Source: Flavobacteriales bacterium (lineage in GTDB: Bacteria > Bacteroidota > Bacteroidia > Flavobacteriales_F > PHOS-HE28). From it: a DNA stretch of 64,000 nucleotides. The stretch covers positions 127,630 through 191,629 of the forward strand of contig JAHBUL010000001.1 in the NCBI GenBank assembly GCA_019638085.1, written 5' to 3'. How positions within the stretch are numbered: the stretch's first letter is position 1; the number at the start of each line of letters is the position of its first letter. Made by a program: the position numbers and the translations under genes. A model generated the notes under the pieces. That model saw only the letters and a program-made list of their open reading frames with translations. It searched no databases and was not told the DNA's origin. Positions 1 through 64,000 of the stretch are shown here, one piece after another.

Positions 1-248
1 GCGGAACCGTTCACTTGTATCCGAACCCGGGTACGGGCGACTTCACGTTCATGCCTTCCGTATCATGGACCGATGCGCAGATCACCGTGCTGGACATGAC
101 AGGAAGGACCGTGCATGTGGAGCAGGCGAACCTGAAAGCAGGTGAAGCATACCAACTTTCAATGGCCGGAAAACTGAAGGCCGGTAGCTACCTCTTCCAT
201 GTTACCAGCACGGAAGGCAGCACCGTGGTAAAGCTCATGGTGAAGTAA
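1..248 (+). CDS. 3' end of a T9SS-secreted protein (type-A Por_Secre_tail C-terminal sorting domain); 5' part lies upstream of the window
   Basis: Reading frame is open from nt 3; translated tail YPNPGTGDFTF...GSYLFHV...VKLMVK is a typical T9SS CTD. Confidence 0.7.
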   Translation, partial: GTVHLYPNPGTGDFTFMPSVSWTDAQITVLDMTGRTVHVEQANLKAGEAYQLSMAGKLKAGSYLFHVTSTEGSTVVKLMVK

Positions 249-374
249 CGGGGGATACCACGCACGAACAGATCAAGGGGGCGGTCGCGAATGCGGCCGC
301 CCCCTCCTTGTTCCGGGCCTTCGATTTTTATCCGCAGTTGGCGGTCCTTACTTTCGGGGACCGATCGAACCACA

Positions 375-905
375 ATGAGCATACGCCGCCCTTTCAACCT
401 GATGCAATGGGTCTCGGATAACCGCGACCTCCTGAAACCACCCGTGGGTAACAAGAACCTCTACGTGGATGCCGGCGATTTCATCGTGATGATCGTGGGC
501 GGGCCGAATGCTCGGAAGGACTACCATTGGAACGAGACCGAGGAGCTTTTCCTGCAGTTGGAAGGCGATATCGAAGTAGGTATCCAAGAGGACGGCAAGG
601 CCGTTACCATCCCGATCAAGCAGGGTGAGATGTTCCTGCTGCCTGCGCGTACGCCGCATTCGCCGCGTCGCCCGGCCAACTCCGTGGGATTGGTAGTGGA
701 GGCCAAGCGTGCCGACCGCGAAATGAAGGATGGACTGCTCTGGTTCTGCGAAAAATGCAACCACAAGCTTCACGAGGATTATTTCGTGCTGAATGACATC
801 GAGAAGGACTTTTTACCCCGGTTCAGGAAGTTCTATGGTAGCGAGGAGTTGCGCACATGCGACAAATGCGGGACCGTAATGGAGGCTGATCCGCGTTTTA
901 TTTGA
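375..905 (+). CDS. 3-hydroxyanthranilate 3,4-dioxygenase (cupin, kynurenine pathway)
   Basis: Motifs LYVDAGDFIVMIVGGPNARKDYH, EELFLQLEGD and C-terminal rubredoxin-like CEKC...CDKCG; start taken at MSIRRPF inside ORF 291..905. Confidence 0.85.
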   Translation: MSIRRPFNLMQWVSDNRDLLKPPVGNKNLYVDAGDFIVMIVGGPNARKDYHWNETEELFLQLEGDIEVGIQEDGKAVTIPIKQGEMFLLPARTPHSPRRPANSVGLVVEAKRADREMKDGLLWFCEKCNHKLHEDYFVLNDIEKDFLPRFRKFYGSEELRTCDKCGTVMEADPRFI

Positions 906-909
906 GCAC

Positions 910-1926
910 ATGGCCGAGTTGCTCACCGTAGACATTCACACCCACATCCTGCCGCAGGACATTCCTGACTTCGGAAGGCGCTTCGGCTATGGAGGTTTCA
1001 TTCATCTGGACCACCATCGCCACGGCTGCGCGCGGATGATGATGGACGACCGCTTCTTCCGTGAAGTGGATGCCAACGTGTGGGACCCGGAGGTCCGTAT
1101 GCAGGAATGCGATCACCATCGCGTCCATGTGCAGGTGCTCAGCACCGTGCCTGTGATGTTCAGCTATTGGGCCAAACCCAAGGACACGTTGAACATGGCG
1201 ATGTTCCTGAATGACCACATTGCAGGCATCGTGGAGAAGTATCCCAAGCGCTTCATCGGCCTGGGCACGTTGCCGATGCAGGATACCGAGCTGGCCCTGC
1301 AGGAACTCGAGCGCTGCAAGCTGATCGGCCTCAAAGGCGTACAGATCGGCACCCATGTGGAAGGTCTCAACTTGGGAGAACCCCGGCTGTTCCCCGTTTT
1401 CCAGGCCTGCGAGGAAAGGGGCATGGCCGTCTTCGTGCATCCTTGGGACATGCTGGGGAAGGAGCGCACGGACAAGTATTGGTCACCTTGGTTGGTGGCG
1501 ATGCCCATGGAGACCACCTTGGCCATCACCACCATGATCTTCAGTGGGCTCTTCGAGCGATTGCCGCGTTTGCGCGTGGCCTTTGCCCATGGTGGTGGTT
1601 CCTTCCCGGGGACGATCGGTCGCATACAGCACGGCTTCGATGTGCGACCTGACCTTTGTGCTGTGGACAATCCTGTACCGCCCAAGGACTACCTCGGCCG
1701 CTTTTGGTTGGATTCCTTGGTACACGACCCCGCCATGCTTCAACATGTGGTGAACCTGGTAGGTGCGGACAAGGTGGCTCTCGGTACGGACTATCCCTTT
1801 CCTCTGGGTGAGCTGGAGCCCGGAACACTCATCCGTTCCATGCCTTGGGATGATAAGCAGAAGGAAATGCTGCTGAGCGGATCGGCACTCCAATGGCTCG
1901 ATCTGGAGCCGGGTCAGTTCACCTGA
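910..1926 (+). CDS. 2-amino-3-carboxymuconate-6-semialdehyde decarboxylase (ACMSD, amidohydrolase_2)
   Basis: N-terminal HTHILP metal motif and ACMSD-like sequence throughout; 5 nt downstream of the dioxygenase gene. Confidence 0.85.
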   Translation: MAELLTVDIHTHILPQDIPDFGRRFGYGGFIHLDHHRHGCARMMMDDRFFREVDANVWDPEVRMQECDHHRVHVQVLSTVPVMFSYWAKPKDTLNMAMFLNDHIAGIVEKYPKRFIGLGTLPMQDTELALQELERCKLIGLKGVQIGTHVEGLNLGEPRLFPVFQACEERGMAVFVHPWDMLGKERTDKYWSPWLVAMPMETTLAITTMIFSGLFERLPRLRVAFAHGGGSFPGTIGRIQHGFDVRPDLCAVDNPVPPKDYLGRFWLDSLVHDPAMLQHVVNLVGADKVALGTDYPFPLGELEPGTLIRSMPWDDKQKEMLLSGSALQWLDLEPGQFT

Positions 1927-4900
1927 GCAGGTTCACGTGCCCGTAAACGGTGCGTGCCCTCCCGTTCACCTCCGTGTAATCCACCCGCCACACATAGGTG
2001 TCTATCGGGGAATCCTGTCCCTTGTATGTGCCGTCCCATGCACCCTCCAAGCGGTCCGTATCGAAGATCAGTTCGCCCCATCGATTGAAGACCATCAGGC
2101 GGTACACGGCCACCTCGCGCGTCAGCGCATGGAACAGGTCGTTCACCCCATCGCCGTTCGGGGTGAAGGTGTTCGGAACGAAGAGGCTGCCACGGAAATG
2201 AATGGTCACCTGGTCGATGGCCTTACAGCCATTGTTATCGGTGACCTCCACGGTATAGGTGGTGGTGGTTTCCGGTGAAGCGACGGGATCTGGACAGGTA
2301 CCACAACTGAGCGTGGAATCCGGTGACCAGAGATAGGTCCCCGTTCCGGAGGCGAACAGCTGCGCGCTTTCATTGAAATCGATGCTGGTCTCGTAACCTG
2401 CAGTGACGGATGCAGGAGGGTATAGGCTCACCGAAACGGATGCCGAATCCCAACAACCCAGATCATCCTCTACGATCACGGAATAGATGCCCGCCACGGC
2501 GGGGCTCAGCACCAAGCTATCCGTGGCCGAAGGCTGTGGGGACCACTCATAGACCGTTCCACCAGCCGCGTGCAGCACAAGTGGATCATTGGGGCACACC
2601 AGGGTATCCGGCCATGCCGAGGCATTCACGTATTGCACACCCACGAAAGCGGATGCGCTTACGGTTCCGCACGTGTTGCTCACCAACACCGTGTAATTGG
2701 TGGAAACACTGGGCCCGACCAGCGGATCCGGAACACCCAACTCGCTGATCCCTGCTGCGGGTTGCCATTCATAACTGTCGCCTCCTGCTGCGTGAAGCTG
2801 CACCTGATCGCCGCGGCAGATCACGGTATCGCTCACCACGGGAACAGGCAGATCGGTTTGGGTGAACACCCACATGGAGTCCTCCATCAGGCATCCTTCA
2901 GGTGTGGTCACCAGCACATGGTAGAGCGTGGTATCCAGCGGACTGGCCAGTGGGGTGGCTGACGTGGGATCATCCAACGCGGCGGCAGGCGCCCAGCTGT
3001 ATGTACCGCCGCCGCTCGCGGTCAAGGGAACGCTATTGCCCACACACACCGTGGTATCATTCCCGATCATAATGTCGGCAGGTGAGACCACAATTACCTC
3101 CACGCTTGCGGTATCCGTTCCGCAGCTATCCGTAACAAGCACGGTGTACGTGGTGTTTCCAAGAGGCTGCACAACAGGGTCGGCCACCAAAAGATCCGTG
3201 ATCCCAACGGCAGGGAGCCACTCGAACGCATGGCCACCGTGTGCCTGAAGTTGTACGGACCCGCCCGGGCAGATCGGAGGAACGGGATCGATCGAAGGGG
3301 GTGAGAGTGCCAAGATCGTCACGGTGACATAGGCGGTGTCGTTACTGGTACACACATCTTCATCGCTCAGCACCAAGCGCACGGTATAGCTGCCAGCCGT
3401 AGTGTAGGTATGATCGGGTTCGAACGCCGTGGTATCCGTGCCATCGCCGAAATCCCAATCGAAAATGCTTCCGCCGACGCTGAGGTTGATGAAGGAGACG
3501 GTGGCTCCCGGGAGGCAAGCATAGTCCGGTCCATCCACGCCGATCTCCGCAGTTGGTTGCAGCAGGTCGAACTTGAACACACCCAAGTTGCAGTTGAAGG
3601 AGCCGTTCGAGGGGGCCCATGCACCGGGGGTGGTGGGGAAATCATCATTCCCCGGACATCCCGCACACACCGCTTGGTAAACCGTTCCGTGCTTATCGAA
3701 TCGGGAGGTGCCTCCATCCACATGTTCGGCGCTGAGTGCACCGCCGAAGAAGGTGGCATAGTTCAACGCGGTGGCGTTCTCCTCCAACACCATCAGGTAG
3801 AAATCACTGCCTGTAGTAGTGGCTTGGAAAGCATCGATAGTGGTGGGAAGGCCGGTTGTGGTACTGCCAGTGGCTTGGGCGTTATGGTTGACCAGGCCAC
3901 CCCAACCACTGAAATAGATCTGGCCGCAGTCGCTCACCAAGAAGGCCGAAGGCGAAATATTTTCATTTCCCAGTCCCGAGCCGATCAATGTGGACCACAG
4001 CGAGTTGGACAGGTCGTGGTTGAATTTCTGGATGAACTGCGTACTGCCCGGATTGCTGTACACGCCCGATGAGACCGGATAGGCACCGTGTGTTTGGCCC
4101 ACTATGTACACTTCATCATCCAGGTCCAATTGCACGAAATAGCTCTGGTCGAATGTGGATGTACCCGCGTATGTTGCGGAAAGCAATTGACCCAGATCGG
4201 CACTCCAACGGGCCACGTAGCCATCTGCGCCGCCGCTATTCAATCCTTGCATGGGCGAACCCGGCATGGCCAGGTTCGTGCTTGTGGTTCCTCCGGTGGT
4301 GAAGACCTGTCCGTTGGAATCGAACTGCACGCCATAGCCGCTATTCGCCCCGGAGCCTCCATAGAACGTGGCTTGGAGCGTGGACAACGCCGGGTTCATT
4401 CGGAAGAGGTAGGCATCCTGAGTACCGCCACCAAAGGTTGACTGCGGTGCATTTGCGCTCACTGGGATGTCCGTACTCTGGGTGGAGGTACTGATCACGG
4501 GCCACTCCTGCAGGTCAAGCGCGATCTCGCCCCGGAAGTGATCACCGTAGTTGTGGGATAGTGGCAGCACATTGTTCACGCCATCATTTCCACTTCCACC
4601 CACGTATGTACTGCCGATCAACGCCGTGGCATCGGCGGAAAAATGCGCCACCACGATGTCCGTACCGTTCGTATGCCCATAGCCATAACCGCCTGTCATG
4701 CCCACCCAGCCTACCGGTGCGCTGCCGCTGATCGGCGTGCCACCATTGAAGACCGGGTCATAGGCTCCCCCGGTAGTAGGGAAATTGGCCGAACCGGAGC
4801 TACCGAACAGATACAGTTCATTGTTCGTGTTCACCACCAGGCTTTGTGGCGTTTCATTGCCGGAGCCGCCGATATACGTGCTCCAGATCAGGGAGCTGCC

Positions 4901-5792
4901 ATCCGGTGCGAACTTGGTGAGGCCGATGTCGATGGTACCACCATTGAAGCTGGGGTCCAGCACGCCCACCGAGGCGGGGTAACCGGCACCGAAGACAATG
5001 CCTCCGCCGTATAAATGCCCTGCCGCATCATAAGTGGCCGTAAAGCCGAAGTTGTCCGCCGTACTGCCGGAATAGCTGCCGAAGGTGAGCACCGGGTCGA
5101 TCACCAAGGGAAGCGAAGGATCATACCCATCCGGTAGGTCGAAGAAGACCCGATCGCCCACGAGCCCGAACGCGCACGGGACATGCTTGCGGCCCGCAGC
5201 GGTTTCCTGGAAAGCAACCGGAGCTTGCTCAGTTACCGTGCCCGCTGTGGTCGTCACGATCAATCGGCCATCCTGCAGGATCAGATCATCTTGCCCCTCG
5301 AAGTGCAATTGAACTTGCGCGGGATCGGCACCTGCCGCAACCAGGAATTCGTACTTCAACCCTTCCCGGCCATCCACCCGCAGATCAATGCCGGGATACA
5401 ATCCGCGCATGCTGACCATACCGTACACGGCGCAACCGGTACCCCATTTTTCCGGATCGTTGCCCAAGAAATAATTCTCGTAGTGCGATTGCCCGAACGC
5501 TCCTTCCGGAACGGCCTGCGAAGCTCCGTCGAACGAAACCCGGAAGGCGTGCGCATGTTCCTCTGCTACGGGTTCATCGTGTGCGTGACCATGGTTGGCC
5601 AGTGGGCCTCCGGAATGCAAGCTGTAGGTAAGCGCACTGCGCTCCACGAACATCAGCCCACCTGGCACCCGCGCCCGATAGGCCACCTGGTCGGGCCATT
5701 GCCCCTTGTTTTCCGTGAAACTGGCCACAGGCGGTTGCGCCAGCAAGGGTATGGCAGCTAAAAGGAATGCTATGATGAGGAGATGGCGCACG
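1919..5792 (-). CDS. Very large secreted adhesin-like protein (beta-propeller/PKD-like repeats) with T9SS type-B (gliding-motility-associated) C-terminal domain
   Basis: C-terminus NTFTPNGDGVNDLF...WDGTYKG...YVWRV matches the type-B CTD; signal peptide HLLIIAFLLAAIPLLAQ after a GTG start at 5792; repeat-rich body. Confidence 0.8.
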
Positions 5793-6002
5793 GTGGGAAA
5801 AGGAGACCTTAAAAGGGATCCTAAGTTATGACCGATGGCGGGGCTCAGGAGTTGCTTGGGGTCTGCTGGTCCGTGATATGGCCGGATGTACACTCCATAC
5901 CTATGCAAAGCTGGGGAGATGGACGAATATGACCTTGCACCATGTCGCCCATCTACATCCGTACCTTTGCCTTCCTTTTCATACCGGCACAATCGGCTTT
6001 CC

Positions 6003-7904
6003 ATGAGCGACGCGATCAAGCACGAATGCGGTCTGGCTTTTATCCGCTTGCGGAAGCCCTTGGCATATTATCAGGAGCAGCACGGAAGTGCGCTGTACGG
6101 CCTTACCAAGCTGTACCTGCTGATGGAGAAGCAGCACAACCGTGGCCAGGATGGCGCGGGGGTGGCAACCATCAAGCTGGACCCGCCGCCAGGTGCCAAC
6201 TTCATCGATCGTGATCGCAGCACCTCCAAGGATGCCATCCAATTGATCTTTGGCCGCATCTATCAAGGCATCGCTACTGCCATAGCGGAAAACCCCAACG
6301 CGGAACAGGATCCCGAGCTACTGAAACAGGTCGCACCTTACATGGGCGAGCTGCTGCTGGGGCATTTGCGCTATGCCACCTTCGGTCGCGATGAACTGGA
6401 GAACTGCCACCCGCGGCGCCGCCTCAGCAATTGGATCACCCGCAACCTTGTAGTGGCCGGCAACTTCAATATGACCAATGTGGACGAGCTCTTCAACCTG
6501 CTCGTGAGCATCGGCCAAACACCCAAGGAGCGCAGCGATACCATGACCGTGCTGGAGAAGATCGGGCACTTCCTGGACATGGAGAACGAGCGGTTGCGTG
6601 GCATCCATCACCAGCTGGGTTACAACGACCGGCAGATAACCAGAATGATCGAGGAGAAGCTCGATGTGAAGAGCATCCTGCAACAGAGTGCGATCGACTT
6701 CGACGGTGGCTATGCGTTGGCGGGCCTCATCGGCCATGGCGATGCTTTTGTGCTTCGCGATCCCGCCGGTATCCGTCCCTGCTTTTGGTATGCCGATGAC
6801 GAGATCGTGGTGGCTGCGAGTGAACGGCCAGCGATCCAGACCGCATTCCGCCTGAAGGCGGAGCAAGTACACGAATTGGAGCCGGGCAAGGCCTTGATCG
6901 TGAAGAAGGATGGGACGTACAGCACGCAGGAGATCCTGCCCCCATTGGAAAAGCGTTCATGCAGTTTCGAGCGGATCTACTTCAGCCGGGGTAGCGACAC
7001 CGATGTATACCGTGAACGAATTGCGCTAGGGCGATCGGTATGCCCTGCGATCCTGGAGATCATCGACCACGATCTGGAGAACACCGTGTTCTCCTTCATT
7101 CCCAACACTGCGGAAGTGGCATGTTACGGTATGATGAAGGAGATGGAGGATGAACTGGACCGTGTGAAGGAACGGCGCATTCTGGAACTGGGACCCAAGC
7201 CTGATCCAGCGGAGCTACGGGCCATCCTCGCCTTAAGGCCCCGCTTGGAAAAAGTAGCGGTGAAGGACGCTAAACTGCGCACCTTCATCACCAATGAAAA
7301 TTCACGTGCCGACCTCGTGGCACACGTGTATGACATCACCTATGGCACTGTGCGTCCCGGGGTGGACTCGTTGGTGGTGATCGACGACAGCATCGTGCGC
7401 GGCACCACGCTCAAGCAGAGCATCCTGAAGATGCTGGATCGCTTGGAACCACGCAAGATCGTGGTAGTAAGCAGCGCCCCGCAGATCCGCTACCCCGATT
7501 GCTACGGCATCGATATGGCCAAGATGGGCGACCTCGCAGCGTTTCAAGCCGCTATTTCCCTGCTGAAGGAGACCAAGCAAGAGAACATCATCGACGATGT
7601 GTATGACCGTTGCCTCGCCATGGTGGATAGGCCGCTGGCCGAACAGGAGAACGTTGTGAAGGATATTTATCGGCCTTTCTCAGCGGAACAGATCAGCAAG
7701 CGCATCGGTGAACTGTTGACCTCTCCTGAGATCAATGCCGAGGTGGCCATCGTGTATCAAAGCATTGAAGGCTTGCACGCTGCCTGCCCGGGGCACACCG
7801 GTGATTGGTACTTCACCGGCAACTACCCGACACCCGGTGGCAACCGCGTGGTGAACCGCGCCTTCATCAACTGGAGGCAAGGGAAGAACGTGCGGGCGTA
7901 TTGA
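6003..7904 (+). CDS. purF: Amidophosphoribosyltransferase (long Bacteroidota-type PurF)
   Basis: N-terminal MSDAIKHECGLAF glutamine-amidotransferase class-II nucleophile region and a PRTase domain; start at internal Met 6003. Confidence 0.85.
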   Translation: MSDAIKHECGLAFIRLRKPLAYYQEQHGSALYGLTKLYLLMEKQHNRGQDGAGVATIKLDPPPGANFIDRDRSTSKDAIQLIFGRIYQGIATAIAENPNAEQDPELLKQVAPYMGELLLGHLRYATFGRDELENCHPRRRLSNWITRNLVVAGNFNMTNVDELFNLLVSIGQTPKERSDTMTVLEKIGHFLDMENERLRGIHHQLGYNDRQITRMIEEKLDVKSILQQSAIDFDGGYALAGLIGHGDAFVLRDPAGIRPCFWYADDEIVVAASERPAIQTAFRLKAEQVHELEPGKALIVKKDGTYSTQEILPPLEKRSCSFERIYFSRGSDTDVYRERIALGRSVCPAILEIIDHDLENTVFSFIPNTAEVACYGMMKEMEDELDRVKERRILELGPKPDPAELRAILALRPRLEKVAVKDAKLRTFITNENSRADLVAHVYDITYGTVRPGVDSLVVIDDSIVRGTTLKQSILKMLDRLEPRKIVVVSSAPQIRYPDCYGIDMAKMGDLAAFQAAISLLKETKQENIIDDVYDRCLAMVDRPLAEQENVVKDIYRPFSAEQISKRIGELLTSPEINAEVAIVYQSIEGLHAACPGHTGDWYFTGNYPTPGGNRVVNRAFINWRQGKNVRAY

Positions 7905-8066
7905 GTTTTCAACCGCAACGATGCTACGGTGCAACGTGAGCGCAACGGGATACATCGCACAATTCGCTACCCGTTCTTCCTGATGGACAAGCATGCCGTA
8001 GGCAGCGCCGTCGCTGAAGTGCTTTGGCGCAGGTACTCTGATAGCTGACAGCGGACCACGGGCAAC

Positions 8067-8993
8067 TCACTTGGGCAATCCCAACGCGCTGCGGTAAGTT
8101 GAATCCGCCACGGCGTGTTGCGCCCAATACGGTTCCATCACCTGCTCCTTCAGGCGGGCCGTGGAAGTGAGCGTGCGTACGTTGTCACCGAAACCATCGG
8201 GGCGGGTTTCCTCCCAGCCGAAGATCACGTGCGGGAAAGTGGTACCGAAGTGGATCGAGACCGTTCGCTCCAGTGATATGAACTGCATGCTGTATGTGCT
8301 CGTATCGCCTTGTGCAGTGAGTTCCACGTTCACCTTTACGGGTGCGATGGGCTTGTGCATCAGCCGCAGGTAGATCAGTGTGGGCAATACGTCCACCGTG
8401 CCCTTCGGGAGCTTCGTGGGATCGATCCGGATCTGGTTCATGATATCATCCTCGAGCACGGCACTCCCGATCCTGCCGTCCATGTCGCCATCGGCTTGGA
8501 AGTAGCTCCGCAGCTCGAAGCGATGGCCAGCGGCCTGTCGATTCAACTGCATGAACGTCTGACCACACCAGTCCTGTGAGGTGTAGCTCACCTTCATCGG
8601 TGGCGTGCCGTCCACAGGGCTGAACGTGCTCGTCATCAGCGAATAGTCATAGATGCCGGTGGTGAAGCGGTCGATGCGGTTCAACTTCAACACGTTCGTC
8701 CGAGGTGCATCCCCTTGGCCCTCAAATTTCACCTGTGCGCTGTCCAGAAGATCCTCCGTGACGAAGATCAGCACTGCTTCGCCATCGCGCAGCTCGCCGT
8801 AGCGCGCTTGGGTAAGGGCGTAATGGTTCAGCTCGGCCTTGCCCTGGTGCCAGTAGGCGTTGAATTCAGCGGAGGGGACCGTACCCGTTCCCGTGCTATT
8901 GTCCACATGCGCTTCCGAAGGACCGGCGGAACACGTGGCAAACAGCACGGCGATCGCACCAACACCGATCAACATAGGCCAGGAGTGTTTCAT
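8067..8993 (-). CDS. Hypothetical lipoprotein
   Basis: Lipoprotein signal MKHSWPMLIGVGAIAVLFATCSAG; no family recognised. Confidence 0.55.
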   Translation of the reverse strand: MKHSWPMLIGVGAIAVLFATCSAGPSEAHVDNSTGTGTVPSAEFNAYWHQGKAELNHYALTQARYGELRDGEAVLIFVTEDLLDSAQVKFEGQGDAPRTNVLKLNRIDRFTTGIYDYSLMTSTFSPVDGTPPMKVSYTSQDWCGQTFMQLNRQAAGHRFELRSYFQADGDMDGRIGSAVLEDDIMNQIRIDPTKLPKGTVDVLPTLIYLRLMHKPIAPVKVNVELTAQGDTSTYSMQFISLERTVSIHFGTTFPHVIFGWEETRPDGFGDNVRTLTSTARLKEQVMEPYWAQHAVADSTYRSALGLPK

Positions 8994-9241
8994 GGTACGA
9001 AGTTCGTGAATGTGCCAAGGACCTGACAGGTTGCAATTGGTGTACCGCCAGAACGCTAAGAACGCCAAGGAATACAATTGACGCCACATACGGAGAATGG
9101 CTTCAGTGTGGCCTGTATTCCTTGTGCTGGTCGGCTCATTTTCACGTAATTCCCGTGGCGCTCCTTGCGTCTTGGCGGTGAAAACCGTGACACATCACAC
9201 AGACGCCCCGCTTGCCACCCGGTAGCTTTGCGCCGATCCGC

Positions 9242-10114
9242 ATGCAGCACTATTGGGACATCATCGTTAATTCCTACACGGGCTATTGGAACTACCTCGC
9301 AGGGGAAGTTTCGCACTTGACCTGGCACAACTACTTCTGGTGGCTGCTGGGGCTTTCGCTCTTCGCGTGGACGGCGGAGATCATCTTCCCTTGGCGTAAG
9401 GATCAGCGGCGTATCCGGCAGGATTTCTGGCTGGACGGCTTCTACATGTTCTTCAACTACTTCCTCTTCTCGTTGATCGCGTACAACGCGGTGAGCAATG
9501 TGGCGGTGGACCTGTTCAACAGTGCGTTGGCCAAACTGGGCATCTCCAACATCGTGGCAGTGGAGATCCATGGCTGGCCCCATTGGGCGCAGCTGCTCAC
9601 GCTTTTTATCGTGGCCGACTTCATCCATTGGAACGTACATCGCATGCTGCACCGCGTGCCTTGGATGTGGAAATTCCACCAAGTACATCACAGCGTGAAA
9701 CAGATGGGTTTCGCGGCACACTTGCGCTTTCATTGGATGGAGAACGTGTTCTACAAAAGCGCCCAATACATCCCTCTCGCGATGATCGGTTTCGGACTGA
9801 AGGACTTCTTCATCGTCCACATTTTCACCACGGCGATCGGGCACCTGAATCACAGCAACCTGAACCTCAGCTACGGCCCGCTGAAGTATGTGCTGAACAA
9901 CCCCGTGATGCATATTTGGCACCATGTGAAAGAGCTTCCTGAAGGCCGGAAATACGGAATGAATTACGGCATCAGTCTCAGTCTCTGGGACTATCTCTTC
10001 GGAACCGCTGAGATACCCTCCAACGGGCGCGATATCGAGCTGGGGTTCCCTGGTGACGAGACCTTTCCGAGGACATTCATCAAACAGATCGCCTTTCCAC
10101 CACGCAACGAATGA
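9242..10114 (+). CDS. Sterol desaturase / fatty-acid hydroxylase superfamily membrane protein
   Basis: Histidine boxes HWNVHRMLH, HQVHH and HIWHH; multiple predicted TM segments. Confidence 0.8.
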   Translation: MQHYWDIIVNSYTGYWNYLAGEVSHLTWHNYFWWLLGLSLFAWTAEIIFPWRKDQRRIRQDFWLDGFYMFFNYFLFSLIAYNAVSNVAVDLFNSALAKLGISNIVAVEIHGWPHWAQLLTLFIVADFIHWNVHRMLHRVPWMWKFHQVHHSVKQMGFAAHLRFHWMENVFYKSAQYIPLAMIGFGLKDFFIVHIFTTAIGHLNHSNLNLSYGPLKYVLNNPVMHIWHHVKELPEGRKYGMNYGISLSLWDYLFGTAEIPSNGRDIELGFPGDETFPRTFIKQIAFPPRNE

Positions 10115-10338
10115 ACTTCATCAACGATTGGAAGGTCCTGGTACCCATGGCGCTGTTGCTTGGCCTGATGCCATTTTTCCCTGAGCCGCACCTCTGGGGC
10201 AAATTGCGTTGGGTAGCCGGTGGTGCGCACGGCATGCAGGCGATGGATTGGCTGGATCTGTTGTGGCATGGTTTTCCTGTTCTTCTGCTTGCAAGGCTGG
10301 GTATCTTGCACGTGATGCGCAAGCGACCCACCGTGTGA
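10111..10338 (+). CDS. Small hypothetical membrane protein, translationally coupled to the desaturase (ATGA overlap)
   Basis: Start codon overlaps the desaturase stop; hydrophobic 75-aa product. Confidence 0.4.
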   Translation: MNFINDWKVLVPMALLLGLMPFFPEPHLWGKLRWVAGGAHGMQAMDWLDLLWHGFPVLLLARLGILHVMRKRPTV

Positions 10339-10351
10339 TCAATTCCTACAA

Positions 10352-10858
10352 ATGCCTTCACTCCGGCACATTGGCTTTTTACTGTTGCTACTGGCCGGCG
10401 GGGTCAATGCCTCCGCACAGCACGTACAGGAGTCCGCCTACCAAGAAAAGTTGCAGGGCTTGCTTTCGGACAAGACACCCGTGATCGATGTTCCGCAATT
10501 GGCCAAGAACCCGAAGGTGATGCTGCTGGATGCACGGCCCAAGGAGGAATTTGACGTGAGCCATATGGCCAAGGCGCGCCGCGTCGGCTACGACGACTTC
10601 GACATGGCCAAGGTGAAGGACCTGCCCAAGGACACGGCCATCGTGGTGTACTGCTCCGTAGGCTATCGTAGTGGAAAGGTCACCGAGAAACTGTTGAAGG
10701 CCGGCTTCACCAACGTGAGGAACCTCTATGGAGGCATTTTTGAGTGGGTGAACACAGGCCGCACCGTGGTGGATGATTCCGGAAAGCCGACGGATCGTAT
10801 CCACGCCTACGACAAGAACTGGTCGCGCTGGGTGTTGAAGAGAGAGAAGGTCTATTAG
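10352..10858 (+). CDS. Rhodanese-domain sulfurtransferase, secreted
   Basis: Signal peptide plus rhodanese active-site loop CSVGYRSG. Confidence 0.8.
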   Translation: MPSLRHIGFLLLLLAGGVNASAQHVQESAYQEKLQGLLSDKTPVIDVPQLAKNPKVMLLDARPKEEFDVSHMAKARRVGYDDFDMAKVKDLPKDTAIVVYCSVGYRSGKVTEKLLKAGFTNVRNLYGGIFEWVNTGRTVVDDSGKPTDRIHAYDKNWSRWVLKREKVY

Positions 10859-10917
10859 TCTGAGTGCTGATCCTTGGGTCAGGAATGGATGGGGATCACG
10901 ACTTACCCTCCGGGATC

Positions 10918-11745
10918 ATGCGAAGAGCTGTAAACATCTCGAAGAACTGGAAGCATGTGTTGATCGCATGTTTGATCTCGCCGACGGTGGAGGCGCAGGT
11001 GGATGGCTTCAACAAGGGCGCTGGCAACGTGGACGTGGTCGTATCCTTCAGCTATGAAAAAGGCTTGGGCTATTGCTTGGCGGACGGGAACGTGGCCATA
11101 AAGCGAAATACGATAGCAGCCACCCTCTTTGCAGCTGGCGGTCTAACGGAGGACCTGGATCTGCAATTGAACATCCCGTTCATCTCGAACTCGACCGAAT
11201 CCGATTTCCAGGATGTGCAAGCCTTCCTGAAATGGTTACCGATGAAAACCGCGATGGGTAACGGCAAGCTGGCAATGGGCCCGGCCTTGGGCTATAGCGT
11301 GCCGGTAACGGACTACCAGACGGAAGGCGTGAACGCGATCGGCCAAGAAGCTACGAGCATAATTCCCATGGGCGTAATGCAGTACAGCCGGAATAACGGC
11401 TATTTCACCAGCTTGGTCGGCGGTTACATAGTTGCATCGGAGCCCACTCCGGACGCACTGGTCGGTACCTTACGTTTCGGGCATTTCAATACCGTGCATT
11501 ATTGGGAACTCTATCTACAAGGCCAAAGGGCGGATGGTGGAAAGAATTATCGCGGCACCGGGGACCTTGCACCAACAAGCTTCAAGGAATTGGGGGTTGA
11601 CTTCCTGAAGGTTGGCGGGAAGTACTACAAACCTATTGGTTCACGTATCGGGATAGTGGCAGAGGCGAGCTATGTACTCAGTGGTCGCAACGTGGACCAG
11701 GCCGTAATGGGCGCACTTTCGGTGGTCATTCACTTCCGGGAGTAG
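10918..11745 (+). CDS. Hypothetical outer-membrane beta-barrel-like protein
   Basis: N-terminal signal (ACLISPTVEAQ) and alternating amphipathic beta-strand pattern; start at internal Met 10918. Confidence 0.5.
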   Translation: MRRAVNISKNWKHVLIACLISPTVEAQVDGFNKGAGNVDVVVSFSYEKGLGYCLADGNVAIKRNTIAATLFAAGGLTEDLDLQLNIPFISNSTESDFQDVQAFLKWLPMKTAMGNGKLAMGPALGYSVPVTDYQTEGVNAIGQEATSIIPMGVMQYSRNNGYFTSLVGGYIVASEPTPDALVGTLRFGHFNTVHYWELYLQGQRADGGKNYRGTGDLAPTSFKELGVDFLKVGGKYYKPIGSRIGIVAEASYVLSGRNVDQAVMGALSVVIHFRE

Positions 11746-11789
11746 TCCGGATAGGGATGCACCAAGATGTTTTGAGAACACATTCCGGG

Positions 11790-12254
11790 TTAAACCCCGA
11801 ATTGCTCCAAGTGGTGGTCGATGTGTTTGTAGAACAGATTGCTCCATTCACGAGCGGTAAGTGGGCCGAATGAGGGTGAGTTCTTGCCGTTGAAGTGCGC
11901 GCTGCCCAAGGCTTGTGTCGTGTTCATGTAGGCGATCGTTCGGTCCTTCTCATTCATGAAATCCACTTCATTGCTGACCAGGAAGGCAGGTGCTGTACGG
12001 GAGTTTCGTCGGTACTTCCCTTCGCCCACCACCACTTTTTTCAAGAAGGTGCGCAGTAGTAGCCGTACGAAAGCGTTCGGCGGCGGATGCTTCGTGTCGT
12101 AGTGGGTATCGTACGCCATTTCGTAGATCCGATTGCAGTGGGCCAGCATTTGCGCTGCGTCCATTTTGCCCCACTGGGGCCGGGTCTCAGGCGTTAGCCT
12201 TTCGATGCGTGAGACCACCTCATCGGAAATCGCCTTGTCGAAGATGTTCTTCAT
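11790..12254 (-). CDS. Hypothetical protein (DUF1569-like), divergent from egtB
   Basis: ORF starting MKNIFDKAISDEVVSRIERL; family assignment tentative. Confidence 0.5.
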   Translation of the reverse strand: MKNIFDKAISDEVVSRIERLTPETRPQWGKMDAAQMLAHCNRIYEMAYDTHYDTKHPPPNAFVRLLLRTFLKKVVVGEGKYRRNSRTAPAFLVSNEVDFMNEKDRTIAYMNTTQALGSAHFNGKNSPSFGPLTAREWSNLFYKHIDHHLEQFGV

Positions 12255-12369
12255 GTTGTATAGCTTGCAAGGGCGAACCCACGCACAAAATAGCGTCAGG
12301 AACGTGCTGGAAGAGCGACGATCGAGTCCGGTCGTCGAACAAACCAAGCCCACTACGCGTCATGCAATT

Positions 12370-13644
12370 ATGCAGAACACGATGAAAGATGAACACCCAG
12401 CAGCAGTGGTGAACATCCCCGGATCCGGCGCGTCTGAGGGGATCGCACCGGCACCGGTTGACCCACAACTACGCTTTCAGGCCGTGCGTGATCGCACCGT
12501 TGCTATTTGTGCTCCGCTCAAAGTGGAGGATCATGTCATTCAGCCTGTTACCTATGTCTCACCCCCGAAGTGGCATCTGGCTCACACCACATGGTTCTTC
12601 GAGCAATTCATCCTGAAGGATAGCAAGGAGTATGAGCTGTTCAATGAGGATATGGCCTACATGTTCAACAGCTACTACGAGCATGTGGGGAAGCGCGTGC
12701 TGCGGGGTGATAGAGGGAACATGACCCGTCCAACACTGGAAGAGGTGCATGCCTATCGCCAGCATGTGGATGATGCGATGAACAAATTCCTCGCCGGCGG
12801 AGAGGCAAGCGAAGAGCAACTGCGGATCTTGGAACTCGGCCTCAACCACGAGGAGCAGCACCAGGAACTGCTGGTGACTGATTTGAAATACATCCTCGGG
12901 AACAACCCGCTGTTCCCGGTGTACGACGACTTCACCGAGAGCCGCCCGGAAAAGACCAAGGGTGACTTTATCCAGATCAACGGCGGCCTGTATTCCATCG
13001 GTTCCGAAGGAGAAGGCTTCAGTTTCGACAATGAGCATGCACGGCACCAAGTGTACGTGGATGATTTTGAGATCAGCGACCGCTTGGTGACCAACGGTGA
13101 ATTTCTGGCATTCATGGACGATGGCGGATACGCGGACTTCAACCATTGGCACAGTGATGGCTGGCAGTGGGTGAAGGACAACCAAGTACAAGCGCCGATG
13201 TACTGGCACAAAGTGGATGGCACTTGGCATTATTACACGCTGAAGGGCTTGACCGTGGTGGAGCCTAAGATGCCGCTCTGCCACATCTCCTTTTATGAGG
13301 CGTTTGCCTTTGCGGAATGGAGCGGAAAGCGCCTGCCTACCGAGGCGGAATGGGAAGTGGCGAACACAAGGTTCCAATGGGGCCAGCGCTGGGAATGGAC
13401 GAATAGCGCCTACCTGCCGTATCCGGGGTACAAGCGCGTTCCCGGTGCGCTGGGTGAATACAACGGCAAGTTCATGGTGAACCAAATGGTGTTGCGTGGT
13501 GCTTCAGTGGCCACCGCACCAAACCATTCGCGGGGAACGTATCGCAACTTCTTTCAGCCGGACCTGCGGTGGCAGCACTCGGGGCTGCGGTTGGCGAAGG
13601 ATGGAACTGTAAAAAAGGGATCGGGTGAACAGAAAACCGGATGA
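12370..13644 (+). CDS. egtB: Ergothioneine biosynthesis sulfoxide synthase EgtB (DinB_2 + FGE-sulfatase domains)
   Basis: Iron-binding HX3HXE motif (NHEEQHQE) in the N-terminal DinB-like domain and an FGE-type C-terminal domain (WEWTNSAY...GASVAT); start at internal Met 12370. Confidence 0.85.
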   Translation: MQNTMKDEHPAAVVNIPGSGASEGIAPAPVDPQLRFQAVRDRTVAICAPLKVEDHVIQPVTYVSPPKWHLAHTTWFFEQFILKDSKEYELFNEDMAYMFNSYYEHVGKRVLRGDRGNMTRPTLEEVHAYRQHVDDAMNKFLAGGEASEEQLRILELGLNHEEQHQELLVTDLKYILGNNPLFPVYDDFTESRPEKTKGDFIQINGGLYSIGSEGEGFSFDNEHARHQVYVDDFEISDRLVTNGEFLAFMDDGGYADFNHWHSDGWQWVKDNQVQAPMYWHKVDGTWHYYTLKGLTVVEPKMPLCHISFYEAFAFAEWSGKRLPTEAEWEVANTRFQWGQRWEWTNSAYLPYPGYKRVPGALGEYNGKFMVNQMVLRGASVATAPNHSRGTYRNFFQPDLRWQHSGLRLAKDGTVKKGSGEQKTG

Positions 13645-13651
13645 TCGGAAA

Positions 13652-14641
13652 ATGAAGGACGTGCTCGAAAAGACATCGGCAGCGACGGAAGAGTTCCGGG
13701 CGCATGTGCTTGCTGGACTTGCCAGCACACCGAAGAGGATCAGCTCGCGATATTTCTATGATGCTGAAGGCGACCGGCTCTTTCAGCAGATCATGGCCTC
13801 GGAGGATTATTATGTGACCCGTGCTGAGAATGAGATCTTACGGGATCAAACAGATGCGGTCCTCACGGCCTTGGCCAACGGACATCAACGCTTTTCCCTT
13901 TTCGAACTGGGTGCCGGTGATGGGGCGAAGACCAAGCATTTGTTAAGGCGCGCACTGGAGATGGGGCGCGATCCGCTCTATCGTCCCATTGACATTTCCG
14001 AGAATGCATTGGAACAATTAGGCACGACATTGAAGAAGGAACTTCCCGCACTTCGCTACCACGCGGAACAAGGTGAATATTTCGAGGCGATCGAACGGAG
14101 CTTCACTGATCCGTCCGAGGCGAAGGCCGTACTTTTCCTCGGTTCCAACATAGGAAATCTCGAACATGAGAGGGCCGTTGAATTACTGAAAGGGGTAGCG
14201 CAAAACCTCGGGCCGAACGACCGGTTCCTTGTCGGCTTTGACAGGAAGAAGGATCCCGCGACCATACGGCGTGCCTATAACGATAGCGAAGGCCATACAC
14301 GCGACTTCAACCTGAACTTGCTACGGCGGATAAACAATGAACTCGGTGCAGATCTCGATCTGGACCACTTCATCCACACACCCGTCTATGATCCCTCCAG
14401 CGGCCGCGCACTCAGCTACATCGTGAGCACCCGTGATCAGCAGGTCCATGTCCCTGGCTCGGAGCGGACCTTCCACTTCAAAGCATGGGAAGCACTGCAT
14501 ACGGAGATCAGCCAGAAGTACGATGATGAGATGATCGCCGATCTCGCCAAGCGCTCAGGCCTGAGGATCGCCGATCAATTCACGGACAGCAAAGGCTACT
14601 TCTCCGATGTTGTATTCGCACCTAAAGAGACGATGTCATGA
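13652..14641 (+). CDS. egtD: L-histidine N-alpha-methyltransferase EgtD
   Basis: Histidine-specific SAM methyltransferase signature (YFYDAEGDRLF, LFELGAGDG, FLGSNIGN); starts 8 nt after the egtB stop. Confidence 0.85.
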   Translation: MKDVLEKTSAATEEFRAHVLAGLASTPKRISSRYFYDAEGDRLFQQIMASEDYYVTRAENEILRDQTDAVLTALANGHQRFSLFELGAGDGAKTKHLLRRALEMGRDPLYRPIDISENALEQLGTTLKKELPALRYHAEQGEYFEAIERSFTDPSEAKAVLFLGSNIGNLEHERAVELLKGVAQNLGPNDRFLVGFDRKKDPATIRRAYNDSEGHTRDFNLNLLRRINNELGADLDLDHFIHTPVYDPSSGRALSYIVSTRDQQVHVPGSERTFHFKAWEALHTEISQKYDDEMIADLAKRSGLRIADQFTDSKGYFSDVVFAPKETMS

Positions 14642-14919
14642 AAGCTTTATGGAACGGCAAGACACTTGCCGAAAGCGACGATACGGTGGTGGTGGAAGGC
14701 AACCACTACTTTCCCGAGGACGCGATCAAGAAGGAATACTTCAAGCCGTCCACCACGCACACGCACGACCCATGGCGAGGTGAGGCGAGCTACTATACAT
14801 TGGAGGTGGACGGCAAGCGGAACCCGGATGCCGCCTGGTACTATCCCACGCCGCTGGACACCGTGAAGGAGGTCAAAGGGCGAGTGGCGTTCTGGAAGGG
14901 GGTTACCGTGGAGGGATAA
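14638..14919 (+). CDS. DUF427 domain protein
   Basis: ATGA overlap with the egtD stop; sequence DDTVVVEGNHYFP...ASYYTLEVDG is typical of DUF427. Confidence 0.7.
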   Translation: MKALWNGKTLAESDDTVVVEGNHYFPEDAIKKEYFKPSTTHTHDPWRGEASYYTLEVDGKRNPDAAWYYPTPLDTVKEVKGRVAFWKGVTVEG

Positions 14920-15010
14920 CCGCAGCGCATAGTTATCAGTTGCTCATTCTCAGTTGTCAAGGGTGACTGCGGATGACAACTTCGTGTTCTTTGTGGAAGA
15001 AGCGGACCCG

Positions 15011-16084
15011 TCACTTGCTGGTCAACGCTTTCACCAGTCGCTCCACATCCTCCTCGTCATTGTAGAAGTGGATCCCGATGCGGATGCCCGCGCCACGCAA
15101 CTGAGCCTGCACACCGGCCTCGCGCATTTTCGTCAAATGCTTTTCATCGCCTTCAATGATCAGGATCCCGCCACGCGTTGCCGGGTCCGTGCCGTTCAGC
15201 ACGCGCACACCAGCCTTCTGGAGCTGATCAACCGCAAGGTCACAGAGTTGCAAGAGGCGCTCCCTGACGGCATCGGCTCCAATGGCCAAGGACCGCTCCA
15301 CGGCATCACTCAGGCGCACCAGTGCGATCGGGTCCAAGTGGCCTTCACAAAGTGCTCCGATGGGGTCGAAGCCGTTCTTTTCCGATAGTTCCGTACGCAC
15401 TGTTTCCGAGAGGTGGAAGAAGCCATTTCCAAAACCTGCCAAAGGCCATTTGTATCCGCTGGAACCAACGATGTCAACGGGTGTGCGTCGCAGATCAATG
15501 GGCACGCTGCACCAGGACTGCGTGATATCCACCACGGACCAAGTTCCATGCGCACGGCACAATTCCGTCAATGCGTGCAGATCGATCATGAAGCCCGTCT
15601 GCCATTGCACATGGCTGATCGCCACGAGCTGTGGACGTTCACGTTGGATCGCCGCAGCCAGCACATCCATCGGGATCGTTCCGTCAGCAGCCGGCTCCAC
15701 TGCGACGATATCAAATCCGTTCCACTTGAACGGCGCATGCAGTGTGGGGTAATCCCCACCAACGAGCAGCACTTTCCTCCGGTGCTTCAGCATGGGTGCC
15801 AAGCGTGCCATCCCACCGGTGAAGTTCTGCAGCAAGGCCATTCCAGAAGCATTGCCACCCACATGCCGCGCAACGAGGCCCACGACATCCGCTTTTCCTT
15901 TCCCGTGCCAATGCATGAAGCGGGCGGAACCCTCCATCATCAGGCGCTCCTGCTCCTTGCGCGCCGCTTCTTCCGTGGAGCGTGCGATCAGGCCGCAGGA
16001 GGAGGTGTCCACATATGTGCCGCGTTCCAGACCGGGATAGTCCTTGCGGACCAGATCCCAGTTCGAGGTGTTCCGGTCTTCCAT
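15011..16084 (-). CDS. Class-V PLP-dependent aminotransferase/C-S lyase-like enzyme (candidate EgtE)
   Basis: Aminotransferase class V fold with PLP-lysine motif SSGYKW; convergent with the egtB-egtD-DUF427 unit. Confidence 0.75.
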   Translation of the reverse strand: MEDRNTSNWDLVRKDYPGLERGTYVDTSSCGLIARSTEEAARKEQERLMMEGSARFMHWHGKGKADVVGLVARHVGGNASGMALLQNFTGGMARLAPMLKHRRKVLLVGGDYPTLHAPFKWNGFDIVAVEPAADGTIPMDVLAAAIQRERPQLVAISHVQWQTGFMIDLHALTELCRAHGTWSVVDITQSWCSVPIDLRRTPVDIVGSSGYKWPLAGFGNGFFHLSETVRTELSEKNGFDPIGALCEGHLDPIALVRLSDAVERSLAIGADAVRERLLQLCDLAVDQLQKAGVRVLNGTDPATRGGILIIEGDEKHLTKMREAGVQAQLRGAGIRIGIHFYNDEEDVERLVKALTSK

Positions 16085-16300
16085 GGTGCGAAGGTCGGAA
16101 TGGGAAGACCATTTGCGATGAAAAAGGGCTGACTGAGGTTACATGTCGTTCGGGGGCGACCTTGCTGCGGAGTATGCACCGCGCGCCCTGTACATCCGTG
16201 CTCGGACGATAGTGGCACGACCCAACGTCAGGAATGCCAAACCTGCGGGACTACCTTGTGCGGAGGCGGGGCTTCATCCCGGTTCGAAAACCAAAAGCAC

Positions 16301-17047
16301 ATGACCAAGTCGACCCAGGAAAAGCCCGATTTCACAGGACTCAAGGCAATGTTCGTCAACTGTACACTGAAGCGGTCACCACAAAAAAGTCACACTTCCA
16401 AGCTGATCGAAGTATCCAAAGCGATCATGGAAAAGGAACGGGTTTCGGTGGAGGAGATCCGTTTGGTGGACCACGATGTGGCCAGTGGCATTTATCCGGA
16501 CATGAGGGAACACGGCTGGAAAACCGATGAATGGCCAACGCTTTTCAGGAAGCTTTTTGCGGCGGATATCCTCGTGGTCGGCACGCCGATCTGGTTGGGT
16601 GAAAAATCATCCATTGCGCAAAAGCTGATCGAACGCCTCTACGCCATGAGCGGCAAGACCAACGAGCAAGGCCAGTACCTGTACTATGGCAAGGTGGGTG
16701 GCTGTGTGGTCACGGGCAACGAGGATGGCATAAAGCATTGTGCCATGGGCATCTTGTACTCCCTACAGCATGTGGGGTATTCCATACCGCCGCAAGCGGA
16801 TTGTGGTTGGATCGGTGAAGTCGGACCGGGGCCTAGCTACGGCGACACTGAATGGAAGGGAAAGAAAGCGGACCCTCCCGTCGGCTTCGATTCCGATTTC
16901 ACCAACAGGAATACCACGTTCATGACCTACAATCTGTTGCACTTGGCAGCGATGTTGAAGAAGCAAGGCGGTTATCCCAATTATGGCAACTCCCGCGAGG
17001 CGTGGGATGAGGGTGAGCGTTGGGGTTTCCAACCCCGGAACCGTTGA
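16301..17047 (+). CDS. NADPH-dependent FMN reductase (flavodoxin-like fold)
   Basis: ADILVVGTPIWLGEKSS motif typical of the FMN_red family. Confidence 0.75.
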   Translation: MTKSTQEKPDFTGLKAMFVNCTLKRSPQKSHTSKLIEVSKAIMEKERVSVEEIRLVDHDVASGIYPDMREHGWKTDEWPTLFRKLFAADILVVGTPIWLGEKSSIAQKLIERLYAMSGKTNEQGQYLYYGKVGGCVVTGNEDGIKHCAMGILYSLQHVGYSIPPQADCGWIGEVGPGPSYGDTEWKGKKADPPVGFDSDFTNRNTTFMTYNLLHLAAMLKKQGGYPNYGNSREAWDEGERWGFQPRNR

Positions 17048-17114
17048 TCCCCAATGCCCCGGGCCACTATCAGTTCACCTCTTTGGCGCTACGCTCTTGC
17101 ACTCTCGCCCCTCT

Positions 17115-18335
17115 TCACTCCTTCTTCAACCACGTCACCACTTCCACTGTTTCGTGTAGAGTGCGATGCACCGGGCATCGATCGGCTATCTCCAACAAGC
17201 GCTTTCGCTGGGTATCGTCCAGATCTCCATGCAGTTCCACCATGCGCTCGAAGCGGTCGATCTTTCCGTTAGTGCCTTCCACGCAACTTTCGCAATCCTC
17301 AGCGTGGATCTTACCATGTTTCAGGTGAACGTAGGCTTCTTGCAGGTCCCACTTCTTTCGCTCGGCATACATCTTCATGGTCATTGCGGTGCAGGCACCC
17401 AGCGCAGCGCTCAGTAGATCATAGGGCGTAGGGCCGTAGTTGCTTCCCCCCACGCTTTCGGGCTCATCCGCCGTTAGGTGATGGCCACCGGCGAGGATCT
17501 GTGTGGTGTATTTCTCATTTGCGATGTGTACCACCACGGGCATGTCACTGTGCAGCTCTTCCTGTGGTTGCTCTTGTGTCAAATAGCGCTTCGACCAGGC
17601 GGCGATCATGCTGCCGGCATAATTGGAATCCGTGTTGTTGCTGAGTAAATGATCGGCACCGTCCAAACTGAGAAAGCTCTTCGGATGTCGTGCGGCTGCG
17701 AACAGCACGGCTGCATTGGCGATGCCCACCACGGTGTCCTGCGGGCTGTGGGCAATAAGGATGGGCTTGCGCAGATCGCCGAGGATGCTGGAGAGGTCCC
17801 GCTTCTCAAGGTCGTCCAGAAAGCCCTTCGCAATGGTGAACGCTCTCCCGCCGATGTTCACCTCGGCATGTCCTTCCGTCTTGATCTTTTCCAGATCTCC
17901 GCTGAACAATTTCTTGATGTGCCCCACATCGCCCGGCGCTCCGATAGTTGCCACGGCCTTGATGTTCTCCGCCTCGGAACCCGCCACGATGGCCGCCGCA
18001 CCACCCAGCGAATGCCCGATGAGCAAAGCAGGTTCCATGTGCTCGGTCTTCAGGTAGTCCATGGCAGCGTGAAGGTCGGCCACGTTGCTGCTGAAGTTGG
18101 TCTCACTGAATTCACCATCGCTCTGTCCCAGACCGGTGAAGTCGAAGCGTAGCACGCCAAAACCCGCACCGGTGAGTGCGCGGCTGATGTTGCGCACCGC
18201 ATGGAGGTCCTTGCTGCAGGTGAAGCAATGCGCGAAGAGTGCGAAGTGGATCGGCTTGCGATCCGCAGGCAGGTCGATACGAGCACTGAGCATGGTGCCC
18301 TCGGCATTGGGAAAGGTGATCGGGGTGCTTTTCAT
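17115..18335 (-). CDS. Alpha/beta-hydrolase fused to OsmC/Ohr-family peroxiredoxin-like domain
   Basis: GHSLGG nucleophile-elbow in the N-terminal half; OsmC-like C-terminal half with conserved Cys (GACTAMT). Confidence 0.8.
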   Translation of the reverse strand: MKSTPITFPNAEGTMLSARIDLPADRKPIHFALFAHCFTCSKDLHAVRNISRALTGAGFGVLRFDFTGLGQSDGEFSETNFSSNVADLHAAMDYLKTEHMEPALLIGHSLGGAAAIVAGSEAENIKAVATIGAPGDVGHIKKLFSGDLEKIKTEGHAEVNIGGRAFTIAKGFLDDLEKRDLSSILGDLRKPILIAHSPQDTVVGIANAAVLFAAARHPKSFLSLDGADHLLSNNTDSNYAGSMIAAWSKRYLTQEQPQEELHSDMPVVVHIANEKYTTQILAGGHHLTADEPESVGGSNYGPTPYDLLSAALGACTAMTMKMYAERKKWDLQEAYVHLKHGKIHAEDCESCVEGTNGKIDRFERMVELHGDLDDTQRKRLLEIADRCPVHRTLHETVEVVTWLKKE

Positions 18336-18564
18336 GTTACTTCGATGAAGGGCTATTGGCCGCTGGTCCTGCGTTCTGCTGCCAGTGATCATGGGTGGAT
18401 GGAATGTCAAATAGGTCTCTTTCAGGCACCCTTGTCGAGAGCACGAGCTATACGGTTTTGCCTACAACTTAATGCTATATGGACAAGGTCGAGGTACTTC
18501 TTGTTCCTGACGGGTTATCACAACATTCTTGATCACTATAAGCAGCACCGATAGCTTTGTCGGC

Positions 18565-19143
18565 ATGCCAATTGCCTACCACACTGTGGAAAAGCGCGAG
18601 TTCAACGAATGGGTGCATGCGCACACCGGCGACCTGCTCCGTTATGCCAAGACGCGCGTGCGGGAGGAGGCTGAGGCCGAGGACCTGGTTCAATCGGCAT
18701 TCGTTGCCGCTTGGGAAGGACGAAAGAAATACGCGCAGCAAAGCAGCCCGCGCACGTGGCTTTTCTCAATTCTGAAGAACAAGATCGCCGACCATTGGCG
18801 CAAGGCCTACCGGGATCCCGTGGTCCATGGCCAGGAGCCGGTGGACGCGGACTTCTTCGGTGACAACGGGCGCTGGGCCCCGGGACATATACCGGCAGAA
18901 TGGGGACTCGGTGGGCCGGACCAAGCGGAACAGATGCATCGCTTCCTCGCCGATTGTCTCCGGCTATTGCCGTCCCATTGGCGGGCAGTGGTTGAAATGA
19001 AGTTCCTGAAAGACAAGGATGCCGAGTTGATCTGTCAGGAGCTTGGGATCAGCGCGACGAACTACTGGCAACAGATACACAGGGCCAAGGTGCGGCTGCG
19101 CGAATGCATCAGCACCAAGATCACGAAAGACAACCACCACTGA
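18565..19143 (+). CDS. ECF-subfamily RNA polymerase sigma factor
   Basis: Sigma-70 regions 2 and 4 (DLVQSAFVAAWE...; ELICQELGIS...WQQIHRAKVRLR). Confidence 0.85.
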   Translation: MPIAYHTVEKREFNEWVHAHTGDLLRYAKTRVREEAEAEDLVQSAFVAAWEGRKKYAQQSSPRTWLFSILKNKIADHWRKAYRDPVVHGQEPVDADFFGDNGRWAPGHIPAEWGLGGPDQAEQMHRFLADCLRLLPSHWRAVVEMKFLKDKDAELICQELGISATNYWQQIHRAKVRLRECISTKITKDNHH

Positions 19144-19144
19144 T

Positions 19145-19402
19145 ATGGGACTTATGCAAACCCTCATGCTCTCCTGCCGCAAGGCTGCCGAGCTTACCGA
19201 GCGGCAGTCCTTTGCGCCGCTACCTGCGGTACAGGGATTCCAGCTTTGGATGCACACCCGGATCTGTGCCGGTTGCCAGGCCTACCAGCGGCAGAGCAAA
19301 CGGATCGACTTGCTCCTCGAACAACGCGGCACGGAGACCGCGCTCCGGCCCACAGGGCCCATGGAGGAGCGCATCATTGCAGCGATCAGCTGCAAGAATT
19401 GA
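19145..19402 (+). CDS. Zinc-binding (ZAS-type) anti-sigma factor
   Basis: Starts 1 nt after the sigma stop; HX3CX2C motif HTRICAGC. Confidence 0.65.
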   Translation: MGLMQTLMLSCRKAAELTERQSFAPLPAVQGFQLWMHTRICAGCQAYQRQSKRIDLLLEQRGTETALRPTGPMEERIIAAISCKN

Positions 19403-19427
19403 AACCACAGAAAAGTATCCGATCACC

Positions 19428-19766
19428 ATGTCAAAGAAGTACTATGACCCTGTAGACCTCGGCAAATTCGGCGACATCGCCGAGTTCCAGAAACCCATGG
19501 CGGATAAATTCTTCGCATGGTACAATGAAGTCTTCAAGGAGGGCGCTCTTACCGCCCGGGAGAAATCCTTGATCGCACTGGCTGTTGCACATGGCGTGCA
19601 ATGCCCGTATTGCATCGATGCATACAGTACCGATGCACTGGAAAAGGGCTGTAGTGAGGCCCAGATGATGGAGGCCGTGCATGTGGCTGCCGCGATCCGT
19701 GGAGGGGCGACATTGGTGCATGGCACGCAAATGATGAATCACGTAAAGGCCCTGACCGGAGCATGA
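19428..19766 (+). CDS. AhpD/carboxymuconolactone-decarboxylase-family peroxidase-like protein (arsenosugar-biosynthesis-associated type)
   Basis: CxxC motif VQCPYCIDAY in an AhpD-like fold; directly precedes the ArsS gene. Confidence 0.75.
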   Translation: MSKKYYDPVDLGKFGDIAEFQKPMADKFFAWYNEVFKEGALTAREKSLIALAVAHGVQCPYCIDAYSTDALEKGCSEAQMMEAVHVAAAIRGGATLVHGTQMMNHVKALTGA

Positions 19767-20803
19767 AGAGCCTGTTGGCACAACAGGCCCTATTGAGCGC
19801 AGCCTCCGAGCAGCGGCGTGTGCTGGAGGACCCGGGTTCGGCGCTGCCTTTTTTTGCCAAAAAACTGGCCGAGAGCGGATTGCCCGAGTTGCGTGCCACC
19901 GAGCTGGAAGTGCTGCAGCTCAACCTCGGCCGCATGTGCAACCAAACCTGTGTACACTGCCATGTGGATGCCGGGCCGGATCGCAAGGAGCGCATGAGCC
20001 GCGAGGTGATGGAGGATTGCCTGCGCTCCTTGGATGCGCACCCCGTGCGTACCGTGGACCTTACTGGAGGCGCCCCTGAGATGCACCCTGATTTCCGCTG
20101 GTTCGTGGAGCGATTGAGCGAAACGGGATGCCACATCATCGTGCGATGCAACCTCACCATCATCCTGGCCAACAAGAAGTACCACGACCTGCCTGAATTC
20201 TACCGGAAGCACCGCGTGGAAGTAGTGAGCTCGCTCCCGTTCTATACTGCCGACCGCACCGATCGCCAACGCGGGAAGGGCGTGTTCGAGCATTCCATCG
20301 AAGCCCTGAAGATGCTGAACGCCGTGGGCTATGGCATGCCCGATAGCGATCTGGAATTGAACTTGGTCTACAATCCGGCCGGCGCATTCTTGCCGGGATC
20401 ACAGGACGAACTGGAGAAGCAGTTCAAGAGAAGTTTGATGGCGGACCATGGGATCCAGTTCCACAAGCTGTTCGCCATCACCAACCTGCCGATCAGCCGA
20501 TTTCTGGAATACCTCGTGCGCACCGAACATTACGTGGGATACATGGAGCGCTTGGTCAACGCCTTCAATCCCGCTGCGGTGGCCGGTGTGATGTGCCGCA
20601 ACATGGTCTCCGTATCGCACGATGGGAGCATCTACGATTGTGACTTCAACCAGATGCTGGACCTGCCGTTGAGCGCTGGAATGCCACGCCACATCCGCGA
20701 CCTGGCCGATGCGAACGTGGCGGGCAGGCTGATCGTGACCGGCAGACATTGTTACGGATGCACCGCCGGCGCGGGCAGTAGTTGTGGCGGCTCCGTGGCA
20801 TGA
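19763..20803 (+). CDS. arsS: ArsS-family radical SAM protein with Cys-rich C-terminal domain
   Basis: Radical SAM CNQTCVHCH cluster motif and C-terminal CYGCTAGAGSSCGGS tail; ATGA overlap with the upstream gene. Confidence 0.8.
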   Translation: MKSLLAQQALLSAASEQRRVLEDPGSALPFFAKKLAESGLPELRATELEVLQLNLGRMCNQTCVHCHVDAGPDRKERMSREVMEDCLRSLDAHPVRTVDLTGGAPEMHPDFRWFVERLSETGCHIIVRCNLTIILANKKYHDLPEFYRKHRVEVVSSLPFYTADRTDRQRGKGVFEHSIEALKMLNAVGYGMPDSDLELNLVYNPAGAFLPGSQDELEKQFKRSLMADHGIQFHKLFAITNLPISRFLEYLVRTEHYVGYMERLVNAFNPAAVAGVMCRNMVSVSHDGSIYDCDFNQMLDLPLSAGMPRHIRDLADANVAGRLIVTGRHCYGCTAGAGSSCGGSVA

Positions 20804-21408
20804 GTACCAGGCCATTGCTTCTTGTATTTCTGCGCGCTCCCGTGCTGGGGAAAGTAAAAACGCGCTTGGCCGCCACCATGGGGAAGGAAAGGGCGCTGGA
20901 GATCTACAAGCGATTACTTCAGCACACCATTGAACAAGGCGCGGCCTTGGACGTGGACCGTCAGGCGTGGTACGCTGATGAAATTGCCGACCCGGAACCT
21001 TGTGCCGAACTGGGCTACTCGGTGTATGTGCAAGCAGGCAGGGACCTCGGCGATCGTATGAAATGCGCGTTCGGATCAGGTTTCTCCGCCGGTCACGGTC
21101 CCATCATCATTATCGGTACGGACCTCCCCCAGCTGAGCGCCGCTCTGCTTCGCGAAGCCTATATGGCGCTGGAAACCCATGATGCGGTGATCGGTCCCGC
21201 CAACGACGGTGGCTACTACCTATTGGGCTTACGAGAGCCATGTGAGGAGGTCTTCAGCGGGAAGGCTTGGAGTTCGGACAGTGTATATGCACAGACCATT
21301 GAAGACCTGCGTCAGCTAGGTCGCACCTACCATACGCTTCCGACATTGATCGACATTGACACGGCGGAGGACCTCAAAAGCGTTGAAATTCCGGGAGTGG
21401 CTCGCTGA
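20800..21408 (+). CDS. TIGR04282-like (DUF2064) nucleotidyl/glycosyl-transferase-like protein associated with ArsS clusters
   Basis: N-terminus STRPLLLVFLRAPVLGKVKTRL typical of DUF2064; ATGA overlap with arsS. Confidence 0.7.
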   Translation: MSTRPLLLVFLRAPVLGKVKTRLAATMGKERALEIYKRLLQHTIEQGAALDVDRQAWYADEIADPEPCAELGYSVYVQAGRDLGDRMKCAFGSGFSAGHGPIIIIGTDLPQLSAALLREAYMALETHDAVIGPANDGGYYLLGLREPCEEVFSGKAWSSDSVYAQTIEDLRQLGRTYHTLPTLIDIDTAEDLKSVEIPGVAR

Positions 21409-21544
21409 TCGCTGAATTACGCATCGCTCATCCCTCATGTCCGGAGGTGCGTTCATCCGGAATCAGCAATATGCGATGGTATCAGAATACTATCCCTTGG
21501 TGATCAGCTTCTTTGCTGCGCTTGCTACCCACTTTATTGGAGGT

Positions 21545-21586
21545 TACCTTTGTGGTCGAATCCGTACTTAGAATCAATCTAAATAA
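21545..21586 (+). promoter_or_regulatory. Candidate sufCDSE promoter (-7 box TACCTTTG) followed by a 9-5-9 palindromic operator GTACTTAGA-ATCAA-TCTAAATAA
   Basis: Seen directly; a homologous module lies upstream of sufA at 38541-38580. Confidence 0.55.
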
Positions 21587-21613
21587 GCCGATCATCGGCA
21601 GATAACGAATATC

Positions 21614-22354
21614 ATGCTACAGATCAAGGACCTCCATGCCCGCATTGAAGGCAAGGATATTTTGAAAGGCCTCAACCTGGAGGTGAACGCAGGTGAGGTA
21701 CACGCCATTATGGGACCCAACGGAAGTGGCAAAAGCACCTTGGCCAACGTATTGGCCGGGCGCGCCGAATACGAGGTGACCGGGGGAAGCGTGAAGTACT
21801 TTGGAGAGGACCTGCTGGAACTGGCCCCGGAAGAGCGGGCGTGGAAGGGCATCTTTCTCGCCTTCCAATATCCGGTGGAGATCCCCGGGGTAAGCAACAT
21901 GAATTTCCTGCGTACTGCATTGAACGAAGGGAAGAAGGCCCGGGGTGAGGCTGAGCTCAGCGGTAAGGACTTCCTCGCTTTGGTCCGCGAACGCGCCAAG
22001 CTGGTGGAGATGGATCCCGCCCTGATGAACCGCAACCTGAACGTGGGGTTCAGCGGGGGTGAAAAAAAGCGCAACGAGATCTTCCAAATGGCCATGCTGG
22101 AGCCCAGACTGGGCATCCTCGATGAGACAGATAGCGGATTGGACATCGACGCATTGCGCGTGGTTGCAAGCGGAGTGAATACCCTGCGCGCCAAGGACAA
22201 CGCCTTTATCGTGGTGACCCACTACCAGCGCTTGCTGGATCATATCATTCCGGATGTGGTCCACGTGATGGCTGATGGCAAGATCATTCGCAGTGGTCCC
22301 AAGGAGTTGGCCTTGGAGTTGGAGGAAAAAGGATACGATTGGGTGAAAGCGTGA
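21614..22354 (+). CDS. sufC: Fe-S cluster assembly ATPase SufC
   Basis: Walker A GPNGSGKST and ABC signature FSGGEKKR, SufC-like throughout. Confidence 0.9.
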   Translation: MLQIKDLHARIEGKDILKGLNLEVNAGEVHAIMGPNGSGKSTLANVLAGRAEYEVTGGSVKYFGEDLLELAPEERAWKGIFLAFQYPVEIPGVSNMNFLRTALNEGKKARGEAELSGKDFLALVRERAKLVEMDPALMNRNLNVGFSGGEKKRNEIFQMAMLEPRLGILDETDSGLDIDALRVVASGVNTLRAKDNAFIVVTHYQRLLDHIIPDVVHVMADGKIIRSGPKELALELEEKGYDWVKA

Positions 22355-22460
22355 TCGCCGATCAGCCGATGAAATACCGATGCCGCTACACAAGTTGCAC
22401 GGAACTCGTGGAACGCATCGTTACCGTCGAGGCAAGGACTCGACCCCTATAAGCATTGAG

Positions 22461-23786
22461 ATGAGCACCGATCAGATAATGGAACTTAATAAGGACGGGA
22501 GATCTCCCGACACGTTGGATATATCAGGCCCCAAGGCCAGTGTGATGGCGCTGTTGCAAGATGGCACCTGGCCCTTGGCTGCAGAAGCTTTTGCTCGGGT
22601 ACAGGAGTTGCCCATCCCCGACAGGCGGACCGAAATGTGGAAGTACACACGGGTCGCCAAGCTCTTCACCGAAACCTATGGCAAGCCCTTGGGCAATGTG
22701 ATCGTGGAACTTCCGCCGCGCATGCCTTTTCCGACCACCCGCGTGGTCTTCGTGAACGGGCATTTCCGCCCCGACCTCAGTGATGACCGGAAGACGGATA
22801 AAGGCGTTGTGATCGACAGCATCTCGCATCACCTGAGCCATGGGCCGCTAAAAGCACTTTACGGACAGATCGCACCCATTGGTGACCGATTGTTCACGGC
22901 GATGAACATGGCTTCGCCCACGGATGGCCTGTTCATCCTGGCCACCAAGGGCTCGAAGACCAGCAAGCCCATCCATGTGCTGCGCATTACCACGCCCATG
23001 AGCGATGGCCAAGCCATGTTGATCCAACCGCGGGACCTTTTCATGCTGAAGGAAGGTGCTGAGGTGGAGGTGATCGATGAGCATATCTCGATCGGGAACA
23101 CCACGTCCTCGCTGGTGAACGGCGTGCGTGAAAGTGTTGTGGGTGAGGGCGCAAACCTCACGCTGCACCTGTTGCAGAATGAACCCGATGGTCCGGCCGA
23201 TATCGGACTGGACAGCGTGAAGATCGCGGCCAAAGGGAATTTCAGCGTCGATACCACGACGCTCTACGGTTCGCTGGTGCGTAACGAATTGAACGTGGCA
23301 CTCGATGGTGCCGAGGCGCATGCCGAACTCAACGGCGTGTACCTGCTCAACGGTACAGCGCACTGCGACAACCACAGTTACATCGGGCACAACGTGCCGG
23401 ATTGCACCAGCGACGAGCTGTACAAGGGCGTAATTGCCGACAAGGCCACGGGCGTATTCAATGGCAAGGTGTACGTGAAGCAGGATGCCCAACGCACCCG
23501 TGCCTATCAACGGAACGCGAATATCCTTCAGGGTGAACATGCCCGCGTGTATTCCAAGCCCGAACTGGAGATCTACGCGGATGACGTGAAGTGCAGCCAC
23601 GGATGTACGATCGGCCGCATGGATGAAGAGGCCATCTTCTACCTCCGCTCACGTGGTGTAAGTGAGGAAGAGGCGCGCCGCATGATGTCGCATGCGTTCA
23701 TGGTGGATGTGCTGGAGCGCGTTACGAATCCGGATTGGAGAAAACACTTGGGCGATATGATCGATGCAAAGTTGGAAGAGCTATGA
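22461..23786 (+). CDS. sufD: Fe-S cluster assembly protein SufD
   Basis: SufBD-family C-terminal region; positioned between sufC and sufS. Confidence 0.85.
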   Translation: MSTDQIMELNKDGRSPDTLDISGPKASVMALLQDGTWPLAAEAFARVQELPIPDRRTEMWKYTRVAKLFTETYGKPLGNVIVELPPRMPFPTTRVVFVNGHFRPDLSDDRKTDKGVVIDSISHHLSHGPLKALYGQIAPIGDRLFTAMNMASPTDGLFILATKGSKTSKPIHVLRITTPMSDGQAMLIQPRDLFMLKEGAEVEVIDEHISIGNTTSSLVNGVRESVVGEGANLTLHLLQNEPDGPADIGLDSVKIAAKGNFSVDTTTLYGSLVRNELNVALDGAEAHAELNGVYLLNGTAHCDNHSYIGHNVPDCTSDELYKGVIADKATGVFNGKVYVKQDAQRTRAYQRNANILQGEHARVYSKPELEIYADDVKCSHGCTIGRMDEEAIFYLRSRGVSEEEARRMMSHAFMVDVLERVTNPDWRKHLGDMIDAKLEEL

Positions 23787-23877
23787 AGAGGAGAACCGCC
23801 AAGACGCAAAACACGCCAAGAATTCACGCCATCCGGTGCATTTCACGTTGCGCTTAGCGTCTTTGCGGTAAAAAACA

Positions 23878-25134
23878 ATGACGAACTCAATCTCAGCGGT
23901 AAAGCCTGCCTTCGACGTGGAGGAGATCCGTGCACAATTCCCGATATTGAAGGAACTGGTGCATGGCAAGCCGCTGGTCTATTTCGATAATGCCGCAACC
24001 AGCCAGAAGCCGCGTCGTGTGATCAAGGCCGAAAGCGCCTACTACGCCAAGATCAACGCGAACGTCCATCGCGGAGTGCATACGCTGAGCACCTTGGCCA
24101 CCGATGCACAGGAGGCCGCTCGCGAGATCATCCGCGCGCACATCAACGCGAAGCACGTACATGAGGTGATCTTCACCGCTGGTACGACGGCCAGCATGAA
24201 TCTCGCGGCAAACAGCCTCGGACAATTGTTATTGAAGCCGGGTGATGAAGTACTCATCAGTGGCATGGAACACCACGCGAACATCGTTCCCTGGCAATTG
24301 GTCTGTGAGCGATATGGCGCCACGTTGAAGGTGATCCCCATCACGGATACCGGTGAGTTGGACATAGCAGCAGCTGAACAGATGATCGACTCATCAGCTG
24401 ATCGCTTAAAGATCCTATCGCTCACCCACGTCAGCAACACGCTCGGCACGATCAATCCGGTCAAGCAGTTGATCGCTGACGCGAAAAAGCGGGGCATCGT
24501 TACGGTACTCGATGGTGCCCAAGCGGTGCCGCACATGGCCGTGGATGTACAGGATCTCGGCTGCGACCTGTACGCATTCAGCGGACACAAAATGTATGCA
24601 CCCACCGGCATCGGCGTGCTATATGGTCGCGAGGAATTGCTGGAGCAAATGCCACCTTGGCAAGGCGGCGGCGAGATGATCGACCAGGTCACCTTTGAGA
24701 AGACCACCTTCGCCAAGCTACCCTTCAAGTTCGAGGCGGGTACGCCGCACATCGCGGGCATCATCGGCTTGGGCGAGGCCTTCCGCTGGATGCAGGACTA
24801 TGACCTGGAGGCCATGGCAGCGCACGAACATGCGCTGCAGGAACATGCAACCAAGGAGCTGCTCGCCATCGAGGGCTTGCGCATCATCGGAACAGCGAAG
24901 GAGAAAGTGGGTGTGATCAGCTTCGTCATTGATGGGGTTCATCATTACGACCTAGGCACGCTGCTCGACCAGCAAGGTATCGCGGTGCGCACGGGCCACC
25001 ACTGCACACAGCCGTTGATGGACCACTTCGGTATCAGCGGGACCACGCGGGCAAGCTTCGCACCTTTCAATACGACCGCTGAAGTGGATGCCATGGTGGC
25101 GGCCACGAAGAAGGCGGTGAAGATGTTGCGATGA
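23878..25134 (+). CDS. sufS: Cysteine desulfurase SufS
   Basis: Class-V aminotransferase fold with SufS-type motifs (FSGHKMYAPTGIG; RTGHHCTQP). Confidence 0.9.
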   Translation: MTNSISAVKPAFDVEEIRAQFPILKELVHGKPLVYFDNAATSQKPRRVIKAESAYYAKINANVHRGVHTLSTLATDAQEAAREIIRAHINAKHVHEVIFTAGTTASMNLAANSLGQLLLKPGDEVLISGMEHHANIVPWQLVCERYGATLKVIPITDTGELDIAAAEQMIDSSADRLKILSLTHVSNTLGTINPVKQLIADAKKRGIVTVLDGAQAVPHMAVDVQDLGCDLYAFSGHKMYAPTGIGVLYGREELLEQMPPWQGGGEMIDQVTFEKTTFAKLPFKFEAGTPHIAGIIGLGEAFRWMQDYDLEAMAAHEHALQEHATKELLAIEGLRIIGTAKEKVGVISFVIDGVHHYDLGTLLDQQGIAVRTGHHCTQPLMDHFGISGTTRASFAPFNTTAEVDAMVAATKKAVKMLR

Positions 25135-25553
25135 ACACCTCATTGAAAGAAGCCCAACAGGAGATCGTGGACGAGTTCGCCATGCTCGGCGATTGGCAGG
25201 ACCGCTATGAGCACCTGATCGAGCTGGGGAAGGAACTGCCATTGATCGCACCCGAACTCAAGACGGATGAGAACCTTGTGCGCGGATGCCAGAGCCGGGT
25301 ATGGCTCACCGCTGAAGATCGGGGAGAAGCCATCCATTTCACTGCGGACAGTGATGCGATGATCACCAAAGGCTTAGTAGCGCTGCTGGTACGTGTGCTG
25401 AACGACCGCACGCCCGAGGAGATCATGGGCACTCCGCTCACCTTCATCGATGCCATTGGTCTGCGCGAACACCTTTCACCCAACCGCAGCAACGGCCTCG
25501 TGGCCATGCTGGACCAGATGAAGCGGTATGCGTTGGTTTATTCCTCGAAATGA
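25131..25553 (+). CDS. sufE: Cysteine desulfuration protein SufE
   Basis: SufE family with conserved Cys in RGCQSRVWL; overlaps the sufS stop. Confidence 0.85.
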   Translation: MNTSLKEAQQEIVDEFAMLGDWQDRYEHLIELGKELPLIAPELKTDENLVRGCQSRVWLTAEDRGEAIHFTADSDAMITKGLVALLVRVLNDRTPEEIMGTPLTFIDAIGLREHLSPNRSNGLVAMLDQMKRYALVYSSK

Positions 25554-25573
25554 GAGCATCGGAGATACATACT

Positions 25574-25631
25574 TGTCTTATGTCCAATGTCCCACGCTTT
25601 GCAAGCGTCATAGGACATCGGACATGAGACA
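25574..25631 (+). repeat. Nested palindrome/stem-loop in the sufE-sufT intergenic region
   Basis: 19-nt arms TGTCTTATGTCCAATGTCC / GGACATCGGACATGAGACA (17 Watson-Crick pairs, 1 G-U, 1 mismatch) enclosing the perfect inner palindrome ACGCTTTGCAAGCGT. Confidence 0.6.
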
Positions 25632-25658
25632 ATACCACCGCACCTGCGGCACATTAAA

Positions 25659-25979
25659 ATGACCAACGAAGAGAAAAAGCAATTGGAGGAGCGCGTGATC
25701 ATGATGCTCAAGACCGTCTATGACCCGGAGATCCCCGTGGACATCTACGAGCTGGGCTTGATCTACGACGTGGTGGTCCGCGATGATGCAAGCATCTACA
25801 TCAAGATGACCTTGACCAGCCCGGCTTGTCCGGTGGCAGGCACCCTGCCTGGCGAGGTGGAGGAGAAAGTGGCCCAGACCATGGGGGCAAATGGCGCCAA
25901 GGTGGACCTCACCTTCGAACCGGCTTGGGACCGCAGCATGATGAGCGAGGCAGCGATGCTGGAACTCGGGTTCATGTGA
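25659..25979 (+). CDS. sufT: SUF-system Fe-S assembly protein SufT (DUF59/MIP18 family)
   Basis: DUF59 signature (VYDPEIPVDIYELGLIY...TLTSPACP). Confidence 0.8.
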   Translation: MTNEEKKQLEERVIMMLKTVYDPEIPVDIYELGLIYDVVVRDDASIYIKMTLTSPACPVAGTLPGEVEEKVAQTMGANGAKVDLTFEPAWDRSMMSEAAMLELGFM

Positions 25980-26038
25980 TGATCGGACGCAGAGACGCAG
26001 AGAAGAATAACGAGACGCTATTACGCGATGAAGTTTCA

Positions 26039-26554
26039 ATGAGCAACGAAGGTATCATCAACAAGGTCGCGTCCAGTGGCATCATCACCTTGGACCTGGA
26101 AGAGATGTATCCCCATGGTGAGCGTGTGGTTTTCGATATAGCACCGTTGCTGTGGGAAGGGATCGCTTTGAAGGAGAAGGATTTCCGGGAGACGTTGAAA
26201 GCCCATGAATGGTCGCAGTACCAAGGTAAGTTCGTAGCAGTGCACTGCTCGGTGGATGCGATCATCCCCACCTGGGCATACATGCTGGTTGCTACCTATC
26301 TGCAACCTCATGCGGCCTTTGTAACACAAGGTGATGCAGAGCAGATGGAGCGAGCTGTGTTCACCCGCTTTGTGCAACAATTGGATGTGGAACCCTACCG
26401 CGGTGCGCGCATCGTGGTAAAAGGCTGTAGCAAAATGGCTGTGCCCTTGAGTGCTTATGTGGAACTGTCGGCCAAGCTGTTGCCGGAAGTGAAAAGCCTG
26501 ATGTTCGGGGAGCCATGCAGCACCGTGCCGCTGTACAAGGCCCCGAAAGCGTAG
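26039..26554 (+). CDS. DUF2480-family protein
   Basis: Typical Bacteroidota neighbour of sufT; start at internal Met 26039. Confidence 0.6.
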   Translation: MSNEGIINKVASSGIITLDLEEMYPHGERVVFDIAPLLWEGIALKEKDFRETLKAHEWSQYQGKFVAVHCSVDAIIPTWAYMLVATYLQPHAAFVTQGDAEQMERAVFTRFVQQLDVEPYRGARIVVKGCSKMAVPLSAYVELSAKLLPEVKSLMFGEPCSTVPLYKAPKA

Positions 26555-26569
26555 CCTAACTTCGGCATC

Positions 26570-28687
26570 ATGCGTTCGGTTTTTTTTCTTTTGACTTTGC
26601 TGTTGCTCGCTCCGGTATTTCCGCAGGTGGGAACACCTTCTGATAGCCTGAACATTCCCGATAGTGAGAATGGTTGGTACCTCAGCCCGCACGGCACCAT
26701 CCGCATCCTGGTGATCTTCGCCGAGATCGACTACGACAAGAACCCCAAGGACGACCCGCAGCCGAAAGCCACCGCCAATTGGCCAAAGGGTGAGCTACCC
26801 ATATGGAAGGATGACCTCTTCGACCCATTCCCTTCGGAACAACCTAAGGCGCAGGTGACGCGGTACTATCACGAAATGAGCCTGGGGCAGTTCACCGTGC
26901 TGGGCGATTACGTGGATCAGCTGATGATCATTCGCGAGAGTGAACAGCGCAACCTGAGGAATTGGAGCGGCATGGCCTGGGAGGAGGCCAACAAAATGGG
27001 TATGCTGCAAACTGCACATAACCTGTCCATTGAGGATTTCGATATGTGGACGGATGGAGGGCGACCGGGTATGCCCAAGCTGAACGTTCCTGATGATCCG
27101 CACAGTTACGATCATGTGATGGTGATCCTGCGCAACAGCAGCCTTACCCACGGGCAAGGCAGCACCGATGCAGGAAGTGCGGGCCTGCTGTTCGGTTATC
27201 CCAGCGACACCCAAAGTCGCTTCGGTGCAATGAACAGCCTTCCTTTTGCGATCCTGAAGCACGAGTTCAACCACCTTCTATTGGGCGGGAACAACTTCCA
27301 TAGCGGTGGAGGTAATGCCCCGACCTTCACCGGATATTTCATTCCTGTACAAGGCGGCTGGAGCTTGATGGGCGCGGCGAACAGCTCGTTGCTCACCGCC
27401 AGTGCCTGGGATCGCGACCGCTTGGGATGGAGACCGGAGGGAAGCCGCTTTCACATTCGTGCAAGTGATCGGAATGACGCAGAGGTGAATGGTGATCTGG
27501 ATCCATTGGCTGGGGATACCGGGATCTATGTTATACGTGATTTCATCACCAGTGGCGATGCTATTCGCATTCGTATGCCTTTCCTTGAAGCGGATGAATA
27601 CCCCCAATGGCTGTGGCTGGAGAACCACCAGACCAAGAGCAATAACGGTTGCCAAATGGATGTGTTCCATTATGAAGAGATGGACTGTGTGAAGCCTGCG
27701 GTGCCCGGCATCTATGCGCAGATGCAGGTGGACAAGGAAAAGAAGACCGGGAGTGGGATCTATGGAGGGCATGCCGATTACCTGCGGCCCGTATTGGCGA
27801 ACGGGAACTTCGATCAGCGCTTGCGCGGCGATACCATCACCTTCAAATGCTTGTGGCCGGGGCCGACCGAACCCTATGTGGTAAAGCGTGCTTGGGCCAA
27901 TCCGTTGAGCGGAACACAGGATCAGGAATTCCCACTGTTCGATAAGAACGGCGATGGCAAGCTTACCCGGAAGGAAGCGAACGCTCCACGTGTGGGCATC
28001 CATGATGGAAAGATGGTGGATGATGCCGCGTACTTGGGTAGTTCGCGTCAGGTGTTCACCCCACAAGGCAATAGGCGTATTGGCATGGGTACCAACCCCT
28101 CCAGTGCGAACATGCTAAGCTTGGCGACCAACATGAGCATGGAGCAGAACCGGGGGAAGAAGCCGGACAACCGCACCGTGTATCTGAACGGCATCAGCGT
28201 GGAGCTGCTGGAACAGCGCAGCGATGGCGCTATTGTACTCCACATCCGGAGTGGCGATACGCGCCTGACGGAAGATGTGCGCTGGTGTGCCGACAGCATC
28301 GTGCTACCCGGACTGAAGGGGTACAAGGGCACCGCGCTCACCTTGGCAACGAGGAAAACGTTGAAGGTGGATCGCTCCGGTACGCCCACGCGTATGGCGC
28401 AACAAGGTGAGAAGGAAGACGGAACGTTCTGGTTCAGTCCGCCCACGCAATTCACCGTGGCAGCGGATGCACGGATGGTGCTGGAACCCAAAGCGAAGCT
28501 TCAGTTACTGAACAACTCAGTGATGCACCTGATGCCGGGTTCCGAGCTGGTGTTGGGCCGAAAAGCAAAGCTGGATGTCCAGGCCGGTTCACAATTGGTG
28601 CTGCATGGCGATGCATCCCTACAGGCAAAGCCGTGTGTTCTTCGCAAGCTGCGGAAGAATGGACGGATCGTGAACGTTCCCGAGTGA
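26570..28687 (+). CDS. Secreted putative zinc metalloprotease (HExxH) of unassigned family
   Basis: Signal peptide MRSVFFLLTLLLLAPVFPQ; HEFNH zinc-binding motif; no T9SS CTD seen. Confidence 0.55.
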   Translation: MRSVFFLLTLLLLAPVFPQVGTPSDSLNIPDSENGWYLSPHGTIRILVIFAEIDYDKNPKDDPQPKATANWPKGELPIWKDDLFDPFPSEQPKAQVTRYYHEMSLGQFTVLGDYVDQLMIIRESEQRNLRNWSGMAWEEANKMGMLQTAHNLSIEDFDMWTDGGRPGMPKLNVPDDPHSYDHVMVILRNSSLTHGQGSTDAGSAGLLFGYPSDTQSRFGAMNSLPFAILKHEFNHLLLGGNNFHSGGGNAPTFTGYFIPVQGGWSLMGAANSSLLTASAWDRDRLGWRPEGSRFHIRASDRNDAEVNGDLDPLAGDTGIYVIRDFITSGDAIRIRMPFLEADEYPQWLWLENHQTKSNNGCQMDVFHYEEMDCVKPAVPGIYAQMQVDKEKKTGSGIYGGHADYLRPVLANGNFDQRLRGDTITFKCLWPGPTEPYVVKRAWANPLSGTQDQEFPLFDKNGDGKLTRKEANAPRVGIHDGKMVDDAAYLGSSRQVFTPQGNRRIGMGTNPSSANMLSLATNMSMEQNRGKKPDNRTVYLNGISVELLEQRSDGAIVLHIRSGDTRLTEDVRWCADSIVLPGLKGYKGTALTLATRKTLKVDRSGTPTRMAQQGEKEDGTFWFSPPTQFTVAADARMVLEPKAKLQLLNNSVMHLMPGSELVLGRKAKLDVQAGSQLVLHGDASLQAKPCVLRKLRKNGRIVNVPE

Positions 28688-28696
28688 GCCTGTTGA

Positions 28697-30001
28697 TCAG
28701 GTTCCGATGGCCATCGGCTTCCTGAACCCGCGTGCCTCCCGGATGATGAACGCTCCCAGTACAACGTATTCGATCGCTAGCCACCAGTACGGCTGTGCAT
28801 ACGGCACACTGCCATAGGTGAGGTAGGTGGGCACGATCAGTAGTGACCAGAGGACAGGCCATCGCCAACGGGTCAGCGGCGCTAAAGCCACCAACGGCAG
28901 GATGTACCACGGATGCACCACTTGCGAGCAGCTCAGGTAGATGGCCAGCAGCCACAACATCGCCTCCGGCCATGGCGTACGCCTGGTTCTCCACAGCCAA
29001 AGCGAATACGCACCTAAGCCGATCAATGCGATCGCGCCCAGCAGCCCGGTGCCTTTCACCAGGGCATCACCAAACAGCCGGCGCAGCCCTTCGAACAGAA
29101 CGCCGTTGAATTCGAGATAGCTCACAAAGAGCTTAAGGATGCTGCCAAGGTGCGCGAAGAACCCGGGAGTGTAGAGCGGGATCCAAGAGGCCACGAAGAG
29201 GATGAGCGTGATCGCGAAAAAGCGGACCGAGCGCCGCCAGCCGAGCTGCGAGGGGATCCATGCGAGTAGGATCAAGGGCCACAACTTGGCGGCTGCGGCG
29301 ATGGCGATGAGCACCGCTGCCGCATCGTAGCGCTTCTGGCGGAACAGGTGGATCGCCCAAAGGCAAGGCGCGATCATCAGCACTTCGCTGTGCAGGTTCA
29401 CGTTGAATTCCATCAGCACCAACGGATTCAGTGCGTAGAGGCCCACCTTCCGCACGCGATCGGGTGCATCCTTCAAGAGCACGCCCAGCGCGGTGATCGT
29501 GGCCAGGTCGAAGACGATGGACACGAAGCGCAGCACGAGCGTGGAGTACCATATATCACCTTGGCCCAAGCCTGCCGCGATCGCGTATACCAACTGCGCG
29601 ACCGGCGGGTACACGGAATGGAAGTGCGGTGAATTCAGCTTCGCATACAGTGCGGGCGTGAAGACCTGCGGCATTGTTTTCACCAGTTCATCCGGCGTGA
29701 ACGCAAATGGGGAGATCCCGTGGATCGAGCAGAGGCCGTCCCAGATGTAGCGGTAGTGATCGTCCGTCCAGGTGATCGGCGCGAGGAAGAGCAGTACCCG
29801 CAGCACGACCGCCACGACCATGAGCTGCTTCCATGTCAGTTGCGATCGGCGATCGACCCACAGATAGGTGAAGAAGGCCGTGCCGAAACCGAGCAAGAGT
29901 TGCAGGCTTTGCGAGCGTGATGGACCATAGCCCAGAAAGAGCACGGCAGCAGCAAGCAAAATGATCGGGACGAGGCGTTGAGCGATGCGCGTGCTCATCA
30001 T
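28697..30001 (-). CDS. GT-C fold membrane glycosyltransferase (DUF2029/GT87-like mannosyltransferase family)
   Basis: Polytopic membrane protein resembling DUF2029; start at internal Met 30001, overlapping the stop of the upstream GT2 gene. Confidence 0.65.
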   Translation of the reverse strand: MMSTRIAQRLVPIILLAAAVLFLGYGPSRSQSLQLLLGFGTAFFTYLWVDRRSQLTWKQLMVVAVVLRVLLFLAPITWTDDHYRYIWDGLCSIHGISPFAFTPDELVKTMPQVFTPALYAKLNSPHFHSVYPPVAQLVYAIAAGLGQGDIWYSTLVLRFVSIVFDLATITALGVLLKDAPDRVRKVGLYALNPLVLMEFNVNLHSEVLMIAPCLWAIHLFRQKRYDAAAVLIAIAAAAKLWPLILLAWIPSQLGWRRSVRFFAITLILFVASWIPLYTPGFFAHLGSILKLFVSYLEFNGVLFEGLRRLFGDALVKGTGLLGAIALIGLGAYSLWLWRTRRTPWPEAMLWLLAIYLSCSQVVHPWYILPLVALAPLTRWRWPVLWSLLIVPTYLTYGSVPYAQPYWWLAIEYVVLGAFIIREARGFRKPMAIGT

Positions 30002-31470
30002 GTGGTAGTGCGCAGCGAATGCACCACGGAGTACCAGCCCACCAGCCCGAAGCCGAGCGCCAACATGATGTGGTAGGGCAAGAGCCCGAGGTCGCCGGTG
30101 CGGAAGCCGATCACGATGCCCCATACCGCATAAGCCGCGATCGCGCCTTCCAACACAGTGATCGGACTGATCACGCTCTTCCAATAGCCATCACGGCGGA
30201 TCGCCTTGTCGCCTTTGTCGCCACCGAGCTTCGGGGTCCGCAAGAACGGAGTGCGACGTCCTGCGTAGCCCTCCAGTACAGCGATGGCATTGTGCAGCGA
30301 AAGGCCCATGCTTACGGAAAGGAACAACGGGAAGGTCCACAGGAACCGCAGGGTGCCGCGCCATTCGGGCATGTCCTTGCGGTGGGCGATCCAATAGAAC
30401 ACCACCAGCACCAGCAAGGCGAACGTGAAGACGATCGCAATGTTGAACAGCATGCGCAGTTCGGGATGGTCCTGTTTCACCAGCAGCACGGGTACGCTAA
30501 GCAGGGCCGTGCCGAGGATGCACACGAAAACGGTGCTGTTCATCAAGTGGAAGAGCGCGTGGACCTTCGTGGAGAATGACAACGCGGGATCGCGGAGCAC
30601 GCTCGGTAGGTTTTTCACCACGCACTCCGCCGCGCCCTTGTTCCAGCGGTATTGCTGCGTCTTCAGCGCGTTCATGGCAGCGAGCAGTTCGGCGGGCGAC
30701 ACCACGTTCTCCAAGTAGTGGAACTGCCAACCTTTCAACTGTGCGCGGTAGCTCAGGTCGAGGTCCTCGGTGAGCGTATCGGGTCGCCAACCGCCCGCAT
30801 CCGTGATGCATGCCTTGCGGCAAACACCCGCCGTGCCGTTGAAATTGATGAAGCGGCCCATGGTGTTCCGGCCCACCTGCTCTACGGAGAAGTGCGCGTC
30901 CAGCCCGAAGGCCTGCAGGCGCGTGAGCAGGTTGCTGTCGCGGTTGATGTGGCCCCAGCAGGTCTGCACCATGCCGATCCCCGGATCGTTGAACCACGGG
31001 ACCACCGCTTGGAGCAGGTCCGTTGGTGGAAGGAAATCGGCATCGAAAATGGCGATCAGTTCACCCTTCGCGCGTTCCGTTCCGTAGGCCAACGCACCGG
31101 CCTTGAAGCCCGTGCGGTCCGGCCTGCGGATCAGCGTTATGTCAATGCCCTGCGCCTGCCAATGCGCAACGCGTTCCGCGGCCAACCGGGTGGTCTCGTC
31201 CGTGCTATCGTCCAGCACCTGCACCTCGAAGCGGTCGTGCGGCCAATCCATTTTCGCCACTTGGTCGATCAGCCGTTCCACCACGTGGCGCTCGTTGTAC
31301 AGGGGCAATTGCACCGTTACCAATGGCCGCTTGCCGAAGACGGGCGGGGGCATCATCCGCACGTGCTTTTCCTTGTGCAGGTAGGCCCAGGTGAGCTGCA
31401 ACTGTACCACGCTGAAGAGCAGGATGAAGCTCAACAACAGGCCGTAAACGATGAGCAGTGCGATGGCCAT
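29998..31470 (-). CDS. Processive family-2 glycosyltransferase (cellulose/chitin-synthase-like, membrane-embedded)
   Basis: DDSTDET and downstream D motifs, QQYRW (QxxRW) motif, N-terminal TM plus C-terminal TM bundle; start at internal Met 31470. Confidence 0.75.
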   Translation of the reverse strand: MAIALLIVYGLLLSFILLFSVVQLQLTWAYLHKEKHVRMMPPPVFGKRPLVTVQLPLYNERHVVERLIDQVAKMDWPHDRFEVQVLDDSTDETTRLAAERVAHWQAQGIDITLIRRPDRTGFKAGALAYGTERAKGELIAIFDADFLPPTDLLQAVVPWFNDPGIGMVQTCWGHINRDSNLLTRLQAFGLDAHFSVEQVGRNTMGRFINFNGTAGVCRKACITDAGGWRPDTLTEDLDLSYRAQLKGWQFHYLENVVSPAELLAAMNALKTQQYRWNKGAAECVVKNLPSVLRDPALSFSTKVHALFHLMNSTVFVCILGTALLSVPVLLVKQDHPELRMLFNIAIVFTFALLVLVVFYWIAHRKDMPEWRGTLRFLWTFPLFLSVSMGLSLHNAIAVLEGYAGRRTPFLRTPKLGGDKGDKAIRRDGYWKSVISPITVLEGAIAAYAVWGIVIGFRTGDLGLLPYHIMLALGFGLVGWYSVVHSLRTTT

Positions 31471-32162
31471 CAGCGGTATTTGATGATGGTGGTGATGATC
31501 TTCCAGCCCGCCAGCACCGAGCCCTTCACCGTGCCGCTGATCTTCGAAAAGCCGATCCGCTTGCGGTAATCCACGGGCACTTCCGTGATCCGCAGGCGCT
31601 GTTTCGCGGCCTTCAGTTGCATCTCCACCGTCCACCCGAAGGTACGATCGCGCATGCCCATGGCCTGAAGCGCTTCCCAACGCACGGCACTGAACGGGCC
31701 GAGATCAGTGTATTTCACGCCGTAGAAAAGCTTGAGCATTCGTGTTGCCAACCAGTTGCCGAAGATCTGCTGGGGCATCATGCTGCCCGCATCACGATGG
31801 CCCAACGCACGCGAACCGATCACGAAGTCGGCATGTCCCTCGACGATCGGCGTGACCACTTCCGTCATCTGCTCCGGGTGGTCGCTGTTGTCCGCGTCGA
31901 TGAAAACCACGATGTCCGGCGGCGGCTCGTGCGTGGCTACCTGCGCAATGCCCTTCAAGCAGGCATTGCCGTAGCCGCGCTCCGGCTGGTCCACCACGAT
32001 GGCGCCCGCAGCCCGGGCCATCTCGCTGGTCTTGTCGCTGCTGGCGTTGTTCACCACCACGATATGGCGCACCAATCCTTTAGGGATGTCGCGCACCACC
32101 AGGCCCACGGCCTCCTGCTCATTGAAAGCGGGGATGATGACGTCGATGATCGGTGCTGGCAT
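31470..32162 (-). CDS. Family-2 glycosyltransferase, dolichyl/polyprenyl-phosphate sugar synthase-like
   Basis: N-terminus IIPAFNEQEAV and DAD-type motif FIDADNSD; stop overlaps the start of the next gene. Confidence 0.75.
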   Translation of the reverse strand: MPAPIIDVIIPAFNEQEAVGLVVRDIPKGLVRHIVVVNNASSDKTSEMARAAGAIVVDQPERGYGNACLKGIAQVATHEPPPDIVVFIDADNSDHPEQMTEVVTPIVEGHADFVIGSRALGHRDAGSMMPQQIFGNWLATRMLKLFYGVKYTDLGPFSAVRWEALQAMGMRDRTFGWTVEMQLKAAKQRLRITEVPVDYRKRIGFSKISGTVKGSVLAGWKIITTIIKYR

Positions 32163-32303
32163 GGCCCTCTGGCGGGGTTGCGAAGAAACGGCTTCGCACG
32201 CCGATGTGGTTTACATACGGTGTAGCGGTGCCTCGTGGTTGGTCGTGATCCGAGGAGGAACTGACAGTTTCGAAACAAAGGCAACGGTGAAGCCCGCAAA
32301 TGC

Positions 32304-33878
32304 CTAACGCAACGTTGCGCCAGTCTTCCCGATGGCGATTGGATCGCTGCTGAAACGCCCAGGGACCTTTCCGTTCTCCAACTTCAGTACTCCCCTTGGG
32401 CACGCCGCTGCGCAGATGCCGCAACCCACGCAGCTGGAGCGCACGATGTTCTCGCCGCGTTGCGCGTAGCTGCGCACGTCGATGCCCATTTCGCAGTAGG
32501 TGCTGCAGTTGCCGCAGCTGATGCACTGCCCGCCGTTGGTGGTGATGCGGAAGCGCGAGAAGAAGCGCTGTTGCATGCCGAGGATCGCCGCCATGGGGCA
32601 ACCGAAGCGACACCACACGCGGCTGCCCATCAGCGGATAGAAGCCCACGCCTATCACGCCGTTGAAGATGGAGCCGATCGCGAAGCCGTAGGTTTTCCGC
32701 AGCGGATAGCTCTGCACGAAGAAGATGTCGCCGCGACCCGTGAAGTAGGCCCACGCCGTGAAACCGATGAGCAGCACCGCGACGCCGATGCCGACGAAGC
32801 GGGCGGTCCGGTCGATCTCCTTCACCATGCCGGGCCGGATCAGCAGTACGGCGGCCACCGCACCGAGGACGATCACGATGATGCCGAGCAACATGCCGCG
32901 CGTCACCCAAAAGCCTTTCGCACTGTCGCTGCCGAGGTAGCTGTAGATCAGCGCTGCCGTCATCAACACCGCGAAGACGAGCACCGCATGGATCACCCAG
33001 CGCTCGATCTTCCAGGCCTTCACGCTCTTGTCGCTGAGCTGCCGGAAGGGATCGCCCGCCGTTTCCGCCAAGCCGCCGCAACCGCAGACCCACGAGCAGT
33101 ACCAGCGCTTGCCGTAGAAGTAGGTGAGGATAGGCGAAATGATGAAGATCATCGCCACGCCGAAGAGCAGCATGAACAGGCCGAAACCGCCCGCGTCGAT
33201 CATGCCCTTCACGCTCCAATCATCGAAGAAGTAGTAGTTGAGCGGCCACATGTTCTTGAAGTCGTTGTACGGCAAACTGAGCCGCGCCAATACTTCCGGG
33301 ATCAAGAATGCGAAGCCGAGCTGGAAGAACATCACCGAGCTGGTGCGCACCACTTCGTACTTGTTGTGCCGGTATTTCAAAATGAATTTGATGCCCATTG
33401 AGAGGATGGCCACCGTGTAGAGCGTGCCGTAGACGAACCACTGCGAGGCCGGGTTGCCACTTAGAAGCCTGCTGAGCGGATCGAAGAGCGCGATGATGCC
33501 GGTGTTCGCTTTGCCATCGCCAGTGAGGCCGAGGTATTGCGGAAAGAAATAAAGCACCACGTAGAATCCCGTGAGCAGGATGCCGACCACCCACGCCACC
33601 GCGCCGCGCGAGGTGAGGCTATTGTGCCAAACGCCGTCGTTCTTGATGCCCGCCGGCCGATGCGCATACGAGCGCCAAGCATAGCCCACCGCGCCAACGC
33701 CGATGGCGAGCAGGGCTGAAGTGAGCCAAAGGCCCGCATGCGGAATTTGCTCCATCGGCAGGCTCATCAGCAAGCCGAGAACGCCCAAGGCCGCCAACGC
33801 CAGCGCGCCTTTTTGCAAGCCGTCCAAGCTCCCGCTGTGCGGTGCCGCGATCGAGAGGCTGTGGACCGAACGGCTCAT
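32304..33878 (-). CDS. Polytopic 4Fe-4S polyferredoxin of the NapH/CcoG(FixG) family
   Basis: Membrane Cys motifs CSWVCGCGG and CRFGCP plus a C-terminal 2x[4Fe-4S] ferredoxin domain (CISCGNCSTYC...CVGCGICAAACP). Confidence 0.75.
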   Translation of the reverse strand: MSRSVHSLSIAAPHSGSLDGLQKGALALAALGVLGLLMSLPMEQIPHAGLWLTSALLAIGVGAVGYAWRSYAHRPAGIKNDGVWHNSLTSRGAVAWVVGILLTGFYVVLYFFPQYLGLTGDGKANTGIIALFDPLSRLLSGNPASQWFVYGTLYTVAILSMGIKFILKYRHNKYEVVRTSSVMFFQLGFAFLIPEVLARLSLPYNDFKNMWPLNYYFFDDWSVKGMIDAGGFGLFMLLFGVAMIFIISPILTYFYGKRWYCSWVCGCGGLAETAGDPFRQLSDKSVKAWKIERWVIHAVLVFAVLMTAALIYSYLGSDSAKGFWVTRGMLLGIIVIVLGAVAAVLLIRPGMVKEIDRTARFVGIGVAVLLIGFTAWAYFTGRGDIFFVQSYPLRKTYGFAIGSIFNGVIGVGFYPLMGSRVWCRFGCPMAAILGMQQRFFSRFRITTNGGQCISCGNCSTYCEMGIDVRSYAQRGENIVRSSCVGCGICAAACPRGVLKLENGKVPGRFSSDPIAIGKTGATLR

Positions 33879-35176
33879 GCGATAACGGTATTTCCTTGTT
33901 TGAATGAAGCACGGATGGCGGGCTCGGAACGGTGGTGGAGCTCGGGGTCGAATGCGGCTTCGTGCAAGTGTTCCACCACGTGATCCACGGTCGTTCTTTC
34001 GCGCAGCCAGCGATCGAACACTTCATGCCGCAAACGGAAGCCGAAGCTGTTCACGCCGTGCAGCACGCGGTTTTTCGCGTTCCACACCAAGTGCAGCGCG
34101 GACTTTCCGTTGGGATGTTCCCAGTAATGTCCGGCCTCGCCGTCCTGCAATTCGTTGCGCACCCAGCCGTAGGTCTGGTATTCAATGTCGAAGAACTTCG
34201 CGCTGTTGAACCAGATGCCGGGATCGTACGCGGTGCGATCGCCAGTGAGCGTGCGGGCCACGGTCTCTCCCATCAATCGACCGGTGTACCACACCTGCTC
34301 GATGTTCTTCCGCTGCGGATCGGGATGTTCGTGGAATTCCACGCAGTCGCCGATCGCGAAGACGTCCGCTGCGCTGGTCTCCAAGTAGGTGTTCACCAGC
34401 ACGCCCTTTTTCGTTTTGATGCCCGGACTTTCCTTCAGCCACTTGATGTTCGGGTGTACGCCGACCGCAAGCCCGACAAAGCCGCAATCGATGGTGTCGC
34501 CGCCCTTCGTTCGCACCGCTTGCACGCGTCCGTCAGCACCCGCGAGCACTTCTTCCAATTCCGTGTTGAAATGCAGGTCCACGCCATGCTCGCGCATGTG
34601 CCGCGTGATCAGGTCCGCTTCCTGCTTTGGAAGAATGCCGCCCCAGAAACTGTCCTCGCGCACGAAGAAGGTCACTTCAATGTTCCGCGTGCGCAGCATC
34701 TCCGCCATCTCCACGCCGATCAATCCGCCGCCCACGATCACCGCGCGCGAAATGCCCTTCGTGTTGGCTTCCATCGCTTCCACGTCCTGCAAGCTGTACA
34801 GGCCCTGCACGCCGGGCAGGTCCTGCCCGGGCCAGCCGAACATATTGCTCTCGCTGCCGGTGGCGATGATGAGTTTGTCGTAGTCGACCGCACTGCCATT
34901 GCTCAACATCACGGATTTTTTTTCGGTGTCGATCCGCGCCACCTTGGCGTGCTTCAACGCGATGCGGTTCTTTGCCCAGAAATGGTCCTCGTAGGGCTTG
35001 ATGTCGCGATAGCGCATGTGGCCCATGTACAGGTACATCAGCGCGGTGCGGCTGAAGAAATGCTCGCTTTCCTTGCCGATCACGGTGATCCGCGCATCGC
35101 TCCGTTTGCGGATGTGCCGCGCCGCCGTGATGCCGCTGATGCCGTTGCCGATGATGACGATGCGATCGTTGCTCAT
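33875..35176 (-). CDS. FAD/NAD(P)-dependent pyridine-nucleotide-disulfide-family oxidoreductase
   Basis: N-terminal IVIIGNGISG Rossmann motif and a second NAD(P) motif VIVGGGLIG; ATGA overlap with the polyferredoxin gene. Confidence 0.8.
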   Translation of the reverse strand: MSNDRIVIIGNGISGITAARHIRKRSDARITVIGKESEHFFSRTALMYLYMGHMRYRDIKPYEDHFWAKNRIALKHAKVARIDTEKKSVMLSNGSAVDYDKLIIATGSESNMFGWPGQDLPGVQGLYSLQDVEAMEANTKGISRAVIVGGGLIGVEMAEMLRTRNIEVTFFVREDSFWGGILPKQEADLITRHMREHGVDLHFNTELEEVLAGADGRVQAVRTKGGDTIDCGFVGLAVGVHPNIKWLKESPGIKTKKGVLVNTYLETSAADVFAIGDCVEFHEHPDPQRKNIEQVWYTGRLMGETVARTLTGDRTAYDPGIWFNSAKFFDIEYQTYGWVRNELQDGEAGHYWEHPNGKSALHLVWNAKNRVLHGVNSFGFRLRHEVFDRWLRERTTVDHVVEHLHEAAFDPELHHRSEPAIRASFKQGNTVIA

Positions 35177-35227
35177 GTGCGAAATTTGTGCGATGCGCGT
35201 GCCTCATTGGCTGTCGCGATCATCACA

Positions 35228-35563
35228 ATGTACCTGACAACACGGCTAGCCTTCTCCCTGTTCTTAGGACTTGCCACTCTGCATCCTGGGAAATTGCAGG
35301 CGCAGAAGATCGATGGGGTTTGCTTCAGCGCTCCACCGCGAGAGGACTGCAACAGCAACATTGCGCATGTGGAAGCCATCGGCGCCAACTGGCTCGGAGG
35401 ATACAAGAGCGGCCACGAAGAGCGACAAGGGAATGGATTTTCACCGCAAGGGAAGGCAGCCTTGAACGTGCTGCGCAAGGAGAACAAGGGGGAGTACGGA
35501 GAGCACAGAAAGTATGAATCAACGCAACCGTGCTATCTTCGGGAGAACCGGATGGGATCCTGA
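35228..35563 (+). CDS. Candidate small secreted hypothetical protein (about 111 aa)
   Basis: 3' portion of long antisense ORF 33932..35563 that lies beyond the oxidoreductase gene; Met at 35228 with signal-like MYLTTRLAFSLFLGLATL and a charged C-terminal half. Confidence 0.3.
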   Translation: MYLTTRLAFSLFLGLATLHPGKLQAQKIDGVCFSAPPREDCNSNIAHVEAIGANWLGGYKSGHEERQGNGFSPQGKAALNVLRKENKGEYGEHRKYESTQPCYLRENRMGS

Positions 35564-35606
35564 TGTCAGGAAAGCTTGACGATCACGACGTCTTCGGTGG
35601 AACACC

Positions 35607-36218
35607 ATGCGTAACTGGACCACGACCATTCCTCTTTTGCTTGCCACGTTTTGTGGCACGGTGGAAGCGTATGCGCAAGAACATCCTTTTCTTTCCGAGT
35701 ATTCGCTGAACGAACTTTCCAATGGCGTGCTGGTCACTTGGACCATCCATGGTGGAAGCACATGCGACGGACAAGAAGTGCAGCGCTCCACGGACAGCCT
35801 GAACTTTACGACGGTGCATGTGATCCAAGGGATCTGCGGAAGCCCGGAAAGTTCCACGCCCTACATCTGGTTCGACCCTACACCGCCCGAACTCAGCAAG
35901 GTCTACTACAAATTGAAATTGGGTTTTGATGGATACAGCTCGGTGAAATCCGTGTTCTTCGCCCAGCTCAACGAAAGTGAACAGCGCTTCTTCCCCAATC
36001 CTGTGACGGATGTGGCGACCTTGGTGGTGGATGCAAAGCCGAACACCCCGGTGGACCTGCTTGTTTTCGATGGGTCCGGGAAACTGGTGGTTAGCTTGAA
36101 CGGACTGAACGGGCCGACCTTGGATGTGCCCGTGCGTAAGCTACCGGCCGGGGTGTACAGTTATCGTGCGAGCACGCCGACAGGCCGCTCATTCAGTGGT
36201 CGCTTCGTGAAAAACTGA
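35607..36218 (+). CDS. Small T9SS-secreted protein (type-A CTD)
   Basis: Signal peptide plus C-terminal FFPNPVTDVATLVV...GVYSY CTD. Confidence 0.7.
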   Translation: MRNWTTTIPLLLATFCGTVEAYAQEHPFLSEYSLNELSNGVLVTWTIHGGSTCDGQEVQRSTDSLNFTTVHVIQGICGSPESSTPYIWFDPTPPELSKVYYKLKLGFDGYSSVKSVFFAQLNESEQRFFPNPVTDVATLVVDAKPNTPVDLLVFDGSGKLVVSLNGLNGPTLDVPVRKLPAGVYSYRASTPTGRSFSGRFVKN

Positions 36219-36230
36219 AACGCACAAAAA

Positions 36231-36263
36231 AAGCAGGCACTTGCGATCCGCAAACGCCTGCTT
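36231..36263. terminator. Bidirectional rho-independent terminator between convergent genes
   Basis: AAAAAAA-AGCAGGC...(nested TTGCG-ATC-CGCAA)...GCCTGCT-TTT. Confidence 0.6.
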
Positions 36264-36278
36264 TCAAGGATGTTCGGT

Positions 36279-36602
36279 TCAGACTTCCTTCACCTCGGCG
36301 ATCGGCGCATTCTTCTTCACGCTCTCGATGCCCCCATCGCGTGAGCTTTCGGTGGTATACACTTGGCTGGAGCCGATCACTTGCTTGTTGGCGGCGAGCA
36401 GGTTGAACGAGGCACCAGCATCTGTGGTCTTGCATTCGTAGTTGGCATCGTCAGACGCGTTGGCCTTCACGCTCTCGATTCCGTTCGTGGCGGATGCCTT
36501 GGAGGTGTAGCCTTGGCTGGCCAAGATGATCTCGCCGTTCCCGGCCTTCAAGCGAAAACGGAATTGATCGGCTTTATCGGTATACAATTCAAATGTTGCC
36601 AT
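36279..36602 (-). CDS. DUF1508 (YegP-like) tandem-domain protein
   Basis: Two YegP repeats (FELYTDKADQFRFRLKAGNGEII; ECKTTDAGASFNLLAANKQVI). Confidence 0.8.
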   Translation of the reverse strand: MATFELYTDKADQFRFRLKAGNGEIILASQGYTSKASATNGIESVKANASDDANYECKTTDAGASFNLLAANKQVIGSSQVYTTESSRDGGIESVKKNAPIAEVKEV

Positions 36603-36656
36603 GGTCTTCAGAGGTTTTAGTGATGAACAGAAGGTTCGCAGCTAAGGTAAGATTCT

Positions 36657-36685
36657 GTGAGAAAAGCCTAACGCATTTAGGCCTC
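36657..36685 (-). terminator. Candidate rho-independent terminator just after sufB
   Basis: On the minus strand: GGCCTAA-ATGCG-TTAGGC followed by TTTTCTC, starting about 25 nt past the sufB stop. Confidence 0.45.
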
Positions 36686-36707
36686 AACCCGCAACGGATC
36701 GTGGTCC

Positions 36708-38156
36708 TTACCCGACACTCCCCTCCAAACTCACCGCCAGCAATTTCTGCGCTTCAACTGCAAACTCCATGGGCAGCTGGTTCAGAACATCCTTGCAGTA
36801 GCCGTTCACGATCAAGCTGATCGCTTTCTCGGGAGGTATGCCGCGCTGGTTCAGGTAGAAGAGCTGGTCCTCACCGATCTTGCTCGTGGTGGCCTCGTGC
36901 TCCACCATGGCGCTCGGGTTCTCACTTTCGATATACGGGAAGGTATGTGCTCCGCAACGGTCGCCGAGCAGGAGCGAATCGCACTGGCTGAAGTTGCGCG
37001 CACCCTGTGCGCCCTTTCCGATCCTTACCAGGCCGCGATAGCTGTTGTTGCTGCGCCCGGCGCTGATACCCTTGCTGATGATGGTGCTCTTGGTGCCTTT
37101 GCCGATGTGGATCATTTTGGTCCCCGTGTCGGCCTGTTGCTTGAACTTGGTGAGGGCCACGCTGTAGAATTCGCCTACGCTGTTGTCGCCCTTAAGCACG
37201 CAACTGGGGTATTTCCAAGTGATGGCACTACCGGTCTCCACCTGCGTCCAGCTGATCTTGCTGCGGTCGCCCAGGCACAGGCCACGTTTGGTGACGAAGT
37301 TGTACACCCCACCCACGCCGTGCTCATCCCCGGGGTACCAGTTCTGTACGGTGCTGTACTTGATCTCCGCATCCTTCATCGCCACCAGCTCCACTACGGC
37401 GGCATGCATCTGGTTCTCGTCACGCATCGGTGCCGTGCAGCCTTCGAGGTAGCTCACGTAGGCACCTTCGTCGGCGATCAACAAGGTGCGCTCGAACTGG
37501 CCCGTGTTCGCTGAGTTGATCCGGAAGTAGGTGCTCAATTCCATGGGGCAGCGCACGCCGGGCGGGATGTAGCAGAAGCTGCCGTCGCTGAATACCGCGC
37601 TGTTCAGCGCCGCATAGAAGTTGTCCGTGCGGGGGACGACGCTCCCCAAGTATTTGCGCACCAGATCAGGATGGTTCTGTACCGCATCGCTGAAGCTGCT
37701 GAAGATGATCCCCTTCTCCTTGAGCGCCGATTGGAACGTGGTCTTCACGCTCACGCTATCGAACACCACGTCCACGGCCACACCGACCAAGCGCTTCTGT
37801 TCCTGAAGCGAGATCCCCAATTTCTCAAAGGTCTTGATCAGCTCCGGGTCGGCCTCGTCCAAGCTGTTGAGCGAAGGCTTTTGCTTCGGAGCACTATAAT
37901 AGTGGGCATCCTGGAAATCCACTGGAGGGTAGTTCACAAAGGCCCATGTGGGCTCCACCATCTTCAACCAACCCCGGAACGCCTCCAAGCGCCATTCCAG
38001 CAGCCATTCGGGCTCGTTCTTCTTGGCGCTGATGTAGCGGACGATATCCTCATTCAACCCCTTGGGGGCCAATTCACTTTCGATATCGGTAACAAAGCCG
38101 AACTCGTACTCCTTGTTGGCTACTTCCTGAAGGAGTTCGTCGCTGGTCTGAGACAT
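36708..38156 (-). CDS. sufB: Fe-S cluster assembly protein SufB
   Basis: Full-length SufB similarity (e.g. [38 protein letters not shown]). Confidence 0.9.
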
Positions 38157-38204
38157 ATGATCGCTGATTTTTTACTGTAAGGAGAATGGATTCTTCCGGA
38201 AGGA

Positions 38205-38531
38205 CTAAATGCTGAAGCTTTCACCACAGCCACAGGTGCGGCTGGCATTGGGGTTGACGAACTGGAAACCCTTCCCGTTAAGGCCGCCACTGAATTCCAA
38301 TGTGGTACCCAACAAGTAGAGGAGGCTTTTCTTGTCCACCACCACCTTCACGCCATTGTCCTCGAACACTTTGTCGCCATCCTGCATCTTGTCGTCAAAG
38401 ACCAGATCATAGGAGAGGCCACTGCATCCACCGCCCTTAACGCCCACACGCACAAAGTGCTGTGGCCCCCGGCCTTCCATGCCGAGAAGTTTGGAGAATT
38501 CTTCTTTTGCGTTGTTACTGACCTTGATCAT
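38205..38531 (-). CDS. sufA: A-type Fe-S cluster carrier (SufA/IscA/ErpA, HesB family)
   Basis: HesB family with CSG...CGCGESF cysteine ligands. Confidence 0.85.
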   Translation of the reverse strand: MIKVSNNAKEEFSKLLGMEGRGPQHFVRVGVKGGGCSGLSYDLVFDDKMQDGDKVFEDNGVKVVVDKKSLLYLLGTTLEFSGGLNGKGFQFVNPNASRTCGCGESFSI

Positions 38532-38540
38532 GCTGGTTCG

Positions 38541-38580
38541 TTATTTAGAATCTGTCTAAATAATCTCGGCCACAAAGATA
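38541..38580 (-). promoter_or_regulatory. Candidate sufAB promoter (-7 box TATCTTTG) followed by a perfect 9-5-9 palindromic operator TTATTTAGA-CAGAT-TCTAAATAA
   Basis: Seen directly; paralogous to the module upstream of sufC. Confidence 0.55.
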
Positions 38581-38617
38581 CAAAGCAATAAAGCCGCGAA
38601 CAATGGTCGCGTATTCC

Positions 38618-39739
38618 TCACGGATAGCCCTTGGCCAAGCTCCGGAATAGCGGGGTCCAGTCCACCTTGCCATAGTTGGTACCCAGCCGCACGATCACCA
38701 GTTCACGAGAAGGATCCACATAGACGTATTGCCCCAGGATCCCTTGCGCTTGAAAATCGCCTTCGGTGGACGGGAGCCACCACTGGTACTGATAGTACTG
38801 AACACTGCCGTTCGTAGTGTCCACGCGGGTACTCTGCGCTACCCACTCCTTCGGCACGAGTTGCTTGCCCTGCCATTCACCTTGGTGCAGATACAGCGAA
38901 CCCAGCTTCGCAAAGTCCCGGGCTGGCGCGTTGATGCAACAAAAGGTCTTCTCGATGCCTCCGTTTTTGCGATCGATGCTCCAGGATGCCGGGTATTCCA
39001 TCCCTAGTGGGGACCACAGCTTGTCGTTCAGGTATGCCGTGATGGTGCGCGGGTCATTGGCCTTGCGCAACGCGCGCTCCAGCACCCAGCCCAGCAATTG
39101 GCTGCTCCCACTTTGGTATTCAAAGTGCTCGCCCGGTGCAGCCTTCAGCTTCATCTTCGCCATGCTCTTGTACAGCCGCCGCCCGTAGTAGAAGGTGGCG
39201 GCATCGCCGAAAGGATTGGTATAGCTCTCGTTGAATTTGAGCCCGCTGGTCATTTGCAGCACGTGTTCCACGGTCACCTTATCGAAGCCGCGCTCCCGCA
39301 ATTCCGGAATGAAGTCGGTGACCGGCTGGTCCACGCTTGTGATCATGCCATCCGCGATGGCACAGCCCATCAGCATGCTCATCACCGATTTGGCCATGGA
39401 GAACGAGGTATGGATCCGCGAAGGGTCGTAACCCTTGAAGTAACGTTCATAGCGGATCGTATCGCGTTGGATCACCAGGAAAGCCACGGTCTTATACTTC
39501 TCCAGGAACGCATCGAACTGAAGGTCCTTTCCAGTCGCAGTGATCTGGCGCGGTGCTTTTTCCGTTGCGGCTTCCGCAAAATGGAACGGCTCAGGTGAGG
39601 CCGCAAGAGGGCGCGAAGGGAACTTCCGATGGTCGTTGGTATCGGCGAAATTGTAAATGAAAAAGCGCCCCACTTTGCAGCCACTGAGCAGCAGATACGC
39701 AAAGAGCAGGATGACCGATCGAGGCGAAAAATGGAGCAT
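38618..39739 (-). CDS. Serine hydrolase of the beta-lactamase/PBP-like family, lipoprotein
   Basis: Lipobox LLSGC; S-x-x-K motif SMAKS; beta-lactamase-fold similarity. Confidence 0.75.
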   Translation of the reverse strand: MLHFSPRSVILLFAYLLLSGCKVGRFFIYNFADTNDHRKFPSRPLAASPEPFHFAEAATEKAPRQITATGKDLQFDAFLEKYKTVAFLVIQRDTIRYERYFKGYDPSRIHTSFSMAKSVMSMLMGCAIADGMITSVDQPVTDFIPELRERGFDKVTVEHVLQMTSGLKFNESYTNPFGDAATFYYGRRLYKSMAKMKLKAAPGEHFEYQSGSSQLLGWVLERALRKANDPRTITAYLNDKLWSPLGMEYPASWSIDRKNGGIEKTFCCINAPARDFAKLGSLYLHQGEWQGKQLVPKEWVAQSTRVDTTNGSVQYYQYQWWLPSTEGDFQAQGILGQYVYVDPSRELVIVRLGTNYGKVDWTPLFRSLAKGYP

Positions 39740-39791
39740 GGCGAAATGTAACCAAACCGTCCTCGGGTTCCTCGACGGACTTCTTGGGCCC

Positions 39792-41699
39792 TCAATCCTT
39801 CACCACCATGGTTCGATCGACCCGATCCGCCATCCTCACCTCCAATAGATAAACGCCATGGGCGATCCCAGCGACATTCATTTCCCAGCGATCACCCGGA
39901 GGCATCCGTTCGGAACGGACCGTTCCACCGCGCATATCAAGCAAGATCAGCTCGGCACCGGTGTGCCTTTGCTCAAGCTGGATCGTGAACACGTCGGTAG
40001 CGGGATTGGGAAAGGTGGAAACACGGCCCGAACGCTCCTCCTGCGCCATTCCTGTAGTGAGCACTTCCGCGCAGTCGGAAACCGGCATGCAATAAAGGGT
40101 GCCCGCTTGCACGGCGTAGCTTCCCGGGTCCGTGGCCTCGAGGACCGGAGCGGTGGCCCCGGCGATCGGATCGCCCGTGGAGCAGTCCACCCATTGATAA
40201 TATGGCCCGGGCGAATCGGTGGAAAGCAGCTGGCCCACTGCTTCGATCCCGGGTGCTTCATCCACGGTGCAAACACCCAATGTGATGATCCAGCCGTCCT
40301 TGTTGCCATGGCTGGTCATCGCCAACGTGTCCGAGGTGGGATCGAAGTCCGCGGTACCGAGAAAGCTACCGCATACGCGGGCATTCCCGTCGGCATCAAG
40401 CGCGACCGCATAGGCTGTGGTGTGCTGGTTCCCACCGATCGCTTCCGCATTCAGGTATGCGCCATCCGGATCGAGTTTCAGCAAAAAGGCCGAGCTGACC
40501 AGGTCATCATGGCTGGGCAGGATGGCTGTTCCCGGTCCGGGGTCCATGTCGATCGATCGATAGTTCGAACCGGCAACAAGGAGGTTCCCTGCCGGATCGG
40601 AGATCACCCGATGGCCTTGGGAATTGGTTGCCTGGTCGAACCGGAGCGCCCAGATCAGGTCGCCGTCGGGACTTAGTTTGCTCACGAACAGTTCCCAAGT
40701 TCCGCTATAGAGCAATTCTTCCGGGCCGGGATCGAGGTCGATGGTCCCGGAGAAATGCCCGGTGGTGATCACGTTGCCCCAGGGATCACTGGTGATGGAT
40801 CCGCCCAAGGTATTGTACGCCGTACTGGTGAATTGCCGTGCCCAGATGAAGCTCCCGCTGGTGTCCCACTTGCTCACGAATACGTCGCGCCGATCAGGCC
40901 CGGGTGCATCCATGGTGAAGCTACCGGCGCCGGGATCGAAGTCCATGGTCCCCGAGAAACCGCCCGTAAGCAGAAGGCCACCGGTACCGTCGAGTGCGAT
41001 ATCGAGTATATCGTCGAACTGCGGCCCTCCGATCCGTCCTGCCCAGATCAGCTCACCTGTGGGGTCCAGCTTCACCACGAATCCGTCCGTCCCACCGTAG
41101 GAGGTGAACGAAAGTGTTCCGGCACCGGGATCCAGGTCCGTGACCCCTTGGAAGGACCCTCCGAGATAGATGTTGCCCACCTCGTCGAGTACCATGCTTG
41201 ATGCGGTGGTCTTCGTGCCCAAGGCCCTCGCCCACACATGCTCGCCATCACCGGTGAGCTTCAGCACGAAGGCGCGCGAGGTGAACGCGTTGGAGACGAA
41301 AATGTCCTCATTGGGACCCGGATCAAGGTCCACCGTGTTCTGGAATTCACCGAAAACGAGGATGTCCCCGCTCCCATCCACCACCACGCGCCGAATGATA
41401 TCATGGTCCACTCCTCCGATGCGATGCGCCCAGACCGGATGGCCCAAGCTATCGAGCTTCATCACGAACGCATCGTACTGGCCTGCGGATACCAGCTGCA
41501 GTGGCCCGGCACCGAAGTTGGCCGTACCGCTGAAATAACCCACTGCATAGGTATGGCCCGCGCTATCCACGGCGACATCGATCGCCTCGTCGATGGAGAC
41601 ACCGCCGACCTGGATGGCCCAGCCGGTAGCGAGCGGTTCCTGTGCAAGAGCGGGATCAAAGAGCGCGAACGGTAAAAGGGGAAGGAAGTATTTCAACAT
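39792..41699 (-). CDS. Beta-propeller repeat (SBBP-like) protein with T9SS type-A CTD
   Basis: Repeated GG(S/T)xxD...D(L/F)DPG units; C-terminal STFPNPATDVFTI...GVYLLEV CTD. Confidence 0.8.
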   Translation of the reverse strand: MLKYFLPLLPFALFDPALAQEPLATGWAIQVGGVSIDEAIDVAVDSAGHTYAVGYFSGTANFGAGPLQLVSAGQYDAFVMKLDSLGHPVWAHRIGGVDHDIIRRVVVDGSGDILVFGEFQNTVDLDPGPNEDIFVSNAFTSRAFVLKLTGDGEHVWARALGTKTTASSMVLDEVGNIYLGGSFQGVTDLDPGAGTLSFTSYGGTDGFVVKLDPTGELIWAGRIGGPQFDDILDIALDGTGGLLLTGGFSGTMDFDPGAGSFTMDAPGPDRRDVFVSKWDTSGSFIWARQFTSTAYNTLGGSITSDPWGNVITTGHFSGTIDLDPGPEELLYSGTWELFVSKLSPDGDLIWALRFDQATNSQGHRVISDPAGNLLVAGSNYRSIDMDPGPGTAILPSHDDLVSSAFLLKLDPDGAYLNAEAIGGNQHTTAYAVALDADGNARVCGSFLGTADFDPTSDTLAMTSHGNKDGWIITLGVCTVDEAPGIEAVGQLLSTDSPGPYYQWVDCSTGDPIAGATAPVLEATDPGSYAVQAGTLYCMPVSDCAEVLTTGMAQEERSGRVSTFPNPATDVFTIQLEQRHTGAELILLDMRGGTVRSERMPPGDRWEMNVAGIAHGVYLLEVRMADRVDRTMVVKD

Positions 41700-42087
41700 G
41701 TTCTTGGTTCTCCTGATGAGGCGTCCTCACCAAGCGTGGTGGACTGTTAACCGCATTCCAGTGGCGATCGGAGAGCTTACGGAAGTGATCGAGGGCAGGG
41801 CACTTGGAACCGCGTTCCTGCGCACATGCATTTACATGGATCGGGAAGTATTCCAGTTCGCTCCAACTTGATATCCCACCGGGTTTTACTTGGGGTGGAT
41901 CAAGGCCCGAAGATAGCCCCTTTATCCCGATGGGTTGCCGCGATGGAGCGCGATGGGCCACACCTTGGTCCCATTGAACGTACAGGAGAGAAGTGGGGAG
42001 GGCTTCTTCCTACATGCCCGGGCAACAGGGCCACGGTGGTAACTTCGCACGCACAAGCCACGGCCCGAACGCCGCACCGCAGTTGCC

Positions 42088-43542
42088 ATGCTCAAGCAAT
42101 ACCTCTCCCAGAAACTTCAACAGAAGCTAAGCCCTCAGCAGATCCAGCTGATGAAACTGCTTCAGGTACCCACGTTGGAACTTGAACAGCGGATCAAGCA
42201 GGAAATGGAGGAAAACCCGGCGCTGGAGGAAGGGGAGGACCATGAGGAGGAGGAAATGCTCACGGAGGAACAGACCATCGATGAGAGCGAGGAGGAATCC
42301 GAGAGCAGCAATGAGGAGTTCGATCTGAGCGATTACTTCCAGGATGATGACACGCCGGATTACAAGCTGAGCGCGAAGAACCAGGGTGCGGATGACGATG
42401 ACTTCGAGATGCCGTTGTCCGTCGGTTCCACGTTCCAAGAAGCCATGCGCACCCAGCTTTCCTTGCGGGATGTGGATGAGCGCACCGAACTGTTGGGTGA
42501 GCACCTGATCGGGAACTTGGATGAGGACGGCTATCTCCGGCGCGGCTTGGACCAGATCGTGAACGACCTGGCCTTCACCGCCAACGTGATGACCGATGAG
42601 GCCGAGTTGAAAGGCGTTTTGCGCGAGGTGCAAACGCTCGATCCCCCCGGAGTGGCCGCGCGGGATCTGCGCGAATGCCTGCTTTTGCAACTGAACCGGT
42701 TGAGCAATGCAGTGGATGTTCTTACAGCAAAGGAGATCGTGGACAAGCACTTCGATGCCTTCACCAAGAAGCACTATGAGCGCATCATGGAACGCTTGGA
42801 GATCGATGAGGATGCGCTGCGCGATGCCATCGATGTGATCGTGCGCCTCAATCCCAAACCGGGGAATACCGGCAGGGATTCATCCAGGACCGCACAGACC
42901 ATTGTTCCGGATTTTGCCATCACAGTGGTGGATGGGCAGTTGGAGCTTTCACTCAATGGGCGGAATGCCCCGGAACTGAGGGTGAGCCGACAATATCGCG
43001 ACATGATCAAGGAGTATCAGCGCAACAAAAAGGACAAAAAGTCCAAGGATGCGCTGCTCTTCATCAAGCAGAAGCTCGATTCGGCCAAGTGGTTCATCGA
43101 TGCCATCAAGCAGCGACAGAACACCTTGCTCATCACCATGGAGGCCATCATGGAACACCAACGTGAGTTCTTCCTCACCGGCGATGAGACCAAGATGAAG
43201 CCGATGATACTGAAGGACATCGCCGAGAAAGTGGAGATGGATATCAGCACGGTGAGCCGCGTGGCCAACAGTAAATACGTGCAAACCGACCACGGCACGT
43301 ACCTGCTGAAGTTCTTCTTCAGCGAGAGCCTCACCACCGATAGTGGAGAGGAAGTAAGTACCCGGGAAGTGAAGAAGATCCTGGAAGAGGCCATCATCGC
43401 GGAGAATAAACAAAACCCCTATACCGATGATGAGCTCACCAAGCTCCTTCGCGAAAAGGGATACAACATCGCTCGCCGCACTGTGGCCAAATACCGTGAG
43501 CAATTGCAGATGCCGGTAGCTCGCTTGCGGAAGGAGCTTTAG
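42088..43542 (+). CDS. rpoN: RNA polymerase sigma-54 factor
   Basis: Activator-interacting N-terminal region, core-binding region and RpoN box (ARRTVAKYRE). Confidence 0.9.
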   Translation: MLKQYLSQKLQQKLSPQQIQLMKLLQVPTLELEQRIKQEMEENPALEEGEDHEEEEMLTEEQTIDESEEESESSNEEFDLSDYFQDDDTPDYKLSAKNQGADDDDFEMPLSVGSTFQEAMRTQLSLRDVDERTELLGEHLIGNLDEDGYLRRGLDQIVNDLAFTANVMTDEAELKGVLREVQTLDPPGVAARDLRECLLLQLNRLSNAVDVLTAKEIVDKHFDAFTKKHYERIMERLEIDEDALRDAIDVIVRLNPKPGNTGRDSSRTAQTIVPDFAITVVDGQLELSLNGRNAPELRVSRQYRDMIKEYQRNKKDKKSKDALLFIKQKLDSAKWFIDAIKQRQNTLLITMEAIMEHQREFFLTGDETKMKPMILKDIAEKVEMDISTVSRVANSKYVQTDHGTYLLKFFFSESLTTDSGEEVSTREVKKILEEAIIAENKQNPYTDDELTKLLREKGYNIARRTVAKYREQLQMPVARLRKEL

Positions 43543-43544
43543 GC

Positions 43545-44159
43545 ATGCACAAGGCGGCCCACACGCTTTCCCTCCTGCTCCATCCCGTGTGGATGCCGAC
43601 CCTCGCGGTGATCATCGCGTTCGGCATCGACCCGCACCTCACCTTCGCCTTTTCCTACAAGGGTCAATGGGTGATCGTCGGCATGGTCTTCATCATGACG
43701 GCCCTTTTCCCGGTCTCCAGCATGTTCATGCTCTGGCGGAGCGGGGTGGTTTCGGAGCTGGCCATGCACCGGCGCAGCGAGCGCATTGTGCCGTACATCC
43801 TTACGCTGATCTACTTCTGTATGGCGTACTATCTGTTGCGCCGCACCCCCAACCATCCGTTCACGCTTGCGCTCTTTTCGGGGATCATTCTGGCTCTGGC
43901 GGCGGACCTGTTGATCACGCTCCGGTGGAAGGTGAGCATCCACATGACCGGGATAGGTGGCATCATCGGCATGGTCCTGGGCCTGATGTTGTTCCATGGT
44001 GCCCGTGCCTGGTTCCTGCCGTTGCTCTTTATTCTTGCCGGCGCTTTGGGGACGGCCCGGCTGCTCATATCGGACCATACGCCGGCCCAGATTTACGTGG
44101 GTGCGGCCATTGGGCTGGCCGGTACTTTCGGTTGCTTGGCCTTCGGGATCTACTACTGA
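43545..44159 (+). CDS. PAP2-family membrane phosphatase
   Basis: PAP2 motifs (KVSIHMTG ... SDHTPAQIYVGAAIG); starts 3 nt after rpoN. Confidence 0.7.
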   Translation: MHKAAHTLSLLLHPVWMPTLAVIIAFGIDPHLTFAFSYKGQWVIVGMVFIMTALFPVSSMFMLWRSGVVSELAMHRRSERIVPYILTLIYFCMAYYLLRRTPNHPFTLALFSGIILALAADLLITLRWKVSIHMTGIGGIIGMVLGLMLFHGARAWFLPLLFILAGALGTARLLISDHTPAQIYVGAAIGLAGTFGCLAFGIYY

Positions 44160-44166
44160 GAGCAGT

Positions 44167-45195
44167 TCACGAGCTGGCCTTGTCCGCAGCAATGGTCTGT
44201 TGCCAATGCCACGCATCCCGCAGGGCATCCGCCAATGTGAGCTTAGTGCTCCAACCAAGCACTTCCCGGCTCTTGGTGGTATCCGCATACATGGCCATCA
44301 CATCGCCTGCCCTGCGTGGGCCGATCACGAACGGCACCTTCACTCCGTTCTCCTTTTCGAACGTGTGAACGGCCTCCAGCACGGTGTTCCCGGTACCGGT
44401 GCCCAAGTTGAAGACCTCACAGGCAGGCGCCTGTTGTTCCGCGATCCATTGCAAGGCCAGCACGTGCGCCTTGGCCAGGTCCACTACGTGGATATAGTCC
44501 CGGATGCATGATCCATCACGTGTGGGGTAATCGTCGCCGAACACCGTGAGGCGATCGCGAAGCCCGGCAGCAGCTTGGGTGATAAAAGGTATCAGGTTGT
44601 TCGGGACACCGATCGGCAGTTCACCGATGATCCCTGAAGGATGCGCTCCAACCGGGTTGAAATAGCGCAGCATCACCACGCGCAGCAAGGGGTCCGCTGC
44701 GGAAGCATCGCGGAGCATCTGCTCGCATACCACCTTGGTATAGCCATAGGGTGATGCAGCGGCACCGGTAGGGGAGGTCTCCGTCACCGGCAACTGGTCC
44801 GTATCGCCATACACCGTGCAGGAGGAAGAGAAAACGAGGTCCTTCACGCCATGCTTTTCCATCACACGCAGCAGCGTGAAGAGGGAACCGATGTTGTTGG
44901 AATAATACTTCAACGGGTCGCGGACACTTTCGCCCACGGCCTTGTCGGCCGCAAAGTGGATCACGCTGGTAGGCTTCTCCTGCTCGAATACTTTGTCCAA
45001 GGAGTCCGCGTCGCCACAATCGATGCGATGGATCGGCAGTGTACGTTCGACGATCTTCTCCAATCCCCGCAGCACGCGCTCCTCACTGTTCCGCAGGTCA
45101 TCAACGATGACAGGGGTGAGGCCGGCCTCCACCATTTCAACGCAGGTGTGCGAGCCGATAAAACCTGCACCCCCCGTTACGATCGTTTTGCCCAT
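44167..45195 (-). CDS. galE: UDP-glucose 4-epimerase
   Basis: TGGAGFIGSH Rossmann motif and YGYTK catalytic motif; GalE-like throughout. Confidence 0.9.
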   Translation of the reverse strand: MGKTIVTGGAGFIGSHTCVEMVEAGLTPVIVDDLRNSEERVLRGLEKIVERTLPIHRIDCGDADSLDKVFEQEKPTSVIHFAADKAVGESVRDPLKYYSNNIGSLFTLLRVMEKHGVKDLVFSSSCTVYGDTDQLPVTETSPTGAAASPYGYTKVVCEQMLRDASAADPLLRVVMLRYFNPVGAHPSGIIGELPIGVPNNLIPFITQAAAGLRDRLTVFGDDYPTRDGSCIRDYIHVVDLAKAHVLALQWIAEQQAPACEVFNLGTGTGNTVLEAVHTFEKENGVKVPFVIGPRRAGDVMAMYADTTKSREVLGWSTKLTLADALRDAWHWQQTIAADKASS

Positions 45196-45272
45196 GTTCC
45201 CGAAAGTAGCATTGCACACGATCGCTGGGAAGTTCGCCCCCTAGCGACCGTGCTGCTGAATTGAGTGTTCAG

Positions 45273-45345
45273 TGGGCCCAGCAGGATTTGAACCTGCGAC
45301 CAACGGATTATGAGTCCGCTGCTCTGACCGCTGAGCTATAGGCCC
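45273..45345 (-). tRNA. tRNA with CAT anticodon (elongator Met, or Ile2 if lysidinylated)
   Basis: Cloverleaf folded by hand: acceptor GGGCCTA/TGGGCCC, anticodon stem GCGGA/TCCGT, loop CTCATAA, T-arm GCAGG-TTCAAAT-CCTGC; CCA not encoded. Confidence 0.8.
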
Positions 45346-45407
45346 GGTAGGAAGCCGCGAAAGTAGCGGTTGACGTGGATCCCGCGTAGCGGATAGCTTC
45401 GCGGCCC

Positions 45408-46049
45408 ATGGAACGACCCTTACCCTACGATACGATCCTGCTCGATCTGGGCGGGGTACTCATCGATGTGGACTACCAAGCCGCGGCAATTGCCTTTGCA
45501 CAATTGGGCTTCAAGGATTTTGATGAACTCTACAGCAAGGCCAAGCAGGACCACCTTTTCGATGGCTTTGAAACAGGAGAGATTTTTCCGGCCCAATTCC
45601 GGGACAAGATCCGCAGCCTTTACGGACATCCCCTTTTGGACGAGCAGATCGATAGCTGCTGGAATTCCATGCTGGGAAGCATTCCGGAGGAGCGCATCGC
45701 ATTGGTGAAGCGCTTGAATGAGCGCTATAAAGTGCTATTGCTGAGCAACACCAACGCCATCCATGTTCCGGCATTCGAGGCCATCGTGGCCAAGGAGAAC
45801 GGGATATCCGATTTCAAGGCGTTGTTCGCTGGTGCCTATTACAGCTGCGAACTGGGCATGCGCAAACCGGATGTGGAGATCTATCAGTATGTGCTCAACA
45901 AGCAAGGCGCTATAGCCGAGCGTACCCTGTTCATCGACGACAGCATCCAACACGTGATCGGGGCGCGAGAGGCGGGCCTGCATGCGGAGCACTTGGACCT
46001 GGCCAAGGAGGATGTGATCCACTTGGTGGAGCGGCTGGGTTTGCTCTGA
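45408..46049 (+). CDS. HAD-superfamily (subfamily IA) hydrolase
   Basis: DxG motif LLDLGGVL, SNTN motif, and C-terminal DD (FIDDS). Confidence 0.75.
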   Translation: MERPLPYDTILLDLGGVLIDVDYQAAAIAFAQLGFKDFDELYSKAKQDHLFDGFETGEIFPAQFRDKIRSLYGHPLLDEQIDSCWNSMLGSIPEERIALVKRLNERYKVLLLSNTNAIHVPAFEAIVAKENGISDFKALFAGAYYSCELGMRKPDVEIYQYVLNKQGAIAERTLFIDDSIQHVIGAREAGLHAEHLDLAKEDVIHLVERLGLL

Positions 46050-47045
46050 TCAGTGGGCCACCACATACCGTCCAGTCCAACGCGTAGCTCCTCGGCCTAG
46101 CGAAACGAAGTAGATGCCCGCGCCATAACGCGCCAGTTCCACCTTGTTGTCGGCGCTGGGTAGCGTACGTGTTTCAAGCACTTTACCATCCAAAGAGGTA
46201 ATGGAGAGCATTGTGTGCTCCATGCTCATTGGGGTGCTCAAGTACAAAACGCTGGACTGCGGGTCGTAGCGGTCCACCACCTGCGGGTCGGTTGGCTCAG
46301 CGATCGCCGTAGGACCACCAAAGCTCAAGGCGTAGGCCGTGTTCAGTTCGCCCGGTGCCAACAAGCGGCCATACAATCGGATCTCATCCATGGCACCAAC
46401 GAGATCCTCACCGAAGGTGGTGAGTTGCGTATTGTTCTCATTCGCGTTGAAGTTGCAAAGGGAAATGTCCGCCATGGTGCCGCTTATCGCTTCGCCGCAT
46501 ACCGTGCCAGCAAGCTCCTGCGGTACGTTGTCCACGTTCATGCGCACGGTCATACTGCTCTTGTCCACCAACAACGCCACTTGGTGCCAAGCCCCATCGT
46601 TGTAGGTCACAGCCGTGTGGATATCCACCAAGCTCGCCCCTGCTCCACTTTGGAAGGATACATAACCGGTATTCCCGTAGAATCCGATACGCCAGCCCAC
46701 ACCCGTGCTCAACAGGTCGCGGAACAAATTCTGCTGCGCGGACGAGGATGAACGGAAATCAGTGATGAACGTGAAGCTGGTGGTCAGCCCGAAGTCGATC
46801 AAGTCGTCCGTGTCCAACCACAATTGGGGGTCGCTACCACCAAAAGCCAAGGCTTGGTTCGCCATACCCAACGCGTTCGTTGTGCCCGATGTGCCTTGTG
46901 CATACAAGGTGGAGAATGATGTACCCGACTGATTGTTGGTGTTGCCGTTGTTGAACGGGTAGTAGGCGATAAGGCCATTGTTCAGTTGTGCATTTACCGA
47001 AAGTGCAAGCAACAGGAAAAGGCCGAAAGAGGAAATACGGGTCAT
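46050..47045 (-). CDS. LamG/concanavalin-like domain protein with T9SS type-A CTD
   Basis: Signal peptide plus LamG-like core; C-terminal tail ...GIYFVSL... Confidence 0.7.
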   Translation of the reverse strand: MTRISSFGLFLLLALSVNAQLNNGLIAYYPFNNGNTNNQSGTSFSTLYAQGTSGTTNALGMANQALAFGGSDPQLWLDTDDLIDFGLTTSFTFITDFRSSSSAQQNLFRDLLSTGVGWRIGFYGNTGYVSFQSGAGASLVDIHTAVTYNDGAWHQVALLVDKSSMTVRMNVDNVPQELAGTVCGEAISGTMADISLCNFNANENNTQLTTFGEDLVGAMDEIRLYGRLLAPGELNTAYALSFGGPTAIAEPTDPQVVDRYDPQSSVLYLSTPMSMEHTMLSITSLDGKVLETRTLPSADNKVELARYGAGIYFVSLGRGATRWTGRYVVAH

Positions 47046-47099
47046 GGGTCAAAGTATTTGACCGCCAAAGTAATTCATGGGGCATGGGATCGTCGGCTT

Positions 47100-48650
47100 C
47101 GAGCTCGGGTTTCTCGTTTCCAAGTCCAGCATCCCGGCGCTTATTCTATGACATCTCCAAACGCTTGTTGAGTTTTTTGAGGCATGAGGAACTCCGGGCT
47201 TGGGCGGGAAGTCCTTTGGTCTCCCCGCCCATGGCCGAAGCCCGTCGTTCGTCGGGTTGATCCCTGGCGGGTTGCTCTCCAGCATGGCCCGCTTCCGTTT
47301 GGCCCGATGTGGCAAAGTTGGTCGATGTATTGCTGATCATGCCCACCTCCTCAGGGACCGCTTGGACCTTGCGTGGCTCGTATGGTCTTCCCTCCCTGAT
47401 CACGGCGCATACCCTGAGAATGATCTTGCACCGAATAGCGTTCAGTACGCTCATGGGGTGCTTGCCCTCGGCCACCTTCCGGCGATAGTAGGCGCTGAGC
47501 TCGTTGTCGCATTGGATCATGCCTAGTGCCGCCATGTGTAGCAATGATTTCAATCGCTTGTCGGCATGATGCGATACTCTAGAGCGGCCTTTGATACTGG
47601 AGCCGGAGGTATGCTCGTGCGGAGCCACACCAGCATGGCAGGCCAGTTGGCGGCCCGTGCACATCCGAGTGAAGAGATCAGTAGCAGCCAGCAAGTGTGC
47701 GGCCAATACAGGTCCTACGCGAGGAATGGTGAGCAAGAGTTGGTACTGCTCCTGCATGATGGGATCTTGGGCAATGTGGTCCTTGATCATCTTGTCCACC
47801 TGTTTCACCATCGCCTTGCTGTCCTTGATGCGCCTTGCGGAGTACTCCTTGAACACCTTCTGCAGGGGCTTTGCCACACAGGTATTCAGGTCGCTGTTGT
47901 ATACGCCATGCTTGACTCCGTCAACCACCATCCGGTCCCGGAACGCCAGTAGCTGTTTGAGTTCCAATGTGGCCAAGGTGGTCGGACCAGCTACACGCTT
48001 CTTGTCCTGGTACCGCATGGCGTAGTCGGCAATGCGCAGCGCATCGATGCGGTCGTTCTTGCCGCGTACCATGCCCATGCGCTGCCGGATGTCCATGGGA
48101 TGGGCGACCCACGTGGGCACTTGGCCCTTCACCAATGCGGCCAACACGGTGTTGGAGTAATGCCCGGTGGGTTCCAAACAGGCCAAGCAGTTATTGCGGT
48201 CCACACCAGCTTCACGGTTCCACCGCTTCAAGAGCGAGTTGACCGCGGCACTGGTGTTGTCCACTTCGGCCTGACGCACCATGTGGCCTTGGCCATCGAG
48301 CAAGGCGAAGTCCAGCTTGGCCTTGCTCACATCTATCCCGATGTAATGCATCGTTGTTTAGTTTTGGGTTACACCTGTGGTCTCCGGAGGGGCTGTGCGC
48401 AGGGTCTTGATGCTCGATGACTCTAATAGGCCGCTAGCCTGATATTCTATTCGAGCCTTGGACCCGAGTGGACGGCAGGTACCGATAAGCGCCCTAGGTC
48501 ATTGACCTGTCGGGTGTTCTGGTTCACCTGCCGCCCTGCTCAGTTCTCTCCGGGGATCCACTTTTCGTCCTAAAGTTGGTTCAAACAACCAAGGGCAAGT
48601 GTAGAGTCAGGTGTTTTCCGAGTGCTTCGCCTTTGCGCCATCCGATCACA
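47100..48650 (-). mobile_element. IS110-family insertion sequence (boundaries approximate)
   Basis: Single DEDD-type transposase gene with a long 5' leader, lodged between two chromosomal genes; IS110 elements lack terminal inverted repeats, so ends cannot be fixed by eye. Confidence 0.6.
47146..48351 (-). CDS. IS110-family transposase
   Basis: N-terminal MHYIGIDVSKAKLDFALLD DEDD-type domain plus a C-terminal transposase_20-like domain. Confidence 0.85.
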   Translation of the reverse strand: MHYIGIDVSKAKLDFALLDGQGHMVRQAEVDNTSAAVNSLLKRWNREAGVDRNNCLACLEPTGHYSNTVLAALVKGQVPTWVAHPMDIRQRMGMVRGKNDRIDALRIADYAMRYQDKKRVAGPTTLATLELKQLLAFRDRMVVDGVKHGVYNSDLNTCVAKPLQKVFKEYSARRIKDSKAMVKQVDKMIKDHIAQDPIMQEQYQLLLTIPRVGPVLAAHLLAATDLFTRMCTGRQLACHAGVAPHEHTSGSSIKGRSRVSHHADKRLKSLLHMAALGMIQCDNELSAYYRRKVAEGKHPMSVLNAIRCKIILRVCAVIREGRPYEPRKVQAVPEEVGMISNTSTNFATSGQTEAGHAGEQPARDQPDERRASAMGGETKGLPAQARSSSCLKKLNKRLEMS

Positions 48651-48707
48651 TTCAACTTTCTCCCTCCGGCGCCGGAGTTAAGATCGCTTCCTTGAGCAAC
48701 TCCCTGT

Positions 48708-49040
48708 TCACTGGCTCTTCTTTTTTCTCGCTTTCGGCAGGGGCAATACCTCAGCCATGCGCAGCAATACGCCCGGCAGGTGGTGGTCGCCGGTGATCAG
48801 CTCCTCGGGCACCAAGTAGTAGTCCTTCGAGCCGGGATAGGCGGGTGCACGTTCGCATCGCCCCTCCAGCACTGCGCTCTCGGGCATGATCTTCACAAGA
48901 AGCTGGTCGTCGCAGATGAAGCCTACCGTCTTGCCATCAGCGTAGATGGCGAATTCACCGAACATGGGTTTTATGCTGAAACGTTCGGACTGGCCCAACT
49001 GGTCCAAAATGAAAGCAGCGGTCTCCTTGCTCGTGGCCAT
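48708..49040 (-). CDS. TfoX N-terminal-domain family protein
   Basis: TfoX_N-like sequence (AAFILDQLG...KPMFGEFAIYADGKTVGFICDDQLLVK). Confidence 0.65.
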   Translation of the reverse strand: MATSKETAAFILDQLGQSERFSIKPMFGEFAIYADGKTVGFICDDQLLVKIMPESAVLEGRCERAPAYPGSKDYYLVPEELITGDHHLPGVLLRMAEVLPLPKARKKKSQ

Positions 49041-49447
49041 CACGCGGGTCGTATTTCCTGACATAATTCCACCAGAACGCCATTGGCACTCTTCGGATGG
49101 ATGAAGCAGACCAGCTTGTTGTCCGCTCCGCGCTTGGGCTCCTCATTCAGCAAGGTGAAGCCCTCAGACCGCAGCCTTTCCATTTCAGCCCTTATATCCT
49201 CTACCTCAAAGGCGATGTGATGGATCCCTTCACCGCGCTTCTCGATCGCTTTGGCGATGGGCCCGTCCGGACGTGTGCTTTCCAAAAGCTCCACCTTGTT
49301 CGGACCTACTTGAAAGAAGGACGTGATCACCCCCTCACTGGCTACCTCCTCCCGCTTGTAGGAGGGAGTTCCCAACAGCTTTTCATACAGGGCCTCGGCC
49401 TTGCCCAGGTCTTTCACGGCGATGCCGATATGCTCGATCCGGATCAT
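49040..49447 (-). CDS. Methylmalonyl-CoA epimerase (VOC/glyoxalase fold)
   Basis: N-terminus MIRIEHIGIAVKDL and the IHHIAFEV metal-ligand region. Confidence 0.8.
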   Translation of the reverse strand: MIRIEHIGIAVKDLGKAEALYEKLLGTPSYKREEVASEGVITSFFQVGPNKVELLESTRPDGPIAKAIEKRGEGIHHIAFEVEDIRAEMERLRSEGFTLLNEEPKRGADNKLVCFIHPKSANGVLVELCQEIRPA

Positions 49448-49526
49448 GGTGGGAAGGTAGGAACGCAAAGGACCTTTCAACAAAAAAGCCCCGCTGGAGC
49501 GAGGCTTTCAAGTGCGAAGGAAGGGG

Positions 49527-50324
49527 TCAACGCTTGAGGAACGTGTCCCCCATTTTGTTGTCGAAATTCAGGTAGTACAGACCTTTCTTCAGGTCGCTTA
49601 CATCAATGTCGGTGGAGTAGCCGCGCTTCACGATGTTACCGAACTGGTCATAGATCTCGTAGAGGCTACCGCTGCTGAGCTTGACCGTCTTGGCGCTTTT
49701 GTCATAGGTCCAAGTAACCACGGGTACGGAAGGGTCCGTGTAGCTGACGCTCTCGCTGAAACGCGAACGCTTGCTCATGTCCGTCTGCTTTACGCGGAAG
49801 ATGTTCTCACCGCTATGCGGGATCACTTTGAAGGAGTATTCATGTTCGCCGGGAGTACCGATGCCCATCACCTCCCCCACGCGGATCCATTTGTTCCACC
49901 GCTTCTGCTGTACCACGAACGGCAGCTCGCCGGTCTCGTTGGTGGTGGTCCAGGTGTACGTCCCGTCCGGTGAAACACTCTGTTTCACAATGTCAAAAGT
50001 GCTCTTCGGCTTCAGCACCTCCGGATTCAGCACCTTGGGTGTGCATCCATCCTTGTGCATGATCTTGATCGTCACCTTGTCACCCACCTTCAAATTGAAA
50101 AGGGTGAGGTCCACTTCGAATGCACTGGAATTGATCTCGTCGGTGGAGATCTTATCGTTCACAGTGACCTGGAATACGCAAAAGCCTACGCCAGCCTCGG
50201 AGAACGGGTTCTGAACGAAGATGTTCTTACCTTGGTAATTGCCGTCCAGAACAATGGTTCCTGCCTGCGCGAACAGACCTGTGAGAAGGGCACCAAGAAG
50301 GAACAGATGTCGGAACTTCAGCAT
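49527..50324 (-). CDS. Hypothetical secreted protein with T9SS-like C-terminal domain
   Basis: Signal peptide MLKFRHLFLLGALLTGLFAQA; C-terminal ...KGLYYLNF... tail. Confidence 0.55.
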   Translation of the reverse strand: MLKFRHLFLLGALLTGLFAQAGTIVLDGNYQGKNIFVQNPFSEAGVGFCVFQVTVNDKISTDEINSSAFEVDLTLFNLKVGDKVTIKIMHKDGCTPKVLNPEVLKPKSTFDIVKQSVSPDGTYTWTTTNETGELPFVVQQKRWNKWIRVGEVMGIGTPGEHEYSFKVIPHSGENIFRVKQTDMSKRSRFSESVSYTDPSVPVVTWTYDKSAKTVKLSSGSLYEIYDQFGNIVKRGYSTDIDVSDLKKGLYYLNFDNKMGDTFLKR

Positions 50325-50410
50325 TACGGTCGGGTATAGAGGGTCGAAATATAACAAGAACCGGTGGGAGCTGGAGAAGGCATTTCCGGAAAATAGGAAA
50401 GAAGTAATGG

Positions 50411-50935
50411 TCAAACCGGTTTTTTGCCATGGACCGCAGATGCCATCCGATGGACATCCTCCAAGGTGAAGGCGGTCCCGTCCTTGGCGTCCTCTACGCG
50501 GAGGGTACGCCCGTCCACAGTGATCCACCGCTCGAAATGATGGAAGACCAATGTGGTGTCATCAGGGAATTCAGACCGGTAGATCAAGAGTTCAGGTGTT
50601 TCCTCCAAAATGGTGTTCCGCTTCAGGAGATCACGCTCCAGATCTGCCTTGAGGCGTTCCTGATCGGCGGGCGCCTCGGAGATATCCAGTGCAAAATGCT
50701 CACCCGCCCGTACGGCCAGCGTGCCGATCTGATCCTTCCAGACCAGAACGGGATCCGGACTTCCGGCAGGCATGTCCAACATCAATGGCAGGTGATGCAC
50801 GGACAGGTCCACCATGGCTGCTGTTCGGGCGCTATCGGCTTGCGCCAGCTGCTTGGCAGCATCGGCTTCTCCATTGCCGCAAGCATTCAAAAGCAAGGCT
50901 AGGGCGATGACCGTGGAGGGGAAAAGTGCTTTCAT
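50411..50935 (-). CDS. Hypothetical lipoprotein
   Basis: Lipobox LLLNACG; no recognisable family. Confidence 0.5.
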   Translation of the reverse strand: MKALFPSTVIALALLLNACGNGEADAAKQLAQADSARTAAMVDLSVHHLPLMLDMPAGSPDPVLVWKDQIGTLAVRAGEHFALDISEAPADQERLKADLERDLLKRNTILEETPELLIYRSEFPDDTTLVFHHFERWITVDGRTLRVEDAKDGTAFTLEDVHRMASAVHGKKPV

Positions 50936-51163
50936 GCGGCGAAGGTATACGCGTGCTTGTGGGGGAGGTTCGGCGGGTGATGGATTTCGTCGGCTGCGCC
51001 GGTTCGAGGTCATGTGTGCTGAATGATCAAGATGCGATCCAGGTAGACGCGATAAACCGCCATCACTGGTCGTCCACAGCGAATGGGAACTGTGACTGGA
51101 CGCACTGGACATAGTAGACAATCACCAGCTACCAATCACCAGCTACCGATCACCGATTTCAAC

Positions 51164-54100
51164 TCACTCTCCGACCAACACCCGCACCCCTTCACTATGC
51201 GACGCGAACTCCGGCGCATACATGCACATCGCCGTGGTGATGCCATTGCTGAAGTCCCCAGCATGGGAGACGCGCAGGTCATACTCGAATACGTAGGTGC
51301 CCGGCCGGATGTGGTCGAAGAAGAAGTCAGTGGCGGCATCGCGGGTGCTTTGGTAATAGCCCAAGCCGCCTTGGAAGCGATAGCCGCTCAGCGTTTCGGT
51401 AGGCTCCAGGCCAGCAGCCCGCAGATCCTTGAGGTGTACGAAGTCCATGGCGCGGTCGGTGCGAAGCTCGATGCGGATAGTGAGCTTGTCGCCCGGCTTG
51501 AGCACGCGGGCCTTGTCCAGCGCGACGAGCTGTTGTCCGGCGTCGGTTTGTTCCTTCAGCATCACTTGCTTCTTGATGCTGAACGGGCTTTCGGCGGAAG
51601 TGACCTTGTCCATTTGCTCGAAGTACTGCCAGTAGAGCGCACCCCACGCCGCACGATCAGTAGTGGTGGTGATCGTTACATCGCCCATGGCGGGTGTGAT
51701 GGCGTCAGCGGGCCACATTTTCTGGAAGTAGCCGGTCCCCGCCTCCTGCTTTTCGGGCACCACCTTCTGCCCACCTACCGTGATCACCGGTGCATCCACC
51801 GGTTCCAGCCAATTGTCGCCGGTGAGCAATAGCGCGAAGCATGCTTCAGCAGTGGCCTTGGTGGTTTTCCAATCGGTGGTCTGTTTCAATTTCAACAGGT
51901 ACAGGCGCAGCTCGTTCACGGCAGTTTCATCCTTGGCCACTTCGTGGAAGGCCTCGATCAGCAAGGCATGCGTCTCCGTGGGGAAATCCCACCAGTAGTA
52001 TCCCGCGTTGAAGTTCTTCCAGTACATGCCCAACTCCTCGCTGCGGGTGGCGCGTTCACCCAACGATTTCATGATGAGCTGCGCGGTGGTGCTATCACCC
52101 AAGCGGTCCATGGTGAGCGCGATCATGGCTTGTTCCTGCAGGCCGAAGCTGAGCCAAGTCGCCGCCAAACGGCCCTTGTAGAAGTTCACGGCGGTACTGG
52201 TGGCTCCGGTGATGGCCCATCGTGGGAAGAAGCTGCGCGCATAGAGGTACTGCACCACGGAATGGTCCGGCGTGTAGTTCATGCGCTCGGCTGCGGTGGT
52301 CCGCTTCAAAAGGCGCTTGTACTCTGCGTCCACATCGTTGTCCAACCAGCGCACGGCGCTCTTCAGCATCAGTTGCGTTTGTCCGTCGGGGCGGAGATCA
52401 GCCGCACCGAGCTTTTCCAGATGCCCGAAACCCGACACGATGCCCTGCGTTACCCAGCGCGAGGGCTGCATGCCGCTGAACCAAGGCCATGCGCCATTTC
52501 CAAGTTGGGCATCGCTCAATTTCTTCAAGGCCACGGCCTTCTCATTGGCCATCCGTTGCATGTCGAAGAGCAAGGCAATGCGCTCCTTGCTTTCTTTTTC
52601 ACTGCGGGCATTCAGCACCCACGGCGTTTCCGCCAGCACGATGTTCTTCAGGTCGCTGTTCTTCTCCAGCTTGCTAAGGAATGCCTCCTCGTTGCCTTCG
52701 CCCTTCGCGGCCCACTGCGCAAATACCTGCTTGATCGCGGGACGCTCCTCCACGATGTGCGCGGCGAGGCTGTTGGCGTAGAACCGGCTGAAGATCTGCT
52801 CCGAGCATTCATGCGGGAACTCCATCAAGTAGGGCAGTGCCTGCACGGCATACCACGCGGGGTTCGGCGTGAATTCCAGCTTTAGGCTCTGATGGCGCAG
52901 CGTTGAACTGGTATCGTTCTTCAATTTTTCCAGCGTGAAGGTTTTCTTTCCGGCCTTGCTGATCGGCAGCGGCAGGCTTTCGGTAACGAGCACACGATCG
53001 GTGAGGATCGGCAGCGGCTTCTCTTCCCCATCGGTGAAGGAACCGGCCTTGGCGCTGATCCGCACGCTTACGGCGCTCACACCTTCCGGCACTTGGACCT
53101 TCCACTCCACAGCAGCGCTCGCTCCCGGCCCTGCGGTAAAGGGAATGCTGTTGCTCTTCAGCCCGAAGCGATCGTTCAAGGAAGCATTGGTGAAGGGATC
53201 GAAGAGTTCGAGTGCTGCGGTGCCATCCACTTGCCCACCTTCGATAACAGCCACTTTGGAGGTCAACGTGATCGCATCTCCTTCCCGCAAAAAGCGCGGC
53301 AGGTTGGGCGTTACCATCAGCGGCTTCTGCGTGATCACTTCCTTGGTGAACTGCGCCGTCTTCAGGTCCGTGGTGTGTGCGAGGCCGAGCAGTTTCCAAC
53401 GCGTAAGCGCATCTGGCATGGTGAATCGCAGTATCACGCTGCCGTCCTTATCGGTGAGCAGGTCCGGGAGGAAGAATGCCGTCTCGCGGAAGTCGGTACG
53501 AGTGGCCGGTGGTCCACCATCCAGTCCGGCTTGCTCAGGTGAATCCTGTTCCATGTCAACCTGGACTTCTTCTTCATCTGGCATCATTGGAGGAGCAGGA
53601 GATGCTACTTGCGCCACCCCGGCTGTGGATTTTGTCGTGCTGAATTCAAGTGACTTGTCCATCTCAGCGCTATCCTCGAGGTATCTCCCGCTACTGCGGA
53701 AACGGTATCCGTACATCCCGAGACCGAAGGTGTTCAGCACTGGGTAGGAGTGCGTTGTATCCGCAGGTAGCTGAAGATCCCGCCAGAGCTGATCTCCACT
53801 GTTCACGCCGAACGGTACGGCTCCGCCCCAGCCCAATTGCGAACGGTAGGTTGGCCAAACGGACAGTTCCCATGCATGCGGCACAAAGTGGTCCAACGAT
53901 GCATCGTACATGCCGGCCAGCAACTGGGCCGCCAACTTCTCGCCTTTCGGTCCGGTGATCTTCAAGCGCCATTCCTCCTTTGCGCCGGGCAAGAGCTTAT
54001 CGCGGAAGGTCATCCATTCCACCAGCAGCTCCTTGTTGCTCCAGGGCACATCGATGTTCACATCCCGGCTATGTGCACGGCCGCGCTCCACGCAGATGAA

Positions 54101-57100
54101 GTGTACGGTGAAACCACCGCGGTCAGCCTCCAAGACCGGCAGTTCCACGCGCTGTTGGCCGTCCTTCAACGTGAGCCAGCGCCGCACCGCGATCAACCCG
54201 TTCCTTTCCACCTCCATCAAAATTTGCGCTTCCGGCAGTGCGGAGCTGACCAACAGTACTGCCTTTTCACCGGGCTCTGCCTTGGCCTTCACGGCTTCCA
54301 CATGGAAGGCATCGTTGACAAATCCGGTGTGCTGCACGGCGGGGTCATAGATCGCCACCACCTTTCGGGCGAGCACGAGATTGCTATCAGCATCCCTGGC
54401 ACTTACCTCGATGAGGTAGTTGCCCACATCCCATTCCGCAATGCCTTCCAGCACCAGCGATCTGCCGTCGGCAGTCCAGTCCGTGCGCTCCAGCATCACC
54501 GCCTCCTCCGACCAGGTGAGCGGGTCATTATCATCGGTATATACATCCTGCGGAAAGCGCTCCTCGAACTCGCCGCCAGTGAGAACAGGACGATCCGGAC
54601 GTTCCCACAGGCGGCCTCGCAGCGGCTTGGCCGTTGGTCGCAAGAGCGCGATCTTCACATGCATGGGTACATCCAGTACATGGCCATTGAGGTCCTGCAC
54701 GTTCACCTTCAAACTGTCCACGGCAGAACGGTCGATCCCGTCACCAACGGTCATCGCGATCTGGATGCTGCGGTAGCCCACGGAAATGTTGGTGCTGTTG
54801 CGTTGCGTCTCACCGTTCACGTCGGTGATGCTCGCTTCCACGGTAAAGGTGAAAATGGGTTCGGCGTTGGGCGAAATGGCCCGGTCTGCTTCTGCGGGAA
54901 AAGGGATGGCGAAGTTGCCCGAAGCATCGGTTTCGGCGGTTCCGCTGGCCACTTCCGTGGGTGCTCCCCAAGGAATGAAGGAGCGCCAGAACCCACGTGC
55001 CCACCAAGGCAGCCGGGCTGATCGGGTCACGCTCCACTGCACTTGAGCGCCGTCGAGCGGCACGCCCGCGTAGCTTTTTGCTTGGCCATGCACGGTGGCC
55101 ATGGCATTCAATACCGGCGCTGCGGAAGCGGTGGCAGTATCACTGGTGGGGAAGAGCACCTCGAAGGTGGGGCGCTTGTACTCCTCCACTTGGACACCCC
55201 GGCTGCCGAATACCTCTTCCAGCCGCATGCTGCCGGTGAGTGTGCCTACAGGCGCATTGAACTGCCCGTGGAAGGAGCCGAATGCATCGGTGGTCACCTG
55301 CACGGAATCCACGAGCTGGTGGTTCACGTCGAAGAAGCGGACCGTGGTTTTGTATCCCGTTTTCACTACGGTGCTCCCAGCACGCTTCACCGATACGATG
55401 CCCTTGAACAGGATGGGTTGGCCCGGGCGGTAGATCGCACGATCGGTGAAGAGGAAGGTGCGCATGCTATCGGCCTTCGCGGCGCTTTCATCCCTCCAGT
55501 AATAGTAGTTCCCGGAAGCTTCGAGCTTGTCCTTGCCATGGGTGATCACCCAACGCTGCTGTCCGCGCGAACGGTCCGGCACGGTTACCTGCGCTATGCC
55601 ATTCGCATCGGTGGATGCCGAGCCGACCAATCGATCCTGCCAGCCATTGCGCTGGTATTCCTGCACGAAGTACTGGGCCTTTGCATCGGTGATCGGTAGG
55701 CCGCTCGCGCGGTCCATCACCACCACGGCGGCCATATGGTCTGGTAGCTGGCGTTGAGCAATGGCAAGTTGTGTTACCTGTACAGATGTTACCACTACGG
55801 TGGGTGCATCCAAGGCGATCGGCTTGTCCATGGCGATGATGCTGTATCCACCCAGATCCAGAGGTTCCACAGGCAGTTCCGTGAGGTGCTCGTTCAGGTC
55901 GCCATCATCCGGAAGCAGTATGTTCCATTCACGCAGTACAGGCAGATGTAGTAGCCGCTTCAATTCATCCTGATCACGGTAGCGACTTCGGCCTTTGCGT
56001 TCTACATCATCCTTTACCACGCGCAACCACACCTGCTTTACGTTGGTGTAGCTCACGGCCAGCCGAAATGGAGCATTGGGGATCACTGCCTCTTCCGCTT
56101 CTACACGCATGGCGGGCAACTCCAACTGGGCCAGCAGGGCAGTGGCACGCTTCACCGCAAAAGGGCCAGGGGCGTCACTAATGACCTTCCGATAAATGTC
56201 CGCTGCGGTCTTCTTCTCCCATTTCCATGAAGCCGATGGGTCCAAGCGTTGGTAATTGGCCGCTTGTTCCACATGCCATTCAGCAATGGCGATCATTACG
56301 GCAGCATGGGCCTCCCCTGCGGGTAGCGCCGTGGCCAACGTGGTCAGGGCGTTCAGGTACAGGCTATCCTTTTCGTCAAGTGTGCTGTTCGCCTGGACAA
56401 AGGCCAAGCGATCGAGTGTGATATCCGTCAACGCGCTTGGTGCGCTATCCGGTAAGTGGAGCGCAGTGAGCCGTTGATACAGGTCCAGGGCTTGGAAATG
56501 CCACGAGCCACTGTCACGGTGGGCAAGCTTCAGTGCGGCGAATGCCGCAGCCGGAGCGTAGTACCCAGGCTCATTCAACTGGAAGCGCCACGCTGGCTCC
56601 GTAAGACGTGTTTCGCTATTGCTGAAGACAGCCAGTGCCCGATGTGCGAGCAGGTCGAAGAGGGTGGGGCGAAGTGTGCTATCCGCTTGGGAATGTTCCA
56701 ACAGTGACCGCAATTCACCCACCGGGATCTTCTCCAAGGTTGCCGCCGGCTCCAATGAAGCGGAATACTCCGCGATCACTTTCTGCATATACGTGGCCTG
56801 GTCCCAGGTGTCGGGGTCCTCGGTCGGCTCCGCCACGTTGGTGTGATCGAGCACGGCCCATCGCTGGCTTTGGTAATAGCTCCACCACTGCTCAGCGATC
56901 ACGCTGTGCAGCAATTGCTTCAGCGGCGTACTGCTGATGGAGACTGCGGAATCCATTTGGGCGATCACTGTTCTTTGATCTACGCCGGTGTACCCTTGCA
57001 GGCGGCTGCGGTACATCCAGGCGCGGAAGGCGGTGCGCCAGTCATCCTTTGCGGAAGCATCACCGAGGATCACTTCCGTTGCGGTGAGCGCAGTAGCATA

Positions 57101-57250
57101 TTGGCCAAGGCCGGTGAGTGAATCCACCTGCACCCATCGCGGGTCCTGCTGCACATCGGTCATGGGTGTGGTCTTACTTAGGGAAGCGCAACTAAACAGG
57201 ACCACTGCGATGGCCGAGAGGGTGAGGAGGACTTTCTGAGTGAACTTCAT
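51164..57250 (-). CDS. Alpha-2-macroglobulin-family lipoprotein with thioester motif
   Basis: About 2,030 aa; lipoprotein signal MKFTQKVLLTLSAIAVVLFSCAS; CxEQ thioester motif (HECSEQ); A2M-like domain organisation. Confidence 0.8.
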   Translation of the reverse strand: MKFTQKVLLTLSAIAVVLFSCASLSKTTPMTDVQQDPRWVQVDSLTGLGQYATALTATEVILGDASAKDDWRTAFRAWMYRSRLQGYTGVDQRTVIAQMDSAVSISSTPLKQLLHSVIAEQWWSYYQSQRWAVLDHTNVAEPTEDPDTWDQATYMQKVIAEYSASLEPAATLEKIPVGELRSLLEHSQADSTLRPTLFDLLAHRALAVFSNSETRLTEPAWRFQLNEPGYYAPAAAFAALKLAHRDSGSWHFQALDLYQRLTALHLPDSAPSALTDITLDRLAFVQANSTLDEKDSLYLNALTTLATALPAGEAHAAVMIAIAEWHVEQAANYQRLDPSASWKWEKKTAADIYRKVISDAPGPFAVKRATALLAQLELPAMRVEAEEAVIPNAPFRLAVSYTNVKQVWLRVVKDDVERKGRSRYRDQDELKRLLHLPVLREWNILLPDDGDLNEHLTELPVEPLDLGGYSIIAMDKPIALDAPTVVVTSVQVTQLAIAQRQLPDHMAAVVVMDRASGLPITDAKAQYFVQEYQRNGWQDRLVGSASTDANGIAQVTVPDRSRGQQRWVITHGKDKLEASGNYYYWRDESAAKADSMRTFLFTDRAIYRPGQPILFKGIVSVKRAGSTVVKTGYKTTVRFFDVNHQLVDSVQVTTDAFGSFHGQFNAPVGTLTGSMRLEEVFGSRGVQVEEYKRPTFEVLFPTSDTATASAAPVLNAMATVHGQAKSYAGVPLDGAQVQWSVTRSARLPWWARGFWRSFIPWGAPTEVASGTAETDASGNFAIPFPAEADRAISPNAEPIFTFTVEASITDVNGETQRNSTNISVGYRSIQIAMTVGDGIDRSAVDSLKVNVQDLNGHVLDVPMHVKIALLRPTAKPLRGRLWERPDRPVLTGGEFEERFPQDVYTDDNDPLTWSEEAVMLERTDWTADGRSLVLEGIAEWDVGNYLIEVSARDADSNLVLARKVVAIYDPAVQHTGFVNDAFHVEAVKAKAEPGEKAVLLVSSALPEAQILMEVERNGLIAVRRWLTLKDGQQRVELPVLEADRGGFTVHFICVERGRAHSRDVNIDVPWSNKELLVEWMTFRDKLLPGAKEEWRLKITGPKGEKLAAQLLAGMYDASLDHFVPHAWELSVWPTYRSQLGWGGAVPFGVNSGDQLWRDLQLPADTTHSYPVLNTFGLGMYGYRFRSSGRYLEDSAEMDKSLEFSTTKSTAGVAQVASPAPPMMPDEEEVQVDMEQDSPEQAGLDGGPPATRTDFRETAFFLPDLLTDKDGSVILRFTMPDALTRWKLLGLAHTTDLKTAQFTKEVITQKPLMVTPNLPRFLREGDAITLTSKVAVIEGGQVDGTAALELFDPFTNASLNDRFGLKSNSIPFTAGPGASAAVEWKVQVPEGVSAVSVRISAKAGSFTDGEEKPLPILTDRVLVTESLPLPISKAGKKTFTLEKLKNDTSSTLRHQSLKLEFTPNPAWYAVQALPYLMEFPHECSEQIFSRFYANSLAAHIVEERPAIKQVFAQWAAKGEGNEEAFLSKLEKNSDLKNIVLAETPWVLNARSEKESKERIALLFDMQRMANEKAVALKKLSDAQLGNGAWPWFSGMQPSRWVTQGIVSGFGHLEKLGAADLRPDGQTQLMLKSAVRWLDNDVDAEYKRLLKRTTAAERMNYTPDHSVVQYLYARSFFPRWAITGATSTAVNFYKGRLAATWLSFGLQEQAMIALTMDRLGDSTTAQLIMKSLGERATRSEELGMYWKNFNAGYYWWDFPTETHALLIEAFHEVAKDETAVNELRLYLLKLKQTTDWKTTKATAEACFALLLTGDNWLEPVDAPVITVGGQKVVPEKQEAGTGYFQKMWPADAITPAMGDVTITTTTDRAAWGALYWQYFEQMDKVTSAESPFSIKKQVMLKEQTDAGQQLVALDKARVLKPGDKLTIRIELRTDRAMDFVHLKDLRAAGLEPTETLSGYRFQGGLGYYQSTRDAATDFFFDHIRPGTYVFEYDLRVSHAGDFSNGITTAMCMYAPEFASHSEGVRVLVGE

Positions 57251-57443
57251 CCAGTGAGGCAACGGACGATTTATTGGCTCCGAAGCATTGCAAAGTTCGC
57301 GCATCATGGTACGTGGTACACCCGGGAGCGGCTGTTGGTTCGATCTGAATCCGCACATTTCCGCGGTGTGGATGTTCCTTCCGTGTTGCCTTGGATACAA
57401 CACAAGCCATGCCGACCGCAGCAAGCCACTAATTTCACCCCCC

Positions 57444-58976
57444 ATGCGCAAGCTTTTCTACATCCTCACTTTTTCACTTTTGGTGCTTATCGGCGTACTC
57501 GGTATTCTCGATCACCGGGCGTTCTGGGCCTATGCCGTGGTGTTGCCGCTGTTCGCACTGGGTATCTACAACATGGTGCAGCCGCGGCACACCATCCTGC
57601 GGAATTTCCCCGTGCTCGGTTACATGCGGTATGCCTTCGAGTTCATCGCTCCGGAGATCCAGCAGTACTTCATTGAACGGCATACCGATGGAAGACCCTT
57701 CAGCAGGCAACAGCGCTCACTGGCCTATCAACGGGCCAAGAACGTGGGTGACACGACGCCATTCGGCACCCAACTGGATATCAATGCAGCGAACTACGAA
57801 GGGATCCGCCATAGTATCTATCCCAAGGAAGTACCGGCCGATCCACCCCTGATCAAGATCGGCGGGGAGTACTGCAAGAAGCCCTACATGGCCTCCCTGC
57901 TCAATATTTCCGCCATGAGCTTCGGGGCCTTGAGCGATCGGGCCGTGCTTGCGCTCAATACCGGTGCACGCAAAGGTGGTTTCTACCACAATACCGGAGA
58001 AGGAGGCCTGAGTGATCACCACCTGAAACCAGGAGGCGATCTGGTATGGCAGATCGGAACGGGGTACTTCGGATGCCGTACCGAAGCAGGCGATTTTGAT
58101 CCGGAGCTGTTCCGGACCAAGGTGGCCGAACATCACCAGGTGCGGATGATCGAACTGAAGATCTCACAAGGGGCCAAGCCCGGGCACGGCGGCGTTCTCC
58201 CGGCCGTGAAGAACTCCCCCGAGATCGCGCGTATCCGGCATATTGAGCCGCATACAACCGTGCTATCGCCGCCCGGCCACAGTGCTTTTACGGATGCCGA
58301 TGGCTTCCTGCGCTTTATCACCCAGTTGCGCGAGCTGAGCGGAGGTTTGCCAGTGGGATTCAAACTGTGTATTGGTCGTACGGATGAGTTCACGTCACTC
58401 TGCGAACTGATGGTGGAGACCGGTATGCGGCCGGACTTCATCACGGTGGATGGTGCGGAAGGAGGGACCGGTGCTGCGCCATTGGAGTTCACGGATTCCG
58501 TTGGAATGCCCATTGAACCCGCGTTGATGTTCGTCCGTCGCACCCTTGAACGTTTCGGACTGCACGGGGAGATCAAGATCATTGCCAGTGGTAAGGTGCT
58601 CACCTCTTCCAGCCTGATGAAGATGCTGGCATTAGGTGCCGACCTCTGCAACAGCGCACGGGGCTTCATGTTCTCCTTGGGTTGCATTCAAGCGCTGCGT
58701 TGTAATACCAACGATTGTCCCACCGGCATCACTACTCAGGACCCGGCATTAGTGCGGGGGATCGTGGTCTCGGATAAAAGTGAACGCGTGTTCCACTTTC
58801 ACCGGAATACCTTGCTTTCATTGATGGAGTTGCTTGCTGCGTGTGGCTTGGAGCGCGTGGAGGATGTGAACATGAACCACTTTATGCGGGGTGATGAATT
58901 CGTACGACTGGCAGATCGTTACTTCCCGGATGGCTTGGCTAAAGTGATGCATGCATCACCGGGAGGAACACGTTGA
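57444..58976 (+). CDS. Glutamate-synthase-related FMN-binding membrane protein (GltS domain-2-like)
   Basis: Two N-terminal TM segments, then a GltB FMN-domain-like region (KISQGAKPGHGGVLP; GAEGGTGAAP). Confidence 0.75.
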   Translation: MRKLFYILTFSLLVLIGVLGILDHRAFWAYAVVLPLFALGIYNMVQPRHTILRNFPVLGYMRYAFEFIAPEIQQYFIERHTDGRPFSRQQRSLAYQRAKNVGDTTPFGTQLDINAANYEGIRHSIYPKEVPADPPLIKIGGEYCKKPYMASLLNISAMSFGALSDRAVLALNTGARKGGFYHNTGEGGLSDHHLKPGGDLVWQIGTGYFGCRTEAGDFDPELFRTKVAEHHQVRMIELKISQGAKPGHGGVLPAVKNSPEIARIRHIEPHTTVLSPPGHSAFTDADGFLRFITQLRELSGGLPVGFKLCIGRTDEFTSLCELMVETGMRPDFITVDGAEGGTGAAPLEFTDSVGMPIEPALMFVRRTLERFGLHGEIKIIASGKVLTSSSLMKMLALGADLCNSARGFMFSLGCIQALRCNTNDCPTGITTQDPALVRGIVVSDKSERVFHFHRNTLLSLMELLAACGLERVEDVNMNHFMRGDEFVRLADRYFPDGLAKVMHASPGGTR

Positions 58977-58986
58977 GCATTTCGAT

Positions 58987-59484
58987 ATGCTGGACGCCTC
59001 CGGATTTCTGCGGAAACTGTTCGACGCCTTGGCGATCGCGGGATTGGATACCACGGACCTGGAACTGGATCATCTCTGCTACCGCGTGGAGACCCACTGC
59101 CGCTTCGATGCACTGCGGAAGGCGTTGAACAACAAAGCAACCCTGCTGGGTGATAGCATCATCGGGAAAAGGCCCATTGCCACTTATCGGCTGAATGAGC
59201 CGATCTTCTTTGAAGGACGGCGGATCGAGGTGGTCGAGTTACCGGCACCGAAGACCGGTAGGCCGTATCCTGAAGGCTATGAACATGCCGAGTTCGTGGT
59301 GCTTGAGGAACTCGTAGCGTTCACGCAGCGGCATCCGCATCTTGATTGGGATCTCAGTGCTCTGGCCAAGCCCGTCAATGCGGATGTGCGTCTCCGCTTT
59401 GATGGCTTCAGCGTGAAGTTCCACCGGCAAACGCTCGCATCCGTGATCGAGATGGAACACGCTCAAGTGGCGAGAAAGGTCTGA
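58987..59484 (+). CDS. VOC-family (YecM-like) protein
   Basis: Size and fold resemblance only; start ambiguous (58951 or 58987). Confidence 0.45.
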   Translation: MLDASGFLRKLFDALAIAGLDTTDLELDHLCYRVETHCRFDALRKALNNKATLLGDSIIGKRPIATYRLNEPIFFEGRRIEVVELPAPKTGRPYPEGYEHAEFVVLEELVAFTQRHPHLDWDLSALAKPVNADVRLRFDGFSVKFHRQTLASVIEMEHAQVARKV

Positions 59485-60503
59485 TCGAATCGCGCACGAT
59501 CCACTTCCGAGGCTAACTCCTTTCCGTCGAATAAGTGTTCCAGCAGGTGCTCCGCGCACCACGGTGCCAGCATCACACCGCGCGCTCCGAGGCCATTGAT
59601 CACGGCCTTGTGCGGGCCGCTCCTGCCAAGGATCGGTCGGCGATCACGCGCTGCAGGGCGTACCCCGGCATGCTGTGCGATCACTTCGATCGGGGCATCC
59701 AACGTAGCCCTCAGTTTCGCCAAGAGGTATTCGCGTGCTTCTGCGGTCGGTCCTTCCCATACATCCGTCCACTTGAACGTGGCGCCTATGCGATAGAGGT
59801 CATCGCCTAACGGCAACAGACCAACGCCAACATGTAACATCTGCGTGAGGTGTAGCCTCGGGATGCGCACGGTCAATGTTTCTCCTTTTACTGGAACAAG
59901 TCCTGATAGGGCTGCGAATGGCCCCGTGCAATCCACCACCCAACGCCCTTGTACTTCACCGATCCGCACGCCGTCCGGTTCGAGTTGGATATCAGCTTCT
60001 TTCACGGTTATCTCCGTGAACTCATCTTGACCGAACAGGCTTTGCCGATGTGCTTCCAAGAGCATGGGTAGATCCAGCCATGCAGCGTCGGTCACCGTGC
60101 CGTAGCCATGCGGTGCATGTAGAGGTGCCTCGTCGATCTCCGGTTCCGGCCTGCTCGCGATGAAGGGTGCTGTCCCCGGATCAGCTAGGGCGCGTTCCCA
60201 CTGTTTCACCTCGTTCGGTGTCGGAAAGATCTTCACCAAGGAGGTGGGGTGCCAGCACCGGATGCCGAGGTGCTGCTCCCAATTGCTGTAGAACGAACGC
60301 GTACGCGGCATCAGTTCGGCCGCGCGCCAGCTGGGCACATCCCGGCGCAGCACCACGGGGTTCACCGCTCCACCTGCTGCCATGGATGCATTGCCCGCGC
60401 GCTTTTGATCGAGCACGTGAAAGGATAGACCGCGCTGGCGACAGCTTTCCGCCAGCACCGCTCCGGCGATGCCATGCCCAAGTATCAGAACGTCATGTTG
60501 CAC
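59463..60503 (-). CDS. FAD-dependent oxidoreductase (DAO/glycine-oxidase-like)
   Basis: N-terminal VLILGHGIAGAVLA dinucleotide-binding motif. Confidence 0.7.
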   Translation of the reverse strand: MQHDVLILGHGIAGAVLAESCRQRGLSFHVLDQKRAGNASMAAGGAVNPVVLRRDVPSWRAAELMPRTRSFYSNWEQHLGIRCWHPTSLVKIFPTPNEVKQWERALADPGTAPFIASRPEPEIDEAPLHAPHGYGTVTDAAWLDLPMLLEAHRQSLFGQDEFTEITVKEADIQLEPDGVRIGEVQGRWVVDCTGPFAALSGLVPVKGETLTVRIPRLHLTQMLHVGVGLLPLGDDLYRIGATFKWTDVWEGPTAEAREYLLAKLRATLDAPIEVIAQHAGVRPAARDRRPILGRSGPHKAVINGLGARGVMLAPWCAEHLLEHLFDGKELASEVDRARFDQTFLAT

Positions 60504-60550
60504 GGCGCAAAGGTGTGCCGGAACAGGTTTTCCGATGTACTTGTTCCGAG

Positions 60551-61849
60551 TTAGAGCTTCACGAACTCCACCCGGCGATTGTTGGCCTTGCCTGCCGGTG
60601 TGTCATTGGGCCCTGCGGGATCGCTCTCGCCTTTGCCATCGGTCTGCATGCGCCCAGCATCCACCTTGAACTCCGTTATCAGCGCATCCTTTACTGCAGC
60701 GGCCCTCCGCTTACTCAGATCCAGGTTCTTGGCATCATCGCCATCGCTGTCCGTATGACCGATGATGCGGACCTTCACTGACGGGTTCTCATTGAGCGCG
60801 GTGGCGATCTCCTTCAGAGTGCCATAGCTCTCCGGCTTGACCTGGTCCTTTCCGCTATCGAATAAGATACCATGGGTCACCAAGCGACCATCCGTGATCA
60901 GTTTGTTGCGCACGTCCGGTGCACCCACGGCTACGCGTAGGTTGGTGATGAGGATCGGTTGCTCCTCGCAACCATTGTTCTCCAGGACCAAGCGGTAGTT
61001 GATCGCATCGGAGAACGCACGGGGCAGGTCCCATACTTTCTCTTCGTCCAAATACATACGCAGGCGCCCCTTCTGTCGCTGGATGGAGACACGGGAGATC
61101 GGTGGGCGCATGGTGGAAGCAGGTGCGGTCAAAGAGCGCGTATTGCTCATCGCATCATTCCCTTCACGGTCCCAAACCTGCACCTCTGAATAGGGTTCCC
61201 CATCGGTACCCGCTCCGCGAGGAACCACACGCAACCGCACCATGCCATCGACCTTTTCGGAGAGCAGGCTGCCTTCTGCCGTCCGCAGGTAGACGTACAG
61301 ATCGGAACAGGAGACCTGTTCCTCCAGCCCGGTCACGTCGAACTCCAAGGTGAATTGCTCCGGCAGAACGCCGAGGGATTCCGGGTAAGCCATTCCGCTA
61401 CCCCCGAACTTGAACCAGCGGCCTTCTGCACCATCTACTGTGACCACTTCGCCACTGCTGTTGGTGTTCCAGCGAGCGGGAAAGTCACCGACCGCATCCT
61501 GGCTGAAATCCTCGAAGGCGATGAGCTGATCTCCCGGCACAAAATCGAACTTGCTATAAGCGCGTAGCGAAGTCTGGTATCCGGAAGGGTCTTCCACCTC
61601 GGAATCCACTGCATCATCACTTTCCGGCTTTTTATCCTTGCTTCCCTTGGTGGCTTCCTTGGCTCCTTTGTCAACACCTTCCTCGGTCTTGTCAAAACCT
61701 TTGTCGATGGTTTTATCCACCTTGCGCTCCAAGCGCTCCTTGGCCTTGCGCTCCAGCTTATCTCCAATGTTGATCTGGGCCATGCAAAGGCTGGCCATCA
61801 GGGGTATTGTGGCCAATATGGCCCCAATACGGGAGTGGGTCATGTCCAT
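60551..61849 (-). CDS. OmpA-family protein (C-terminal OmpA/MotB peptidoglycan-binding domain)
   Basis: C-terminal NLDLSKRRAAAVKDAL...NRRVEF OmpA_C motif; N-terminal signal peptide. Confidence 0.8.
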   Translation of the reverse strand: MDMTHSRIGAILATIPLMASLCMAQINIGDKLERKAKERLERKVDKTIDKGFDKTEEGVDKGAKEATKGSKDKKPESDDAVDSEVEDPSGYQTSLRAYSKFDFVPGDQLIAFEDFSQDAVGDFPARWNTNSSGEVVTVDGAEGRWFKFGGSGMAYPESLGVLPEQFTLEFDVTGLEEQVSCSDLYVYLRTAEGSLLSEKVDGMVRLRVVPRGAGTDGEPYSEVQVWDREGNDAMSNTRSLTAPASTMRPPISRVSIQRQKGRLRMYLDEEKVWDLPRAFSDAINYRLVLENNGCEEQPILITNLRVAVGAPDVRNKLITDGRLVTHGILFDSGKDQVKPESYGTLKEIATALNENPSVKVRIIGHTDSDGDDAKNLDLSKRRAAAVKDALITEFKVDAGRMQTDGKGESDPAGPNDTPAGKANNRRVEFVKL

Positions 61850-61909
61850 AGCACGAACTTAAGCGTTCGTACTTCAACTTGGCGAACTACTGATACGGCC
61901 AAGCCACTT

Positions 61910-62269
61910 TTATGCTGCCAGCATACGCTCCATGCGGTCGATCAGCTCATCCGGATCGAAGGGCTTTTGAAGCAGTCCGTTCGCGCCTGCGCCCATTACG
62001 GTCGTCATCAGATGCGGAAGCTCATATGCGGTGATGATGAGCACCGGCGTTTTAACGCCCCGAGCACGCAGGTCCTCCAACAGGGAAAGGCCGTCCACGT
62101 GTGGAAGCCCCAGGTCGATCAGCAACAGGTCTGCCGGTTCGTCCTGCAGCATCCGTTCCAGTTCGCGGCCATCCTTCAAAGTGGTCACACGCCAATCGGC
62201 ATCCATGGCGTGGTGAGCGATCAACGTGCGGACCAATGCATCATCCTCAATAAGCATGACATGTCTCAT
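61910..62269 (-). CDS. Single-domain response regulator (CheY-like receiver)
   Basis: Receiver domain with phospho-acceptor Asp in LLLIDLGLP. Confidence 0.75.
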   Translation of the reverse strand: MRHVMLIEDDALVRTLIAHHAMDADWRVTTLKDGRELERMLQDEPADLLLIDLGLPHVDGLSLLEDLRARGVKTPVLIITAYELPHLMTTVMGAGANGLLQKPFDPDELIDRMERMLAA

Positions 62270-62492
62270 GGCAGGAGGGATTTGGATGTTCCTACGGAAG
62301 AAGCGGCACGGAGGTTCGTGGATGTAGGACATGGAGGCGCGGAGGTTCTTGAGAATGCTATTGAGTACCTGGTACAATGCCGAGTGCGGCGGCAGCTACG
62401 CGGTACCCTGTACCCGTACTCAGTACCCCGTACCAAGCACCCAATACCGACCTGCATTCGCTGCGCCTCAGCGTCCCTGCGTGCGACCTTCG

Positions 62493-63845
62493 CTACAAAT
62501 TCCCGGTCACCAGCTTCACGATGTCGTGTCCGTTCACCGCAATGATCAAGGAGAGCAGAAAGACCATGCCGGCCATTTGGGCGTACTCCAACACCTTTTG
62601 GTTCGCTGGCTTACGCGCCACGGCTTCGTACAAGAGGAACACCACATGGCCTCCGTCAAGAGCGGGTATCGGTAGGATGTTCAGCACGGCCAAGGCCAAG
62701 GAGAGGAAAGCGGTCATTTCCCAGAACCGCTGCCACACCCACACGGGGCCGTATGCCTTGCTCATGGAGATCAGTCCACCCATCTGCTTCATGCCTGCCT
62801 TGCTACCAAGCAATTTGAAGGAAGAGACGTTGTCCTTCAAGCGCTGCCAGCCGTACTTGATCCCAGCGGGAATGCTGCCGAGCAACGTGTACCGTTCAGT
62901 GGCGAATGTGAAATATTCCGAGGGCGATCGGGGCTGCAAACCGACGATGCCGTTCTCATCCACATCCACGGGTACTTGCACTTGATGACCTTCGCGGAGT
63001 AGTGTCACCTGCACTTGCTGGCCCTTCTTATCCTTCACCGCTTCCACGAAATCCTGGAAATAGCGGGCGGGCTGGCCATCCAAGGCCACGATGCGGTCGC
63101 CCTTGCGGAAACTACCCACCTTGGCGGCATTGTTGTTCGCCAGTACCGAATCCACGTAGAAAGGGAAGCGTGGACTGAACAGCAGTTTGTCGTTGCTCTC
63201 CAGGATCCGTTCTTGAATATTGGCGCTCAGCTCGATCTTCTTCCGCACAAGTTCGCCTGAGGAGTCCGTCCGTTCCACGGTCACGCTGCGCGCACCGTCT
63301 ATCAAGATCCCGAGCGATACATCCCCCAACGTTTTCGGGTCGCGGCCATCCACATCCACGATCATATCCCCGTCCTGGAAACCCTCACTCTTCATCAACG
63401 CACTGGGCGTAACGCCGTAGGTCAGGTTCTTTACAGGAAGATATTCCCGGCCCCATACAAAGAGCACCATGGCGTAGATCGCGAAGGCCAACAGCACGTT
63501 GACCGTTACGCCACCCACCATTACGATCAGGCGCTGCCATACCGGTTTGGCCCGGAACTCCCATGGCTCAGGTGGCTTCTGCATGCGCTCCTTCTGATCG
63601 GCGTCCATGCTCTCGTCCACCATACCGGAGATCTTCACATAACCACCGAAAGGCAAGCTGCCGATACCGTATTCGGTACCGCGGAATTTTTTCTTCACCA
63701 AGGCCCACGGCCAATCGAAGAAGAGGTAGAATTTTTCCACGCGCATGCCAAAGAGCTTGGCGGGAAGGAAGTGGCCGAATTCGTGCAGGGCCACCAGAAT
63801 GGAAAAGCCCAGGATGAGCTGTCCGGCATAGATCAAGATCTCCAT
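62493..63845 (-). CDS. rseP: RIP metalloprotease RseP (site-2 protease, M50 family)
   Basis: HEFGH zinc motif, PDZ domain, C-terminal LDGGH motif. Confidence 0.9.
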   Translation of the reverse strand: MEILIYAGQLILGFSILVALHEFGHFLPAKLFGMRVEKFYLFFDWPWALVKKKFRGTEYGIGSLPFGGYVKISGMVDESMDADQKERMQKPPEPWEFRAKPVWQRLIVMVGGVTVNVLLAFAIYAMVLFVWGREYLPVKNLTYGVTPSALMKSEGFQDGDMIVDVDGRDPKTLGDVSLGILIDGARSVTVERTDSSGELVRKKIELSANIQERILESNDKLLFSPRFPFYVDSVLANNNAAKVGSFRKGDRIVALDGQPARYFQDFVEAVKDKKGQQVQVTLLREGHQVQVPVDVDENGIVGLQPRSPSEYFTFATERYTLLGSIPAGIKYGWQRLKDNVSSFKLLGSKAGMKQMGGLISMSKAYGPVWVWQRFWEMTAFLSLALAVLNILPIPALDGGHVVFLLYEAVARKPANQKVLEYAQMAGMVFLLSLIIAVNGHDIVKLVTGNL

Positions 63846-64000
63846 TGCGGGGTATTGAGGGTCTCGTAGGCCATGCGGCGCGTGTCCGCATCACTGGCCT
63901 CGAGTTCTTCGAGCGTAGGTGAGGATACAAAGGTCGACTTTGCCAAGCGATCGGCGATGAGGTCACTCATCTCCCGGAATCCGATGCGCTCGTCCAGGAA
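63833..64000 (-). CDS. dxr: 3' end of 1-deoxy-D-xylulose-5-phosphate reductoisomerase (5' part beyond the window end)
   Basis: Hand translation of the minus strand gives ...ERIGFREMSDLIADRLAKSTFVSSPTLEELEASDADTRRMAYETLNTPQWRS*, matching the DXR C-terminal region; stop overlaps the rseP start by 13 nt. Confidence 0.55.
   Translation of the reverse strand, partial: FLDERIGFREMSDLIADRLAKSTFVSSPTLEELEASDADTRRMAYETLNTPQWRS

Follow-up and report, generated by a model that had tools for sequence, protein, structure and literature searches.

Gene organisation at the locus

The window, by which we mean the whole 64-kb stretch of DNA that was analysed, carries three overlapping glycosyltransferase genes on its minus strand, preceded by a pair of redox genes. 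Two groups of plus-strand genes, which we infer to be linked to the trio, lie on the far side of it.

10352..10858, plus strand: rhodanese NF045521 'rhoda_near_glyco' (188 bits, cut-off 145); putative link to the trio
19428..21408, plus strand: TIGR04169 peroxidase-like protein, ArsS radical SAM enzyme and TIGR04282/DUF2064 protein, above NCBIfam cut-offs; putative link to the trio
19763-20803, plus strand: the ArsS radical SAM enzyme (NCBIfam, 448 bits, cut-off 300)
about 20782-21408, plus strand: the TIGR04282/DUF2064 protein, CofC-like (NCBIfam, 202 bits, cut-off 134)
28697..30001, minus strand: GT-C, 434 aa, GT87 / MptA_B family; ATG 30001-29999, stop at 28697
29998..30001, minus strand: ATGA junction between the GT2mem stop and the GT-C start, 4-nt overlap; reads acATGAtg
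29998..31470, minus strand: GT2mem, 490-aa membrane GT2 with a minimal BcsA/Csl-type look; ATG 31470-31468, stop TGA 30000-29998
31468..31472, minus strand: TGATG junction between the GT2small stop and the GT2mem start, single common base 31470; reads cgcTGATGgcc
31470..32162, minus strand: GT2small, 230-aa soluble GT2, dolichyl/polyprenyl-phosphate hexose synthase-like; ATG 32162, stop TGA 31472-31470
32304..33878, minus strand: membrane polyferredoxin, 524 aa, NapH/MauN-like (Pfam Fer4_5, Fer4_9 and related models)
33875..35176, minus strand: FAD/NAD(P)H oxidoreductase of the ferredoxin/rubredoxin-reductase type, 433 aa (Pyr_redox_2, 183 bits)

Reading the sequence confirmed the coordinates that a first-pass annotation had given for the three minus-strand reading frames. 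The longest ORFs reported by the ORF finder begin at upstream TTGs, and we favour the ATG starts since the alignments with homologues (A2, A3) begin at residue 1. Both junctions had been described as ATGA-type, which is correct for the 4-nt overlap at 29998-30001 but not for the junction at 31470, a TGATG with a 1-nt overlap. Such start/stop overlaps are frequent in operons and unremarkable alone; the more-than-chance signal is the conserved gene order in other genomes, rather than the overlaps.

The polyferredoxin and FAD oxidoreductase genes were found upstream of the trio, as had been described, and are joined to each other by an ATGA overlap. A gap of 141 nt, for which no promoter or terminator call could be made, separates them from GT2small. 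The polyferredoxin has about seven TM segments, a C-terminal 2x[4Fe-4S] domain and the cysteine motifs CSWVC (residue 261) and CX3CP (CRFGCP, residue 423), and it scores 49 bits, below the cut-off, with the NCBIfam NapH/MauN model TIGR02163. The best PDB matches of the flavoprotein are 3lxd, rubredoxin reductase 3fg2 and the toluene/biphenyl dioxygenase ferredoxin reductases. The locus is flanked by genes for an M6-like protease, DUF2480, Suf proteins, a T9SS-sorted protein (35607-36218) and DUF1508. A dedicated flippase of the GtrA, MATE or Wzx type is absent from the unit and its verified flanks, as had been claimed.

GT2small resembles lipid-phosphate sugar synthases

GT2small matches Pfam PF00535 at 69.3 bits (cut-off 23.3) and carries a DxD motif (DAD, residues 89-91). 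Its top NCBIfam match is AglJ (TIGR04182), at 130 bits over residues 8-228 where the equivalog cut-off is 325, followed in kind by the Dol-P hexose transferase NF041391, at 72 bits against a cut-off of 375. Among solved structures, residues 6-211 are matched by chain residues 25-234 of 374 in the dolichyl-phosphate-mannose-synthase-type entry DPMS 5mlz, a segment that we take to be the DPMS catalytic domain. By these comparisons the protein appears closest in kind to dolichyl/polyprenyl-phosphate hexose synthases, while standing outside the equivalogs. The hydropathy scan finds no hydrophobic or TM segment anywhere in its 230 aa, neither a membrane anchor nor interface helices, so that the use of a lipid-phosphate acceptor is at most putative. 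The label 'DPM-like' given at first reading is thus right in kind, though the protein scores well below the equivalog cut-offs and has no membrane anchor.

The match to AglJ raises the question of a protein glycosylation system such as archaeal AglJ/AglD-AglS or actinobacterial Ppm1-Pmt, in which secreted or T9SS proteins would receive the sugar of a lipid-phosphate donor from the GT-C enzyme. T9SS-sorted proteins do flank the locus, both in the window (35607-36218) and in L079. We consider this explanation very improbable.

GT2mem has a BcsA-like membrane architecture

GT2mem matches four Pfam families (PF13641 at 89 bits, PF00535, PF13632 and PF13506). The motifs DDS87, DAD143, TED234 and QQYRW272 are invariant among 38 homologues (alignment A3), and in a profile alignment the DD, KAG, DxD, TED and QxxRW elements line up with those of E. 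coli BcsA. The hydropathy scan places one TM at the N-terminus and four at the C-terminus; the protein further comprises a GT-A domain and interface helices, and was modelled with AF2 at pLDDT 89. Using this model as a Foldseek query, BcsA entries (9b8v_E, 4p00) are retrieved with E-values of 1e-18 to 1e-20 and TMq of 0.67-0.69, the best being 9b8v_E (E 5.6e-20, TMq 0.69). The modelled architecture, with interface helices and TM helices after the GT domain, is BcsA-like. The results bear out the first-pass view of the middle gene as a membrane GT2 with D,D,D and QQYRW motifs and flanking TMs, which is upheld by Pfam, motifs and fold alike.

The same annotation had called this enzyme processive. 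In favour of this label stand the BcsA fold, the BcsA catalytic motifs and a loop resembling the BcsA gating loop: the invariant F409-x-R411-T412-P413-K414 (FLRTPK), in the stretch that joins the third interface helix to the following TM. We set this loop against the BcsA gating loop FxVTxK by position and motif only, and regard the correspondence as tentative. On the other hand, the non-processive PcManGT (6yv7) has the same fold in Foldseek, so a BcsA-like fold does not prove processivity, and the GT21 Pfam model also matches. A role as a processive synthase is therefore best described as plausible, as judged from sequence and model.

Alternatively, GT2mem may glycosylate a lipid instead of making a polymer, much as GT21 enzymes or glucosyl-diacylglycerol synthases do, and the GT-C enzyme would extend this glycolipid to a lipoglycan resembling PIM/lipomannan or to a membrane lipid free of phosphorus. 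The match to PF13506 (Glyco_transf_21) exceeds its cut-off, 37.8 against 21.7 bits, although it overlaps the stronger PF13641 and PF13632 matches, and this family is also listed among those of the homologues without being marked as weak. The lipid-acting GT2 HpnI aligns with GT2mem end to end, if weakly, the closest sequence relatives of the GT-C enzyme (PimE, MptA/B) act on glycolipids, and in Pontibacter the trio has genes for a neutral ceramidase and a patatin as neighbours. Against this, BcsA is the best fold match across both the catalytic and the TM parts, the TM-TM-interface helix-loop-TM-TM order with its FxRTPK loop appears to mirror the BcsA gating-loop region, and the top NCBIfam matches are PgaC (116 bits, cut-off 422) and CelA (108 bits, cut-off 699), both below equivalog level. 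We regard a lipid glycosyltransferase as possible but rather doubtful. Such an activity would fit with or without the arsenic link discussed below.

The GT-C enzyme has the ALG3/GPI-MT-I/PimE fold

The assignment of the third gene to the GT-C (DUF2029/GT87) class was upheld by domain, profile and fold searches. Its product matches PF09594 (GT87) at 34 bits (Pfam cut-off 25), shows multiple TM segments in the hydropathy scan, in keeping with a multi-TM GT-C enzyme, and has the ALG3/GPI-MT-I/PimE fold. A conserved acidic motif, TWTDDHYRYIWDG, follows the third helix. Across an alignment of sequences of 25-79% identity, conservation is complete at D81 and D88 and reaches at least 90% at D80. The acidic residues are predicted to lie in the first extracytoplasmic loop, the periplasmic side being assigned from the positive-inside pattern only. 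The GT-C of the window gives no match to the NCBIfam MptA and MptB models at E<0.01; its homologue in L079 reaches 43 bits with MptB (cut-off 40).

The trio belongs to a conserved five-gene unit

We assessed gene order in 80 independently sampled metagenome loci, which form the base of the adjacency counts. GT2small lies directly upstream of GT2mem in 60 of 70 loci, GT-C follows GT2mem in about 65-70%, with direct adjacency in 36 of 56, and the FAD oxidoreductase and polyferredoxin genes precede the GT2 pair in 35 of 50. The full order FAD oxidoreductase-polyferredoxin-GT2small-GT2mem-GT-C is present in 22/40, and in L017 all five genes are joined by 4-nt overlaps. When GT2mem sequences are collapsed at 70% identity, 27 clusters remain, which include GT2small in 20, GT-C in 18, the redox pair in 9 and ArsS-set genes in 11. 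The trio is kept in Hymenobacter, Pontibacter, a Cryomorphaceae MAG and other distant contigs (29-58% identity).

These results show that the five-gene membrane unit is conserved across Bacteroidota and widespread in environmental members of the phylum. Absence of the trio as a conserved unit in related genomes had been named as grounds for rejecting the first-pass proposal; conservation in fact extends far beyond close relatives. The association is not universal: one lineage has GT-C at a site apart from the GT2 pair (L009 vs L022-24), and GT2mem stands alone among housekeeping genes in at least eight loci. In Pontibacter, the trio is adjoined by the neutral ceramidase and patatin genes mentioned above.

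The unit is repeatedly fused with ArsM/ArsS genes

In L079 and L098 the unit continues a single-strand operon with the order TIGR04169-ArsS-rhodanese-TIGR04282-PNP-ArsM-DUF547-TIGR04283-(FAD oxidoreductase-polyferredoxin)-GT2small-GT2mem(-GT-C) and gaps of no more than 70 nt. PNP here denotes a purine nucleoside phosphorylase, and the ArsS-set members of these operons score above their NCBIfam cut-offs. The run in L098 comprises 12 genes, several loci have same-strand runs of twelve to thirteen genes with equally short gaps, and L104 also combines ArsS-set families and the glycosyltransferase unit in one operon. In six loci (L029, L031, L034, L035, L094, L095) genes for the NF045521 rhodanese and DUF2064 directly follow GT-C. 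At least one ArsS-set gene is present in 54 of 104 loci, and in 7 of the 21 loci with full flanks on both sides. Operon fusion of the five-gene unit with the ArsM/ArsS set is thus recurrent in many relatives.

In the window itself, the TIGR04169-ArsS-TIGR04282 genes lie 7.3 kb from the GT-C gene on the opposite strand, with the Suf operon in between; the TIGR04169 peroxidase-like protein scores 174 bits (NCBIfam cut-off 120). ArsM, PNP, DUF547 and TIGR04283 were not found in the 64-kb window by tblastn with the L079 proteins as queries, and ArsM, PNP and TIGR04283 may be located elsewhere in the genome. The first-pass annotation had left the ArsS-set genes at 19.4-21.4 kb unconnected to the trio; in other loci the same families are seen fused with the glycosyltransferase unit. 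It had also presented the trio as a pathway complete in itself and the redox pair as a secondary matter. Its three family assignments are upheld, but the genes form a five-gene unit repeatedly fused with the ArsM/ArsS set.

The genomic link could still be incidental if the unit made a stand-alone envelope glycan. GT2mem would then make and export a beta-glycan, GT-C would decorate it from a polyprenyl-P hexose such as mannose, and the ArsS/ArsM and redox genes would do no more than share its location or its regulation, as in a response to phosphate or arsenate stress. Consistent with this, roughly one in two trio loci with good flanks lacks any ArsS-set gene within 10 kb, Spirosoma and Rhodocytophaga carry CMD-ArsS alone without the trio, the two gene groups of the window are separated in distance and strand as described, and relatives of the GT-C enzyme weakly match the mannosyltransferases MptA and MptB. 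However, mere co-location fits poorly with the long, tightly spaced same-strand runs and with the rhodanese and DUF2064 genes placed directly after GT-C in six loci. Linkage to the ArsS set also recurs in different arrangements, and its 11 of 27 clusters lie far above the ~1% expected if a few genes were scattered at random over a 4-Mb genome. We judge a stand-alone glycan to be unlikely.

Proposed role and relation to known systems

The proposal to which we give even weight is that the trio supplies the membrane end of a glycoconjugate assembly unit conserved in Bacteroidota and, more speculatively, that the pathway it serves is probably ArsS-linked (arsenosugar-type), because the unit shares an operon with ArsM, ArsS, PNP, TIGR04282 and the GT2 TIGR04283 in many genomes. 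We read the sequences most readily as an assembly line for a glycoconjugate that works in the periplasm and depends on a lipid carrier. The catalytic domain formed by GT2small would stay in the cytoplasm, probably docking on GT2mem or the membrane itself, and would load a sugar from a nucleotide donor onto polyprenyl phosphate. GT2mem, as a minimal BcsA/Csl-type inverting GT2 at the inner membrane, would build a beta-linked chain or glycosylate a membrane lipid and present the product to the periplasmic side, where GT-C may add further residues from a flipped polyprenyl-phosphate sugar. The NAD(P)H-ferredoxin-reductase-type flavoprotein and the NapH-like polyferredoxin would feed electrons into some membrane-associated step. 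In the ArsS-linked case, what is attached to a membrane or envelope acceptor might be a 5-deoxyribosyl sugar derived from ArsS, or else a glycan or lipid that accompanies it.

In the literature searched, only the ArsM and ArsS steps of the arsenosugar pathway have been shown experimentally (cited in PMC12159101). It is conceivable, though we hold it with low confidence, that the five-gene unit performs the missing late membrane-bound steps of bacterial arsenosugar/arsenolipid assembly via a lipid carrier. Dimethylarsinoyl-adenosine made by ArsM and ArsS would be turned by PNP and the CofC-like TIGR04282 protein into an activated arsenoribose, which a GT2 would load onto polyprenyl phosphate; the BcsA-like enzyme would supply a lipid or glycan acceptor, on which GT-C would then install the arsenoribose outside the cytoplasm.

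The literature searched yielded nothing on the trio and one mechanistic precedent only, that of a lipid-phosphate pentofuranose synthase acting with a GT-C (Kelly et al. 2024, PMC11127046). The unit resembles these pentofuranose systems, GtrB-GtrA-GtrC and CsbB-GtcA-YfhO in pairing a lipid-phosphate sugar synthase with a GT-C outside the cytoplasm, and the arsenosugar is a ribofuranoside, the sugar class that the pentofuranose systems handle. Unlike such three-component periplasmic glycosylation systems, it has no flippase gene, its synthase is a TM-less GT2 rather than a two-TM GtrB or UbiA-type enzyme, and it incorporates a BcsA-like GT2 and a redox pair as integral members.

GT2mem shares with BcsA/Csl-type processive synthases the GT-A motifs, interface helices and C-terminal helix order given above, and its FxRTPK may take the place of the BcsA FxVTxK. 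Unlike BcsA, it has 490 aa, one N-terminal TM where BcsA has four, no BcsB-like partner and no PilZ domain, the latter because the protein stops directly after its last TM; its CelA and PgaC scores also set it well apart from those equivalogs. Compared with the Corynebacterineae system of Ppm1 with PimE, MptA and MptB, the GT-C has 12-18% identity to solved relatives and belongs to a different phylum, and no phosphatidylinositol-mannoside genes lie near the trio. As in the ArsM/ArsS arsenosugar biosynthesis known from Synechocystis, the families TIGR04167, TIGR04169, TIGR04282, TIGR04283 and NF038099 are represented, with members sharing an operon with the unit in L079, L098, L104 and others, and three of them in the window. 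Unlike any described arsenosugar gene set, the trio and redox pair are included here, and the window lacks ArsM, PNP and TIGR04283.

Every enzyme of the unit is of a known kind. No pathway described in the literature searched combines a lipid-phosphate-sugar-type GT2 that lacks TMs with a minimal BcsA-like synthase, a GT-C of the PimE/ALG3 fold and an electron input from NAD(P)H to a membrane Fe-S protein. The unit's operon fusion with ArsM/ArsS makes it a candidate gene set for finishing arsenosugars or arsenosugar lipids after the ArsS step, which, if true, would constitute a lipid-carrier route for an organoarsenic sugar. The hypothesis is testable in culturable Hymenobacter and Pontibacter, and should the arsenic link prove wrong, the unit still points to an envelope glycoconjugate, as yet uncharacterised, in a major bacterial phylum.

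Finally, a 139-aa ORF that is absent from the 64-kb window precedes GT2small in three other loci (L074, L079, L090). It has only a weak match to PF04973 (NMN-transporter family) and possibly encodes a membrane protein.

Organization of the gene unit

Three minus-strand open reading frames at 28697–32162 encode two GT2 glycosyltransferases and a GT-C enzyme, and a pair of redox genes lies directly upstream of them:

33875–35176: FADox, FAD oxidoreductase, 433 aa
32304–33878: polyFd, membrane polyferredoxin, 524 aa
31470–32162, minus strand: GT2small, soluble GT2, 230 aa (ATG at 32162, TGA at 31472–31470)
29998–31470, minus strand: GT2mem, membrane GT2, 490 aa (ATG at 31470–31468, TGA at 30000–29998)
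28697–30001, minus strand: GT-C, GT87/MptA_B family, 434 aa (ATG at 30001–29999, stop at 28697)

The first-pass annotation had described this trio as joined by ATGA-type overlaps of one and four nucleotides. Its coordinates proved exact and both overlap lengths hold; the four bases in common between GT2mem and GT-C (29998–30001) are indeed ATGA, while GT2small and GT2mem share one base at 31470 in a TGATG junction. An ORF finder extended two of the trio ORFs to upstream TTG codons. Since homologues align from the ATG-encoded methionine, we consider the ATG starts, and hence the overlaps, to be real. The FADox and polyFd genes overlap by ATGA, and a 141-nt gap separates polyFd from the trio. 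Neither promoter and terminator scans nor a search for the Bacteroidota -7 motif TAnnTTTG yielded hits above chance in this gap or in the unit surroundings.

Only 9 nt separate the GT-C stop from the end of a convergent gene (26570–28687, plus strand), which encodes a secreted 705-aa protein with a weak M6-metalloprotease domain. This gene still adjoins GT-C in a lineage with a relocated GT2 pair (loci L009 and L013).

Enzymes encoded by the unit

Domain, profile and fold matches bear out the initial assignment of the three glycosyltransferases as a DPM-like GT2, a membrane GT2 with QxxRW and a GT-C enzyme; the middle enzyme may be processive, and any donor sugar is putative. GT2small carries a GT-A/GT2 domain (PF00535, 69 bits) with DAD at residues 89–91. 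The full-length relatives that score best are archaeal dolichyl-phosphate hexosyltransferases (AglJ, 130 bits over residues 8–228; NF041391, 72 bits), both scores being under the equivalog cut-offs, and the P. furiosus Dol-P-Man synthase 5mlz matches residues 6–211. A hydropathy scan of all 230 residues found no hydrophobic segment. Because it has no anchor, and GT2mem is its constant and translationally coupled neighbour, GT2small probably works docked to GT2mem.

GT2mem has five TM segments, one at the N-terminal end and four at the C-terminal end. Its AlphaFold model (pLDDT 89) finds BcsA as top fold match across the catalytic and membrane parts (9b8v_E, E 5.6e-20, TMq 0.69), followed by PcManGT, hyaluronan synthases, chitin synthase and plant CesA. 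In a profile of 38 homologues, DDS87, KAG123, DAD143, TED234 and QQYRW272 align with the E. coli BcsA motifs. Past the QxxRW helix the model runs through two TM helices, an amphipathic helix, a loop with an invariant F409-x-RTPK414 and two further TM helices. We take this to be the order around the BcsA gating loop, the identity of the motif being presumed rather than aligned. Unlike BcsA, GT2mem has no PilZ domain, and its PgaC (116 bits) and CelA (108 bits) scores are both far under cut-off. GT2mem may instead be a lipid glycosyltransferase and not a polymer synthase: a GT21 model matches, HpnI aligns end to end, albeit weakly, and the nearest relatives of the neighbouring GT-C act on glycolipids. 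The GT-C is much nearer to ALG3, GPI-MT-I and PimE than to Pmt or the oligosaccharyltransferases AglB, STT3 and PglB, which makes protein glycosylation by the trio the least likely of the readings considered.

FADox belongs to the ferredoxin/rubredoxin-reductase group (PDB matches 3lxd and 3fg2). The NapH-like polyFd combines a 2x[4Fe-4S] domain with a single CX3CP motif and a further cysteine pair, CSWVC.

The GT-C family comprises 801 representatives (50% clustering) at E<=1e-30. Some homologues carry a C-terminal class I methyltransferase (proteins P0042, P0043, P0044 and P0075; L014, 9773–11605; L017, 8001–9851), and the length of such fusions, ~600–630 aa, is shared by roughly one in twelve of the top 150 representatives. 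We rejected the identification of this domain with ArsM, its matches being generic class I (MftM-, MetW- and UbiE-like). One fusion comes from the planctomycete Candidatus Uabimicrobium. A locus search with a narrower GT-C alignment recovered only close Flavobacteriales relatives and one Planctomycetota fusion, next to which GT2 neighbours are absent.

Conservation of the trio and of the five-gene unit

The trio is a conserved unit and is kept well beyond its own lineage. The complete order FADox-polyFd-GT2small-GT2mem-GT-C is found in close Flavobacteriales MAGs (48–79% GT-C identity). The trio also persists at six distant loci (29–58% identity), namely in Hymenobacter volaticus, in one Pontibacter, in a MAG of the Cryomorphaceae and on three further contigs; three of the six have the redox pair directly upstream. 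At L017, 4-nt overlaps run through all five genes.

GT2mem alone (44–55% identity) then served to draw a sample of 80 metagenome loci, which we annotated with HMMs from the window proteins. GT2small lies directly upstream of GT2mem in 60 of 70 loci, and FADox and polyFd lie upstream on the same strand in 35 of 50. GT-C is adjacent downstream in 36 of 56 and within 7 kb downstream in 26 of 36, and all five genes occur together in 22 of 40. Grouped at 70% identity, the GT2mem sequences form 27 clusters, with GT2small in 20, GT-C in 18 and the redox pair in 9.

One lineage has the GT2 pair and GT-C at different loci (L022–24 versus L009), and GT2mem stands without partner genes, amid housekeeping genes, in at least eight loci (e.g. 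L072, 9551–11470; L037, 9935–11419), indicating that GT2small-GT2mem is the tightest core. The L072 copy has a CarboxypepD_reg-like domain at its N-terminus.

Linkage to arsenosugar genes

Genes annotated by NCBIfam as 'arsenosugar biosynthesis' adjoin the trio in distant genomes, and the window itself carries several of them:

19428–21408, plus strand: tight run of TIGR04169 peroxidase-like, ArsS radical SAM and TIGR04282/DUF2064 genes, all above NCBIfam cut-offs
10352–10858, plus strand: rhodanese NF045521 'rhoda_near_glyco' (188 bits, cut-off 145)

The start of the TIGR04169 gene is uncertain, as the longest ORF runs from 19104 (220 aa) and only its last 112 aa match the family. ArsM, PNP, DUF547 and TIGR04283 are absent from the 64-kb window. 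At the metagenome locus L079, one same-strand run comprises TIGR04169, ArsS, rhodanese, TIGR04282, PNP, ArsM (NF038099, 562 bits, cut-off 400), DUF547, a TIGR04283 GT2, a 139-aa ORF, GT2small, GT2mem and GT-C. L098 has this type of run with FADox-polyFd ahead of GT2small, giving twelve genes with every gap <=70 nt; L104, L091, L068, L061, L083, L058 and L089 are arranged similarly. In six loci GT-C is followed directly by rhodanese and DUF2064.

At least one gene of this set is present in 54 of 104 loci and in 11 of the 27 GT2mem clusters, while the chance that a few genes in a ~4 Mb genome lie no more than 10 kb from a given point is about 1%. The arrangements vary, which also speaks against plain descent from one ancestral layout. 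In the window a Suf operon sits between the arsenosugar genes and the trio. We rejected the view that the proximity is a by-product of this operon, since the linkage occurs without Suf genes in Hymenobacter, Pontibacter, L016, L020 and metagenome loci.

The link does not hold everywhere, and the trio may serve an ordinary envelope glycan pathway whose only tie to the arsenic genes is co-regulation or co-location; no gene of the set occurs in roughly half of the trio loci with good flanks, and Spirosoma and Rhodocytophaga have CMD-ArsS without the trio. Gene neighbourhood suggests a link of the trio and redox pair to ArsS/ArsM, and the locus is better described as a unit of five genes within a larger, modular system of Bacteroidota. 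It is built from known enzyme kinds, in a combination that matches no pathway described in the literature searched.

DUF547 genes occur inside the ArsM-TIGR04283 run and also recur directly upstream of FADox on either strand (L020, L031, L044, L049, L053 and many more). In Hymenobacter volaticus (L015), the only trace of ArsS between rhodanese and CMD is a 70-bit remnant at ~12347–12842, perhaps of a decayed gene, with no ArsS called at this position.

Proposed mechanism

In our model, GT2small would load a sugar onto polyprenyl phosphate on the cytoplasmic side, GT2mem would make a beta-linked chain or glycolipid in the inner membrane, and GT-C would add a sugar from the flipped lipid donor at the periplasmic face. 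FADox and polyFd would form a path for electrons between NAD(P)H and an acceptor associated with the membrane; candidate uses, which we do not rank, are ArsS activation, reduction of pentavalent arsenicals and modification of the lipid carrier.

Extracytoplasmic addition of pentofuranoses has a precedent in systems that combine a lipid-phosphate synthase with a flippase and a GT-C (Kelly et al. 2024, PMC11127046). The trio locus has no flippase gene, in agreement with the first-pass annotation. The 139-aa ORF between TIGR04283 and GT2small (L079, 8878–9297; also L074 and L090), absent from the window, has only a weak match to the NMN-transporter family PF04973; it is a possible membrane protein and could be a candidate small flippase. 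We found no literature on the trio or on late arsenosugar steps, Kelly et al. 2024 being a precedent only.

More speculatively, operon order suggests a chemical route to the lipid-carrier/GT-C arm. ArsM would produce dimethylarsenite, which ArsS would convert to 5'-deoxy-5'-dimethylarsinoyl-adenosine, a reaction cited in PMC12159101. The phosphorylase would then release arsenoribose-1-phosphate, the CofC-like TIGR04282 protein would form a nucleotide sugar, a GT2 would transfer it, and the lipid-carrier/GT-C arm would install the sugar outside the cytoplasm.

Other neighbours in the window

Suf genes are split around the glycosyltransferase unit, a layout also seen in L001–L003, and several unit genes encode Fe-S proteins. 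The Suf genes and further neighbours lie at these positions:

21614–25979, plus strand: SufC, SufD, SufS, SufE and SufT-like
36708–38156, minus strand: SufB
12133–14641, plus strand: EgtB-like (FGE-sulfatase and DinB_2), then EgtD-like histidine methyltransferase (Methyltransf_33, 320 bits)
16256–19143, just upstream of the ArsS run: FMN-reductase-like, alpha/beta-hydrolase-OsmC fusion (minus strand) and ECF-type sigma factor

The EgtB-like and EgtD-like genes, near the rhodanese and ArsS genes, look like an ergothioneine-type pair, and the surroundings at 16256–19143 are redox/stress-flavoured.

Follow-up and report, generated by a model that had tools for sequence, protein, structure and literature searches.

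A flavoprotein and membrane polyferredoxin gene pair, a candidate NAD(P)H-dependent reductase, lies at the centre of a conserved arsenosugar and glycosylation island in Bacteroidota

What does a membrane polyferredoxin reduce when its gene overlaps that of a flavoprotein, and do the surrounding genes bear on the answer? The question is raised by a locus in a 64,000-nucleotide stretch of DNA from a Flavobacteriales bacterium, which is referred to here as the window. The original prediction had placed two open reading frames on its minus strand and described them as an orphan module, translationally coupled, that could deliver electrons from NAD(P)H across the membrane to a periplasmic substrate. 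Both reading frames were confirmed at their coordinates, with the following features.

33875-35176, minus strand: flavoprotein subunit of 433 aa, ferredoxin/rubredoxin-reductase type (open reading frame, Pfam and PDB relatives)
33875-33878, minus strand: ATGA overlap of the flavoprotein stop (TGA) and the polyferredoxin start (ATG), read from the sequence and also present in related loci
32304-33878, minus strand: membrane polyferredoxin of 524 aa with ten predicted transmembrane helices (Pfam and AlphaFold model)
33072-33101, minus strand: first cysteine motif, YCSWVCGCGG (C261, C265, C267), just after helix 6 on the predicted cytoplasmic face
32595-32612, minus strand: second cysteine motif, CRFGCP (C423, C427, P428), a classical Fer4_5 CX3CP just after helix 10
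32385-32540, minus strand: C-terminal 2x[4Fe-4S] ferredoxin domain with two CX2CX2CX3C(P) motifs (C452/455/458/462 and C483/486/489/493-P)

The two genes behave as a unit. In 114 of the 115 non-redundant loci, Myxococcota-like and Bradymonas genomes among them, the flavoprotein gene lies immediately upstream of the polyferredoxin gene. The coupling seen in the window recurs elsewhere: 25 of 154 related loci have an identical ATGA overlap, and the gap is mostly between -22 and +15 nt. Since the polyferredoxin is also at least 58% identical across Bacteroidota classes, conservation of the pair is far beyond chance. It is retained in a Deltaproteobacteria MAG and in Bradymonas, more distant Fer4_5 proteins carry a flavoprotein fused to their N-terminus, and the polyferredoxin family comprises 328 representative clusters at E < 1e-30.

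The flavoprotein has FAD and NAD(P)H Rossmann domains followed by a C-terminal domain, matches Pyr_redox_2 (1.3e-53, 182.7 bits) and Pyr_redox (2.5e-21, 76.4 bits) and has no signal peptide. Its closest solved structures are 3lxd and 3fg2, a ferredoxin and a putative rubredoxin reductase, and 8c0z_E, the AorC subunit discussed below; TodA, BphA4 and putidaredoxin reductase are among its other best PDB matches, and it also resembles quinone reductases of the NDH-2/FSP1 type. It belongs to the ferredoxin/rubredoxin-NAD(P)+ reductase class of the Pyr_redox_2 superfamily, and no specific NCBIfam equivalog reaches its cut-off. The label of a pyridine-nucleotide-disulfide family protein is thus correct as a family name but not as chemistry: the protein contains only two cysteines, C231 and C278, which we judge from their positions not to be the redox-active pair of disulfide reductases. 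A role as a CoA-disulfide, glutathione or thioredoxin reductase was rejected because the active-site cysteine or CXXXXC pair is missing. Around residue 43, which we take to be the position of the CoA-disulfide reductase active-site cysteine, the sequence reads FFSRTALMY, with no cysteine at all, and CoA-disulfide reductase models reach 155.6 bits where 578.8 is required.

In the polyferredoxin, Fer4_5 (PF12801) is matched at residues 242-280 with 27.6 bits against a cut-off of 22, and the C-terminal domain, a bacterial-type 2x[4Fe-4S] ferredoxin, is recognized by Fer4_9 (34 bits versus 27), Fer4_7 (30.6 versus 27) and Fer4_10, which is also above its cut-off. Pfam therefore agrees with the predicted combination of an NAD(P)H flavoprotein and a Fer4_5-type membrane polyferredoxin resembling NapH and CcoG, and the two motifs and the two-cluster domain lie where they had been noticed. 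The first motif, CX3CXC, departs from the CX3CP found in NapH and CcoG. All 13 cysteines of the protein are invariant down to 33% identity among 64 Bacteroidota and 11 distant homologues, and the eight of the ferredoxin domain and those of both motifs persist in distant long forms as well; no cluster-binding residue has been lost. The ten helices are taken from an AlphaFold model in which the membrane core has a pLDDT of 70-90 and the ferredoxin domain is of low confidence (pLDDT < 50). With these helices, lysine and arginine in the loops amount to 16.7 inside versus 5.0 outside, and by the positive-inside rule the N-terminus, both cysteine motifs and the ferredoxin domain, and with them every cluster site, are predicted to be cytoplasmic. 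The periplasmic loops show strong conservation (FDPLS and NMWPLNYYFF are two examples), and in the homologue alignments they contain no invariant cysteine, histidine or methionine. Among the NCBIfam matches listed, no curated model covers the whole membrane protein, and no solved structure does so.

The gene neighbourhood in relatives shows that the pair is not an orphan, because most relatives carry it at the centre of a conserved island; it is the fixed point of this island in Bacteroidota. The island combines arsenosugar genes (ArsS, ArsM, PNP, TIGR04282 and TIGR04283), periplasmic thiol proteins and a polyprenyl-phosphate-type glycosylation set (two GT2 enzymes, a GT-C enzyme and GH113), and was found in Flavobacteriales, in Ferruginibacter (Chitinophagales) and on many contigs from metagenomes that have no assigned taxonomy. 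Counted up to 6 kb from the pair at 75 loci, a polyprenyl-phosphate glycosyltransferase-like GT2 (GT2s) and a larger membrane GT2 (GT2L) each occur in 83%, DUF547 in 76%, GH113 and GT87 each in 67%, TIGR04283 in 48%, TIGR04282 in 36%, PNP in 33% and ArsM in 27%, although the sampled loci are mostly from Flavobacteriaceae, in which shared synteny is partly inherited. An OlsE-like FA_hydroxylase is present in about a quarter of loci. DUF547, the tightest neighbour apart from the glycosyltransferases, is often directly adjacent and is the sole partner in two loci (L088 and L154); it is periplasmic, bears a signal peptide and has R-x-H-F-x3-C-x4-C-P as an invariant motif. The island rhodanese likewise bears a signal peptide and contains an active-site cysteine, and a Chitinophagales locus encodes multi-Redoxin proteins divergently from the pair.

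At 60 of 84 loci (71%) at least one curated arsenosugar gene (ArsS, ArsM, TIGR04282 or TIGR04283, each identified above its NCBIfam curated cut-off) lies within 10 kb of the pair, in many arrangements. ArsM is immediately upstream on the same strand in two loci, one with the order ArsS-TIGR04282-ArsM-flavoprotein-polyferredoxin (L089) and one with ArsS-TIGR04282-PNP-ArsM-flavoprotein-polyferredoxin-GT2 (L126). Elsewhere a divergent ArsM-PNP-TIGR04282-ArsS block adjoins the pair (L159), TIGR04282 and DUF547 precede it (Ferruginibacter loci L019 and L028) or ArsM is interleaved with the glycosyltransferase genes (Salibacteraceae locus L087); more than ten kinds of immediate upstream neighbour were seen. 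The association has exceptions. Of the 74 loci for which both flanks were available, 8 have the pair by itself amid housekeeping genes; it occurs without the island in Saprospiraceae, Myxococcota-like and Bradymonas genomes, and in two of two Cytophagales ArsS loci examined it was absent within 10 kb. In the pair itself, no NCBIfam model among the matches listed that is either family-specific or an arsenosugar model scores above its cut-off. We found no paper that connects the membrane protein or the pair with arsenosugar genes.

The window retains much of the island in rearranged form, as follows.

31470-32162, minus strand: GT2s, 230 aa, GT2 similar to polyprenyl-phosphate glycosyltransferases such as AglJ and Dpm1 (Pfam Glycos_transf_2; best NCBIfam match AglJ, under its cut-off)
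29998-31470, minus strand: GT2L, 490 aa, membrane GT2 (cellulose-synthase / PgaC / GT21 type); 1-nt overlap of its start with the GT2s stop
28697-30001, minus strand: GT87 / MptA_B-like GT-C membrane glycosyltransferase (Pfam GT87, 33.6 bits versus 25; ATGA overlap with GT2L)
35228-35563, plus strand: GH113 remnant, 111 codons left by an in-frame internal deletion (alignment to the GH113 of L084)
19428-19766, plus strand: TIGR04169 peroxidase-like protein (170.8 bits versus 120)
19763-20803, plus strand: ArsS, TIGR04167 (448 bits versus 300)
20800-21408, plus strand: TIGR04282 (202.6 bits versus 134)
9242-10114, plus strand: OlsE-like FA_hydroxylase (matches a cluster HMM from related loci)
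10352-10858, plus strand: periplasmic rhodanese, family NF045521 (188 bits versus 145; matches a cluster HMM)
10885-11745, plus strand: recurrent 286-aa protein with a signal peptide (matches a cluster HMM)

The GH113 gene normally diverges from the flavoprotein gene, and in the window residues 1-56 and 58-88 of its remnant correspond to residues 19-74 and 323-353 of the intact 354-aa protein in the 94%-identical relative (L084). ArsS, TIGR04282 and TIGR04169 all qualify as members of the arsenosugar set, but this block (19428-21408) is displaced from the pair by about 11 kb; a single inversion of approximately 21.45-36.65 kb would bring it immediately upstream of the pair and at the same time reunite a split suf operon. 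The three plus-strand genes at 9242-11745 are, from their sequence matches, a further fragment of the island. Cluster HMMs for ArsM (NF038099), TIGR04283 and PNP, whose genes adjoin the pair in many relatives, found none of them in the 64-kb window.

The glycosyltransferase genes had been taken for a separate operon and a palindrome near the 3' end of the polyferredoxin gene for its possible terminator.

32163-32303, minus strand: 141-nt spacer separating the polyferredoxin gene from the first GT2 gene (contains neither a convincing terminator nor a recognized RNA element)
32308-32319, minus strand: palindrome CGCAACGTTGCG, immediately upstream of the TAG stop; its extended form, an 8-bp hairpin, takes in that codon

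The 141-nt distance is correct and the palindrome exists, but CGCAACGTTGCG is followed by only three U residues in place of a U-run, a terminator scan called neither it nor the spacer, and the spacer is no more stably folded than its shuffled versions (z = -0.31) and has no Rfam match. Termination at this site thus found no backing, and the downstream glycosyltransferase genes are the most constant neighbours of the pair (about 83%). The pair and these genes could still be transcribed separately, since the spacer in relatives is variable (median 120 nt) and often contains an inserted gene.

We favor a model, to which we give a probability of roughly 0.5, in which the pair is an autonomous NAD(P)H to FAD to FeS membrane reductase that has been recruited to an arsenosugar and envelope-glycan island. 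Both gene products would form one membrane-bound enzyme in which a hydride from NAD(P)H passes to the FAD of the cytoplasmic flavoprotein and the FAD then reduces the polyferredoxin's two [4Fe-4S] clusters one electron at a time. From these clusters, electrons would move to a five-cysteine site made up of CX3CXC and CX3CP on the cytoplasmic surface of the ten-helix domain, and on to a putative substrate bound within the membrane or on its inner face. There is structural precedent for the first electron step. In AorABC of Aromatoleum, AorC docks directly on a [4Fe-4S] polyferredoxin, with its FAD 9.5 A from the nearest cluster (PMC10413684). The flavoprotein is homologous to AorC (8c0z_E, E = 1.5e-28) and matches PadH over its full length with 147 bits, and the ferredoxin domain weakly matches PadF; AorC-AorA and PadH-PadF both place an NAD(H)-linked flavoprotein on a [4Fe-4S] ferredoxin subunit. 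Those complexes, a tungsten aldehyde oxidoreductase and a phenylglyoxylate dehydrogenase, are soluble and catabolic and pass electrons from a catalytic subunit to NAD+, whereas the pair's ferredoxin domain forms one polypeptide with a ten-helix membrane domain and has no known catalytic subunit.

We consider it unlikely that the pair is instead a general electron-input module of the housekeeping kind, either an NAD(P)H:menaquinone oxidoreductase or a donor for membrane di-iron hydroxylases and desaturases of the FA_hydroxylase family (OlsE-like or CrtZ-like), with its island setting in Bacteroidota being inherited synteny that reflects no shared pathway. Rubredoxin reductase and rubredoxin serve AlkB in a comparable role. 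Such a function would suit the high identity across classes, the large family, the pairs that stand alone in Saprospiraceae-type loci and other phyla, and the likeness of the flavoprotein to rubredoxin, ferredoxin and NDH-2/FSP1-type quinone reductases; NCBIfam names NapH, after which the membrane fold is called, as a subunit of a quinol dehydrogenase, and the OlsE-like gene recurs in the window. However, we could identify no quinone-site motif in the polyferredoxin, and the FA_hydroxylase accompanies the pair in a minority of loci only. Linkage to DUF547, glycosyltransferase and arsenosugar genes is, moreover, hard to explain without selection because it has outlasted many independent rearrangements and is seen in several families and orders.

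The transmembrane conduit of the original prediction, in which electrons from NAD(P)H would run through the membrane protein to periplasmic acceptors as in NosR or NapH, strikes us as distinctly improbable. The island does supply candidate acceptors, namely DUF547 with its signal peptide, invariant CX4CP and close or exclusive association with the pair, the secreted rhodanese with its active-site cysteine, and Redoxin-type lipoproteins (one Chitinophagales locus has its multi-Redoxin proteins divergent from the pair), and the conserved periplasmic loops would accord with a partner on that side. Yet every FeS site is predicted to be cytoplasmic, so that direct delivery across the membrane is unsupported, and the protein lacks haem-type histidine pairs, transmembrane cysteines and invariant periplasmic cysteines, histidines or methionines. 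NosR has an N-terminal periplasmic FMN-binding domain, and Pfam FMN_bind matches neither the polyferredoxin nor the long forms with an N-terminal extension. A bilayer devoid of intermediate cofactors is far wider than the electron-tunnelling limit of about 14 A.

With NapH/MauN and NosR/NirI the membrane protein has in common the Fer4_5 transmembrane/CX3CP unit and, after it, a two-cluster ferredoxin domain in the cytoplasm, a likeness that is weak but significant over the last ~100 residues: the NapH/MauN model TIGR02163 scores 48.8 bits against 213.05 (residues 413-501 only) and NF007013 40.2 bits against 234 (residues 399-501 only). NapH has four helices and works with periplasmic NapG; the pair has no NapG partner, and no napG/napA or mau genes lie near it in the annotated parts of the window or in the related contexts examined. 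With CcoG/FixG/RdxA and E. coli YccM it shares a polytopic domain, cysteine motifs directly after transmembrane helices and a 2x[4Fe-4S] ferredoxin domain. It differs from CcoG in its ten helices, its first motif, its constant flavoprotein and its lack of the C-terminal, periplasmic Ig-like domain FixG_C (no Pfam match; Fer4_18 reaches 23.4 bits against a cut-off of 27), and ccoNOQP or ccoGHIS linkage is absent in all contexts examined. No CcoG model is among the 25 best NCBIfam matches listed for the pair's proteins (14 weaker ones have E<=0.01), and none of those listed reaches its cut-off. The absence of FixG_C alone does not speak against a YccM-like relative, because YccM-type homologues also lack the Ig domain (PMC7558416).

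It is highly improbable that the pair represents an orthologue of CcoG or NapH displaced from its operon, with the function of a cupric reductase in cbb3 assembly or of a quinol dehydrogenase subunit for nap: the Fer4_5 and dicluster architecture, the weak NapH/MauN matches and the name 'NapH' given automatically to distant homologues in some JGI records speak for it, but these identities are contradicted by the subthreshold models, the missing FixG_C, ten helices in place of four or five and CX3CXC in place of the first CX3CP. We know of no CcoG or NapH with a constant flavoprotein partner. As had been noted, nap, cco and terminal-reductase genes are absent from the annotated parts of the window, as they are from the locus of the 94%-identical relative, and no nap or cco gene adjoins the pair in any context examined, which disposes of the idea that it is always next to cbb3 or nap genes in relatives.

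The original prediction thus stands in its architecture, coupling and cysteines and in the absence of nap and cco genes, and is not supported in its orphan status, transmembrane delivery and terminator; its disulfide label holds as a family name only. The autonomous reductase that we favor has points of its own to answer. Counting against it are the Cytophagales ArsS loci that do without the pair, the preponderance of Flavobacteriaceae in the sample, the low-confidence model of the ferredoxin domain and a topology that is predicted. Arsenosugar synthesis in Synechocystis has been described with arsM and arsS alone, and a dedicated high-capacity reductase is not obviously needed, because the ArsS reaction is redox-neutral once primed (PMC13598754).

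How, then, might a membrane reductase serve the island? CcoG offers a precedent: this Fer4_5 protein, equipped with two [4Fe-4S] clusters and two Cu sites, is a Cu(II) reductase whose physiological electron donor is described as unknown (PMC7558416). Like CcoG, a reductase of a thiophilic metal ion, the pair would act on such a substrate, but with the flavoprotein as a built-in donor. By this analogy, its most likely mode would be reduction of a thiophilic metal(loid) at the cysteine site, for example to keep methylated arsenic trivalent for ArsM and ArsS; alternatively, it may re-prime the cluster of ArsS. The basic substrate cannot be specific to arsenosugars, because the pair also occurs without arsenosugar genes nearby, on its own or in other phyla. 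The module is old and autonomous, and its physical linkage to the arsenosugar set in most Flavobacteriales loci sampled, in Ferruginibacter and on many unassigned contigs would reflect recruitment. From its position as the fixed centre of an arsenosugar, thiol and glycosylation island, we propose that the pair may be the source of reducing power for the chemistry of that island.

Our results lead us to conclude that the flavoprotein and the membrane polyferredoxin encoded by this gene pair form an NAD(P)H-to-iron-sulfur reductase unit, a reading to which we give a probability of about 0.85. The ATGA-coupled genes of the original prediction were recovered with their reading frames, overlap and motifs, and its cofactor assignment (a Pyr_redox_2 flavoprotein, a Fer4_5 unit and a two-cluster domain) was borne out as well.

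Features of the gene pair
33875-35176, minus strand: flavoprotein gene, 433 aa, sharing an ATGA overlap with the next gene
32304-33878, minus strand: polyferredoxin gene, 524 aa
33072-33101, minus strand: first cysteine motif of the polyferredoxin, YCSWVCGCGG (from sequence)
32595-32612, minus strand: second cysteine motif, CRFGCP (from sequence)
32385-32540, minus strand: two CX2CX2CX3C(P) ferredoxin motifs (from sequence)

In 114 of 115 non-redundant loci with sufficient flanking sequence, the flavoprotein gene directly precedes its partner on the same strand; 25 of 154 junctions are ATGA overlaps and most others fall within 15 nt. The pairing extends beyond Bacteroidota to one Deltaproteobacteria MAG, and in Bradymonas the two genes are separated by a single inserted gene. 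More distant membrane proteins of the Fer4_5/dicluster type, 680-780 aa long (P0213 and P0226; locus L090:9388-11739), carry an N-terminal Pyr_redox_3 flavoprotein in the same chain. This fused flavoprotein belongs to a different subfamily from that of the pair, and these proteins are a single-chain analogue of the two-gene module, analogous in architecture and not evidence of orthology. In the structure of AorABC, the flavoprotein homologue AorC sits on a [4Fe-4S] polyferredoxin with its FAD 9.5 A from a cluster (PMC10413684), a geometry that therefore provides a structural precedent for the pair's proposed first electron-transfer step.

The flavoprotein is of the two-Rossmann type (Pfam Pyr_redox_2, 1.3e-53; Pyr_redox, 2.5e-21) and works like the AorC/PadH type. 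A search of NCBIfam profiles returned no specific equivalog at its cut-off, the best partial matches being the N-terminal part of NirB, CoA-disulfide reductase, PadH, NorW and dioxygenase ferredoxin reductases. Its nearest solved structures are ferredoxin, rubredoxin and putidaredoxin reductases together with AorC. Its sole cysteines are C231 and C278; judged by position, neither appears to be the active-site cysteine of disulfide reductases. The Rossmann fold begins at residue 5; the protein is therefore a predicted NAD(P)H:iron-sulfur reductase of the cytoplasm and not a disulfide reductase.

The polyferredoxin combines the domains that Pfam defines as Fer4_5 (27.6 bits; cut-off 22) and dicluster ferredoxin. 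Throughout Flavobacteriales, Saprospiraceae and Chitinophagales there are homologues with at least 58-60% identity along the full length, labelled "4Fe-4S binding protein", "polyferredoxin" or similar. An alignment of 64 sequences has about 150 invariant positions, all 13 cysteines among them, and every cysteine is kept even in a homologue of only 33% identity. Among 1.84 billion representative proteins, the search gave the family 2461 members below E = 1e-3, counted as representative clusters (50% identity), and 328 of these fall below 1e-30. The family is thus large and strongly constrained, yet bears generic names only, and no curated model reaches its cut-off beyond the generic domain models. 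Its length varies. Long forms of 580-660 aa (P0124-P0132 and P0138; for example L087:2956-4950) have one N-terminal helix and then about 150 additional residues, which have no Pfam match and are taken to form a putative extracytoplasmic, helical segment; in several of these forms the variable helices 8 and 9 are missing. In Myxococcota, Bradymonadota and Acidobacteriota, short forms of about 360 aa are frequent. Altogether, the pair is an uncharacterised, widespread flavoprotein-polyferredoxin reductase.

The pair had been described as an orphan, a view that its surroundings in relatives contradict. We collected about 170 related loci from species-representative genomes, metagenomes and single look-ups, clustered their open reading frames, built HMMs from recurrent clusters and named these through Pfam and NCBIfam. 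Across 75 non-redundant loci, the genes that recur at most 6 kb from the pair are the glycosyltransferase genes GT2s (83%), GT2L (83%) and GT87-like (67%), DUF547 (76%), GH113 (67%), and the ars-side genes TIGR04283 (48%), TIGR04282 (36%), PNP (33%) and ArsM (27%). At least one curated arsenosugar gene lies within 10 kb in 60 of 84 loci. Where both flanks were available (74 loci), ars/DUF547 and glycosyltransferase genes occurred together in 55; 6 loci had ars/DUF547 genes alone, 5 had glycosyltransferase genes alone, and 8 had none of either kind. The NCBIfam scores of the island genes are above their cut-offs: ArsS 445-448 bits (300), arsenosugar-type ArsM 557-582 (400), TIGR04282 195-203 (134), TIGR04283 241 (182) and the rhodanese family NF045521 188 (145). 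The linkage is not one frozen arrangement, and more than ten different genes serve as nearest upstream neighbour of the pair.

Arrangements of the pair (FADox-POLYFD) and island genes in related loci
Flavobacteriaceae consensus: ArsS-Rhod-TIGR04282-PNP-ArsM-(OlsE-like)-DUF547-TIGR04283, then divergent GH113, then FADox-POLYFD-GT2s-GT2L-GT87
Ferruginibacter: TIGR04282-DUF547-FADox-POLYFD
Salibacteraceae contig: ArsM and an AhpD-like gene interleaved among the glycosyltransferase genes
L089: compact ArsS-TIGR04282-ArsM-FADox-POLYFD
L126: as L089, plus PNP and GT2s
L159: ars block divergent from the pair
L088: two DUF547 genes and the pair only

The pair is present in most Flavobacteriales loci sampled, and its most constant neighbours are the glycosyltransferase genes and DUF547, not ArsS. 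DUF547 is the tightest neighbour outside the glycosyltransferases (for example L037:6061-6804 and L088:5157-8489). The DUF547 proteins near the pair have signal peptides as well as the invariant motif R-x-H-F-x3-C-x4-C-P, suggesting a candidate periplasmic redox-active or metal(loid)-binding site. The DUF547 literature that we searched concerns plants, other eukaryotes or phages and describes no bacterial function. We consider the odds slightly in favor of the pair being functionally part of the island.

We envision a scenario in which electrons would pass from NAD(P)H to the FAD of the flavoprotein, from there to the two [4Fe-4S] clusters of the polyferredoxin, and then through a five-cysteine site at the inner membrane surface to the substrate. 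CcoG, which belongs to the Fer4_5 proteins and has two Cu sites alongside its two clusters, is a Cu(II) reductase of unknown electron donor (PMC7558416). By analogy with CcoG, the acceptor in the island context would most likely be a thiophilic metal(loid) species, and a basic conserved loop, KYRHNKY, that adjoins the cysteine site would fit such an acceptor. A plausible example is the pentavalent methylarsenicals, which ArsM and ArsS need in trivalent form; alternatively, the pair could re-prime ArsS or reduce a lipid-linked intermediate. An arsenical as the substrate is a tentative proposal. Equally speculative is the broader idea that the pair is a so far overlooked core enzyme of organoarsenical metabolism in marine and soil Bacteroidota: a metal(loid) reductase resembling CcoG and driven by NAD(P)H, which would bind and reduce arsenicals through its five-cysteine site at the inner face of the membrane, supply ArsM and ArsS, and link the making of arsenosugars to polyprenyl-phosphate-based export and glycosylation (the two GT2 proteins, the GT-C protein, DUF547 and the rhodanese).

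In Saprospiraceae-type loci and in other phyla the pair stands alone among housekeeping genes, which gave no clue to function. Conversely, two minimal Cytophagales ArsS loci (L171 and L172; Spirosoma taeanense and Hymenobacter busanensis), reduced to ArsS and either an AhpD-like gene or ArsM (TIGR04282 present or absent), lack the extended island, since the pair, DUF547 and the glycosyltransferase genes are missing within 10 kb. In addition, the ArsS reaction is redox-neutral once its cluster has been primed (PMC13598754). Together these three observations indicate that the module's basic chemistry is more general than arsenosugar synthesis and that ArsS does not universally need the pair. The Spirosoma and Hymenobacter loci led us to reject the pair as a universal component of the ArsS cluster, and the redox neutrality weakens the case for a dedicated reductase acting at each ArsS turnover. 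We regard the rival role of a general electron donor to quinones or di-iron enzymes as unlikely.

The module had also been proposed to deliver electrons across the membrane, and the predicted topology speaks against this. An AlphaFold2 model of the polyferredoxin (pLDDT 67 on average, 70-90 in the membrane core and below 50 in the ferredoxin domain) has ten transmembrane helices; the CX3CXC loop follows helix 6 and the CX3CP loop follows helix 10. Mean K+R over the aligned sequences is 16.7 in loops assigned to the cytoplasm and 5.0 in those assigned to the periplasm. This bias and the ten-helix model place the N-terminus, both cysteine loops and the ferredoxin domain in the cytoplasm; the cluster sites are thus probably on the same side as the flavoprotein. 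For the membrane domain, no resembling solved structure was found with this query model of moderate confidence. A conduit through the membrane to thiol proteins of the periplasm, DUF547 for instance, would draw on the tight DUF547 linkage and on the periplasmic loops, which are well conserved; in the alignment these loops contain no invariant Cys, His or Met, and the protein has neither a haem-type histidine pair nor an FMN_bind domain. Electron tunnelling is subject to a general distance limit and, because of this limit and the predicted topology, direct transfer across the bilayer would have no visible cofactor path. We consider such a conduit quite improbable. That the polyferredoxin is a relocated CcoG or NapH can be set aside with near confidence: it works like these proteins, but falls outside NapH, CcoG and NosR, its curated scores being far under cut-off and their defining extra domains and gene neighbourhoods absent.

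The window carries three fragments of the island, and the cluster HMMs detected no ArsM, PNP, TIGR04283 or DUF547 in its 64 kb.

Island fragments and associated genes in the window
9.2-11.7 kb: fragment 1, OlsE-like hydroxylase, rhodanese and a recurrent signal-peptide protein
18.6-21.4 kb: fragment 2, ECF sigma factor, TIGR04169, ArsS and TIGR04282
28.7-35.2 kb: fragment 3, the pair and GT2s-GT2L-GT87
18565-19143, plus strand: ECF sigma factor, directly upstream of TIGR04169-ArsS-TIGR04282 (TIGR04169 to 19766)
21614-25979, plus strand: SufC, SufD, SufS, SufE and DUF59 (SufCDSE at 21.6-25.6 kb)
35228-35563, plus strand: in-frame GH113 remnant of 111 codons, a gene normally divergent from the flavoprotein gene
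36708-38156, minus strand: SufB
38205-38531, minus strand: IscA

The suf operon is split between minus-strand IscA/SufB and plus-strand SufCDSE. A single inversion of approximately 21.45-36.65 kb would rejoin it and would also set ArsS-TIGR04282 directly upstream of the pair and glycosyltransferase genes, as in other lineages. The same split-suf, displaced-ars layout occurs in the 94%-identical relative L084, so the proposed inversion is not an assembly artefact of the window; no inverted repeats were found at its endpoints. The GH113 remnant keeps 56 N-terminal and 31 C-terminal residues, with about 250 deleted, and the gene is intact in L084 (354 aa). That the ECF sigma factor regulates the island is suggested by its position and by a related sigma-factor cluster found after the GT87-like gene in the Flavobacterium loci L001 and L005. 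Between island fragments lie ergothioneine genes (12205-14641, plus strand), including EgtB (524 bits; cut-off 360) and an EgtD-like methyltransferase just under its cut-off (276 bits; 290.9). The low-molecular-weight thiol of this pathway may be relevant to the neighboring arsenic-handling genes as reductant or ligand.

Downstream of the pair, GT2s and GT2L overlap by 1 nt, and GT2L and the GT87-like gene by 4 nt. The palindrome at the 3' end of the polyferredoxin gene (32308-32319) does exist and can be extended to an 8-bp hairpin that takes in the stop codon; its proposed role as a separate terminator was not supported. No U-run follows it, a consensus terminator scan did not call it, the 141-nt spacer before GT2s folds no better than shuffled sequence, and an Rfam search found no RNA element. 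We rejected the terminator idea on the scan and the folding comparison. The spacer is a hot spot for insertions, since an RraB-like gene (105 aa; L084:11576-11893) occupies it in the 94%-identical relative and a repeat protein of 130-160 aa fills it in about a third of loci. Only one RNA gene was found in the window, a tRNA-Met (45272-45345, minus strand). About 1.8 kb from it lies an open reading frame (47146-48351, minus strand; N-terminus MHYIGIDVSKAKLDF...) whose product, we presume, resembles an IS110-family transposase.

The literature that we searched contains no paper on the pair's family or on its link to arsenosugar genes, and the embedding of the pair in a Bacteroidota arsenosugar/envelope-glycosyltransferase island does not appear there. 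The pair provides a natural example of a CcoG/NapH-type membrane iron-sulfur protein with an identifiable electron donor, which CcoG still lacks, and its island placement turns an anonymous "polyferredoxin" into a testable candidate. The pair could be the missing redox step of bacterial arsenosugar synthesis, a process of importance to the marine arsenic cycle and to the arsenic found in seafood, and its neighbor genes could be the missing downstream steps. If the arsenical-reductase reading is true, candidate genes can be named for the steps after ArsS, and Flavobacteriia would be producers of envelope-bound or lipid-bound arsenosugars.
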